Shown here: in pieces, positions 1-64,000 of the stretch
Position numbering within the stretch: the stretch's first letter is position 1
Layout: each line of letters opens with the position of its first letter
Assembly (NCBI GenBank): GCA_036172245.1
Contig: JAYWIR010000038.1
Coordinates: 1,488,001 to 1,552,000, forward strand
DNA from: Raillietiella orientalis
Taxonomy: Eukaryota
Direction of reading: 5' to 3'
Length of the DNA stretch: 64,000 nucleotides
Position numbers and translations under genes: made by a program
Notes under the pieces: model-generated
What the model was told of the DNA's origin: nothing
Databases searched by the model: none
What the model saw: only the letters and a program-made list of their open reading frames with translations

Positions 1-1036
1 CGGTCCTGAATTCTCACTTAGGAGATTTGCGAAGGGGACGTTCCATTACCGGGGTGAAGCCGAGCAGTAGACAAGATGACAGAGAAACTCGAAATCAGAG
101 CTGAAACCGAAAAGGGACAGCTGCTCTCTTTAAAAAAAGGCTGAGTGAGATACGCGAGGTGCAGTGCCCGAAGGGTCAGGGAACGATTTTGCGACCACAA
201 AACTGAGCCAAGCGAAGCAAACATCAGCACATGGTTCCTGTGCACGGTCGAGTGTGGCGGTTTCTTTGTGGGATCGTCATGGAGACGCTTATTCACGCTC
301 GCTCAACGAGTTTTGAAAAGAAGCTGCCACGGCTGTTTAACCATCCTCCCAGGATCCACTGTTTAACCAGGATTTCGCTGTGATGAAATTAAAAGAGGGC
401 AGCATTTTTTAATCTTTACTGCAAAAGAAATTGGTGAGGAAAAATTCTAGCCAATGATGGGGATTCCTTGCCCTTTGTTTCCCTGCATTCTTTATACGAA
501 AGCTGTGTGCAAGTCGCCAGGGTCCAGAATGCTGAGGATGAAATCGTCTGCGCGTGATTCTCGATGGGAGTGGACAGGAAATCGACTGCAATTCACAGTG
601 CTTCCTCACAGCTAAATGAGAAGATTGAGAGCATCCAGAAGCATCCAGTTTTCTTCGTTCCGGACCATCCTCTAGGCATGAGTCGGAGCGGGCAGGACAA
701 CTCTCCGGATAAACCTTCTTACGTCCAGGCAGTTTGGGATGTTTCCTTTTGCCTGGCCGCCTTCCTCAGTGAGAACGCAAAGAGTGAAAAGCGCAGTAAA
801 GGATGTAGGGCAGAGATGCCGGTTCTTCAGCACAGCCTTGATGTTTTCAGCAGCTGAGCAGAAATTTAAATGCATGCGATCCGAGAAGAGTTTCGTGCCA
901 TCGGGCAAGGAGAATGAATTCCATTGCACCCTGAGGGAATTCGTCTCTGCCCGTGCCTCTCGCTTGCATGTCTTTTGTGCATGTTGCAGCAACCAGAACC
1001 CGAACCAGCTCTACCTCCCTGATTATTGTGTTTCAG

Positions 1037-1108
1037 TGACTTGAGCTGGAACCCCGTCACAACGCTCCCCAAGGGTATTTTCAGAGACTTGAATAGTCTA
1101 ACTTCTCT
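1037..1108 (+). CDS. LGR exon: leucine-rich repeat
   Basis: 72-bp exon, tttcag|...|gtaagt, encodes DLSWNPVTTLPKGIFRDLNSLTSL. Confidence 0.9.
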
Positions 1109-4100
1109 GTAAGTAAGAAATGCTTTCATCTCTTTGAAGTTTCCACACTTCTTCTCATCCGCGAACGAGCCGTTCCCTAGACGATCTCTAGCGTTTCCGT
1201 CGCGAGGATCGTGTAATTCAATGTAAAAGAGGGGCGCATTAAAGCTTGGAGGAGTCTTAGCGAGTCTCCTCGAGTGCCCCCGGACAGATTCCGAAAACGG
1301 TTTCGAGATAGATCGAGCAAATCGGCCCTCTCTCGGTCGCCAGTTAACGACTCTTGCTGTTTTCCCAGGAAACTGAAAGGCATCCACCTGCACAGCGTGG
1401 ATCCGCAAGTGTTTGCGCCTCTGAAGAGCTTGTGGGATGTGTGAGTATCGGGAAGCAAAGTGAAAGGTTCAGTCCAGCTGCTTCTCCATCCCAAAGGATG
1501 TTTTACAAATTCCGGTACTGCAGTTACTTGCCAGCCGTGCGTCAATGCTCGCCGAACACGGACGGTGAGTACCGACCCGGGGAAACCGGAAGTGGGACTT
1601 CGGGGAATGCTTTCGAGCGATTGCTCCCCGGAATCACGGGGTCAGACCCTAGACCTCACCACTTGTAGGAATTTCCTCCATCTCTCGCCTGATGGACTCC
1701 CGAGTGCTGCGCCATGCCATATGGCTCATGGCTATACTGACCACCTCTGGTAATTTACTAGTGATATGCTGTCGGTCGATCACCAGAGAAGACAGCTTAG
1801 TTGTCAGCCTGTTTATAAGGAACCTGGCAGGTAGGGAGGGAACCCCTGTAAATCACCTGTTGACGAGTCGTTCAAGCCGCTGATTTGATAATGGGGCTGT
1901 ACTTGTTCTCTATCGCAGGCTTGGATAGCGTGTACAAAAATTCGTATTACAGATATGCTCACATATGGAAGTCATCGTGGGGATGTCGCTTCATTGGAGC
2001 GATAGCTCTAACGTCAACAGAGGTAAACAGTAGACAGAGAAAAATGCGATGACTCTCGTGATGTAGGTTTCCATATTGATTTTAACAGTCATGACTGTCG
2101 ATAGATTTCTGTCGATAACATTTCCTTTTCGGAATTACAAAATAAACATTTTCAGAGCTTACTGTGTGCTTTTATGGATATGGACAGCAGGGATAGGAAT
2201 AGGTCTGTATCCAGGTGAGTGATGCTTTGAAGGAAGTTTTGTTGCTCCAGATGCCAATGTAACGATAAATTTTGCTTATGTTTCTACGACAAGCAGATGC
2301 TTCCCGTTTTCCTAAAAGCATGGGAGAACACGAACACGTGTGCACATTCCGAATGACGATGACTAAACGGAGTTTTGTCTCACGGAGAGAACGAATGGTC
2401 GAACTGCAAGCAAACAAACAAACGGAAGAGTTGCATGACCTTTGCAATGCAGGTCTGCATTGGGACCACCCACTGAGCTGCGGCGTGCCAAAATAAGGCG
2501 CACTCGATCTCTGTGCTGCAGATAAGACCAAGTGAAGACAATTAGCGCTTCTGTACGGGCACCTGCCGGATTACACCCTGAAGGTCGCCCTTTCAATCCG
2601 ACTGAAACACCTCGATAAGAACAGCACACGGCGGCTCTATTTCCGTGGGGAAGAGAGGGGGGGGGGGGGGAGGTTCAAAATCCGTGATGAGATTCTGCTT
2701 GTCAGTTTTTGGTCTTTTGTCTTCGTGTGCTGAGGTATTTTGCTCCTGAGAAGTTCCCAAAACACGCTGACGCTTCCGAGAGGAGCGATGAAGCTGAAGT
2801 CGTGGATCAGAAGTGCAGAAAGTACAGACGGCTTTGAAGGAGAGCAAATACAATTCCTTCCTTAACAGCAGTGCGGCCAATGACGGGCCATCTTCAGATT
2901 TGTATTCGGTGGTTCTTGAGCTCGTGGCGCGTGGAACTTGCCATCGGCTCTCTTTGGCACAAAAGTTGGACCTGTGAGCTCCGTTCAAGCCTGAATGGCC
3001 GGTGGGGTTCCTGGGTTTGTGTTCGCTAAACTGGTTGCAGTGCTACGTTTCCTGGTTTCCCTGACATGCTGAGTCATGGTTCCCGTGTGGTCAAGAGACC
3101 GACTGAATCCCAGTGCTATCATTTTTGAAGCGGCTTCCTGCCAGAAAGAGTGCGTGACACTGCAACCAGCTCATCCATGTCTTTGAGCACACATGGAGCT
3201 AAAAATCGGCCCGATCCCTGTTTGGCACTTTCATGCACGTGTGCCAGCTCGAAGGCAACCGTCGCATCTAATCCCGCCACACCTGGAGATGCTCGTTTGA
3301 TGCAGATCCGAGTCGCTTTCTGAACTTTCGCTTCCTCCACGAAGTGCGCCACGTGGTGTTCGGCGTGATCGCCCATACAATGGATGCTGATGCGGTCACT
3401 TTCACTCAGTGGACAGCTATGCCAGCTGCTTTTCCATTCAGCTTCTGCTGTGCATCCATCTTTTGCTCTGTAGCTACCGTCGTCTCTTCACCATGATGAC
3501 GAATGTCTGCCTGCTTTGTATTGCTGTTCACTTCCGGGGTCCGAGTCGATGTATTCCCGGAAAAACTTGAGCACCACTCGTAAATTTCTGGAAACTGTGC
3601 TTCTGCAAGGACATACGGAAGTTCGACAGTCCTCACAGCTTTTCTTTTCCGCTTACGACTGCGCAAAACACCGTCTGAAATTTGGAAAAACCTGAACTTG
3701 AAATCTCCTTTTCTTTTCCTCCTTATCATTCCTTCTGGAGATAGGTTGCGATTTTTGTAAGGTTGCCTGCCTGGTGATGGGGAGAGGGCCGTGAGAATTC
3801 TCAAATGCTTTGACGCTTCGCGACTTTACCCTCCGAGCTCTTGAAAAAGACGCGCATCCTGGAGGAACCATTTCCCCCACAATGTTGACGCCTACCACTG
3901 AAACTCACCCTGCATGTCCCCTTCGATTCCAAAATACTTCCCTCTGGATGATTCCTTCCGATGCCAAAGCATTTGCTTAGGGAAAAAAATGAAGGATATA
4001 TTCCTCTTCGCCGAAAGACAAAAGAAGGAAGAACAAATGGGAAAAGAAAAATCACGTATCAGGAGTCTCTCCTTCGACTTTCTACTGGAATCCTGGCTGC

Positions 4101-7100
4101 CCTTATCCTGGAAAAACCAGGTCACGAGGCGTTGCATATGAAGGGACCGCGGCGTAGGGCTGCCTTCCTCCGCCGGAAACCTGCGGTTTCCCTCTTGCGT
4201 GAAACTTGGTGCGGAGTTCAGGTCGATCTGAAGCTCGGGTGGAGGAGTGAGGGATTCTGTTGAAAATCTTCCTCCCCGGCGGTCGTGAAGGATTGAGGAC
4301 GTGCAAGGAGGAAAAGGCAAATACAAGGATTCCGTTTCCTATCTTCGCTTTCACTTTATTCCAAGGATCTTTTTCTTCTTCATTTGCTTGATCGTTTATT
4401 TAAGGTGAGGCAAAATTCCAAAGGAGTTGCTAGTCTTCTAAGGATCCCCTGTCTTACTCTTAGATGCTCACAGAATGAAAACCCGCCAGGAATTTCTTAT
4501 CAGCATCCGCGTGGAAAGATTCACGAATCAGTGACAAAAAATAGAAGTGGCTTCGAGGAAAGAACGAGGATCTTTCCGGAACAAATTCAAGAAATGTCCC
4601 ATATCTCACCAAAAAAAAAAAAAAAAATGGCACAAAAAGACTCGCTTCTACTCTTTGGCTGACGAAGCGACAGCCCTTGGGCGTTCACTCAGAAGAGAGG
4701 CCCACCTATCGGAGAAAGCCGAAAGGATGCTCTTCGCAATCTTCAATTGATCGAATCGGCCAAAGAAGTTTTCAGCCATGAATTCGAACTGTTCAAAAAT
4801 GTCAAAAAAAAAGAAAAAAAATCATTTTAGCGTCCGTAGCATTCTTTCAAGAAGATCGTTCTTTAATGTATGTTGGCGCTGCGAAAGTACCGAGCGAGTT
4901 GCCAAAGTTCGGGAGTCTGTGGACGGAAAGGCTCAGGAATTTTTCACATTCCACTGGAAGATCACGAAAGAAAGCTTTTTGGCTTGTGAGGCAACCACCA
5001 TTTCCTTCACAATCGTGTTGGAATCACGCGGTACTGAAATCCAAAACCCAGGTCAGCATTCCACTGCTGCAAGGAACGGTCCAGCATATTCTGCTATCTG
5101 TCCACATGTCTTATGGATGTTGTTGCTCCCTACCGAGTCAAAGAATGAGCCTTTTTTCAGAATTCTCACCCCAAGTGTTTGCCACCAGTTGTATTTGCAA
5201 AAGACCTACTCTTGGATCTATCAGTGTGATGGGGTTTTTTGAGTCCCCTTACTTTCATTTGGCCATAAAGGGATTCATTCCTGCATTTCAGATTTTCGTT
5301 CTCAGTTCGGAATTGAAGCCAAAATCAGGACAGAAATGTTGGAGGATAGCGCGCTTTCTCAGATCGCTTCACCTGGAAGAGAGGTCTGACCTCTTCATAT
5401 TGGCAGTTGTCTTTTTCCCTCAGATGGGCTGTCTCCGTCTCCACGAAACCATGCCTGGGTACTTCCGTCTCTTGGAAAGTCTCAATGTTGCAGCGAAGGA
5501 TAAGCTCAGATTGAAATGAGAATCGTGCCTTCTCGGTAGAGCAGAAAAGTGCGTGAGAATTCGCCTGAAGAAAGGAGGAGTTTGACTCAATTGCCAGAAG
5601 AAAAAAGAGCTTATTCGAAGCAGGTGTTTCATCTTGCATTTCATCTTCTGCTGCCTTTGGGAACTCTTGAGCACGCAAGCAACCCTTTGGAGAAAGAATT
5701 CCAGTTTCCCGCAAAGCTGCTCTTCTTAACAGGAACTGTGCAAACGTGCACACAAATCATGTTTTTCTTTTTCCCATGCATAGAATTTCTTCCCTTTCTC
5801 CTTTCCTACGGCTGAACATGGTGCATTTTATTTATTTCGTTTTTCAAAGCCAAAGTGCCCTTTTGCCAAGGGAAAGGTCAATGAAAAGTAGCATAGGAGA
5901 TCACACCATTTTGATTTGGCGAGCAGAGTAAAGCAAATACGTTTGATTTCTGCCTGGATTCGAGGACCGACGATCTCGGAAAGTCTTGCGGCCACTTTCA
6001 CTTTTAAAGCCATTCCTCCTCTGCTCCTCATTTAGCAGCACGTGGATAGGCGACAGTTACGCTGCCGGACTTTCCAGTAGGTGCTGCAGATCAGCTCTGC
6101 TCAGAAACGCGAGTTCACTTTTCATACCCATCCACCACCAGCTCTCTCCTTGAAGTGTCCCGTAACAAGCGGGAATTCCAGATGTCCCTGCCAATAGCTT
6201 TTCTCGTTTTCCAGATTTGCTTCTTTTCAGGTAGGCACTGCTTGATCTTTGAGCAATGCCTGCTTGGATGTTCGTGATCCTTCCTTTGATCCTTTATTTC
6301 ATTTTATCTTTTTCCCGTCCTTTATTGCTTGCTCCAGCCCATGCTTGAGGCTGCTCATTTCTTCATGCACCCCTCGCTGAAGCTGACATACTTCCGGTGT
6401 AACCACTTGAAGCAAAATGTCGAATTCCTCTCATGAAAGAAAGCGAAAGTTCAAGAACTCGCCAATCACGTGGGCTTCCCGTCTCGTCTAACCGCGAGAG
6501 CGCAGTGCTCGGGAAGCACAAAGGGCGTCGTCCCTTCACATACCCGGGAACACAGGATCGAATCGCGTAGGAAGGAATCGCTGTCGAGTGGGCGCGGAGA
6601 ACAGCCGGCGTTTCCGCCTTTGAAGAAATCTTTCGAGCATCGCTTCCAGTTCCTCGAAGTGGTAAGGCCGAAACCGTCCCTCGAAGCAAAAACTAAATGA
6701 CCTTTGCCGTGCAAACAAGCAGCTTGGATCGGAATCCAATACCAGCAGCTGGTGGAAGAAGGGTCGCTGAAGCCCTACTCGTTCCGATACGCCTTGTTCG
6801 CACACCACCAAATATTGTGAGACACCTAGAAAGATCACTTCTGGATAGGCTGCAGAGTTTTGAGGCGCGTGGCACTCCGAGATGCGAGAATATTTTCTCG
6901 AGATTGTGATCACTTCCAAAGATGCCAAAGTAACAGAATGGGAGGCCTTTTCCTACGGAGCCGACGAAGAGGCACCCACCGATACGTCTGAGAATGCTAT
7001 TTTTTCCAACCCCCCATCTTTCGCTCTCGCCTTGGTTAGGTTAGGTCGGAAGACCTAACCTGACCTCAGCTAACTCTTTCAGGATGGGAGCGGTTCTCGG

Positions 7101-10100
7101 ACGAAGTGTTCCACAGGCATGATAATCAAAACACGTAACCATGGAGCTTGTTCGAAGCAGGTGTTTCATCGTGCATTTCGGACAGGATTCGAAAGAGTCC
7201 TCGCGAATCCAGCGCTGCGACGACTTCGCATCCTCTTTCTCATCGTTTCCCAAACTCGCAGTACCACAACTGCCTTACGCGTTGCCTTCCGTTCGTGCTG
7301 CAGGTGGTGGTTGGCTAAACAGAAACCTCCCAAGCGCCACGAAACGCCTTGAAGGCGCGCGAGCACAGCATTCCGCCCCAGGTTCGGTTCATTCTGGTCG
7401 CTTGGAGAGGCAGGTTACCGTTTCACATATTCCGCACGCAAAGAGTTTCGAGTGTGGTTCGCAGAAATGAAGTTCGTCCAAGAAGCGAACCGAATGTCCG
7501 TTGAACAAGCACAGTGCATTTAACAAGATGAGAGCAGTGGTTTCGTACTGGGGGTGTAGCCAAAGCTGCGTCATACAGCAGCGAATCGGTCGACCGCGTA
7601 TCAGCAAAATTGTTTGTGTGGGAGGTCATGTGGTCAAGGTCTCCGCGCGTGGCACCACCAAGCGTCGCGGGTTCGAATACTCGGCAAGAATCGACGCCGT
7701 CGAGAGATGGAGGGGTGCGCCGTGGGTTCGAGGTCCTCCTGCGAGATGACGCTGGTTGGCCTCCATTTATTCGGGTGTGGCGGCACTGGTAGCTGTTCAA
7801 ACCGGATGCCCCCGATGGGTGGCCAGGACAACAGGAGTCGACCTCCGAGGTCCCTGCAGGAAACGGAATCAAGGAGTCCCTTTGGGGTTCCCCTCTGGTT
7901 GTGAAAAGGAGCCGTTCCTCCCCCCTCATGGATGGACCCTCTGTCTCGTACCATGGAGCCGGCGGATTGACGATGCCTCTCCAGAGAGTGCAGAGAAGCG
8001 TGCCGCTCCCTTCGGGAGCGCCCTTTTGGAAAAATTCGGAAGTGTCCCTTAAGGGTTCTCTTCAGAGGAAGAGGAAACAGGGAGCGGTTCCCTTGAGGGT
8101 TTCCTCCGGAGAAGAAATTTCAGGAGCAGATCCTTTCCGGATTCCCTTCAGAGAAAGAAAATGGAGCGGTCCTTTTCAGGGGTCCCTCCGGAGAGAACAA
8201 GGAAGAGGAGATTCCCTTCGGAGTCCGCTTTGGAGACAAACAGGGTGGAGGTTCCCTTCGGGGATTCCACCCCAGGAGTGAGAGGAACGGACTCCCTTCT
8301 TCGGAGCCCTACCTGGATTCATAGAATGGTCGCCTCATGGGGCAACTTGAAGAATTACACGTACCCTCAGGTGGCGTGGAACAGTGCTAAAGAGCTGTGT
8401 GAGCCGCCGCCAGGGGCGCGACGGTTCTTGAGGAACCAAATCGGGCTTGCAGGGCGACGCATAGGATATGTGGAAGAACACATGCTTTGCACCTCGTGTG
8501 CATCCTGTAGAAAAAAAAAGCCCTCTCCCTAGAAAGGCCATCAAATTACGCAATCGACTGAAAATTTTCGTTCTTGGGGTAGTAGGGGTCCAACGACTGC
8601 AGCCACGAACGATCCCTCTGGCGAAATCCTTTTCGTTCCTTCGTTCGAGATTTGCGCCTTGTTGAAGATGCCTTCGTTTCCACTTCTTCTCCTTCGTGTG
8701 AGATCAGTTGGGTGGTGGGTTGCGCAATTCATGTCACTTCTTCTCTCTTTCTCTAATTCACTCTCCTTTCCTTGCTGGTGATCTGTTTGATCCCTCGCCG
8801 TATGTGCGACTGCTGTAGGTGCGAATTTGTTCCGGTGAATTTCCGGCGAAGGGAGGGACGTGTGTTCCTCAACATTTCCCGGCACAAAGCGCCACGGTTC
8901 CTCCTCAGGGTTCTAAGAAACCTGCAGACTGAACCAGTCATCTTCACAGATGAGAAAGCTTCCGCTCCTGAACGAAGGCGCCAGCCAGGGAAGACGAAAC
9001 TTTCAAGAAGGACAGTCGGGCAAGGGTGACTCTGTGTTCACGTGCTCGCCTGATGCCCCCGTGACTCGTGCAGATGAGCAGGGATGAGAGATCGTAGAGG
9101 TGGAATGCGGGGACTCGAGCACCACAAATCCAGGAAACAGACTTCCCTTTCAGCCTCGACTCCGTCCTCGCCACCTACGCTCCTTCCAGGAGCACAGAGA
9201 GGAAATTTCTGCCAGCTTTTTTTCCCCTTCTTGACAGTCGCTCCCGAAATCCGTTTCTGCCACGCTTGATGCCGAGTCAGGAACCGCATCCGATCGGTTC
9301 TCTTCTGTAGAGCGGGATGCATGTGGGATGAAAATCCCGAGTTCCTCAATCCGCCCACCTGTTCCCTGCTCCTGATCCTTTCCGTGAACCTTGAGCAACG
9401 CGAACTCCCGCGAGATGCCGGTACGACCGGTCGAAAATTTCGCAGAGCGCTCTTGCGCCCTTTCCTTATGTCCCGTCACGTGGTTTCAGCCTTCTATTGG
9501 AAATATAATGTCGACTTCTACGGGAGGAACAGCATGTGCTTCCCGCTGCACCTCGACGATCTCAACGAGCCCGGTTCGGAGTACACGATGTTCGTGTTCC
9601 TGGGGATCAACTCTGCCGGGTAAGTCGTGGATGAGAGGAGGGGAGTCGCGGCTGCCTGCTTACTGGGTCCAGGACGTCCGTCACCTCGGTCACCGTAGGA
9701 TGGCTCTGATATGCGTCGCCTACATCCTGATGTTTGTCAACATCCGCGCCACGAGGAGGGCGATAGCCCCGTCCACGGAAGTCAGCTCGAGGGAAAGGGC
9801 GATGGCGATCCGCTTCTTCTTCATCGTGTTCACTGACTTCTTGTGCTGGATGCCCATCATATGCATGAAGATCTTGCTTCTCTTCGACGTCCGCATCACG
9901 GGTACGCACCCTCCTCGGCTGCTACTGCAGTTGGGCTTCTTTCCTCAATGCCCATGCTCGTTCCGTTTCCATCTTCGGCGCCCGTTTGCCGATCGTGAAC
10001 TGTTCTTGTCCGTGGGTCTGTTGTGAAACTGTCGCACACTTCGCCATAGCCGTGGGGCAGCTTCGCTTCTGCTAACACCTCCATCCGAACTACCTCTTGG

Positions 10101-13100
10101 ACAATTCGCAAGTTCATCCATTCCTTACTCCTGGGTTTTTCGCGCGTCGCGGATGGCATGTCTTGGATTTTTAGGGTTCTTCGCTGCAACAGCGATCGTC
10201 GGTTCTCACCTCATAGCAGTGACACAGCGTTGCTGCAGTAACAAAGAGTAACAAAGAAAGGTAACAAAGCGTTGCTGGCCGTGTAAGGATGACGATACTG
10301 AGCTGAAGACACTGAAGACACTAACGGTGGAAGGCACTGTAAATAGGTATCATAAAAGTACTAAGGGTGAAAAAATATCAAGAGGTGAGAGCATATCGAG
10401 GGATATAAGGAAGTGCGTCAGAGGGTCCATGATGTAGCAAAATGCTAAGGTACATACTAGGCTTTCTTTCGCGTTCAGTCTGGATACCTCTTTTCCATCT
10501 AAAGATTATGTATATTAAAATGGGTTCTCGGGAGAGGTATCATTTTGCAAGATTTTCTTGCTGCGGACGATGAGCTCCTGATCATTTGACGGAGGAGACC
10601 AGAACTCCGCTTTTTCGCAGTTCATGAATTGCTGCAGGTAGCGCGCCTGACCCCGTTTGTGAGAGCTCCTTGTTTGTGGACCACGGGGACCTGGAGAAGA
10701 GAATTCAGCTTCCAGACCTTCTGTTTCTCCTGCACTGCCAGGGTCTTTTACCAAGGAGGAAGGGGGTGTCTGAATGCTCGAAAACGAAAGGGAGATTCGA
10801 CAGTGTTTTGACAGTGTGCGTAGCCGCGACTGTGCCCAACAGCTGCAAATCGACCTTGCCGTGCGGCCATAGGATGCGTAGGAGAATGGTTCGGAAGGAT
10901 GAAGTCCTCTTCGCAAAGTCTCTCTCTTCTCCAGAAATGCTCAACGACGCGAACATTGATCTTCTTCCTTCTCATCTCCAGGGAAACAGGGGCGCCGGGC
11001 ACACAGCAAGATTGAAGATGGTCCTTTCGATAGACCTTTCGTAGACAGAGCGTTTCCGTGGTCACGGGAAAGTATATCTGGGAGTAGAAAAGAAAGCAAG
11101 TGGGGATTCCCTCCTAGAAGAAGGAAGTACGGGTTTCTCCCGCGGGGAGATCGCGACTGCACCTTTGCCATCACTTCGAGATCACGTGTGTGGGAAAGCT
11201 TCGATGACATTGGATCGCCTACTTGGACGAAAGGCGGCAGCTGCGCGCTGACCCGCAAACGGAAAAAGTTGCCTCCTCGCAGCCAGTGAGCGATGGTGAA
11301 GCAGACGCTCAAGATATTGAGGATTGCGGGATTTCCTGCAGTCGGCCCGTCGAAAGTCCCTTAGGGGAGTCTCCAGAGAGACTTCTCATCAAAGTTTCTC
11401 AGCCTCGAGGAAGATTTCAGTCGTCACATCAGAAAACTTCGTCCAGCTTCAGCCCCATTGAGAGGCGCTCCTCACTTTCAAGACAGCTCTACCCTTGAAC
11501 TTGCGTCTCCTCCGAGAATCACAAGCCGATGGATTTCTTTCGGAAGAACACACGAGGACTTTTGGAAAATTAGGAAAGTCGGATCAAATCCCAAGTACTC
11601 AGGGATCCCCAGATGGCGTTGGTTTCCGATCTTCGCCACACTAAAAAGAAGAGCAAAAGATGCAAATGCTCTCGGCGCTCGCTTGCGATGAGGATGCTGA
11701 AAGTGAGGAGACAGGAGATTTATGGAGGGAGAGGGAAACGGCGCCGGAAAACGACTGTTCCAGAGCTACGCCCGGGCGGAGCAAGAAGACTTTCCCACGG
11801 CTTAGGAGAGACCCCGATTGCAAGCGACGGATTTGAGAAAGCAAAGAACCAGAATTCAGCTGCGGCTCTGCGAAGAAATCGAAGTCCCAAGGATCGAGCG
11901 AGCGATGATGGTTGGGGATTTGCAAATCGAAAGATGAGGGAAAGCGATGGAATGCTTCTTGATGTTGCTCGTTCGCTCGAGATGAAAGACCGTCGTTCTC
12001 CCACATGCAAGACACGGAGACAGATGAGCATGGGGTCGCGTCTCGAAAAAAGACGAAACGTTGACAGGATCGGAGACGCGAATTCGACTCCGAGCTGGAG
12101 CGAGGATGAATTAATTCGGAGGCATCCATCTGCCTGCGTCGGTCGCGACTCCAGGGATTCCCTTACGGGTAGGTGTGGCAGCAGCTGAGCCGGACGCTAG
12201 GGAGGAGATTCTCCGTGAACTGCCACGATAACGACTCGGCTCGGAACAGTCCAACAAAAAAGGGCGTGAGCCTCCAAGCTCTTGGAGCACCGGCGGCTAG
12301 AAGTAGCCTTCCGCTCTGAAGAGGCCCGCCTCTTCAGAGTGCAGGAGGCTATCTGTTTCATGCGTAGCACAGAGGTCCTCACTTCCATTGTCTTTCATTC
12401 CGTCTCAACTGTGCTATGCATCATCGAATGACAGGGATCATGTTCCCATCGCATGTCTGGTGAGTCAGTTTCTCGAAGACGTAATCCTATTCCGGTCATC
12501 GACCAGCACCGGCCATGTGCCCTCAGAGAGGAGGGGAAAAAATGTGGAAGAATCACGTCTGCAGATCGAGGAGCGAGTAATCCGCATCCTGCCACGCTTA
12601 CGTGCTATCCGAGCAAAGGAAGGAAATGTTTCAAGACTTCTCTGTGGAAGGGCATTACCGTTTCCGGAGAACGAACTCACTGAAAACCCGACTGCACTCG
12701 CAATGAGGCAGAAAGCTCCCTAAAGTGTGCCCATTTGGCGCCTGCCTACAGTTGTCTGTCCGCTGAAGGAAAATGTGAATGATGGTTCATTATCCACATC
12801 AGATAGTCGATTTTTGGAAAGCTGCTTCCTCCTGCTATGTGTGAGCATTTCTGCACCTCAAGAGTCTGCACTTGTCTTTTTCATGGACATCCCAAAAGAA
12901 AAAGTTTCTTCAGCGTTAGAGAGCCAATGAACTTTTGAGGGCAGCCCAGATATAGTCTGAGCTGCTTCGAAAAGCACGCCGGAGGAGAAGAGTGGTTGTT
13001 CAAGATTTAGTTCAGAGTATCCACGTGGGCAAGGGGAGGATTTAACCAGCTGGAGGGGGACGTTCGTTGTTTGCCTCTTCTCTTCAAGACTCTTCAAGTC

Positions 13101-16100
13101 TTCGAGAGATTCTCAGGTGTTCGTTCGCTACGGATTCTGAATCTTCCGATGTTCGGATGCATTCCAGCAGTATTGTTTGTTCGAGAACACACACTTCTTC
13201 TTGTTGTGCTATGCTTGCTTCTCGAGAATTCTCAATTCAAGGAGGAAGACAGGAGAGAGAGTCTGTCCTCAATACATGGTCTATTTCTTCTGTATTGCAT
13301 ATTTCAACGTACTCGATGAGTATCCTCAAGAGTAGCCGACGTCCCGCATTGATTACCTTGAGAGAAAGAGACCTGGCTTCGAGTTGGAATCTTTTCCAGG
13401 AACAGTGTGGTTCGTGGCTGTCAAACTCCAGTGTTTCAAAGTAACCTTTTCCATCTGGATCACCATCTGGTCATTTCTTCCCTTCATTGCTATCCGGCTA
13501 TTCACGCGACTGTTGAGAATGTGGCTTAGCGACTCTTCCCATCTTTCGTTCCTTCTTCGGAGGCTATGAGTACCGTACCTGATGGGCTGCGTTCCCTCAT
13601 ACTGAAGGATGGGTTGTAATCTGTAATTTGAAACTGGAGATGTGTTTACCATCTGACAGAAAACGCACGCTCCATCGCGTCGTGGCGATCAAGGCCACGA
13701 CTGAAAACGTGGTCAAACGCGACCACCGAAGGCGTGATCGACTCGACGATCAATGCCACCGAAGGTCGCGACATTGCTGCCCTCTCTAAAAAAAAGGAAA
13801 AGAAAAGGTGAGGGTAGCGTGCAAGAACTGCTTCAATTGTTTTCTTTTATTCTTACTGGATGCCTCATTTCAATTTTGGATTCTCGTCCCTTTTTCCTGC
13901 GTTCTTCCTTGGGGCCGGATGCCTCCTAACGCAGGACATGGCCTTTCCTTCATCCGAGCGTTTCGTGACGAGGAATGCCTCGCACTGAAGTGCGCACAGA
14001 ACTCGGGGTGATTCCCATTCTCAAGTGCACCTCGCGTGTTGACTGTCTGAATGTAATATCTCGGGTGTTTTCTCTTTCAAACGTTTGTCTTATCCTGACT
14101 GGTTATGATTCTTGTTTTTCCCAACCTTCTGATGATTCGATGTTGGCCCTCGGTTTGTTTCATCTTCTGTCGATCGCTCCGGACATGAAATCCTTCACAT
14201 CCTCATCGGTTGGTGGTGCTTCTTCGTCTCTAACCTCAACGTCCTCCGAATGAATCCACCCCTGCCCTGCTCGGAGAGATCAGGAGCTTGAAGCAACGGT
14301 CATACGAGGAGTTCTCGACCTCGTCGAGCGGTGTCGGCACACCGAGACATCCGCTGATCCATCTACATGCGTGTGGTTGCATGCGCAGCTGCTCCCATTG
14401 TCTCGTCTCCATGGAGTGATTCCATTACGAGGATAACCCATGCTATCTCCTTCCGATTTGTTCTACCTGTTTCTTGGGAATTCTTCTAATTCCCTTAACA
14501 CCACACCACTTCGCAAATCTCAAGACGCCAGAGATGGCTCTGCGATTGCTCTCGAGGTCGCAGCATTCCAAATTGAAGGCAAAGAGGGGAGCTGATCCTC
14601 CACACTGGTCCTTTTCTTCTAGAGCCACTTCTGAATGCACGTGAGGACAACTGGCTTCCGGTATGATTCCCTTCGCCTCTCAGCACCGGATCCTTTCATC
14701 TCCATCCACGTCCTTCTCGTGATCCTCGTGCATTCGAAGCGCACACTTCAGTTTTCTTTTGCCCTGAGTGTTGCAGCCTTCCACTTTGATCCTTGGCAGA
14801 CAGAGTAAAGAACTGATCCCAAACATTCGCTCTCCCAATTCAGTGAATCGTTCTCAGAAATTTTTTTATTGTCTTTCCTCTTCCGACGGCGCCAAAATTC
14901 GATTATTCAAAATTTCGCCCTGGGAAGGATACCGGAGGCGTGATGCAGACGGAGGCTGTCACCACGTTACAGACATTTCTGAGCTCAGTGGCGCCAAGGA
15001 AACCCTCGGAGGAGTTGTGCCTTAGTACACGCTTCGGCTGTACATATACTAAAATGGGGAGGATACAGATAAGATTAGTATGGCCGCTGCACAAGAATGA
15101 CACGCGAAATCGCGAAGCGTTCCACATCTTCACGCCCGCATTGGCCGCCGTGTGGCTGTAGTCTCCTCCGCACGTGGCACAAAGCCTTGTGGGTTTGAAT
15201 CCCGCTCAGGAAAGCCATCGAAGACGAGAAATGGGTGCGTCGTGGGTTTTGATTCCACTTTCCTTCCCCCATCAAGTTATCCTCGGTTGGCTTCGGGGGC
15301 GGCACTGGTGGGAATCGAAAGCCTCGTTGACTGGCCAGTTGACCTTCCAGGGTCCTTTCAGGAACCAAGGAATCGGTTCCCTTCAGGGCTTCCCTCCGGT
15401 TGCAAAAAGGGAGACGTACCATGGAGCTTCTCGATATTCCCCTTGTGGTGTCGCCTCTCCAGAGCCCAAAGAAGCGCGCTGCTCCCTTCGGGGAGTTCCC
15501 TTCAGCGAAATTGGAAAGGGGTTCTCTACAGAGGAAGAGGAAACGAGGAGCGGCTCCCTTGCAGGTTCCCTCTGGAAGAGAAATTCCAGGAGCGGATCCT
15601 TTCCGGGTTCCCTTCGGAGGAGAAAAGAGGAGTGGCCCCCTCCGCAGGAAAGGTTAAGGTCAAGGAAGAGGAGGTTTCCTTAGGGGTTCAATTTGGGGAC
15701 AACAAGGAAGAGGATTCCCTCCGAGGTCCCTACGAAGCGTCAGGGGAACGGACTCGTTCATCCAGAGCCTTCCTGGATTCATAGGGTGGTCCCTCCAGGG
15801 TCGCCCCCTAACTTGAACAGCTGCACGCACCCTCGGGTAGAGCGGGCGGTGTTTAAGGAGTTATGCCTCCACTGATTGATCTTTGAGGTCTGTCATAAGG
15901 AGGGCTTGTTTTGATTGGGCACATGCCGGAAATTCTTGCACCTAGGGAAATGAGAGCTGTGTCCCTTAAAGGGATCATTTCAATAGTCAAACTTGACCGA
16001 ATTCACGAATAAGTCGATTTCAACTCCCGTGGGTTAATGATAATGATTGACGCGTCCGACGTGGGTACTCGAGAGAAGAGCAGTCTCATCCTTGTTTTCT

Positions 16101-16572
16101 ATTTTAGATACGACGTACGCGTGGGTTGTCGTCTTCGTCCTGCCAGTGAACTCAGCCATCAACCCATTTCTGTACACCTTCACGACGATGAAGTTCCGCG
16201 TGAAGATCCTCCAGATATTCAAAGAGCTTCTGTCCATCTTTTCGAATGATCTCAGCTCAACGTCAGCAAAAGGTGGGTCATGTGAAAGATGGATGGAAGC
16301 ATGGTGCGGCCTGAGAGGCACAGAACACCACAGTGATTGTTAACCGGGCAGACTCCGTAGAAGATCTTGAAGTTTCTCGCCTGTCTTCCAAGTGCCTTCG
16401 CCATCGGAGCTTCCATTCCGGGACTTTTGATCCGAAATTAAGAGGCATTCAGGAATTTACGGAGGAGGCTGGACTCTCTTTCCATGATTTTCTTGCGTTC
16501 GCGGACGTCCCTGTTCCGAAAGACATTGTAACCGAAAGCTCTTCCTCAACTCTGAAACACCATCTGTGGTAA
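1037..16572 (+). CDS. Type-C LRR-containing GPCR (relaxin receptor RXFP/Lgr3/Lgr4-like), 5'-partial, 10 exons: 1037-1108, 1369-1440, 1497-1564, 1669-1830, 1877-2022, 2067-2214, 9490-9619, 9699-9901, 16108-16272, 16352-16572
   Basis: All introns are GT..AG and phases join in frame. Spliced product: two LRRs, hinge FYKFRYCSYLPAVRQCSPNTDGISS, TM1-TM7 including NLAAADLIMGLY, TVDRF, FYGRNSMCFPLH, RFFFIVFTDFLCWMPII and LPVNSAINPFLYTFTT. These are characteristic RXFP-family motifs. N-terminal exons were not found in the window. Confidence 0.93.
1369..1440 (+). CDS. LGR exon: leucine-rich repeat
   Basis: 72-bp exon, cccag|...|gtgagt, encodes KLKGIHLHSVDPQVFAPLKSLWDV. Confidence 0.88.
1497..1564 (+). 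CDS. LGR exon: cysteine hinge
   Basis: aag|...|gtgagt, encodes MFYKFRYCSYLPAVRQCSPNTDG, resembling the RXFP hinge. Confidence 0.88.
1669..1830 (+). CDS. LGR exon: TM1 to start of TM2
   Basis: tag|...|gtaggg, encodes ISSISRLMDSRVLRHAIWLMAILTTSGNLLVICCR...FIRNLA. Confidence 0.93.
1877..2022 (+). CDS. LGR exon: TM2-ECL1-TM3
   Basis: caag|...|gtaaac, encodes ADLIMGLYLFSIAGLDSVYKNSYYRYAHIWKSSWGCRFIGAIALTSTE. Confidence 0.93.
2067..2214 (+). CDS. LGR exon: TM3 (DRF) to TM4
   Basis: tag|...|gtgagt, encodes VSILILTVMTVDRFLSITFPFRNY...LLWIWTAGIGIGLYP. Confidence 0.93.
7612..8440 (+). mobile_element. tRNA-headed SINE-like element, copy 1 (intronic)
   Basis: A-box-like TGGTCAAGG and B box GGTTCGAAT; body aligns with the copies at 15134, 26478/29549 and 57518(-), e.g. 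GCTCCCTTCGGGAGC and CCTGGATTCATAG. Confidence 0.85.
9490..9619 (+). CDS. LGR exon: ECL2 to TM5
   Basis: tttcag|...|gtaagt, encodes FYWKYNVDFYGRNSMCFPLHLDDLNEPGSEYTMFVFLGINSAG. Confidence 0.93.
9699..9901 (+). CDS. LGR exon: TM5-ICL3-TM6
   Basis: tag|...|gtacgc, encodes MALICVAYILMFVNIRATRR...MAIRFFFIVFTDFLCWMPIICMKILLLFDVRIT. Confidence 0.93.
10750..11450 (+). mobile_element. Possible highly decayed non-LTR reverse transcriptase remnant
   Basis: Scattered, frameshifted motifs in RT order: ANIDLLP, KYGFLPRGDRDCTF, ESFDDI. Confidence 0.25.
15025..15130 (+). pseudogene. U6: Full-length U6 snRNA copy, probably a retro-pseudogene
   Basis: GTACACGCTTCGGCTGTACATATACTAAAATGGGGAGGATACAGATAAGATTAGTATGGCCGCTGCACAAGAATGACACGCGAAATCGCGAAGCGTTCCACATCTT aligns end to end with U6; ACAGAGA box reads ACAGATA and the AGC triad reads AGT. 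Confidence 0.92.
15134..15868 (+). mobile_element. tRNA-headed SINE-like element, copy 2, fused 3 nt behind U6 and 3'-shortened
   Basis: Starts GCCCGCA like the copy at 26478; B box GGTTTGAATCC; hairpin array 15480-15740; lacks the last segment seen in the other copies. Confidence 0.85.
16108..16272 (+). CDS. LGR exon: TM7 and helix 8
   Basis: ttttag| encodes TTYAWVVVFVLPVNSAINPFLYTFTTMKFR. The donor at 16273 (gtgggt) is inferred; without it the frame stops at 16343. Confidence 0.9.
16352..16572 (+). CDS. Probable last LGR exon (C-terminal tail)
   Basis: gcag| phase-compatible with the 16272 donor; Ser-rich open frame DSVEDLEVSRLSSK...HHLW ending in TAA. No conserved motif supports it. Confidence 0.5.
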
Positions 16573-18329
16573 CCTGGTACCATGGGGAGAGAAGCAGTTG
16601 AAAGCTGGCCTTGCAGAGCGTCCTTGATTTGGCTTGAGGCGAATGCAAGAACTGAGAGCTCACGTCCGAGATTTGCCGCGCTCGCTCGCTCATCGAAATT
16701 GGGCACCAATTTACGGAATTTACGGAGCACCACCACGTCAGCGCAACTCACGTTCCACATTCTCGCATGCATATCACTGGGAAGCACCGACGATGACTCA
16801 GCTCTCAAGTGCTTGGATTTTCTTTTCCTCTTTTTCATTCGAACGGATTCGTTCAAATTTGGTACATATATTTCGAAGGATTCTTCGGTTCCTTTTGCTT
16901 TCGGCCGCCCGTTTAAAGACTCGCCAACGGCAGTTTTTCCTCCAGATGACCCAGAATGTGCTGCTCCCAGTGCATGTCGCAGCTATGCCGAATGCTGCGG
17001 AGCGGAATCCCGTTCTTCGTGTTTTATTCTTTCCAGAGGTAATCTTGTCATTTCTCAGGATCCAGCCTCCCGAGAACCCTTCCGCTAAGCCTCTGTTCTC
17101 ATCAAAAGCCAGTCTCTTTCTTGTGGGCTCTCGTTCTTTTCTCAGTAAGAGACTCATTCTTTGTAGACGGAAGAAGAGGCAGCTTTCTTGTTGTCCGGCT
17201 TTTTCCGATTCTGCCACAAATCTGGGCAGACAGAGTCGGTTCTCTTTCTGGAACCGTGTCTGAGCCACCTCATGGAAGACTCTGGGTCGAGACCACCAGC
17301 TTTCATTATCCCTTGATTACTACCTCGGTTCAAAAAGCCACATTCTCACGGTCAGTGATCGGGCGGTGCCCATGCGCCATGCCTTGGGCTTTTCAGGTCA
17401 GGATTTCAGCTTTCAGAGTCTCAGCCCACTGCGAATGGCCTTCGAAGGAATCAAAGGTCACGAGCAGAGCTGAAAGGGTCGTGATGACACAGGTGGGTGT
17501 TGTTTTGAGAGAGCACAGAGTAATGAGAACGGAAGAGCACTCCATGATCGATTCATGGGAGAATCTTGCCCCAAATGCTAATTCCTGTGCGTCTCTCAAT
17601 GAAATGGTGCTCCTGGGCTGCATGGCAACGGCCCAGTCCACAGTGACAAATAAGATACTAATGTCCTGGTTCCTCAAATTTTGTCCATTACTGTTCGTGT
17701 GTCCCACGTGAATTTCCCTTGCTAAAAGAGCCGTAACCGATCGTTGGCTTCATTATAGGTTGGAATTTTCTGTTAGGGAGGAGCCAGAAAGTTTCGCAAG
17801 AGTGTACCTCAAATCATCAACATCGGAAGAGAGTTTTAACTTGAACTCCTTTCTTTCCTCTCTTTCCCTAACCCTCTCTTTCTCTCTGACTTCGAAACTG
17901 CATGGTTTCTGAACGGAAGGTGAATCTTGCACTGCAAAGTTTCTTCCTCGCTATTTACGATCCAATCAGCTTGAAGGAAATTCCGTCAAATGATCAGGAG
18001 ATCACAGGCATTCCAATGTAGCCACCGAGGGGCCTTGATCTATACACGCCGAAAACATAAGGCACACAAAAGCGGAAAGTTGATCTGCATGAAAACGCTT
18101 GTCTGTTCGCGACGTTGTGACCGTTAGACGGGTCAGAGACTGCAGCGATGCAGGGATCAAGTGACACTGACAAATCCTGAAGGCTTTTGAATACCAGCCA
18201 TGACTAAAGATTGGTTCTTGAATCGTTAAGTGGAAGGTGGCTCACTGTGCCGGAGGGCTCTCTGTGTGGATGCTTATGTGTGTGGCTTGTGATACGGAGC
18301 GGTTGTTTTATGCATACCCATTAGTGATT

Positions 18330-19960
18330 CGTCGCGTCTTCTTCAGACACTTTGGATCTTTGTGGCCAGTGGGTAGCCAAGCCGGAAACGGAACTGTGCC
18401 AAGATTTCACGACGGAAAAAGCTATCTTGGATGAATGCAGCAGCCGTTGCTGAGAAACCAGCGAAACACCGAAGACGCCACAAACGACACTTCCAGATTG
18501 CCACGCCTGAGCATTTAGTGAGAACCTTTCCACGAAGAGTCAGGTCGCGAACACGCTGGAATGGAAAGCGCTCTCGGATCCACCTGGCAGCGAGGGCAAC
18601 ATCAACATTTTCCACCAACTTCTTCCTCCATTCTCCAAACACGTGCTTCCTCTGATCCACATCGCCAACATGTTTTGGATGACCTTAAGATCCTTTTGGA
18701 TCGAAACTGTCCCTGCAGACATACCTTATACTCGTATTCTAAATACTTGAGAATAAAACCTTCCTCTGCTGCTAGCACAGGGTTCCAAAATCGTTGCCAT
18801 CACCTCTGGTTTGATGGAATTTTTTCTTGCTGCATGGATAGGAACCCTTGCTCCCTCCCCCTATTCCACAGTTTCCAGAACCGTTCGGTTAAGCTTTTCC
18901 AGACTGCACCCCATTGTGAAATTCCATCCTCTCACCACCTTAGCCATTGCTATTCGTGCACATCTGTATCTTGCTCAGCATGAATGATAATCCGAAGACC
19001 ACGATCCTTCCAAGGTGTGTGTGACCCAATAAAAGCCAATCAGCGTGGGCGAACGGTGGAAGAGAGTTCTCATGCTGGAAGCTCTTAGGAACATCTGCTC
19101 CGAAGCAGCAGTTCGAACTTCTGGGTGCACAACTTGCCCAGAGCGTCCCCGAGAATCCGACTCCACCTTTGCTAGGATCGCCTTCTTTTCTCCCTTGTGT
19201 GGCGTCCCTGTCATCTCTCTTTTGCGTCATTGTGGGAAGCATTGAATCCCTCATGAAGACGCTTGAGCAAGGAAGACGGGATTTCCCAAGGAGTTGGCGT
19301 CGGAGTCGTATCGCAGAACCAAAGTCGGGCTTCAATGGAAGATTCCATTAAAGATGGCCGCTTACCTATTCGCTTCGACGAGTATCTAACGGCCATTGGG
19401 AACGCCTGTCCAGCCGTTGAGGATTTTTCCAGTCTGAGAACATCTCTCTTCTCTCTGTCCGTCAACGGCAAGTCTTGACCATCCGCGTCCGAGTGAAGAG
19501 CACTTGGAGGAACTTCTGCCTAGGCGCTCACCCTTCGCAATAATCGTTCATTCCTTCTAGCAGACAGGTTCCTTGAATTCTTCACCAGCAGCAGCGCGAA
19601 CCAAAACCCTGCGTGATGGACGGGCGCACGAGAACCCAATCGAGCACACGTTTCTTGAGCACTTTGGTTCCAGACTTCTTTCCGCGAAATGCGGCTTCTT
19701 CGCTGCCTTGGAGGATGTGCTTCAGCGCATCCTCCAAGGAACCACAAGTCCAGTTTCAGGAACGGGAACCACAAGACCAGTTTCCCAATGGTCGCACCTA
19801 CAAGAACCTACAAGCGCGAGAAGTTTAAAGAGATATTCCTGCATGACCGCAACCTTCGCCAGTAGAGTCCATCGTCCACTAACAGCCTTCACCATCTGCA
19901 ACGTTGGGGCATCGGAGAGCCTCTTTGCGGGGGGGGGGATAGAAAGCTGATTTTGAGGGA
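18330..19960 (-). mobile_element. Decayed L1/Tx1-like LINE ORF2 remnant
   Basis: Ordered, frameshifted fragments on the minus strand: QEYLFKLLALVG, SIEARLWF...LLKRL, KGGVGF, WQRFWNPVL...CWRCGSEE/HVFGE (C-terminal zinc-knuckle-like). Confidence 0.5.
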
Positions 19961-22789
19961 AAAGCGGATCTCCCCCCGGAAGACGCTCTGCTCCTCGGAG
20001 CAGCTACTAGTTCTGACGCATGATGAGGGTGTGTTGCCTCAGGACTGCCCTCTTTTCGATTGCGGGCAATTCTCTCAAGGGCTTCTAGGTGGTTTCCATG
20101 ATGGAGATCGGCAAAAGACCCCTTCTCTTTCAAGGATCCCTCTATTTGCTGCTCCCCTGCGCGTTTCGTCCGGACGGTGTTCTTGTTCACAAGGCTGCTT
20201 TCTTTTGGAAGCCGCGACGGAGCTTACCGCAAAGCCCTCCCTCCTCCCCCAGCGCGGTCGCACCTGTCAGATCGATCTCCTACGACTCGCAACGCTGATT
20301 TTTCCGGAAGCGCTTTCGGGACCGAAGGGAAGCCGGTTTCGTTTTTGCAGGGGAAGTTTCTTAAGAACTAGCGGGAAACCGCTTCGTCCGGTAACTTCTC
20401 GCCTCGTGTTCATTGAAAAGGCGGAAGATTTTATCCGCCCCGCCCTCCGATTAAGATTGATGGCACGCAATGAATCTTCGACCGTGGGCTCTTCTCGAGA
20501 ATCCAGTGCTCCCCGTGCCTTCCCCTGCTGCCGCCGCACGATCGCAGAGCTTTCTCGAACGCCTCTTTGGACATGCATGGAGGTTCGTCTCTCCTTGCTC
20601 TGTGGGGCAAAGTCATCGTGAAAACGCCCTTCCTTTTTTTTTCCCACAGGCACGAGATTTCGTGGCAACCGCCCGATCCGTTCCCTCCCCCTTCAGTTCG
20701 AGCGACGCTTTTCTGCGAGTCTCACGAAAGGTGAAAGGCGGCGTCAGGCAGAGGCAGTTCGACGCAGGCAGTAAGGGATCTTGTTGTGATCAGACAAACC
20801 GGAAGGGAAGCATTTCGAAAAATGCATTCCAATATCCAAAGGAGAACTCACCTTTGTTGTGAAATGGTCATATCGCACCTTTAGGAACTGTTCTCGTTGA
20901 GAAAGGTGCGAAACGACCCGCCACCAAACAGGTTCCCTTCTAACAGGCCGCAAAATAACAAAGCATCCTTAAGCTCTGCACGCTTTTTTTTTTTCTTTTT
21001 TCCCCCCATCAGAGTTCTTGTCATCAACGTGGGAAGGGAGTTTGGCCCGTCTTTCACATAAGAATGGCAATAAACGGAACTTCTTCAGGTAATCGGGACA
21101 GATTCCTGAAGCTGAAGTTGCCTTTCCGTACGCTCCGTCGACTTTTCCAGATGCACAGCGCTCTTTCCCTTCAGAAAGGTCAAAAAGTCAGAAAGCATGG
21201 GGCGAAGCAAAGGAGTCGGATTCCGGAGCTGCTGACCTTTCAAAAACTTCCAGAATTACATGCCAAATCCCTGAGGTTGTTTTCCTGTATGCTTGTGCCT
21301 CCTTCCCCCCTTCCGCTTCCCCACTTGAGAGGAGAGAACCTCTCATCTATATGGCCCGGGTCGCCTGTCCAACCAAGTCGGAAAGGATGGTTTTCCGTTA
21401 CGAGCTAGAAATTCCGGTTTGGGAAATTTCACTTGGAGCACCCCTCGCGTCCAAAACGTAAGGGAGCGGGATCGAAGCTTCCCTTCTGCTTGCACAATTT
21501 GCCGGAACCAAGAAATAGTTTTCCTTGATTCATCAGCATGAGGAGTACCTGTTTTCTTTTTTCATCGCGGAGGGCATGGTTGCCATAGCACCGAGACAGG
21601 CAGAGTTCCAAATGAGCTCCGGTCCTTTTTCCGCACTCCCATCGACGCGGACAGTTATCATTGGCGAGCCTAAGGACCCGTTCTTCCTGGGAACCATCCA
21701 CGGATCCTCGTGTCGCCTTTGCTTGGAATTAGAAATGCTTGTCGAGGATTGCTCGATCCCTTGAAAGATGAAAGGCACTCGTTCCAAGCGAATCTGGAAC
21801 AGTTTCCCCTCTTGGATGTGCCTTTCAGAGTGCGCGCCTTGTTCTCCCACCAGTCTTCCCCACCTGGAATTCCGGCCAGTATCTCTTGCTTCAGCCAGTT
21901 CTTGGTCAGTTACCACGTGGATATCCAAAGATGAAAAGTCTAGGAAAAATCCACACGATCCATACTCCCGAAAATCCATAAAGGCAGGTTCTCTAAGTCG
22001 TCGATCAGGAAGCAGCAGGCCGAATTATTGTTCCCAGAGATCCCTCAAGCTCGTTTCTATTCATCTAAAACCAGTGGTTTGATTTTTCTTTTCTGTGATA
22101 GTCTTGCAGGGTTCCTTCTTGCCAACTATTCCTACCACTGTTCTTTCGTCTGTGTCATTTTCCTGGAGTCTCGGATGGTGGCCCTTGGTTTCGTCCCCAC
22201 GATTCCTATCTCTCAATTCACGTCCCGCATCATGAGAATTCCGAGTGCTGCTGCCTCGCCATGATCTCACAGAGCTCTCGAGTCTCAGAGCTGTCAGGTC
22301 TCAGAGTTCAGGCAGCATCTCCTGCATCCCGATCTGCAGTGGTCTCCCCCGTCCAATCCAATGCGTCAAAACTCGGAAGTCGTCCGCCTTGATCACCTGA
22401 TCGAGATGTTTGACCCTGATCAGATGACCAAGGAGGATGACGCCAATACCTTTAATCAGGGTCTCTTCGCAACCCCTTCTGGCAAGTGTTTGACGCTCGG
22501 AATTCCAACTGTGCTTTCGGACGGCGGAAAGAATTTTCACGTGCCTAACTTGTTGTCCCCACACTTTGGTGTGTTCCACCTACGCGTAGAATGCCAATGG
22601 GGGATGCTCGTCAGCCTGCAAGACGGCAACACCGTCACGCTAGTTCGAGATGGTGGAATGGACCCTAGAACGCTGGTCAAATGAACAAACCGACTGTCAC
22701 GAACAAGGATGCACTGCGATCGCACTTAATTGCGGAAACACGTATCGGCAAAAGTGTCGATTATCCAGGAGATCTGTTAATCTCTTTAT

Positions 22790-23600
22790 TTAATGCTGTG
22801 TGGCCAAATGTTGATGTTTTTGCAAGTTGAGAATGCATTGCTATATGAAATCATTTCTGTTGTAACTGTAATCATGTCGCAATTAAAAGAGCGGAGAAGA
22901 CTCAACACAAAGTCAGTAGCTTCTTTGAAAAGATATAATCAGGAGATAGCTGAATACAGCTACAAGAAAATCCAATGTTCAGGAGAGGAGCAAATTCTGG
23001 ATTCAACAGAAAAGCAGCTTTCTGAAAACGCCTTATAGCACAGAAACGGCTTTAGAAAAAGTTACTACAGGAAGTAAGTTTCGATTTCTTGTAGAATTTT
23101 ACTGATTCTGATAATTAAGGGTGTTAACACTCCCCAGTGCGGCCAGACTGTGTCAGAACCCTTCATCAAATAACTCTCAAAATGAAACTTGAAAAAAAAT
23201 TTCGACCTTGTTAATCCTGATCATTTATCTGGAGGGAGGATTCAGATCTGATCAGTTTCCTTTTCAAATCCCATCATTGAAATGATTTTATTGGACTGCC
23301 GCCCAACATAAGGGAAAGTGCGAAGTGTATTGGACCTCTGAATCGCGGCGTATTTGAAATGGGATGGGTTGCCACCTTTCCCGAACGAGTGTGGAGATGC
23401 ACAAACACGAAAGGCTTTACCGGAAACTGGAGACTGATTCAGTTCTTTCGTGACGGGTCCAATCCCAGTGCATCTGCGCCTTTATCGAACGGCGGTTCTA
23501 GTTGCCTTTCTAGCTTAAGTGGACGCTGCAGTCTGTCGTAACTGAGGCAACCTCAACGATGCCCGCAAAGCTGCAGATCGGATTGTCATGAAAAGTGACC
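22790..23600 (+). mobile_element. hAT transposase C-terminal remnant
   Basis: FLQVENALLYEII...LKERR followed by AFIERRF*LPF*LKWT...AKLQIGL, resembling the hAT dimerisation motif; contains stops. Confidence 0.5.
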
Positions 23601-26477
23601 GCCTCAAAAAAAAAAGGAATGCGAAGATGGCCATTCAGTAGGGAAGCATAAGGGCGAATTTTCACGCCAAAGGCACTCGGATATGTGTCCATCACAGAGC
23701 TTTCCTAGTCAAACCTTGCAGCTCTAAATTCATGTCACCATGACCGCAGTATCAAGGTCGTCCTTCACGGCACATCTCATCGCAACTTCGGTGATGCCTT
23801 GCTAGATGGCTCCTAAGCCTAAAAGTGCTGGATTTTAATATTTTCAGGTAGATTTTCCAATAAAAATCACATCAGTCCCAAAATCTCATGGACACGTTCA
23901 GCTGAGAATTTTGAGACCGATTTCCCCGTGAGAGAGGAAAATGTATCGGTTTTCAGTTCATCATAGCCAACTCTTTTCATTGATGATCTTGTCGAATGCA
24001 CAGTGAATAAACGAACTACCTTATAGATAAGGGTTTTCCTTTCGAGCGCAAGAAATGATTGTAGACGAATGAAAACTCTCATCTCCCATTCTCATAAGGA
24101 CATCATTCACCTGCTTTTATTCTTATATTGCTTATCGCTTGGGATGTTACCGAAGTACTTGCGAGAGACCTTCCATTTCTGACACTCCAAGAACCTCTCC
24201 TTGTCGCTTTTCCTTTGGTCTGAAATGCCTGGTGATGAAAGTTCCTAGATGAAAGTTCTCCATTGTTCACGAGATGAAAGGTCACCAATCATCAGGAAGG
24301 GTATTTCCGCCTCCTCGACCGGGACCCCCCCCCTTTAAGAGGTCGCAGCAAGAATTGCAGGTGAATTTTCCAAGAGGACACGAAACCTTCCACTGAACCT
24401 CGAAGAGTTTTTCCATAGTTTATTGTGTTGCATACTTTCCTCCTGTTGTCCCAGAGTTTTTCCATTTCGTGGTCGAGATTTGAGATCAAAAATACATTCC
24501 GATGATGCTGCGATACCTCGGACAGGATCCCCCGTGATCTTTTAACGAGAGCCTGATCCGCATACATCCAAATCAGTACATTCGTGTAGCATCTGACCTT
24601 ATTCAGAATATTCTCCCTAATGCTTCTTCTTCCTCGACTTTGCCAATTCGGATTGGGTCAGGATGCATGGTTTGCTGTTCTTAAAGTTTCAGGTCTGTCG
24701 GTTCTCAAGGACTGATTCCTTTTCCTCAATTCCGAGAGCATAAAATCATCAAAAAGACATGGTTCCCCCTGTGAGTCCACGTATTGTTCTTTTTGCATTC
24801 TCAGTTTCCTCAATTTTTCTCAGGGCTCGCAATTCCCAGTCATCATCTTCATGCTCTTTTCTATTTCTAAAGAGACCAAAGATCATGCGCTTCTTTGCTG
24901 ATTTGAGCTGATGCTTTTGAGACCAGCTGATATCTTGATCCTTTGGGACTGAGTGTTATTGGCAATTGGAAGCTCCATCTGTCGTTTTCATTATCACAGT
25001 GTTGCATAAGCAGCATTCGAATAAAAGAAAGTCTCAATGTAGTAGTCAATGTCCTCTGGGGAAATGTCGAATTTTTCTAGCCGCGAGATGGACTTCCGAA
25101 GCATGACAAGCAGAAGACAGCGAGAGGTCAGTTTGCCTCCCTCTTGGAGGTAAAATTCTGCCCCGAAGTGCCCGCATTTCCCAGCCCTTTTCTCTGTTAC
25201 TTCAGTGTTCACCCTTCTCTCGGTGAGCAGCCTATAGCAGAAGAGATGGGACGATGCGGAGGAGAAGCTCTGTTTCCAGGTCACCCTTTCCGCGTCGAGA
25301 GGCAGTCTCATGACGATGCGCAGCCGCTCCTCAGCCACTGTACTGTTGGTAACCCACTGATCTGCAGAGTGTTGGCACTGAAGAACACATCGCACCCGGT
25401 CTTCCCTGAGGGCCATTTAACACTTCCTCCCAGCTTCGGTTCACGGACTGGCTTTCAGTTCACTCCCCACAGGAGAGCGAATGGAGCCGCTACTCTTCTC
25501 GCATGGAGATTGGTCGATCCGCCGGAATAAGCTCGAAGTGGAGCTTTGAATTTTCCGGTCCTGGGAGGTTCAGTTGAGCTCGAGACAGACCTTCTACATT
25601 CTATAGAAGAGTCTGTAACTGCGACCGATTACGCATTCCCACGTCGAAAAAAAGTGCGAGATGATGGACGAGTCGGTAATGAATTCCGCTGAGATGGGGC
25701 TTCTAGGAGCTGAAAAGGCATCTCTGCTTCCGCCTATTTCATAGGGAGCCCCACTCGCTTGCACACTTTCCGTCGGCTGCCAGCTCGACTTCTTCATCTC
25801 CGTGTCACAAGCGAGCAGGAAGCTCGGTTCCTGCTTCGAGCCTTCGAGCGAAGGCTCTTTAGTTCGCTCTTCGGATCATAGACTCCCACACTGTACCTGA
25901 TACTAGAGCGCTCTTCCGTCGGTGGCGAAGAAGAGAGACAGCTTCCTGCATTCGGTGCCACCCCTTTCTGCGCAGCTCCTGCTCCAATCCTGCTGGACCA
26001 CCCGGCCGACGCGAAACATCGACTTCCGTTTAAGAGCAGCAAGTCCGGAAGGAGTCTCGAATTGCCTCCCAGAATGGACGGCCTTTGAAGCTGCTATCTC
26101 TTGTTCTTTCCGCGCTCCCCTCCTTGATTTGATAGGTTGACCGAACGGTCGCTCCTCTTGGCGATGAACTCGGGATCCCCGGTGCAGCGACTTGGAAAGC
26201 GCGCTTTCCAGTCTATAGAGCAAGGGCATGCCACACGTCTCACCCACACGGGCAGCAGTGACTGGAACCACCAAGACGTTCGCGGAGGAGAGCTTCGAGC
26301 CTTCTGCGAAAGACGCAAAAGATTTCCGCCTCAGCAGCGGAGGAAGGGATCGATTTCCGATCTTTTCCACTTCATCCGTTGATCCCAGTAGGTGAGATTA
26401 TTCCCCGAGGCGCGGAGGTCCTCACAACGAAGCAGATGAGCCGTCCCGCAGGAAGGGGATGCCAAAAAAAGGGAATA

Positions 26478-26643
26478 GCCCGCACTGGAGGCCGTATGGC
26501 CACGGTCTCCGCGCGTGGTTCCAAGCTCTGCGGGTTCGAATCCTGCCCGGGGAGCAATAAAACCAGGAAATGGATGCTTCTTGGGTTTCGAGTGCCCGGG
26601 ATGACGCGGGTTGGCCTCGACTGGCTTCGAGTGCGATACTGGT
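26478..26643 (+). mobile_element. SINE-like element copy 3, 5' tRNA-like head (interrupted by a LINE)
   Basis: GCCCGCACTGGAGGCCGTATGGCCACGG...GGGTTCGAATCCTG; similarity to other copies stops at the LINE junction. Confidence 0.85.
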
Positions 26644-29548
26644 TGACACCCGGTCACACTGGGGCGCTTATTTATAAACCTACATGTCTGTGGCAGGACG
26701 TTCGATACTGCCACGTTACTTATGAATACGAAAAGGAACCTGCCGGGATCTGGCACGCAGGCTAGCAAAGTGAGTCTGGGCAGCACGAGGTAAGGGAAGA
26801 CAAACAAAAAGAGAAAAACAAACCAAAAAAACTTCAATCAAAAAAGATGAAAAAAGGGGAGGTTCAGGAAGGGATGACTGTGTGTTGGAGGGCGCCCGCT
26901 GCATCCTTGTAAGGATGCCGGCAAGTTCCTGTTTTATCGTTCCCAGATGGGGCCATCTTGACGCTGTCCTCATATAGAGGACAGAAAAATAGATGGCATC
27001 TTTGTCGTTCTGTCCTCCTTTGGCGTTGTTTTATGCGGCCCGCGTAGGCAGCACAGTGTGCTAGGGATGCGGCCGGCCACTGCAGATCTTTCTCCGGAAT
27101 ACACAGTAGCACGCCCCAGAACAAAAGTCCATGATATCGAGCATTCGGGGTCGCAGCGTCGGTGAGCTGGCCCGTCGTCCACTCGACCAGTCCTCTTCTC
27201 CTTCCAGAGATTTCCACAGTGACCTCCTATTTAACCTTAGGGCTGCTGACTATATGCTTCCTAAGAAAGGCAGCGCGGCGACGAGGGAGGTCCTGCTTGT
27301 CCATGCACTCTTCGCGTGATCTTCCAGGATCTCCCGGAGCGTTCATTTGTTGGTGCGCGCATTCAGGAAACGTCTCCCCTGTTCCGTGCTTGGCTCCTGG
27401 ATCCTCCCCCACGTTCGAACGAGCGCCTGCAACCATACATTACCGTTCACGGGCCAGCACGAGATTCATCCTTTTTTCCTCGCCAGCGTTGCCACCTGCC
27501 ACAGGTGCAATCCGCCGTGGATGAGACTGCATGGACAACGCGCCAGGAAGGACGCGAGCCCCGCGCTGCCATTGACTTGCTGGACGAGGAGACCTAGACA
27601 TTGGCACCAGGTGGTGCTCCATAATTTTTTCATAAGGGCAATAGTTCAAAACTAGAGCTGCAGCTCCATTCGCTCCAGCGTCAGGAGTCCTGGGCTAGGC
27701 CGCCGTCCCTGAGAGGAGAACACAAATCCTTTGGGAGGACTCGGAGCCTCCCTTTGCTCAGAGGACGATCCGGAGGAAATCCTTTGTCCTCTTCCAAATG
27801 CATGGCAGGAAAGGGAGCAAACAAAAAGCCAGGGGGGGCCACAAACGTGTTCTATACCGCGACCCCCTCCGGCAGGGAGAACCTGCCCTGTTGGAACGGG
27901 CAAAGAGCCTGCAGTGCTTTCTGAAGACGGCTGTACCAGGCTTCTGAGGGGAAAAAGTCCCCCAACGGAACACCCAGGTACTTTAAGTACCGTCCTTTGG
28001 GAATCCCCAGGCGAATCCAGTCCGGCCGCCCTGCCCACGACGCACCAACGGGAACCACGGACGACTTCGCCTTGTTCACCACCAGGCCCGTCCCACGAAT
28101 GAGAAACTCGAAAAAATCGTTGAGTGCGCATGCCGGCGTGGACATGGGGAGCAACAGCAGAAGATCGTCCGCGTATGCTGAGACGGCAGGCGTGCCGGGA
28201 CATACGCGCGGGTGGAGAGCTAGAGTCTCCCTGAGTGTCCTCAGCACCAATTCGAAATAGATGCTAAAGAGTAGGGCGCTCAGGCTGTCGCCCTGCTGTA
28301 AACCGCGTCACACCGGTACGCCATGCACCGTCTGCCCACTGAAAGAGATATTGATGAGCGCATGGCGCCAACTGGAGCGCAGATAGGCCGACAATGCGGT
28401 CGGGAAACCCAAGCGTCCCAACAGTTCCAGAAGGAGCTCCTGGTCTACGCAGTCGATGCCTTGTGCAGGTCGACTACGCCCGCAAGGGCTCCCACTCCCA
28501 CCCGATCTTCCCTCCCCTGGCCGACGGACGCTCCGGAATTCCCGTTGTCCATCCTGCCTCTTTCTTGTTGGAGCGCGAACCATGTGCTGGCGAAGAACAG
28601 GTTGGCGTCCATGCTCCGCCCGGGAACAGCATACGACTGCTCCGGGCTAATGAAGCTTTCTGCCACCCACCCCAGCGGCTCGGTCCACAGTTTCGGTTGC
28701 AACTTGGCGTTCGCGTTTACCACGGTAATCGACCGCCAGTTGCTTATGCTCCGTAGGTCTCTTCCTTTGGGAAGGAACCGTACCCTTGCTGAATGAAATG
28801 AGGCGGGAACGTCGCCTATTTCTCGTATCAGCAGGGTTGTATCAGGGTGGTCAGCTCCGCCGCAAAGCATTGGAAAAACTCCGCAGGCAGGCCGTCCTCT
28901 CCTGGAGTCTTGCGCCTCTTGAGCTTTCCGATGGCGGTGATGATCTCTCCCATCGTGAAAGGCTCGTCGAGGCTCCTCCTAAGCTCCTCTCCGATCGCTG
29001 ATGCACCTTCCGGAAGCAGGAATCTTTCAAAATCCTGGTCAGGAGGTGTTCTCGCATACAGGAAGGAGAAGAACTTACGTATGATTCCTTTTACCTGAGC
29101 GGGAGCCGAGTGATCCCGGCCCTCGTCGTCCAGCAAGCTGGCCGACCCGTATTTCCAGGTTTGGCTCTCAGCTCCCGCTTTGAATTCTGTCCGCTTCCGG
29201 ATATTGGGTGTTCTGCTGCAGCAGCGGGCGCATAGGTACGCCCGCTCGTTACGGACACCGCCTCCGAAGCCTGCAGATAGGCGGTGCAGGGGGAACTGCC
29301 TGCAGAACTCTCGGACCGAGAGTTTGAGCGGTCCCAGTCTGCGAGAGTCTGCAACCTGAAACCCTGTAGGAACTCGCGGAGGTGTTCCACTGCTCTTGGG
29401 AAGTTTACCCAGTCCCCTGGGAGATGCTGCAGATCCGAGGGTTGACCCCGGTCGTGCGTATGGATCTCGAGTGCGATGGGGGAATGGTCTGACAGCTCCG
29501 ACTCCATTTTGCCTTGTGAGCAGATGCACACGTGAGCAGAGGTGCTCG
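26644..29548 (-). mobile_element. 5'-truncated Tx1/L1-clade non-LTR retrotransposon with frameshifted ORF2
   Basis: End of APE endonuclease (SDHSPIALEI), KTPGEDGLPAEFF, FLPKGRDLRSISNWR, ISPEQSYAVPGRSMDANL, DLHKA, QQGDSLS, AYADDLLL, NKAKS, LKYLGVPL; flanked by a 17-bp duplication. Confidence 0.92.
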
Positions 29549-30140
29549 TCGAATGCGACACTGGTGGAAACCGGATGCCCCTGTTGGCTGCCCGAGATTG
29601 GAAACTGACCCTCCGTGGTCTCCCTTCCAGGAACCAAGAAGTCCATTGCCTTCAGGATTTCCCTCTGGTGGTGAAGATGGAGCCGCTTCCTCGTGGATGC
29701 TGGTTGCTACTCGCCACGGGGGACTGCCTCTCCAGAGTGCAAGACGTGCTCTGCTCCCTTCGGGGAGCGCTCTACAGAGAAAATTGGAAGCTTCCCTCCG
29801 GGGTTCTCTTCAAAGGAAGAAATGAAAAATGACCCGACTCCTGAGGATGGGGGGTCCGTTTGGAGAGAATAAGGAACAAGTCCTTTCGGAGAAAACCAGG
29901 GCTGGGTTCCCCTCCCAAGCGTGAGAGGAACGAACTCCTTCCTCCGTATCCTACCTGGATTCATAGGGCGGTTCCTCTGGGGTCACTTCCTAACTTGAAG
30001 AATCACATGCACCTTCTGGTGGCGTGGACAGCGTTGAAGAGCTTAGTGAGCCCCTTCTAAGGTGGCGAGTGGTTCTTCAGCGCTTGGCGAACCAAAGAAA
30101 AGAAAATCCGGGAAAAAAAGACAAAAAAAAGCTGGAAGGA
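29549..30140 (+). mobile_element. SINE-like element copy 3, 3' body
   Basis: Resumes where the head at 26643 stops (ACTGGTGGAAACCGGATGCCC); hairpin units; CAGCGCTTGGCGAACCAAA shared with copy 4; A-rich tract. Confidence 0.85.
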
Positions 30141-33100
30141 GGACGGTGAACAGAAGAATCGAAAAGGATATTCATTTTAGATACTAAGATGAGTTTTCCA
30201 GAGCCTCAGAACAAGAGGGTCCTTCCCTCCTCCCCACACTTTGCGAGAGCACTACGGAACCTCCATTTCGCAAGCATCGGGTGCGTTTCGGATGGAGGTC
30301 CTTCCGTGAATTTCCAAGTCTGTCCAGCAGTCGCGAGAGTTGAGGCCTTGGGGCACCACCTGCGGCCCTGCACGCGGACCGACCGCTGGACCACTGTCGC
30401 TGCCGCTTTCGAGAATCAGGGGCCTTGGTCGACCTCAGGAAAACTCTCCCCTGCCTGGACTCTGATCGCTCATGGGACCGGATCCTCCGAAAGAAAGCTG
30501 ATCACGTCCAGAACTGAGTGCTGGGAAGGAACCTTCCGATCACAGAATTTTAACGACTTGGCGAGAGATGCCCGGAAGCAGAACCACGCTTCATCAGGAT
30601 CTTTGGGGATTACCACGGAAAACCCCGTGTAGCTAAAGCTGGAGCAAAATTCAAGAACCGTTTCTTCCTGCGTCGAGGGAAGCAGGATGGGACTAAACAT
30701 CTGATGGCCCTCACCTCCGACTATTTTCCCGGCATGCAGCCAGTCGAGAGGCGATCCCGCCCCTTACAGGTGAGGGAAGAATAGATGCTCTCTGAGTCAG
30801 GTTCAAAGCGCTCAAGTACACAAAAAAAATGCCAAAGAATGGCCTTAGCGCTCTGTGAGACCCAGTGTGCTGCCTCGGTTTCCGCACAGCATCATCCTTA
30901 GAATAAACCTCTGGGCGGCCAAGTACTCTGAAGGGGCGTTGCCGTGCTGGCTTGCGTGGTACAACCAAACATCCGTCCACGTGCTTGCTCCAGAGAAAGT
31001 GCTGGGGAACTGCTCCACAAGTGAAGCGTGTTCCTCCCATCTGGGAGCGAAGGCTCTCCGCTGCCATAAACTTCCTTTTATTAAAGAGGAGTTCCTTGCA
31101 TTTCCTATCAAACTGCTGCAACAGTGGTCCCTCTTCTTCTGAGCAGTGGTCGCGCTCTTTTGCTAGGCTGCGCTCTTGGACCATTTGCAAAACTCCAGCG
31201 CTTTTGTGAGGGTTGCTGCGCTTCCCATTGAGAACGCAATCTTTTGAGCCCTTTCCGCGAGTTGATATGTCGGAATCCTGCAGTTTCCTTCATGGAGATT
31301 TAGCACCGCCACATTCTGAAATCCCGGAAAGCACTCCGGGAAGGGAAGAAATTTTGAGAAGGAACAGGGGAAGGAGCAACGAGGTCAATTTTCACGTAAC
31401 GTTACTGATCGCGAGATGTTTGGGAGCTGGACACTCCTTTCTACTCCTAGCACCCCTACAAGGAAAGAAAAGGAAAAGCCATTGAAACGCCCTTCTTTTC
31501 CTTCTTTTCAGGCGTACTAGAAGGTCAACGAACGACCTGACAAAGTTGTCGGACTTGCGGCTCATCATGAGAGTCATTTTGCGTAGACAGTCGGATCCGC
31601 TCCCAAGGACAAAGAGATGTAGTTTTGCGTGTTCAGAAAGCTGCTGGAAAAAAAAGATGTTCCCACCTATTTCATGTTTGATTTTAACGGGAAAGGAAGC
31701 ATTGCTAACGGATCCAGGAGAACAGCTTTCTGTTTCCTTGCAGGGAAAGAGAGCTACGAGAAAATTGGTTTCCACTGCCATTCTAATGGCATTTACTTTA
31801 TTGCTGGTACATTCACTCTCCTCAGTACTAAACCTCTTGAAGCCGCAGGACTCTGTCTACAACGAGTGAAATGTCGCTCACAAGGGTAGTGAAAACTGAA
31901 GCAAAGCTCCCTGAAGTTCTGGAGAAGGCTCCTCTCAATTCCTGTGCACTCAGTTCCTTTAGATATGCCACTGCTCTGTCGTATCCAAGGCCTGCGAGTT
32001 CCGTGGAGAAGCTGAAACAAGAAAGAGAGTTCAGCATGTCCCGCTTGTGGCACGATCACTAATTGTGCGGCTGCTACACGGACACGTGGATGACACATGA
32101 GTTTTTCGAACTTCATTGAGAATCCTCTAAGAAAAGGAGAGAAATGTTCTAAATCAGATATAGCTTCTAGGGATCGGGAGTGACGATATAGCTTCATTGT
32201 ACGATCCCGTTTTCAGTCCAAAATAGCACTGAATCATGCAACAGAAAAAAAAAAAAAAAATTGAAATGCAAATTCCGAGATAGCTAATCGATACCAAGGA
32301 CATTTTTCTTACATCTTCAGCTGGTTCCAACGTTCGGAAAGTCCTCTTTGGAACCAGCTGAGGTTCCTTTTTGTTCTTGAAACGGAAATGCTTTGAAGAT
32401 TCAAGTGCAAGTTTCCCTTGCAATCGAGTCAGCCTGATCGAGTATAAGAAGCACTCACCACCCATTGCAAACCCAATTTCCAAGCACCTCATCATGCACC
32501 CGTTTCCAGAAGGAAATCCGAGCCCAACCACTCTTTGGAAAAGGAAAGTTTGCTAGAGTTTGCCTGCATGCCATGATTACGCGAGGAACCTCAGACTTTA
32601 GGGATCGGAAAATTTCCTCATAGATTTCTCCAGAAAACTTTGGAGATTGAAAACAAATATTTGGGTTTCTTCAGTCACCTTTCTGCATGCATCGGGAATC
32701 TACCAAATTCCCAGTTCTCGATATCGGTGAACACCGAATCCGCGAACTTTTGAATCGCGCCGATGCTGCACGTGTAAAAATCCAACAGGTCACTCCGGCC
32801 ATCGTAGTTACTCTCCACCAACATTGCGTCCATGGCAGAAATCGTCCCTCTCACGAGATGAGAAAGTGTGTTCAGAACGAGCCTTGAAAGATAGAAAATG
32901 AATTCCGGGAACGGGAACGTCGGTAGGTCGCGTCGGACTGCGCCCTGCGACGCGGTACTCACGAGGCCACTGACCACCATTGGGATCTGATCTCTTCCTG
33001 GCGAACTGCGAGCTCGGAAGGGCCCCTCTCGAACTTACCATTGCTGACCTGCAACTGAGCTTTGAAGAACGGAAATCCATGCAAGGACGAAGTGCTTGCA

Positions 33101-33849
33101 AGAACTGAAAAGGAAGAAAAAAAAAAAAAAACAAAATAACACATACACATGTATACCTCTGCGACTCAGTGACCGAGGATCATCAATCTGCCTCGCGGCA
33201 GTCTGAGCCAATCCGCATGCGCACAAGCAGAGCGCGTGGAAACAAACGCTTCCTGAAGGTGGGGCGAATCCCGGGACGGCCGGGAACAGAAGGCATTCGC
33301 GCAAAATCAGCGGGAACGGGACCACTCGTGAGGAACGAGAGTTTGGATTTCCCACGGAGAGAATCGCGGAACTCGCTTCTTTCCCTCCGTCATGTCATGG
33401 CGTGGTACTTCTTCCTTGAGTTCCAGCGTCAGCTCTGCGCTCAAAGAACACCGACCCAAGCATTCACGGGGTCACGAGCACCTCCGCAAAGCGGCAAGTT
33501 CGCACGCATCCAGAAAATAATCACCTGGTGACCACAAAAGCAAAGCAGAGCAAAGCAGGGTTTCCATCTCCTGGTTCTTCTCTACAGCTGTCTTCCTACT
33601 TTAAGGCGAACTGAGGTCTTCCAGTCCAAGCAACTGCAGAAATATCACACATTAAGGGACATGTGTTCCTTCTTTTCCCGCTCTTTGTTTTCGAAAGCTG
33701 CAAAATCGGAAACCTCCACGATGTGATACAAGCTGGAAGCGTTGCCTCTCCCCAACTAGTACTTCAAGGACGCAGTGATATCCGAGGTAGTCACGAACAT
33801 CCCGCAAGCGTCTCCTCCTCCCCTTTCCCAGAACATTATTCACCTTCCC

Positions 33850-34190
33850 AGAAGATCGGAATTCTCAACAAAATCACGTGACGAGATGATCCCTGGGCTC
33901 GAAGATTTGGAACGCGATTCCGTGGCAGCAGCTGTGGTAGATCGCATCTTCACGACTTACGTGCCAGAAAACGAGAGGAGGACTTTAGAACGCTTCTGCA
34001 CCTTGAGACGCCGGTGTCTCCTTGACAATGCGATCTGCCTCGCGACGGAAACCATGCAAAAAGCTAATCAGCATCAAAGTTTCGTTCCTCACGAGTCTCC
34101 TCTGCTTACCTCTTATCAAAGACACTTGCTTGACAAAGGACTGAAGCAAGGGCCGAAACACCATTTCCCAATGCTCTTTAGCCGACCCGG
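33850..34190 (+). mobile_element. Possible Penelope-like element N-terminal fragment
   Basis: LTSYQRHLLDKGLKQGPK resembles the L..KGLxF.P motif upstream of Penelope RT; single motif only. Confidence 0.3.
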
Positions 34191-34199
34191 TGACATTCC

Positions 34200-34892
34200 A
34201 ATGGAACAACCCCTCTTCGAAGTCACCCCATTACATTACTCAGCTCGACCCTACTCCCTTGTATAACCAACCATAATTACAATTAGGTTCCAAACCATAT
34301 GCCCAAATCCCATGATTACAGCTCTCCTACTCACTATTACTTCTTTATATGTCACTATTCACATGCATTCCTTTTTTCCTAACCCCCGTGATTTGCCATC
34401 ATCCTTCATCTCTTCTACTCTGGAGGCATTCCGAACGTTTCTTCTTACATAGCATCCTTAACCTGTAATGAATTATCTACATGGAGTTCCCAACTCCTAT
34501 TCATCACTCCCTTATTCACTGTTCCCCTTATACCTACTTACCCCATCCATCTCCCTCCATCTTGTTCTTCCAAAATATACACTAATCAATATCAGATATC
34601 ATAACAACACAAATTACCATTCCATACATATTCCTTCAATTCAAAACACCCCTTCGTTCTCTCCACTAATGACGAACCTCAGTGAAAAAAAAAAAACACC
34701 CATATAGTCGACATGCTCACACCGTCACAGACCTATCACTTTTGAAATCGATGATCCCTTATAGAAATTATCCCCATTAACCAACTAAGTGCAGGCATCA
34801 TCGTCGCTATCTCTACACATTACGCCCTCTACACTACAGAGATGGTCGCATCCACCATAAGTGTTGTGGACAACACAACGGTTGACTCCTGT
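34200..34892 (+). pseudogene. NUMT: decayed mitochondrial ND6 followed by the 5' part of CYTB
   Basis: Abruptly G-poor. In invertebrate mitochondrial code: SGG...YMASLTCNE and SKMY (ND6), then ATGACGAACCTC...AAAAAACACCC (MTNL..KKHP-like) and AACGGTTGACTCCTG = NGWLL (CYTB). Confidence 0.8.
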
Positions 34893-35787
34893 TTCTATAG
34901 AGAAACGAAATCCCAGAATCGTCATCTGAAAGAGGTTCCCGTGGAGGTGGATCATGGAAAGAGCCTCCTGCGTGTCCGCGCTCGCAGTCGGCACAACACT
35001 CTTTACGGAAACAGGTTCCCAGCCGCGACAGGATGGGGCGCTCTGGAGCGGCGGAAGAGTGGTCGTGCCTGGAGTCGCTCGCCTCTGCGCACCGTCCATC
35101 GGTTCCGGAGGAGGCTGGGCAGCGCGCATGGACCGTGCGCCGAGGACGGGCCATCTCGCTGGATTCCGTCGCGGAGTCCTCGAGTTCGTGGGATCGGGCG
35201 AAGGACCTAGGGATGGGAGAATTTGGGAACTTCGGGAGACGGATGGGGCAACGTTAGGAGGGAAATGGCACACTTGCAACATTCCCGGGGAAAACGAAGG
35301 AGGCACGAGGCACGCAACCAGCCCGGATGAAAGCATCCTCAATGCCCGCAGCCTCTTCAGGAGGAAGAGATGAAGGGAATCGACTGCGGAGAAGCTGAAG
35401 CCAGTCGTTGCCTTCTTCCCGTCATCGTAGCACACAAAAGAGTTGGGATGAGAGATAATCGCTAGCTGGAAAGATTACAAATTCCAAAAGAGGAATGTGC
35501 AGCTGTGTTACTTGCATCGTCCGAAACAGGAATTTTCTCTGGAATGCCAGTCCGACTTGATACTTGTAATCGTTCAGATCCCTAAGGAAAGCGGCAAGCA
35601 AGAATGGGGGAGAGGGTTGAGCCTCTTCTTCATAGACCCACTTGAGACGAATGCCGGGCGTCATCGTGTTCACGGCATCCCCCGGGTGGTTGTCCCATCC
35701 CCCATTCTTTCCCATGCTGGCAGAAGCCGTATCCTCCACGACCACGTGGATCGCTTTTCGGTTTTCTCAATGAACGAGCTTGGAGCT

Positions 35788-37846
35788 GAGCTCGGAGTTG
35801 ACGCGGTGTCTGTGTCCTCGGGAGAGAGTCGAGGAGTTTCCGCGGATCGAGTCAGTCACCATCCGTCCTCTCGCCTGCAAACCTCCGCCAAGCAAGAGGA
35901 AACAAGGACCTGGAAGTGGAACCACGGTTTCCAGGAACGGATCGCTAGGCCAAATTCTCTTTCAACACTCCATGGAAACCTCCAGGGTGACAGACAACTC
36001 CATTTCTACGGTGCCACTTCTCTGTGACTCAGCAATCCAATCTTCCCTCAGAGAAGAAGAGAGAGCACGAAACTGGAGGATCCAAGCGACGATTGCGAAC
36101 TGGGTGTTGCGGCGGAAGGGGCAGCAGCATGCCAACTTGCAAGAAAAGATACGAGGAGGATTTCATCGGGAACATTCATGGGGTTTCACAGGAATTCGTG
36201 AGAAGGGATCGTTTCCGGCACGTGGCATTCTGGAGACAATTCCGCGAGCATCGCAGACAGAGATGCGAGTTCTTTAACGTAGCCGCATTCTCAGGGGAAA
36301 GAAAAGGCGGCTGGTGCGCTTTGCTCAAGACGCACGAGGCGCTTCGGGAAGGCTTTCGGGTGACCCAAAAATTCAGGTGCGAACGTGGATCGTGAGATGA
36401 CGGTGCCAATTCGAAGACCCTCGAGATGACTGCTCCAGAGAATTGCAATGCTGGCGCAACCGAGGGGAGCTGGCGCGGAACCTCCGCGCCAGCTTCCCTC
36501 GATTGGGAGACTAACTCCGTGGCGAGCGAGAGCTGCAGAGCTTCGGAATTTCGTGTAGAGGAAGAGACCCGGATTTGGCGAAGCCGCCAGGCGCTCTAGT
36601 GATTCATCTGTGGAAGGGAGTTCCTCCGGCTGCAAAGAGGCAGTTTGGCCACGGAAGCAACTCACTCCGAGCGACCATCGACCGGCATGCCTCAAGCATC
36701 CCCGTAAAAGAGTTCTCTGCAGGTTTCTTTTTATTTCGGTGCCTCTTCACTATCCTTGCGGTTCTCTCCCTGCTTCCCTCATGATGCATTCTCTCTCCGG
36801 AGGACAAGCAAAGAAAATTTTCGATCATTCTAGATGCCTGCCACGGTGTAAGTCAGAGTTTCGTTCCTAGAGACACGCAGCAACGACCCCAGGGCTGTCC
36901 ATCCCGGCTTGCAAGCTTAGCTGTGAACTTCGTGGCTTCCCTGCAGTAGCCCTTTCTCCAGGTATTCTCCTTGTCACGGAAACAATTTTTTCTAGCGGGC
37001 AAAACTAGGACGATTCGAAATCCCAAGGGAGGAATCCTGGAACCAGGAAAGGAACCTCCTGTCCCCTGTCTCCGTCCGCATCTGCACAGCTTCGTCTTGA
37101 GATCGAAGAGCAAGTGAAGAAGCTCGTGCACTTGGATACAGATCGTAAAAGACACACTTGCGTGTCACTATTCACTTACAGAGCATTGCAATTCTCTGGA
37201 GCAGTCATCTCGAGGGTCTTCGGATTGGCACCGTCATCTCACGATCCACGTTCGCACCTGAATTTTTGGGTCACCCGAAAGCCTTCCCGAAGCGCCTCGT
37301 GCGTCTTGAGCAGAGCGCACCAGCCGCCTTTTCTTTCCCCTGAGAATGCGGCTACGTTAAAGAACTCGCATCTCTGTCTGCGATGCTCGCGGAATTGTCT
37401 CCAGAATGCCACGTGCCGGAAACGATCCCTTCTCACGAATTCCTGTGAAACCCCATGAATGTTCCCGATGAAATCCTCCTCGTATCTTTTCTTGCAAGTT
37501 GGCATGCTGCTGCCCCTTCCGCCGCAACACCCAGTTCGCAATCGTCGCTTGGATCCTCCAGTTTCGTGCTCTCTCTTCTTCTCTGAGGGAAGATTGGATT
37601 GCTGAGTCACAGAGAAGTGGCACCGTAGAAATGGAGTTGTCTGTCACCCTGGAGGTTTCCATGGAGTGTTGAAAGAGAATTTGGCCTAGCGATCCGTTCC
37701 TGGAAACCGTGGTTCCACTTCCAGGTCCTTGTTTCCTCTTGCTTGGCGGAGGTTTGCAGGCGAGAGGACGGATGGTGACTGACTCGATCCGCGGAAACTC
37801 CTCGACTCTCTCCCGAGGACACAGACACCGCGTCAACTCCGAGCTC
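35788..37846. repeat. Inverted repeat: 665-bp arms 35788-36452 and 37182-37846, ~730-bp spacer
   Basis: The arms are reverse complements; two substitutions seen by eye; the ORF track shows identical translations on opposite strands. Confidence 0.97.
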
Positions 37847-38150
37847 GGCTGCAAGATCCATAGAAGCAGCCAACTCCCAGCTCCCACTCTACCCATTACA
37901 ATGGCATCATCTAAGATGGCAAGGGATGACCTCGTCGTCAGTATGCAGCGGTTCCATGAATTGTTTATTTCCGTAGGTCTCGAATTTAGGTGAGATGGTT
38001 GGAAAGCAAACACTGGTAATGACGGCCAGAGGGATGCGGTCAAAGGAAACTGCGGTCGAAATGATGCCGGACTGACGATCGCATCTTATAGAGTGGATTC
38101 TTGCAAATTTCAGATGGTGCTCTTGCAGCTTGCAAAGCTCACAAACTGGT
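37182..38150 (-). mobile_element. Possible Gypsy-like pol remnant overlapping the right arm
   Basis: FDRIPLAV..., LAILDDAIVMG (YLDD-like), then LQEKIRGGFHREH (integrase HHCC-like). Confidence 0.4.
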
Positions 38151-38949
38151 GCGCTCGTTTTTGTTTCGTTTGCATAGCAAGTCAAGATGCTGCCTCGCAT
38201 GATGAAAGGTGAAGAAAAGCAAAACCCTGGCTGTGAGGCGTGATCACAAAGTCTTTGAGGGATTTTTGAGACAGGAAGCACCTTCTACGAATCCAGAGAG
38301 TTCGTTCTTTTGCAAGGAATCTATCGGAAAATAGAAAAGGACGACAAACCGCTACTGCTTGTCGAGGATCCGCGCCGTACTCAGCTACAACTCCCTTGGA
38401 TAGCTTCTTCCAGTTTCCTGGAGGGCACGCTCTCTTTAGTGCCTCTTCTGAGTCCGCCCTTCAGTCTTTCATCCCCTCCCCTCTATACCCCTTGATGATG
38501 GTGAAGTGGACAGTGAGGCACTCCGATGCCTTGGTCGGCGACTCCTCGTGGAGATGGCGCAGCGGAAAGCGGAGTCTCCCACTGGTTTCGGAGCTGGAAC
38601 ATACCCGCTCTCACAGGCTCCGGTACTTCCTCCGGAAAGAAGGATTCCCAGAAGTAACACTGGACAACATCCAGCCGTAGTTTTTTGCTTCCCAGTAATA
38701 AGCGTACTTTTTTGTCTCTTCCACAGATGAGGCAGTGCTGAGCGCTGCCACTACCTCTTTTAGATGTTTCTCTTTCTCAATCCTGATTACTGGTACCCCC
38801 AATTTTAACCTATTTTAAACACTAAACGATCGATACATATCCACTTCTTATAAGGATGGCAGCACAATTGTGAAATTTTTTACCACATGAAAATCAAATT
38901 GATCGATTGTCAGGGTGTCATGGTCGATGACGCAAAGGTTGATAAAGTG

Positions 38950-39550
38950 CTGTATGACACGGATACCAGGTGCATGTCAGCATTGTGAGCCATGCTCCTG
39001 GCATCCGCTACTTGGAGATCATCCACAGAGGAAAAGATGCACAGTTTGAAGCAGGTCATTGTGGCTGCAAAATGACAGTTCCCAGCGTAGCAATCATTTT
39101 TGCAAGCGGTGTTCTACAGCGTATAACACTGTCCACGTGGGACACCATGTGGGACCTATGTGAGAGGACCAGACATAACATGCCAGTCAGTGCTGGTCCG
39201 CATGACAAACAAAACAACTGTTTCGTTGCTTTGACTACAGAGGAAATCGGTACATGGGTACGGTATGCGGCTCTCCGGTGACCAGGACTTTTGCCCTGGA
39301 GTTTCCTGTCCGTCGCTACCCTTAAACCCAACAGTATTTCAGTAAAAAGAGCTGGTCGAGAACCCAGAGAGGCACTTTGGGATGGTGCAACGCAGAAGTT
39401 CTTCCTGGACGTTGGAGCCTCATTCAGCTACCACTCGAATACGCAGCAATAGCATGCCTCGAGCGCCGAAACCAGCACTCGCAAGACAAATCTCGCACTT
39501 CGCGATGCCCGGGTTCTGGAACCAATAATCCTCTCGATAGGGCCTGTGGG
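38950..39550 (+). mobile_element. Decayed retroviral-type integrase fragment (Gypsy/Ginger-like)
   Basis: EIIH...GHCGCKMT...LCER, then FGMVQRRSSSW...LERRNQ resembling the end of the integrase core; frameshifted. Confidence 0.35.
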
Positions 39551-41891
39551 CATGCAGCTATCGAAAAATAAGGTGGGTTCGTGGGAAATGCGCACACCGA
39601 ACGGTTCTGAAATCCAAAATACCTCAGGTGGAATTTTCTTGCTCCTCATGCTGCATCTCGCACCCTGGATCCATCCCACGGAGACGTATGAGGTTGAGTA
39701 GGCATGCATTCGAACGTCCAGTACGTTGGAACGTCACTGAGGTTCTCATGACAAACATCCGACGAAGTGAAGTACCGTGGCACGTGAGGAAAGCGGCAAA
39801 CGACAGGGAGGAATCAGCTGCTTCATTTTTCACTTTGTACGCAGCATTGCTTTACCTGCTGATGGAATCGCAAAAGATGCCTCCCCAAGACATCGAGCTG
39901 CTCTTATTCCCCATTATGCCCTGAGGGCTAGCAAAGCCTGTGAGCATGCCTCGCTTTTCGGGAAAATAAAGAGACTGAATAAAACGAAACGTCCGCAAAG
40001 GGCTGATTTCTGTCTCTGAGGAAAGCTGCTCGAGTGCATGGCGGGAAGAATAGAAACGCCATTTGAGATCTTTGCTGCTGGCTCAGTAGAGAAGCGTTTC
40101 AGGCAGCTTTCAGTGAACCTGACATTGATGTCACCTACGTTTGAATCAGCAATACCATCGTCACGATCCCCACGGGAAAACTGCGTTTTCCTTTTTCCTT
40201 TTCTCTTTTTTTTTACGATGCTCTGCAAACTGCACTCGACTTCGTCTTGACACGGCAGCTGCCGCGGGACCTGTGTTTTAGATGGGAGGATGCAGAATTG
40301 GAAAGAGATCAATCTTCGCTCCCACAGTGGCGTTGCTTCAGCACGAACCTCAACCGTTTTCCTCTTTTCGATCCCTTAGAAAAGCCTGGGATCATATGAA
40401 GGAAAAAACAGGGGAATTAGGGCTTGGACATGGGGAAGCAGCAAGCCATTTCCTCTGAAAAGAAAGGAAAATCAAGCTGAAAATGTCCTCTGAGCACCGC
40501 GGAACATCAAGGCTGGACGAACATCACTGGCAGTTGTTTGCCTGTTCCCCTGTCGAGTGCTTCCGTTGGGAGGGGAAGGGCTCAAAGTTCTTGTGTCCAC
40601 GGTGAGATCTGCTTTTGACTGCTTTCGCCATCTCTGGAGATATGGGTTCCGTGAAACCTCTGAAAGAAATCTTAAGTGAAACTTATCGTTCCAAAAGCTA
40701 CAAATCCTCCTGAAATTTCCATTTGAGAGGAATCTTGCTGCCAAAGTCGTTGCCATTCTGGAAAGTCATCTCCGTGATAAACTGAAAGAGTTGCTCTTGT
40801 TCCGTGAGCAGGAGGCAAAGATTCGGGAGGTCAGGATGAGCATTCGGTTCTCTCCGTGCGCTCGGCAATGCAGGAATCGCTCAGTGGATGCGAAGGGATT
40901 CCATAAATTCCTGCTTTTCTCCCCCCCAGCCCCCCTTCCTCCCTCTTTCTCAGATTTTGCCTGCTCGAGAAAAACTCGGCACCCACTACGCCTGCTCTTC
41001 GGCCAAGACGTCACTCGAGAAGCCGATCTGACAGAGAGGTAGCGCCGCGGCCGGTGAGATTCGATTCGGAGAGGTACTTCTGCGGAAAGATGAGAGGTAC
41101 TTGCTGCACCGCGAGCACCTAACTGGCTCGGGCGTGGGTTCCTGAGGGCTTCCAGACGCGGATCAGCATTCTCGGGACCGCACAAAGCTCTCCTGCGCCG
41201 CACGGACTTTGTTTTGCCGTATCCCAGCAGCAACCTTACCACAGCTTCGTGAGATCTCACGGGACAAAGGATTACTGGAAGGAAGGAATTTTTACTTCAT
41301 CAGCCACAAAGTTCCACAGCCAGGGCTCTCCAGAACAGGCGCTTCTCTCTGTCGCATATTGAAATTCTCCCTGGAGCAGAAATCTCCCCATGATATATCT
41401 CCATGGCGATCTTCTCGGCACACAAAGGATATCATGGAGAACCTGAGGCGCATCGAATTCATGCATGTTTCAGTTGGACTTCCGCTGTGCCTTCTTCCGT
41501 CATCTGCACTGAAAAGAGCATTCAAAGATAGCCTCGGCGACTGGACAGCGTGCCAAGCCTCGTACATCGTTCTTGTCGGTCACATAAAGGCAGCCACCTT
41601 ACCACCGCTCCCTTCCGAAATGTCAATGAGCGACCGTTTTTTTTTCCTTGAAAGTAAGAGCGATTTCCAGCACTCGAAGGAAAAGTTGACGTTAAAGACG
41701 AAAAAAAAAAAAAAATGTTTTTATGAAACTCACGAAATGGCTCGGCATTCCGGATAGAAAAGCTTGAGGAAAAACCAACACCAGAAAGAAAGGATTCCGG
41801 CAGCATTCTTTTAGAAAATCAGTCGTGATCTCATCAGTTTCTACAGCATTCCTGGACTTTGCGATCCACCTTGCACGGGATACGACGAAGG

Positions 41892-42560
41892 TACGAGGCT
41901 CGTCTCGAAAGTAATGACCGATCGTATAGAAAGAAAGAACATATAAGAAGAACAAAAATGTATTGGTGGTTCTAAACACATACTTCTCCGTGTCATTTTT
42001 CTGAGAGGTCACCATTTTTTTTCCAACCACTTTTGATACAGTGGAACGAGCTTTTTCAAACCTTCTGCATGAAATTCTGCCTCCTGGGAGCTCAGCCAGT
42101 TCAGCAGCACTGCAGTTTTCAACTCCTCACTTTCTCCCTCGAGTCGTTGAGCCGCTTGTGAAGGTGCAGGAATACGTGGTAGTCACTGGGTGCGAGGTCA
42201 GCACTGCAAGGTGGGTGATCAAAAAGTTTCCGTTTGAATTTCTGAATTGTCTGAAACGTGGGGTCAGCATGTGTTGCCAAGGTGCGCCTTGTCGTGAAGG
42301 AGAAGAACGATTCCTGATCTCAGCATTCCACGTCGTCGATTCTGAATGGCGGTTTTGAAAGTGTTTCACAGTAGACTTGAAAAGCGATGGCTGTTCCAGG
42401 CTCCATAAAGTCCGCTAAAGGCTCACACTTTTGGTCCCAGAACACAGATGCCATGATCTTTCTTTGAGATTGGGTCTGGTTGAATCTTCTAAACTTGGGT
42501 GAACTTGAATGACGTCACTGCATGGATTGTTGTATTGACTCTTACATGTTAGCGACTTCT
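41892..42560 (-). mobile_element. Mariner transposon 3' half (pseudogene) with terminal inverted repeat
   Basis: QQSMQ*RHSSSPK...RKIMASVFWD, LHDKAH, LFDHPPCSADLAPSDYHVF; the end reads TA|CGAGGCTCGTCTCGAAAGTAA, a mariner-type TIR with TA target. Confidence 0.88.
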
Positions 42561-44199
42561 AGGCAAGATTTTCGTCAAGTGTCTTGTATGCTTAACATCC
42601 ATGCATCTTCGGATCGCATGTCTGTAAATCCCTGTTGCTTCCTGATAAGTAGCCTGAAAGAGGATTCACCGTGCTTTCGGAATCCCCATGCCAACCATTT
42701 TATACGTTTTAAGAATGTACCTTCACAAGAACCAGGGACTTTCCTGTAACGGATGCGTAAGCAGGAGTAAAGCTCTGTAGACGAGGATCGGTTCCAAACA
42801 AATAATCCCCTCAAGATGTGCCACAAGATGCGTTTGGTTCTTCGAGAAACCTGGATGCTTCCGAAGGAAAGCTCATAGAGATTCTCCATGCGCTGAAGAA
42901 GTGGGGAGGGACTGAGGGAAAGTTTGGGACTGTACACAGGATCCCACAATTTTCCCCAGGTCCGATAAGCGGTGGGTTGGATTTACTGACCAAACAAAAT
43001 TTACCTTTCACTGCTGTACGTCTGGGAGAGGATGCTGTCCCAACTGCAAGTTCCCAGTTTCTGGTGTGGTAGGCATGAAGGAGGCCTGAGTGGATTCCAG
43101 ACTTTCTTGTTTTCCTTTTTCTGCCTGAAAGAAGTTCACCGTCTGTTCCTAGCAGATTTGTCATCACTCGTGTCATCTTCAAACTCGATAGAGTCTGTTC
43201 ATTCTTCTTTTTCCTGTTTCTTTAGAGATTTTGCTCTTGTTGGTTTGCTCACCACAGGCAGGTTTGTTTCTTGGTGAAGTACGGACATATCGCTTCCTCA
43301 CATTCAGCGTTTAGATGCTGCTAGTCTTCCTCGGTCAGCTGGACTGTGCTATCATTTGCTTCCATTCCTCGTCCTCGTGGCTTTCCACCGCCGCTACCGG
43401 TGGAGTGGGGGAAGTTGTTAAACGGCCAACAGCTTTCTTTTCTTTTCGGACTTCCTTTTATCCTGCTACTTGTCTAGGAGGCTCGTGTCGCAGACTGTAG
43501 AGGGGAGGAGGGGAGCGTGAGCTCCGCGTGTTCCGCCTGCCTTCTCTTTGCCTCCCCTTCGGGAAGCAAAGGCAGTCTTTGGGCCACGAGCCACTCGGAC
43601 GCCTTCTTCACGTGGCCCGACATTTTGCAGTGATGCGAGAAACTGGAGCGATCCTTGACGAAATAGTTGATTTGGCCTCACTTAAGGCATCGCGCCTTAG
43701 GACAGGCGCCCACGCGATCACCTAACTCCTTGCAGCCCGTGAAAAAGGTGGGCCGCATGCGGTAGCGCACCTATACTTCCTGGGAGTGCTCGTCGACCAT
43801 CGGGATCTTCGCGCCAGGGAACAACTTTGTTCGTACCATGGACACCTCGGAAAGAATCTCCTCAATGTGGTTGCGGAATGCAACGTTTTTAACGGGATTC
43901 CACAAAAAAATACGTCCCATTGCCCGTTGGTTGTGCTCAGTGGGTCATCAGGTAAGTCCGACCCGCATGTATAAAATACCGGCGACAAATTCTTCGATGC
44001 TTGGCACTCTGGAAACCCAGACTTCGTGGGTACTGTGCGTCTTCAGTTCACCCGGAAAAAGGTGTGCCTCAGAATCCATTTCAGTGGCTCCAGATCAGCT
44101 GGGTCTCATGCAACCCACGTCCAAGCCTGGACCAGAGACAAAGGGATGAGGAAATCGCGCCTTAAGAGAGTGGAGAGCTCTTCGCACATTCTTAGCGCA

Positions 44200-44700
44200 G
44201 CTGCCTTTGAGGCTGCTGTACGCAGGTCATCGAGGGGATATTCTTCTTGATGGCGAGCTCCACACAATCATAGAAATCCTGGCCGCTATCAGAAGGCTCA
44301 GAAGCAGAGCCGCTTCAAGGATGAACTGCCCATGGAGTTCTGCCAACTCTTTGCTGAAGAACTGGCATCCTTGGTGCACAAAGGAGCACTGCTTGTCTGG
44401 GAGACAGGCCAAGCTCCCAAATCCTTCAGATCAGCCAGGGTCAGTCTCTTACCCCCCCAAAAACGCCTAGAAAACTGGGATCCTGTAAGCTTTTGAACAC
44501 AGTGCTCAAGTTGCGCCCCAAAGTGTGGAGCGCCTGAATAGACAGGGCAGCGTCCGGAGTCGTCTTGCAACAGACCTTCTTAGTCCTAGGTCGAACTATG
44601 GATTCCAGCCTACTGTACTCCCACATCTCGGCCATGCGAAGGCTCCAGAAAGGGAGCGGACTTCGAAGTGAGCTCACCACGGGTGGCACTTGAGAAAGAC
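44200..44700 (-). mobile_element. Gypsy-like integrase core remnant
   Basis: WEYSRLE...TTPDAALSIQAL, then LPDKQCSFVHQGCQFFSKELAE (SDxGxQFxS-like). Confidence 0.4.
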
Positions 44701-46149
44701 GCACTGCCTGCCTATGTTGCAATTGCCATCGTCCACGTATGAAGGGTGTCGAAATGGCCCAGCCTTGGATGTGAGGAAAAAAGGACAGTTCTGGACAGAC
44801 CGGTAGGAAGTCGATGGCAGTACCGTGGCTTTCCCGTCGGTTCCCACCCGGAGCCGGGTTTCAACAATCATCTTGAGTACCATGAGATCGGTCTATCCCA
44901 TTTCCTGTTTATTTTTTTTTTATTTCCCTCGTCATCCTTCACTATTTCCCAGTCGTGTCCCCAGCGAGGCTGGAAGACAGTCTTTAAGGATCGCACCTGA
45001 AAGTCTCCAGGTTCAACTCTTCCAGTCATCTGGAAGCCTCAGATATTTTCTTATGGCGCGCCACGCGCTGACTGCCAGATTATCTGAGTGAAGGAAGAAT
45101 ATCTCGAGAGATGGGGGTTGCAGGAGAGGAACAGTCAGGGAGAGTTTTCCTCCCAGAGTCGCTTGCAGGAAATGACATCTCTATCCTGAGGGAAAATCTC
45201 CTAAAGGAATACTAGGAGACAGAGTTTTCCCCAATGGGAGTCCTTTCCAGTCTTCGGATTCTTCTCCGTAATGGATGCTGGTGTTTAGGGGGTAAAGAGA
45301 ATTGGGGGGAAAGGTGCATTCGCTGTCTTCCGATCAGGACGATGTTCTCCACACCTTAAAGCGAGGGAACATGAAAGCACTTTCTGTGTGTGGATACACT
45401 TTGAGGGTAAAAGAAAGCATTCTGGACAGGAGCATCGCAGTGTGAGTGAAGAAAAATATCAAGATGAAACCCAGAGGATGCTCGAGACAAGATGCTCCGT
45501 TGCATGCTGCTGACATCTGCCGTTTACGGCAAAAGCACATGAACTCCTAAAGCACTCATAGATGACGCTGCAAAAGAATCCGTTTTTTTTTTTTGGCTGT
45601 TTCCCTAGTTGGCTTTGACGAAAACTTGGTTCGCCCTTCAAGGAACTGGTCCTGAAGATAGAAAATAGCTTCCCTCCCTAAGAAAACTGATGCAAAATGA
45701 GATCCTAAGTACCACTCCACGTACGCAAGATTGCTGACAGTCAAGGACAGCATATCCTCTATTCCTCGAAAGACTGCCTCCGTACCATCCCTCGTCGCAG
45801 TCCCTGTTTGTGTTCCCCGAGCTCTGATCCCAAATGGTCACGTCTCTGGAGTTCCTCCAAGGGAGCCTTTCCTCTTATTCTTCACCGGAACTCCCAGAAG
45901 CAGAAATCGAACCCGGGAGCTCAGTTTCCTCCTTTCCCCGTAAACTCCTCTACCCGGAGCTGAAGTCCTTCCGTTCCTCAACTTCTCCTTCAGAGCAAGT
46001 CCCCCTTGTCCTCATTGTTCCTCCCCCCCCCTCCGAAGACTTCTGGTCTCCCTCGTCGGCACATCTTCATCTTGACCACTCTACGGTGCTGCCCCCTGAG
46101 CACTCACCCCTCTCCCGCCGGAATTGTTTCGATCTTTACCGGGTCGCTT

Positions 46150-47150
46150 CTGCCAGACTCGAGACCTCAGCCTCCCTCTCGTGAGAACACCCAGTTCCCC
46201 TCACCAGTGTCTCCCGGAAGGATCTTGCCTGTACCTTCCCACCCACGTTGATTCATCCACAGATCCATCAACCTCTCCAGATATCCCTTTTCTCCTCTTC
46301 GACGGCCTCCATACTAACACCCCTTGATTACTCCTCCCTCTGAAATTCGGGAGGAGTCTCTCGCTGCTCTTCTTTTTCCCGCACTGAAGCAGACAGGACC
46401 CCCGGAATGGGATCGGCCACGCTCCTCTCGGAACTCAACGGCGGAGCATTTCCTTGCCTCCACCCTTTTCTTCCTCCCATTCTTTGCAGATTCTTTCCCG
46501 CTCATGATTCCTGGCAGACAGGAATTGACCCCTCTTCTCTACAGAATTCACCCTTCCATGGCATCCTTTCCTTCGACGTTCCATCCTGTACCTCCCCTTT
46601 TCAGGTCTTCTCTTGTACCTGCTAAAAAGGAATATTCTTTGGTCACCTTGGAAGGCGCGAAAATCCTACCATCTGTCAAGGGTTCCCCCTAAACGCCGAT
46701 GGGTGCGTGGAAACCAGGGACTCGTCAGAGGAGGACAGGTAACGAACTGAGGAGAAGAGAAAAAGCGGAAAGAGAAGGGCCGTCCTCGGTCTCCTACGTG
46801 GCATCGGTGACCTGCGACGAAGAAGGGAACAAGATAGGGAGAAGGGTCTACGTCACCACCCTCCAAGTCTGTGGTTACCCTTGGCGTCCTGTGGACCATG
46901 ATGGAAGTCTCCTCCCCTCAAGGGACTTCAGGAAATGCCGGGACTCCAAAACTTCACGCTTCCGCTGCTACCCTATAGTTCACCCTCGTTTTTCCCAGAG
47001 TTCTTTTTTCCTCTCTCTTTCCTATTTCCAGGAAGATCTGGGAAGATGGATGGGACAGCCTCAGGAGGATGGCATCCGTCTGGAGGATCCAGGGAGGGCC
47101 TCTCGTGAGGCACATGGACTCGCCACCTTAGTACGTTTCTGAGAGTCTGA
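46150..47150 (+). mobile_element. Decayed CR1/L2/Jockey-type LINE RT remnant
   Basis: IPGRQELTPLLYRIH (PQG-like), LEGAKI, PSKSVVTLGV, DGIRLEDPGRASREAHGL in the expected order. Confidence 0.35.
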
Positions 47151-50100
47151 AATAAGGCATCAGAAAGAGCATACTGTCCTGTCCTTCTTCCTGGGACGAA
47201 CACCTGCCAGAGGTCAAGCCGCCGAAGTCATTAGCAAAGACGAGATCTGGAAGAACCCTTGGTAGTTTCTGTGTGACCCTGTGTGATTCCAGAGCCGTTG
47301 GGAGTGAGCAGCGCGGTGAGGGTCGTTAGAGTTTCTTTGGGTTCCCTCCGAATACATGCGCGAGAAAGAGGATCGATAAGTCAGGAACAAGGGACTCAGG
47401 ATAGAAGGTGTATCATCCTTGAACCCTGCCCTTTTCTCCGCGAGAAGTCCCTCCGAGCATACCCGAAAGGAAAAGTTTCCTGGGATGCCCGCGGCTATCA
47501 CACGGGGTCATGAACCACCGGATTCCTGCCATAGGGGCTCCACGAGAGAGGGAGGGTAGCGTCTCGGCTGTCTGAAACAGCCCTCCGTTCCTTATGATTT
47601 CCGTCATCATCCATCTCTGTGCCCCCTTTCTTCTTGAGTCGTCACAATAACTCACTTAGAGAGCGCGAGCCTCATGGATCCCGCTGCTCCACGAACACTG
47701 AAGCTCATCAGAAGTGGGAATGAGGAGAAGAAGACTGACAGAGGAGAGGAAGAGGAGATGGAAAGGACAGAAAAGTGAGGTGGGAAAAGAATTGTAAAGG
47801 AGAGTAGAAGAAGGAAAGGAGGAGGAGGAAGAAGCACTCCAGGTGGAATGCACGGATGAAAGCCCCGGGACCCCTTCGTACCTCAACCGCAGACGCACCA
47901 AGGAGTAAATCAAAGAGATTTACGGTGCTGAGATGTCGGAAGCTGCAGCAGCGGTGCATTCTCTTCTTCGGGGGAGCAGCAGGAAAGTGAAAGTCCTTCG
48001 AGACCTCTGAGAAAACCCTTGCGGGAATTTGTGTCCGTTGGACCCGAGAGAGAAACTTCTTTCAACTCTTTCTTTCTTTTTCCTTTTTTTTTCTCGGTTC
48101 TCCTCGGTCCTCTCCCGGATCTTCTGGCTGGCATCGCCTCATGGAGGCGGTGATTTATCGCCGATGGTGATGCAAGAAGGAACGCGCGCGCTTTTGACTG
48201 AGCGGAATTCCGAGGTCGCGATCACCGGCTGCGGCAGCTTCACAGGTGGAGGAGGCAGAAGAAGAGGAGAAGGAAGAGAGAGATAAGAGGGATGAAGAGG
48301 TCGGGGGAGACGGGAAAGGAAGTGCGGAAAACGGATGGTCGCTTCTGCCGTTGTCTGCCGCCATCCCGGTGCAGCAGAACGCAACACCGCGGGAAACGGA
48401 GGAACCCGGGAAAAATCTGGCTCTTCCCAGAACGGACTCGAGGTGAGGAAGGAGGCGCACCTCCGGGCGTGTTTACGAGTCGAGAGGGCCGGCAGCCAGC
48501 AGCTGCACAGGGAGGAGAGGGACGGAGGTTCACGTGGAAGGGTAGCGGAGCAAAGGAAGGTTCATCCCTGCTTGCGCGCGTGTGTACGTTTTTTCGACGA
48601 GATGAAATGCAGCTGCCCCACGCTTGGAAGCAAAAGAACGAGAGTAAAAGGTTAGTCTCTTTCCCCTTCGGCTGGTTGCTCCGGTGATGTTAGGAGGCAA
48701 GGAGGAGGGAAGGGGAGGAAGAGAAGGCAAACGAAAATGCAGAGAAATGTAGAAGACATAACTAGGGATGCGCAGCAGTCGGGTGGTACTCTGACCTCTG
48801 ACTCACTGTCCAACCTGCGTTTGACTTGTCTCGGATGAGGACACGCATACCTCCTGCTGCTGCTTCTGGCGATGTCCATCATGTCAGGTCACCTCTTTAG
48901 ATGACCATGGGGAAAACCGTGGGCATGAGTTTCCTGATGGAAGTGATCGCTTCTCATCCTCAAACCTCAAATGAACGAGAAGTCCGCTGGCTTGGGAGCC
49001 AGAGCTAAGAAGGTTGGATTTCTGAGCTCAGCCCACTTTTGATGAGCAGAACTGACTGCGCAAAACGAACTGATCTTCTGGTAGAGGTGCTCGACGCTGC
49101 ACTCGTCGGATTCCGTGACTTGATTGTGGTTGCCACTGGCACTGCGACCCGGATGACCACGGTAAGTAAGAGTGGCTGAGTGCGCGCCAGCTCTGCTGTC
49201 GAAGCAACCGATCCTGGAGATGAATGGCGCCCAAGCGCTGCACAGACCTGTAGCCTACCGCTGAGGAAGATTCGCCTCTGCCTTTCCAGTGTTCCTCCGT
49301 CTAAGGACGGCAGATTCGGCAAGCTTCAGATGGCAGGAAGGTCTCGAAGGTGCTCGAGGAAGGGTTTGCGAGCTCGTTCGCCTGAGGCCGCCACCGACTC
49401 AGATGCTGGTGGCAGAAGCAGATGCTCCCAGCATGTTCATGCAGGTGCCATGTGGAGGAGAGTTCCATGGCAACAGCCGTCTGGCCTGGTGCAGTCCATT
49501 TCCTCCTCACTTTCTCACCCCACCCAGAAATAGGAACAGTTTCAAGAGATGCAACAACCTGTCCCAGACTGGATTTCCGGAGGCTCGACTGCTTGAATTC
49601 GCCGTCCACTGAGGATCGGAATTCAGAGGGCTCTCTATAGAAGAATTTTTGGAAAGAGACGCGGAGGACTCTGCTCTATCGAGAGCGCTCAGGAGGTGCT
49701 TACTCTCAGTTAATGGGTGTCACCTTGTCCCTTTCTCTAGACTTGACCAAGCTGAGCTATGGATTCAGGGGAGGTCAGTGGATTGCCGACGATTCGCATC
49801 CATGGTGCACATCTGAAGACACACGTGCTGCTATTGTTGGCTGTTGCCAGTGTCCCGATGTGGCGAGCAGACAGAGGCTCGCTTCGGGAAAGGTCAGACG
49901 AGGCATAGACAATGGGCACAAAGGAAGATACCTGGAGGAGCGAATTCGCATGTAATAATCTTCTTGTTTTTGGAGATCGGGCGCTTGCCGGGACAAGCTC
50001 CCGAACTCGGAGTCTGGGTCGATGGTCTGGAGAGTCCCTGGATGTCCCGTCCTTCAGAAGCAATGCGTGTGCCTCGCACGGATGTGTCCTCACCCACCTG

Positions 50101-53100
50101 TACCTGGTGAAGGGGTCATGATAATTGCGGAACAAGGGAGAAATCCAGGCATGCGACTTAAAAAGTGCTGGTGAAAAACTTGGGACTTATTCTGTTTCGT
50201 AATTTTGCGCGAAGTGACTGCATATCGATTGCGAAGGGAATTTCGACGAAAGTCACCGTCGACCCAGCAGCCTTCAGCACTCTTCAGCGTTGTGCAGGCG
50301 CGGCGGTTTCCTTCGTCTGGCAGGTCAAGCCAATAACGGTCGTCCCGCGAACTGGCCTCACGGGACATGCAGAATTCCGCTAACTTCTTCGGAAGCAGAG
50401 GGAAGGAAAAATCAGGAAAAAAAGAGCAGATCCCGCCAGGATGAAAGGAGTTGAGGAGGGAATGGGTTTTCCTCGGCCAACTAATTCCCAAAGTTTGGGG
50501 AATGGGAAACGCTGGCTTGGATCCCATCCCGTTCATGGATCGAAGGGAATTCCACGGTTCGTTGGCGCAACTGATTCAAGAGGAGGGGACATACGTCATT
50601 TTCCGTACGGAACTTTTCATAAGTGCGTGGTCATCAAATCTTATGGACAACGAGGGATAGAGGCGAGTAGTGCAGCTCTATTTCCATTGGCGGCTGAGTT
50701 ATCTTCCTACGGTTAGGAAGTGAAAGCGCGATGGCTCTCGAGAGAAGCTGACTTTACAAGACCATCCGACCAACGAGAAGCGAGGTCGTCTCTGAATGAA
50801 AGGGAAGTCACCGTTTCCTTCTCGAGGAAGCTGGCGGAATGATCACACTGGGTTCACCCAGTGTTCTGGGTTCACGGAAGACCCCTTCCCCTCTTCCAAG
50901 TTATGAAGATTCTATTTGATTTTTTTTTTTATCTTTCTCTGTCCTTCTCCTCCCCACTTCCATCGAATTAGACCTTGAGTTACAGTGGGACAAGGAATTC
51001 CACTTGGGACGATTTTTCTTTTGCTTGCATCTTTTGCTCTGAATCGCGATGGGCGCTCCGTGGTCTGCCAGATCTGAAGGCACAAAGAGGGGAAACTTAC
51101 CGATTTCAGAAGACACTTGACAACCACATGGTTCCTGAAGCTGCCACAACAAAGCGTGTGGCTGAACCCGCATGGGATACTTTCCGAAGGTCCCACTTCC
51201 TGTGAGGCGCCAAGGAAGTGCTGGAAACCTCCTAATGCTGACTCCAGGAAAAAAAAACTCCCGTTTTTGAAGAGAACTGGCTTTTAGAGAGAAAAGAAAC
51301 AGGATCTCTTCACTTGATGGGGCCCAGATGGCTGTCGATCTAGTTAAGCAGTGCGACAACCAACGCAGCCTTCCCGAAGGTTTGCGGGGTGGAGAAGAGC
51401 CGCAGGGAACGAAGGCAGCTATCTTTCTCTGACACTTCTTGTCAAGAGGGAGGGCGCAAGATTTGTAGGCTCCCCGCCCTAGAACCGTTTTCTCTCGGCT
51501 GCAGATCAGAAGTGGAGACCAACAGAAGATGAAAGGAAGAAGGGAAACCGAAGGAATGAAGAGCAACCGAAGTTTGAAAGAAAAGCACAGATGGAAATCA
51601 GCGCTCCATCTCCCCGAAAGTAGCTGCTACAGAGACTGTCCAGCCACGAATCCCCATCCTTCAAACCTTGAACTCTTTGCGAAGATACCTGCCTACCGCG
51701 TGCTGCTCTTGTCAAAAGATCTTCGGCTCTCCTGGTTCCTTTCCTATATTTCGTTCTTCTTCTCGGATCAAGCGGCGGACATCCAGGTGAGCGCACCTGG
51801 ATGGACGCGGTCTCGTGTTTCGTCGGCGCTTTGCTCCTCTAAGGGGCGGTCCTTATCTGGGACTCGCGAAGACGCGTCCCACCTCTCTCTCGATGAGCCC
51901 AGAGCAAATCTGATCTAATCTATCAGCGGCAATCAGAGAACTTGTGCTTAATCCTTGAATCCTTCGCGAGAGTCCATCTTTTTCTCTGAAGCGCTGGAGG
52001 TAATCAGCCTTCCCTTCCGCAATCCTTACGTCGTGGAGGAAGCGACCGCACTCATTTGCTGACACAGTGTCTCCGGAGAGGCCGTCTTCCTTGCCGGCAG
52101 CAGAAGCTGGCATCCGATGACCACAGCATTCCCCTCGGTAATCCTGCCTAGTGGATTTTCGGGAGACACAAGATGCTCACGATCTATACGGATCGCCCCC
52201 TGCAGGTCCGCCTTTCAGCAAAGCCCCAGTCTCTAGGAAGCTCGACCTTGGACGGAGAACTCCAGACTGCGGACGTGCCTCCAGGATCCCACGTGCTCTT
52301 TTATCGAGCTCCGCTTCCCCACTCAGTTTTCTTCCCAGAGAGCTCCGTGAGAGCGTGTCGGCTCTCAGGAGTCCGAGGACAAGGGACGCAGGAGGGGTTA
52401 AGCAGGCGTAGAAGGGAGGAGGTTCCCCGTTCGCTTTTCGATCAGGAACTCCGGACCCTATTGCTCGAGAATCGCAAGGGACTTTTTTTGTCACTACACC
52501 CGAACGAATTGCAAGGTCAAGGGAATCTTTCTTTCCCACGGGGAGGTGGGAACCAGTCAAGAAGGAAATAAGGAGGATGCCGGATCTAAATCTTCACTTC
52601 CTATTCCACCAGCTGGATTTCTCTCTCAGCCGGCGAATTTCTGTGCCCCTCGACCCAGAGACTCCAATGCTTCACCCCGTGGCGTGTCCACCTGGGTCTC
52701 CGACTGCTTCCTTCCTCTTCCTTCCCAAAGGTCCCCTCCTGCCTTGTTCAGTTTTCTGATCGGCAGCAGCCGTCGTGCCTTTTGGCACGACGACACAACT
52801 CCAGAAGAGACTGCTATCCTAGACTTCCTCCCCACTTTCTTTTCCTCTTTTCTTCCTGAGGCATGGAGGCTCCTCTGTTCGTCCTTCCTCTCGTTCCGTT
52901 TTTTTGGTTCTCAAGAAGTCCCTAGGAACCGTCTGCCTCCTTAGAAGGTAAACATCGGAGAGTCCCGACGTCGAACGGAGTGCGCATGCTCTCTGGTATT
53001 CGGCCTTGAAGAGCAAGAAGAACATCATGAGCATCTCCATCTCCACCCTGGTCGATCGTGCCTTAAGGATGCCGACAGAAATGACTGAGTGTCTGCGAAG

Positions 53101-55189
53101 AAGGAGGTGGAGTCTCTGAGGGTAAAGAAATCAAGAGCGAGAAGTGCAGGTGCCGCCTTCCTCACACGACTGGCCTTCGACCGGAGTAGCCGAGGATCCA
53201 GCAGACTCTGAATCCGACCCAGAGAGTCCAATGAAACCGAACCCAACACCGCCTCAATATCTTCCCTAAACACCGGTTAGGAGACCCCTTGAGCGGCCGA
53301 GTGCAGAAGCCAAAGTCCTTTCAGAAGCGCGCGTTCAATTTTCCTGGAAGGATGAAATTCCCGTGAGGAGTCTCTGCTTGCATTTCTCCGACGTTTTCTG
53401 AACAAGGATTTCAGGGAGACGGAGGCTTCCTTTGCGAAGACCTCTGTCGGAATCTGGTCACGGTTGCAGAGAGACCACGGTCCGCGGAGAGATTTCCTGC
53501 GACGGAAGCGCAACGAAGTCAACGTTGGAGCGACCGCTGCAACGGGAGGAAACGTGCTTGTTGCATGAGACGGCAAAGCCATCTCTTCAGAAGGCTGAGA
53601 CCACCCGAGGCTTTCTAGAGGCGCTCGCAGCTGGGATGGAACAATACCTCCACCTAAGGTCTCTGCCTTCTAGGAGGGCGTGCACTGTTTGGGAATTTGG
53701 CGACCACGGCAAGCATGGGTGACGTGTTTGCTCAAAACCTATCAGTGAGTTCGCTTTTGCCTATTCTGTTTCGAAAAAACAGTCCGGTGGTTAACGGACT
53801 GCAATGCTTGATACCTACTCAGAAGCAATGCTCAGACTGACGTCCTTCGACATAGTGGCGAAATCCTCCGGTTCCAAGAGAGTGGTCACGGATTGGTTAG
53901 CCCAGAGGCGAGTCTTCCTAGAAGAATCCAGCGAGGAACGCCCTCTAAACGCCCATACCAAAAAGGCTGGGTCACACTATACTCATCGCCTTCTTTCTCA
54001 ATGCAGTTGTAATGGGGAGGTCGTTTGGGTGAGATAAGAACGGCTCTAACACAGCGGCAACCAGCAAGGAGGAGATAGCCGCAAGAGAGATAGCCGGCAT
54101 GTGTTGTGGGAACATCCAAGCAGGTGCAGATACTACGGTACTACGGTGTGCAGGCCGAGACAAGGCCTTTACAGGAAAAGGAGACAGGTCCGGTATCCGC
54201 GGAATGATCCTTGGGAACGCAAATAATGGAAGTCGAAAGAGATTGTCCATCTAACTACTCTCTCTGTTTGCTGCAGCCCTTCGAAAACACAAAAATGAAA
54301 CTCACAAGAGATCGCAGGACGAGCAAACGTGAACTAGGTTGCGCCCCAAAGAAACTTGAGAGGACGAAATTTCATTCAGGGAGAGGATTTCGGGATAAAT
54401 CAACCGATAATCCCACGAACCAAAGTCCTCAACGTTGTCCAGGTATGATCATCGCAATGAGACCGGCGGCAATCGAAGAGAGTGCTGCATCAAACCATGA
54501 AGAAGATACGGGACGGATCCGAAGGTCTTCTGACGAAGCTGATCACACGATACCCAGGTCCATCTGCAGGGATTACGAAGAATCACTGCAGCCGAGTTCT
54601 GGCTGAGGCGAACCAAACGGGGGGCCGATTCATTCGGACCGGGTCCACAGCAGGTGAACATCGCAGCGACCTATGCGTGACCCACGCGATGCTTTCAGAT
54701 CAAAACTCCATACGGGAGAAATAAAAAAAAGGCGGAAAGAATGGGTGCCATGCTTTCCCTACGAAGTCTAGAATGGAATTCTTCTCGGGAGACGAGTGAG
54801 GGAAAGGTGGCTTCCAACTCGCTCCCGGGCCTCCAGGACTACGGGCCTTGGAGATCCCATGGAATTTTCACAGCCCGCTTCACGATCCGGCCTGCAGCCA
54901 ACGTTGCCAGGAAGAAAGCTCCAGGAGCGCTGCTGTCATCCCTCGCACGGTGAACAAATTCCTCGCGTGTTCTTGGAGACATACGCAGATCTCCTAAACG
55001 AGGATGAATCCCGATCCACCTCCACAGAAGACAAAGTTCCCAGAATTGCAAAATCCTGCAATTCCTGGATGGAAAGTCCACTCGCAAAGAAACCCAAAAA
55101 TAAGATAAAGCCAAGAATCGCAATGCTGCACTTCTAAGGTATTCAGCCTCTTGGATCTAAGTTGGCTGAGGCACTGTCACCACAAGAAC

Positions 55190-55670
55190 GGGAAAGATCT
55201 CAATAAGATCGAAAAATAAGTACATGTGTTTATTACATGCATTAGTACATATGTTTGTATGTGAATTGATATGTAGAATATTATACATTAGGAAGATTAT
55301 AAAAAATAAATATACATGCCTATTATGAATGTTGATATACATATTTATATATAGATAAATGTATCAATTTATTTTAACATACATATTTATTAATGATCAA
55401 TACTACATTATATCAATATATACATTAAAACTGCAAAAAATTAATTTACATCTTTGTTGAAACGATATTGCTTTTATTAATATGTATGTAAATAAGCATT
55501 AACAAATTTGCATGTCAATCTATATATGTATATCAACATACATAGTAGGCATGTATATTTATTTTTTTATAATATTTCTAATGTATAATATTCTGCATAT
55601 CAATTTACATAAAAATATTCGTACCAACGTATATAATAAACGCGTGTATTATTTTTTGTGACCTTTCGGG
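55190..55670. repeat. AT-rich foldback / MITE-like inverted repeat
   Basis: Arms of about 145 bp (55212-55356 and 55518-55657) are imperfect reverse complements, e.g. AAATAAATATACATGCCTA vs TAGGCATGTATATTTATTT. Confidence 0.85.
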
Positions 55671-55789
55671 ATTTTGAACCCAGCCCTCCTTGCACTCCTC
55701 CCTTGTTTACTTTATCCACTAGAACTTTTTTTCTACCTCTATTCTAAAGACAGTCAAGGGAAGAAGATAGCTTCGATAACATGGAATAC

Positions 55790-56660
55790 CCAGCGAGAGT
55801 CAGCAAGGCTTTCTCTAATGAAGGAGCATCCGGATCAGGGGAAAGCCATGCGGAGCGTTGGACTCCATCAAACCTCCAGCTATTTTCTCACCCATGGTGA
55901 CCACTTGCGTTTATGAAGACTACCGCTTCATCCACGCAACCAGGCTGAACCTGCTGCCCATTCAGGTGTGCAAAGGAGGGCTCAAGAAGGTAGGCGTTGT
56001 CGAAGATGTGCTGCATGGGATGGAACGCTGCCTCGCATTTTAAATCACCGCATGAGGCATTCATCCCATTATCAAGGCCGGCACAACGCTACTGGGGAGA
56101 GAGTAAAGCAAGCCATCACCTCGACAACCGGATGGAGGGTTATATCTGCTAACCAACGAGTCCCAGGAGTAAATTCCCCACTTAGACCAGACCTAGTGTT
56201 CCAGCAAGAAAACAGAATGGCGGTGTTGGATGCTGCATGCCCATTGGACAATGGAGAAGATGCACTCAACACCGCCAGAAAAGAGAAGGAACAGAAATAT
56301 CGACAATCCTTAACACAAAAAGGAATGAGAGCGAACGTCTCTTATTATTGGAGCACTTGATTCATGGGATCTCCAAAATGATGGAGTAATAAGGCAGTTT
56401 GCCGTCCCCCGAAGATATGCAGATAAGATGAGGAAGTTAATGATATACTCTGTCATTCGATGTAGCCGGGATGCCTACTGCACGCACCGGTTGGGTCATT
56501 ACCCCAACGACGCAATCCATGGGAACATCTGGAAATCGAAGCAGAGCAGATGACCATAGTTTCATTCACATCCAGATCATTGATGATTTTACAAGGAAAA
56601 ATGGGCAGATTGTGTAGAGCCACATTGGCTAATTTCTAAAACAATTTGTAATCTTCTTGT
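55790..56660 (+). mobile_element. 3' fragment of an RLE-type non-LTR retrotransposon (Utopia/NeSL-like)
   Basis: PDQGKA...YRFIHATRLNLLP, RCRRC...TLPRILNH, RHNA, LRPDLV...D..CPLDNG...ARKEKEQKY, GALDSWD, RKLM...IRCSRDAY: CCHC plus PD-(D/E)xK endonuclease; frameshifted. Confidence 0.88.
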
Positions 56661-56734
56661 AATCCTCAGAGAGAGATCGAATAGCCATCGGTCCGGATTG
56701 GCGGGAATCGTGTTGGCTTCTGGTGTCGCTGCTC

Positions 56735-57518
56735 CTTTCCAGCTTTGCTTTTGGTTCGCCAAGCGCTGAAGGACCGTTCGCCTCCTTATGGAGAAGCTCT
56801 CAAAGCTCTTGAAGAACCGTCTTCGCCACCAGAGGGTGCGTGTTGCAAACTCTTCGAGTCACAGGGGGTACCTCGGGAGGGACCACCTCATGCACCCAGG
56901 AAGGCTCCGGTGGAAGGAGTCCGTTCCTCGCGCGCTTGACAGGGAACCCTCTCCCTCTCTGTGTCCGAAGGAAACCGCTTCCTTGTTCTCTCCGGAGAGA
57001 TCCCCTGAGTGGGGTACTTCTCGTTTCTTCTCCGGAAGTAGCCCGCAAGGGGATTGCTTCTTGCTTTTCCCTCTGAAGAGAATCACGGAGGGACTCGTCC
57101 ACAAATTTCTCTGAAGGGTCGCTCCTGAAGGGAGCAGCGCACTTGATGCTCTGGAGAGGCATCATCAATGCGTCAGCTCCTTGGCACGAGTTGGATGGCT
57201 CCTCCCCTTTCCCCGGAAGGGGAAAGGACGGTTCCCTTCGCGACTGGAAAGGGAATCCTAAAGGGAACCGGCTCCTCGATTCCTGAAGGGAGCACTTCCC
57301 ATCCCGGTCAGTCAACGGGAACATCCATTTCCGGTTTGAGCTGCACCGCCGGTGCCGCACTCGAATAGGCCAACCAGCGTCATTTTGCGGAGGGAGACTC
57401 GAAACCCACGAGACACCTGCCATTTCTCAACGTCGATCGTTCTCCGGGCGGGATTCGATCCCGTGACGTCTGGCTCCACGGGCTGCAGTCGTAGCCACAC
57501 GGCCGCCTCAACGCGAGC
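56735..57518 (-). mobile_element. tRNA-headed SINE-like element, copy 4
   Basis: Minus strand GCTCGCGTTGAGGCGGCCGTGTGGCTACG...GGGATCGAATCCCG; same body and 3' CAGCGCTTGGCGAACCAAA as copy 3. Confidence 0.85.
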
Positions 57519-58782
57519 CAGATGGTCTTGGACCAGAAGGCCATCGAGTTGTAGCAGTGGCAGGAGGAGCAAGTAGTGAGTTTGGGCCTGTCTTGAGTTG
57601 GATTTCATTGTCCACTCCGATACTCGTAGGAATGATCGAGTGGGCGGAACCCGAATGCAAGGGCAACCATTCGGCTTAGGGACTTTTCGGACAAACTCTC
57701 CGAACGCTACCAGGAAGGAAGATTCGATGCCCGCTGTTCTGCACCCTTCCCCCCCTTTTTTTCCAGAAGGAACCGTGGAGCGACAGTCTCCCTCCTCAGC
57801 CCATCGGATTCCATTCTCCTTCCCTTTCTTGCAGAGGGAAAGGAAAGAGCATTCGGAAGAAAGGAACTAGGGGAAGCGCAACCAGGAAGCCTCTGCTGAC
57901 CTACCGCGGCTCTCGGAAGCCGTGTAAAGCACTCAGGAGCCTCGAGCAATGTCACGAAGGTATTGGCATAAACAATGTTACCGCAGCAGGAGAGCGCTTC
58001 TTTAGAGGAGACGGGCCAGCCGAGACTCCTGAAACGGTGAAGCGTGACGTTCATGACGTGACGTTACGTCAAGGAAATCGGCGCTTTGCGGCGCGCTGCA
58101 GTAGCATGAGGCATGCCGAGGAAGCGGCTGCAGCTTTGACGGCTGCATTCTTTCGTGAAGAGCTGCCATGCATTGTCATTTTCTTCTTCCTGCTTTTCAC
58201 TACCCCTTCCCTGAGCTTCTTCCCCCCTTCCCTCTTTTTTGGCTTTGTTCTTTTGCTGTATTGGGAAGTTTTGTCGCAGCATCCAAACACTGCAGGTCTT
58301 CACCTGAGGATCCATCGGGACTGAATCCATCCCTAAACTCTGTCCAAGAAGGACTTCTCCCTAAGGAGGAAATGCCCTCTCAGCCGCGTAGGAGTGCGCG
58401 CGAGCATCTCTGGTGACATCCAGACTCCTGTGGAAAACTTCCAGAGATAGTAAGCGCGCGCTTGTTTCGGATGGAAGGAAGGAAGAGGGAGAAGAGGGCG
58501 GATTTCCATTTCCAGGTCCTTCAGGATGCAGGAATTCCTTCCCTTCCTCCCTGGCTAGTTTGGATAGTTCAGAAGGAGATCGCCCGCTCTGAGGGGGGAT
58601 CCGTCTTTGGCTTTGCCTCAAACACATACTCAGCCTCCAAGAGCTAGCGGAAGAAGAAAGGCGCAGCGGAGAGCTCGTTCCCCCAAGGCAGTGGGCTGCG
58701 CGGCATCCCATGCCACTCCTATTTTCCCTATATTCTCCCTCCATGATGAAGATCCCTCTTCTGCCACAGAATGGCAGAAGAG

Positions 58783-59128
58783 GGAAGATGGGGGCGGAGA
58801 GAGATCGGTGCGGAGTTCTCTCCCGAAACAAAGGAGACCTCCGCTGATGACAGTGTGCCCTGGAAAGCCAGACCTTGGGTTTCCGAAGGAAAGAGGTCGG
58901 GAGTCAATACGGAGGAGGTCCTCAACTTCGAAATTTGCTACTTCAAGAATCCTTGTGCAGTGGAGGGGTCTCCTCTCAGTGAGGTTCTGCAAAGGACCTA
59001 CGCGTCGCAGTGAGAAACAAAATGTCGTCTGGACGTCGGTGAGGAGAGAGGATGAATAGCGCCAAAGAAATTGGGAAGGGTGGGGAAGATGAAGAGCGAG
59101 GGAGGAAGGAAGATGAGGGTGGAGAGAG
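58783..59128 (+). repeat. ~325-bp unit, copy A, with terminal redundancy (retrozyme-like)
   Basis: GGAAGATG...GGAGAGAG at 58783 and again at 59108; aligns in permuted order with the reverse complement of 59916-60295. Confidence 0.75.
58838..58889 (+). ncRNA. Degenerate type I hammerhead ribozyme-like motif
   Basis: CCTCCG-CTGATGA-CAG(TGTGCC)CTG-GAAA-GCCAGACCTTGGGT-TTC-CGAAGG. Stem II is 3 bp; stem I is 5/6 here and copy B has the fully complementary CGGAGG; stem III is imperfect. Confidence 0.5.
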
Positions 59129-59915
59129 GAAGTGTTTTCCCCATATTCCTCCTTCGCAGCGGCAGAGTGGAGTCTTCGCGGCTGCTGCTAAGCTCACCCT
59201 TGTCTCAAATTCTTTGACTCTTTTTTCCTCAGAGGTCCGCCACGCACTCTTCTTAGCGAGCCTCGCACGCTCAGTAATTCTTCATTCTCTACTCTTCACC
59301 TTTAGACACCTTTAGTTGGAGCGTTCGCGCGTGCTCCAGGCTGCCTTTGCGAGACGCCGACTCCGGGTCATGCGGGGGCGTCCTATTCGTGGAGCACGCC
59401 GCCGGTGAAAGGCTTATCGGATCTAAAGAAATCTCCTCGGAGACCGTCCTTCGAGCAGCACTAGAGGATCCACGCCTCGACAGCTCCGGTTGCAACACAC
59501 TTTTTTTTTTTTCCCCTCCTCTTACTCTGGGGAGGTCCAGTCAAGGACTACGGCCGCGGAAAGATCAATCGCCGGATCTCCTTGGAGTGTTTCGAAGTCT
59601 AATCCCACGCCACGCAGTGAAGGCATCCGTCCAGGGGTCGGACACGCCCGGGCTGCAAACAGGTCCTGGGCGGATCCTTTCAGCGCTATCTTCGCAGCTC
59701 TCCCCGAACCTCACTCTGTGCCCTCGAAGGCAGATTCCATTATCTCCCGAGCTCGCTTCGCAGGAAGACCGCCAAAGACTTCTTCCCTTGCTGTTGTTGC
59801 TATTACCCCTCAGGCCTGGAACGTTCGACTGGGGACCGGAAACAGCTCTTCCATAGTTTCTTCTGAGGAAAAGGCAATTTCGCTGTCTTGGACAGAGACC
59901 GGACGCTTCCACTCT

Positions 59916-60295
59916 CGGAGGTCCGGCTTCTCATAGCACGCTGATCATCATAGGAGTGTTCTTTGTTTTGAGAGAGGAGAACTCCGCACCGATCTCTCTC
60001 TCCACTCCCATCTTCCTCCCTCCGCCCTTCTTTGTCTTCTCCACTCTTCTTGATCCCTTTGGCTCGATTCATGCATCCTCCTCACAGACGTCCAGGTGAC
60101 ATCTCGCTGCTCACTACAAGCTCAGGTCCTTTACAGACCCTCACTAAGGGGGAGGGGACCCTTCCACAGCACCGGGGATTCTTGAAGAAGATGGTGACCT
60201 CCCCCTTCTTGATTCTCGACCTCCTCCCTCCGGAAACCGAAGGATTATCTAGGCGAAGGTTCTGATTCTTTCATAGTATTGATCATCAGGATCAC
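59916..60295 (-). repeat. ~325-bp unit, copy B (inverted), with hammerhead-like cores at both ends
   Basis: Minus strand begins CCTGATGATCAATACTATGAAA and ends CCTATGATGATCAGCGTGCTATGAGAAGCCGGACCTCCG; interior aligns with copy A. Confidence 0.75.
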
Positions 60296-63200
60296 GAGTT
60301 TCCTTCCCTTCTCTCCATCACTTTGCCCTTTATTTTCCGTGAAACGGGCAGAATCCTTCTTCCTGCTCTTCCAAGATCTGCACGCCTGCTACTGCGACGC
60401 CCCTTTATCTGCTCGTTCCAGCCCTCGGAAGTAGAAATCACCAACTCGAGGAAGAGATTCTCGAGGCGAAACGCAAGCCAAGAAAGGGGATTTTTATCCC
60501 ATATGTTTCCTGCCTGGAAGATCTTGCAAGTCCCAGAGCAATCTGAGGAAATCCCATCTCTCCCCTGAAGGAAGAGTGCGACCACGGGAACCAGTGGTCG
60601 CACTCTTTCACAGGATTCAAACGTACTCAAAGAAGAACCGAGCTGAGGTCTCCATTCAAAAGTCGGCCGCCACGGATGGATCAGGGAAAAGAACGCTGGA
60701 AGCGGGAATGAGTTTCTGCAGGATCTGGTCCATGGAAGAGGAAGATCATCCAAAACCACTGTCTGTCCTCGAGGGTGTTTCAGCTCAGCTTCTACGTGCA
60801 CCTTTCAAAAGGGTCCCATAAGACTGCCCATAAGGATCATGCTCTCCAGGAAGCGACACCAAAGGTTTTCCCGACCGTCCTCCTCCCTCTCCATTCCCGC
60901 TGCAGGTCTCCACCTCCTGTCTCCTATCGAGAGCGTTCTTGCCACGCCTCCTTGATCACGAAAGATTCCACGAGCCGAGAAGGAAGAGCCGTGGATCTCC
61001 GCACCTCAAGATGAAACTAAAGTCTGACGGTAGCGGCTCATTTGAGGACTCGGAATCCTCCCTCAGGCAACTGACCGTGCACCTCTGCGAAGCCCAGGGT
61101 CCCAGCCTTTTTCAAAAACAACCAGTCAGGTTCGCCAGCGGGCATGTGACAGCGGCACTGGATGTTCCGCGTCTTTGAAAAAACATCCGCTTAGAAGAGC
61201 GCCGAAGTTTTTTCGAATGGCCGGATCTGTGAGCGGAAAGCGGAGCAGAGTAAGCAACTCCTAGACCTCCCAGCCCCTGAGGGCGCTGATGAAGAGCCTT
61301 AAGCGTGACCTCGGAAGCAGACCACCGACAGGGAGTCATCGTAGTCGAGTTGAGGGACAGTCCTTCCCGAGAGAAGGTGAGAATCTCTGGCTTCCAGGGA
61401 GCTTTCCAGAACGGTCAGAAGAGAAAGCGAAATCTTTCGACCAGTCACGCCGGCGCGTTATTTTTTTTTAAAAAAAGTAAACAAACAAGTTGAAGAGAGG
61501 TCTCCTCTTTTCCTAAAAAAAACACATTTCAAGGGAAGGGTTCACCGACACACAGGTCGGTTACTGGGACAGCCCGGAGCGCGAGGGAAGGGAAAATAAA
61601 CGAATAAATAAAGGGAGTATGGTGACAGGGTGTTCTTTGGCAGCAGCCGTTCTTTTCTTACTCAGAAGCGAGTGAAAGATTTTGGAGATCTCCGATTCGA
61701 CTTCTTCTTGGAGTTGAGGCCACCTCGCAGCCGTCCTCATGCAGGCGGTTGTCTTCGCTGCGCCCGAGACTCCAGCACAGGGTGAACCTTGACGATGCGC
61801 GGACGTAACGCACATCGATGCCTGCGGGTAGTCCGCTCTGCGCGCCGAAGAATCGCCGCAGCGTTCACAGCAAAGACGGACGAGCAGGAATTCACGGAGG
61901 CAGATGGCCGCAGCGTACCATAGGCGGCGTCCTCTCGGCGCAGCGGCGCTCAAGTCGGTCCTCGCCGTCGTTAGTGGAGGGCAACGCAGTCCCAAAAGCA
62001 GTTGCGGGATCGATTCCGTCGGTCCGACCCTGAAGCATCTTGAGGATGCAGTTCTCCCGGAGACGAGGTGCCAGAGCTGATCGTACTGCAGTCCCCAGTT
62101 CAGAAACAGCAGCAACTCAAGGACGAAACACAGAAGTTTCCGGACTCAAAAGGAGGGGACCCTGAGTTCTTCGGGGGGCACACGAAGGAGTTTTCTCGGC
62201 CGAAGCAGTCCCTTCGCTTAGGAACGAGGAGCGGCTGTGACCACCATCTCTCTCGTCTTCCAGCCGTCAAAGAGTTTCGTGACTCCTGCAATAACTCAAG
62301 GGAAACTCCCACCCTGCCGGTAAGCTACTGTCGTTGTTTGCCCTTAGGGCAGGAGGAAGAGCAAGTGCGGCCGAACGAGTAAGACGCTCATCCTCTGCGC
62401 TTACAGCGAGGAGACAGCGACCTTGCACCCAACAGTTAGCACAGGTTGCCTCGCAGTCATGCAATACATTCCATAAGATGGCATCGTAGGCGTTCCCATG
62501 AGAACGGAATTTCGCAACCTGAATCTCTTCGATGCAATCTTCGAAAAACAAGGATGAAGAAGACCTAGAAAGCGATGACGGGGATTAAAGATCACTTTAG
62601 AGATGAGGACAAGTACAAGGAAAGAAGAAATCAAGAGTCTGATTTGAGGCCCCGGTGGAAGGATCTTTTGTCACTGAGGGTCACTCATGAAAGTCTCTTC
62701 GGGACCTTTTTAGCGATCAGATGCTGCCACTGTGCTACTTCTAGGAAAGCAGCGCAGTGACAGTATTTGATTGCTGGGTCACGGTACTCCACGCATGCCT
62801 CCGGAAGAGGAGCACCTGAGAAAACCGTCGCGTGATTCTGGGAACAGATTTTTCTGGGTTCAAAAGCACTTCGTCTCCAAGTGGGTTAGACACTGAAAGG
62901 AACTAAAGTGGTGTCTTGCGGAGAAGGCATGGAGAGTTCTCGAAAATGCAGCAACCAAACGCCAGCAGCCCGGAACCATCTTGAGCATCTCTAGCGCTGG
63001 TTCTCCGTTCTCCACCCACTTGGAAGCACCAGCTTGCATTCTCAGTATCTTTGGAAGATTTCTGGAAGTGCTTTGGTTTGTTGTCTTTTTTTTTCTTTCA
63101 AACTGACTGATGGGTGATTATCGCCGGTGTTATATTCGACTACTGCTCGCCTTGTCTGTTGATGTCTAAAACAGATTCCTTCAAGAAGGAAGATTCTGGA

Positions 63201-64000
63201 AGAAATTTGGCAGATTCCCGTTCGATCTTTTCCTTTCAGCAGACAAGTAGAGAAATTCACTTCATCGGCGGGATACCTAGCTGATTATCCACAGGAAGCT
63301 CTGAGAAACCATCAAAGCGTGAGAAATGCGAAACCAGCCGACCATCGGCAAATGGAATAAGAGCGTCTTGCAGCATCCGTCCGTTCTCTTCGACGCTTTC
63401 TGCCTCGCGCACCGAAAACCGCTGCTGTCTCGTCCCAGGAAGCCGAAGAACTGCCCCGCGATGTGGCTCGGGATTTTGCCGCCTATGACCCTCCTATTCC
63501 TCCTCTATTCATCTGTCCCAAATCTGCTGGATTGTTTGCTTCCCCTTTCCAGCAGACACGATGCAACCAAGGCATCTCCGAGTTGCTCTTCCTCAAAAGC
63601 CACCATTCGAATGTCGGGAATCCACCTCTTTCTCTGGAACGTTTTCCCATTCCTGAAACTCACTTTCAATCTTCCATCTCTCGAATTGGTCCTCCTCTAT
63701 TTCTGTTTCTCCAAGTGACAGAGAAAAGTAACGAGAAAGCATCCACAGTGAGGGATGAGCACTCTTCTCTTTCTGCTTCCCCCTTAGTAGTGATGATGCA
63801 AGACACAACAACTGAATTCCCGTATTTATTTGATCATGGGGTCAACGGATGAGTGGGATGCATCCAAGATGATCTTAGAGTGGGATAATGAGCAGAAAGT
63901 CGATTCAAGGACAGGATGCCTAATGGAGGTTGTAGGCAGATGTCAACCGACAACCGGTTGGCTGTGGCATCCAGCGTTTCCATGGCATCGGGCGCATCGC

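Follow-up and report, generated by a model that had tools for sequence, protein, structure and literature searches.

Duplications that pass through a circular intermediate leave a recognisable signature: the order of sequence blocks is flipped between the copies, only two copies exist, and micro-scars mark the junctions (PMC7450558, for the cases set out there). MicroDNAs, as summarised in PMC9527254, measure 100-400 bp. Retrozymes, in the account given in PMC7229834, are multicopy tandem repeats with a GC content below 50% and highly self-paired circles, and for the non-LTR class a preprint takes as its criterion at least two consecutive tandem units with complete type I hammerheads (bioRxiv 10.64898/2026.07.22.740005, as worded there). 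In the metazoan hammerhead motifs presented in PMC4209133, helix II comprises 4 bp, helix III is short and palindromic, and a G10.1-C11.1 pair is highly conserved.

Here, we analyse a window of 64 kb (the whole stretch of DNA under study) in which two copies, A and B, of one unit of about 325 nt face each other. Similar to the human cSDPs of PMC7450558, as far as these are described there, the pair displays an A-B to B-A flip, a copy number of two and junction microhomology with small inserts, the scars at this locus being a 6-nt microhomology (5/6), a 10-nt filler and a fold-back insert. The unit size also lies within the microDNA range reported in PMC9527254. However, the locus differs from the described cSDPs, which are large, distant, single reintegrations: its unit measures just 325 bp, the copies lie 0.8 kb apart and each is longer than one lap.

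With metazoan non-LTR retrozymes, as characterised in PMC7229834 and bioRxiv 10.64898/2026.07.22.740005, the pair shares its non-coding nature, a length of 150-450 nt, copies longer than a monomer, a type I-like layout (in one copy) and a flanking repeat of more than 4 bp. It differs in that there is no array, only two copies are present, the GC content exceeds 50%, the unit is not highly self-paired, two intact hammerheads are lacking and stem II is not common to the copies. The pseudo-LTRs of Penelope-like elements (PLEs), in the descriptions of PMC4209133 and PMC8557442, resemble the pair in partial terminal redundancy and in inverted neighbouring copies, and the minimal hammerheads of these elements resemble the B cores, which have one base more than A after position 9. 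In contrast to these elements as described, the locus has no G10.1-C11.1 pair, long helix II, palindromic helix III or nearby RT/endonuclease remnant, and A and B face each other, whereas the inverted PLE copy, to judge from a figure legend, appears to adjoin the 5′ end.

Two inverted copies are circularly permuted

The pair and its internal redundancy comprise the following features.

58765-59128, plus strand: copy A, 364 nt, or 1.12 laps of the 325-nt unit
about 60305-59916, minus strand: copy B as a whole, slightly more than one lap
59922-60243, minus strand: one full lap of copy B, 322 nt, permuted relative to A
58765-58803, plus strand: first copy of the A terminal redundancy, a purine-rich box, 27/39 identical to 59090-59128 and 31/39 to B 60034-59996
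59090-59128, plus strand: second copy of the A terminal redundancy, overlapping a 2 x 24-nt purine micro-repeat (59084-59132)

A and B are inverted, 0.8 kb apart and 73-77% identical. A 58873-59128 aligns with B 60243-59996 (72.8% over 261 columns, E 3e-38) and A 58765-58875 with B 60034-59919 (76.9% over 117 columns, E 5e-17). Since these matching blocks are contiguous but in opposite order, the two copies are circular permutations of each other, their laps measuring 325 nt (A) and 322 nt (B). The alignments thus bear out the initial annotation, which had described two diverged, oppositely oriented copies with different start points; its proposal of a circular or multimeric template behind them is likewise supported, by the permuted order and by the presence of more than one lap in both copies.

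That annotation had also noted that A repeats its own start 325 nt later and that B starts and ends in the core region, and both repeats are found. The windows compared were picked post hoc, so the chance figures are optimistic: for A, 23 of 27 positions are identical, a score equalled or beaten by 9 of 1000 shuffles and 46 of 20,000 local genomic pairs, and for B, 36 of 54 columns are alike between the start (60305-60254) and the end (59963-59916), a score reached by 4 of 1000 shuffles and 115 of 20,000 local pairs. The terminal redundancy of B, though weak, is real.

Divergence is similar among the three copies of the purine box (27/39, 31/39 and 30/39 identical), which fits a single event. 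Over 314 aligned sites the comparison of A with B shows 44 transitions against 21 transversions (K2P 0.25), and both have a GC content of 53-54% with 62-63% purines. In a survey of 68 pieces of 10 kb, A/B is the sole permuted pair among 63 local matches, so such pairs cannot be called a common class.

A protein-coding origin of the pair can be set aside: the indels do not come in threes, codon periodicity is absent and no Pfam family matches below E 0.1. A protein search with the 163-aa frame yields no usable match, an outcome that weighs neither for nor against coding. Folded as circles and compared with 60 shuffles each, A and B give z-scores of -0.61 and +0.53, values in which decay could mask a former structure. 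RNAalifold on the longer shared block finds 1 compensatory pair among 45, a count that says little with two sequences only.

Junction scars, flanks and spacer

Around the two copies we distinguish the following features.

58722-58741, plus strand: left direct repeat beside A, a candidate target-site duplication, matching 59135-59155 in 18 of 21 columns
59135-59155, plus strand: right direct repeat beside A, forming an imperfect 21-nt pair with 58722-58741
58753-58785, no strand: perfect 14-bp fold-back at the left end of A, in which 58753-58766 pairs with 58772-58785 (14/14)
59916-59921, minus strand: 6-nt microhomology closing the B lap, 5/6 identical to 60243-60238 at the lap start
60244-60305, minus strand: extra piece ahead of the B lap, with a third core-like copy (60289), the 6-nt word again (60259-60254) and a 10-nt filler
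60303-60313, minus strand: weak 11-nt direct repeat abutting the ends of B, 9/11 identical to 59916-59906
59156-59905, no strand: spacer between A and B, unique in the genome search and without a Pfam family

The score of the repeat that flanks A is equalled by 83 of 20,000 local pairs and by 65 of 5000 pyrimidine-rich pairs. Between this repeat and the copy lies the fold-back, which is probably a later template-switch insert, its late age being suggested by the perfect complementarity. When 12 fold-back bases are set aside, the A-B homology may reach about 58743, beside the left repeat. The 6-nt word that closes the B lap is also present at the junction of A, where 58873-58878 corresponds to B 59916-59921. 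The extra piece ahead of the lap has no stem II, and the start of B bears 16 additional bases. The 11-nt repeat at the ends of B is not significant alone, as 10,476 of 20,000 local pairs score as high.

Short near-perfect fold-back hairpins occur elsewhere in the region as well (60572-60607, 56218-56277 and 62707-62781), and the fold-back hairpins of the region suggest frequent local template switching.

Genome searches find two copies of the unit

Our working count for the 210-Mb animal genome is two copies, A and B. BLAST-type searches of this genome with A, with B and with 57560-61450 return this locus alone, so that a comparison of the unit with the genome, proposed when the locus was first annotated as a repeat family, yields A and B only. 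This type of search skips very common words; it does recover a neighbouring repeat family at 68-83% identity (40 scored of 191 candidates). Four patterns searched genome-wide with up to 3 mismatches find A, B and six further matches, and the latter are chance hits in which similarity is confined to the pattern site or to purine tracts. An nhmmer search with the unit over sets of 218, 99 and 400 kb of genomic DNA (well below 1% of the genome) finds no copy, there is no 325-nt tandem array, and an exact 22-mer has 0 matches in metagenome and viral contigs.

A binomial estimate puts the power of detection at 0.95 for a full copy of the age of A and B and at 0.31 for one that is 25% diverged from their ancestor. 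At the 95% level this leaves room for about 1 additional copy as old as A and B and for about 8 that are much older; very diverged relatives may exist as well.

A hammerhead-like layout in copy A

The initial annotation drew attention to three core-like motifs, at 58844 (plus strand), 60289 (minus) and 59951 (minus, with C3>A), and to stem I strands, a 3-bp stem II and a UUC at 58881-58883 in A. All of these are present at the positions given. Two of the core regions are delimited as follows.

58838-58889, plus strand: type I hammerhead-like layout in A, the sole descriptor match in the window
59922-59957, minus strand: core-like motif at the end of B, with C3>A and GAAA not intact

The layout in A consists of a stem I with 5/6 pairs, CUGAUGA, a 3-bp stem II with a C-G pair, GAAA, a 2-bp stem III and UUC. 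UGAUGA is kept in all three cores and C3 in two of them; the CUGANGA and GAAA boxes occur together in A and in the 60289 core but not in the 59951 core, and U16.1-H17 is found in A. By direct reading, stem I reaches 6/6 pairs between the 5′ strand of A and the 3′ strand of B (60232-60227), compared with 4/6 within B as a circle, and placing G12 one base earlier gives A a 5-bp stem III. In a hand alignment, two of three equally parsimonious ancestors retain GAAA. Stem II, however, is private to A, where a C-G pair closes its 3 bp; in the B cores the corresponding helix has 0 bp when GAAA follows, or 3 bp when GAAG does. A G10.1-C11.1 pair is absent from all three cores in any register, and a 4-bp helix II, G10.1-C11.1 and a short palindromic helix III are found in none of the three.

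How often such a layout arises by chance was gauged with a lenient type I descriptor of our own, drawn up with A in view (a minimum of 5/6 pairs in stem I, 3 bp in stem II and 2 bp in stem III, with G-U pairs accepted). A passes and both B cores fail. There are 0 matches in 603,992 strand-bases of other loci, and 0 of 59 cores in a further 800,000 pass. Among shuffles of A, 9 of 40,000 do so, and an order-6 Markov model gives 42 matches in 120 Mb; the chance rate is 2.6e-4 per unit, 0.045 per window and about 147 per genome.

The hammerhead fold of A has an energy of -0.8 kcal/mol against an MFE of -16.1 and a probability of about 2e-12, on nearest-neighbour energies, which omit tertiary contacts. 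Rfam models give 12 matches in 56000-64000 at E up to 10, none of them a hammerhead, and the Rfam hammerhead check suggested at first annotation thus comes out negative; at gathering score there is no hammerhead in the 64-kb window and, genome-wide, none above cut-off among 73 scored of 40,651 candidates. Four RF00163 matches below the cut-off are not related to the unit. Divergence in the hammerhead region matches that in the remainder of the unit (41/52 versus 204/259 identical); for a cricket satellite, PMC2837043 describes a hammerhead region more conserved than the rest.

Genome-wide, the core pattern CUGANGA-N7..17-GAAAC has 3097 matches against 1555 for a reversed control, a two-fold excess that may be word bias. 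The 100 matches listed look heterogeneous by eye with no family evident, and 0 of 30 loci pass the descriptor. The layout in A is improbable by chance for a single unit, and a decayed ribozyme origin keeps a minor share of the probability; overall, as a ribozyme look-alike, it is weak.

Discussion

With no further copies and a weak ribozyme look-alike, a one-off duplication scar is likelier than a retrozyme family. The retrozyme or circular RNA family put forward in the initial annotation is not supported: only two copies and no array are found, the GC content amounts to 53-54%, shuffles fold as well as the circular unit does, stem II is private to A and Rfam has no hammerhead match. We favour, with a probability of roughly 0.5, an old, one-off local duplication in which synthesis ran slightly more than one lap along a small circular or tandem DNA template.

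The proposed course of events starts from a unique purine-rich 322-bp segment, most simply the B lap, which would have closed head-to-tail at the 6-nt microhomology to give a microDNA-sized circle or a tandem junction. Repair synthesis would then have copied 1.1-1.2 laps from another start point, in inverted orientation, into a nearby staggered break, yielding A together with the 21-nt flanking duplication. The same template switching may have left the 50-60-nt end fragment and the filler before B, and all pieces would have decayed neutrally afterwards (K2P 0.25). From the permutation, lap lengths and scars that are visible at the locus we infer the order of events, the roles of donor and acceptor and the DNA nature of the template. 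The pair would then be without function today, and A would owe its hammerhead layout to chance in the course of decay.

Several observations agree with such a duplication: the permutation, the extension of each copy beyond one lap, the finding of only two copies, the 6-nt microhomology at both ends of the B lap, the excess of transitions over transversions (44 versus 21) and a hammerhead region that is not extra conserved. Others sit less easily with it. A passes the type I descriptor and the 3′ strand of B completes stem I of A to 6/6, permuted pairs are uncommon (one in 68 pieces of 10 kb), the 21-nt flanking repeat equally fits insertion by a reverse transcriptase, and the extra piece before B demands an added step. 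The cases described in PMC7450558, moreover, are single-lap, distant and large, whereas here both copies exceed one lap and lie 0.8 kb apart.

Could the pair still stem from a decayed retrozyme-like element or from a Penelope pseudo-LTR? We consider this unlikely. A hammerhead RNA of about 325 nt would have self-cleaved, circularised and been reverse-transcribed for more than one lap by a host retroelement, leaving two survivors. Such an origin would account for the whole type I layout in A, with its chance of about 2.6e-4 per unit, but A was already in view when the descriptor was set, and chance alone should give about 147 matches per genome. UGAUGA in all three cores with C3 in two, the 6/6 stem I across the A 5′ and B 3′ strands, the 5-bp stem III in A with G12 shifted one base earlier, GAAA in two of three equally parsimonious ancestral readings (by hand alignment) and the core at both the start and the end of B point in the same direction; stem II in A alone, the lack of G10.1-C11.1 in every core, the failure of both B cores and a hammerhead fold probability for A of about 2e-12 point away from it. 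The unit size falls inside 150-450 bp and flanking repeats of more than 4 bp are reported for retrozymes, yet the two copies without an array stand against the thousands reported in the same source (PMC7229834, as described there). In the account of PMC4209133, minimal hammerheads accompany PLEs in pairs, one on each strand and separated by 100-700 bp, but no RT or GIY-YIG remnant is found in 57560-61461, there is no Rfam hammerhead in the window and none above cut-off among the 73 scored of 40,651 genome candidates, and neither the circular folds (z -0.6 and +0.5) nor the composition (62-63% purines, 53-54% GC) is in its favour.

As to coding remnants, six frames of 57560-61461 read through stops give one match, at E 0.11, to an unrelated domain. 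Genome-wide, PF01541 has 1 match among 2 candidates, a count to be read with the caveat that the Pfam model may miss PLE endonucleases. We take this single GIY-YIG match to resemble SLX1, and Penelope-like elements are not thereby shown to be absent. Retrozymes and such elements are found together according to bioRxiv 10.64898/2026.07.22.740005.

Slightly less probable again is that A and B are the sole genomic fossils of a rare hammerhead circular RNA, reverse-transcribed for more than one lap and inserted twice at one locus. This RNA would have been retrozyme-like or viroid-like, about 325 nt long and purine-rich, with an atypical stem II; no living hammerhead family is detected in the genome.

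Equally doubtful is a short tandem array of about 2.3 units, which an inversion of about 1.2 kb would later have broken up by turning B and the spacer. In unit phase, the end of A (58803) almost adjoins the start of B (near 58830), and purine-rich inverted similarity at the putative breakpoints (59121-59132 and 60316-60303) may mark the ends of such an inversion. However, the 21-nt direct repeats around A become a coincidence (83/20,000), a non-integer number of units is needed and no array is present today. The least probable alternative, that A is a LINE-made retrocopy of a ribozyme-free circular or read-through transcript from B, would draw on the 21-nt flanking repeat, on LINE remnants in the window (RVT_1, 27855-28307) and on circRNA-derived pseudogenes, which have reportedly been published, but there are no AG/GT back-splice signals at the lap ends of B on either strand and no poly(A) tail, and a landing 0.8 kb from the source would be unlikely by an RNA route.

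If the duplication reading holds, the locus would be a small, clean case in which a microDNA-sized circle or tandem junction was copied for more than one round into the adjacent sequence and became fixed in the germ line of an invertebrate. Events of this kind are known, and nothing at the locus points to a function. Should the minority reading be true, the locus would instead preserve the remains of a circular, self-cleaving RNA that failed to expand into a family. It also provides a calibration: with criteria this lenient, a hammerhead-like layout is to be expected in about 4.5% of this genome's 64-kb windows.

Neighbouring sequence

Several other duplicated or repetitive features lie in the window. 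A recent inverted duplication of 677 bp (35776-36452 and 37182-37858) has arms that are 99.3% identical and 729 bp apart, and another genomic locus (L016, 4794-4952 and 6428-6596) holds a local inverted duplication of 169 columns at 92% that is not permuted. At 55212-55656 there is a degenerate, MITE-like palindrome of about 445 bp, 77% identical to its own reverse complement, with relatives at two other genomic loci. The dispersed family at 61515-61800 has a unit of about 260 nt and at least 40 matches on many contigs at 68-83% identity.

An old repeat family of about 765 nt, with 65-80% identity between copies, is present at 56730-57519, 7619-8441, 15134-15866, 26477-26648 and 29547-30118 and at many loci flanking the window. 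It has about 25 copies or fragments in 282 kb, and the tRNA-like head of the nearest copy lies on the minus strand at 57519. The family is unrelated to A and B: weak profile matches had hinted at kinship, but the family profile misses both at E up to 10. At 15025-15131 (plus strand), a full-length, diverged U6 copy (81.7 bits) ends within 3 bases of the tRNA-like head of this abundant repeat (15134-15866), and the two together look like a U6/SINE template-switch chimera.

Pfam matches in the window are RVT_1 at 27855-28307 (minus strand, E 3e-8), an F-box associated region at 38958-39278 (plus strand, E 1e-5) and 7tm_1 at 9388-10023 (plus strand, E 3e-5). The 7tm_1 match and the U6 copy mark the assembly as that of an animal. 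A frame of 147 aa at 55917-56360 (plus strand) has no Pfam match; it resembles the end of R2/NeSL-type non-LTR elements that carries the zinc knuckle and the restriction-like endonuclease.
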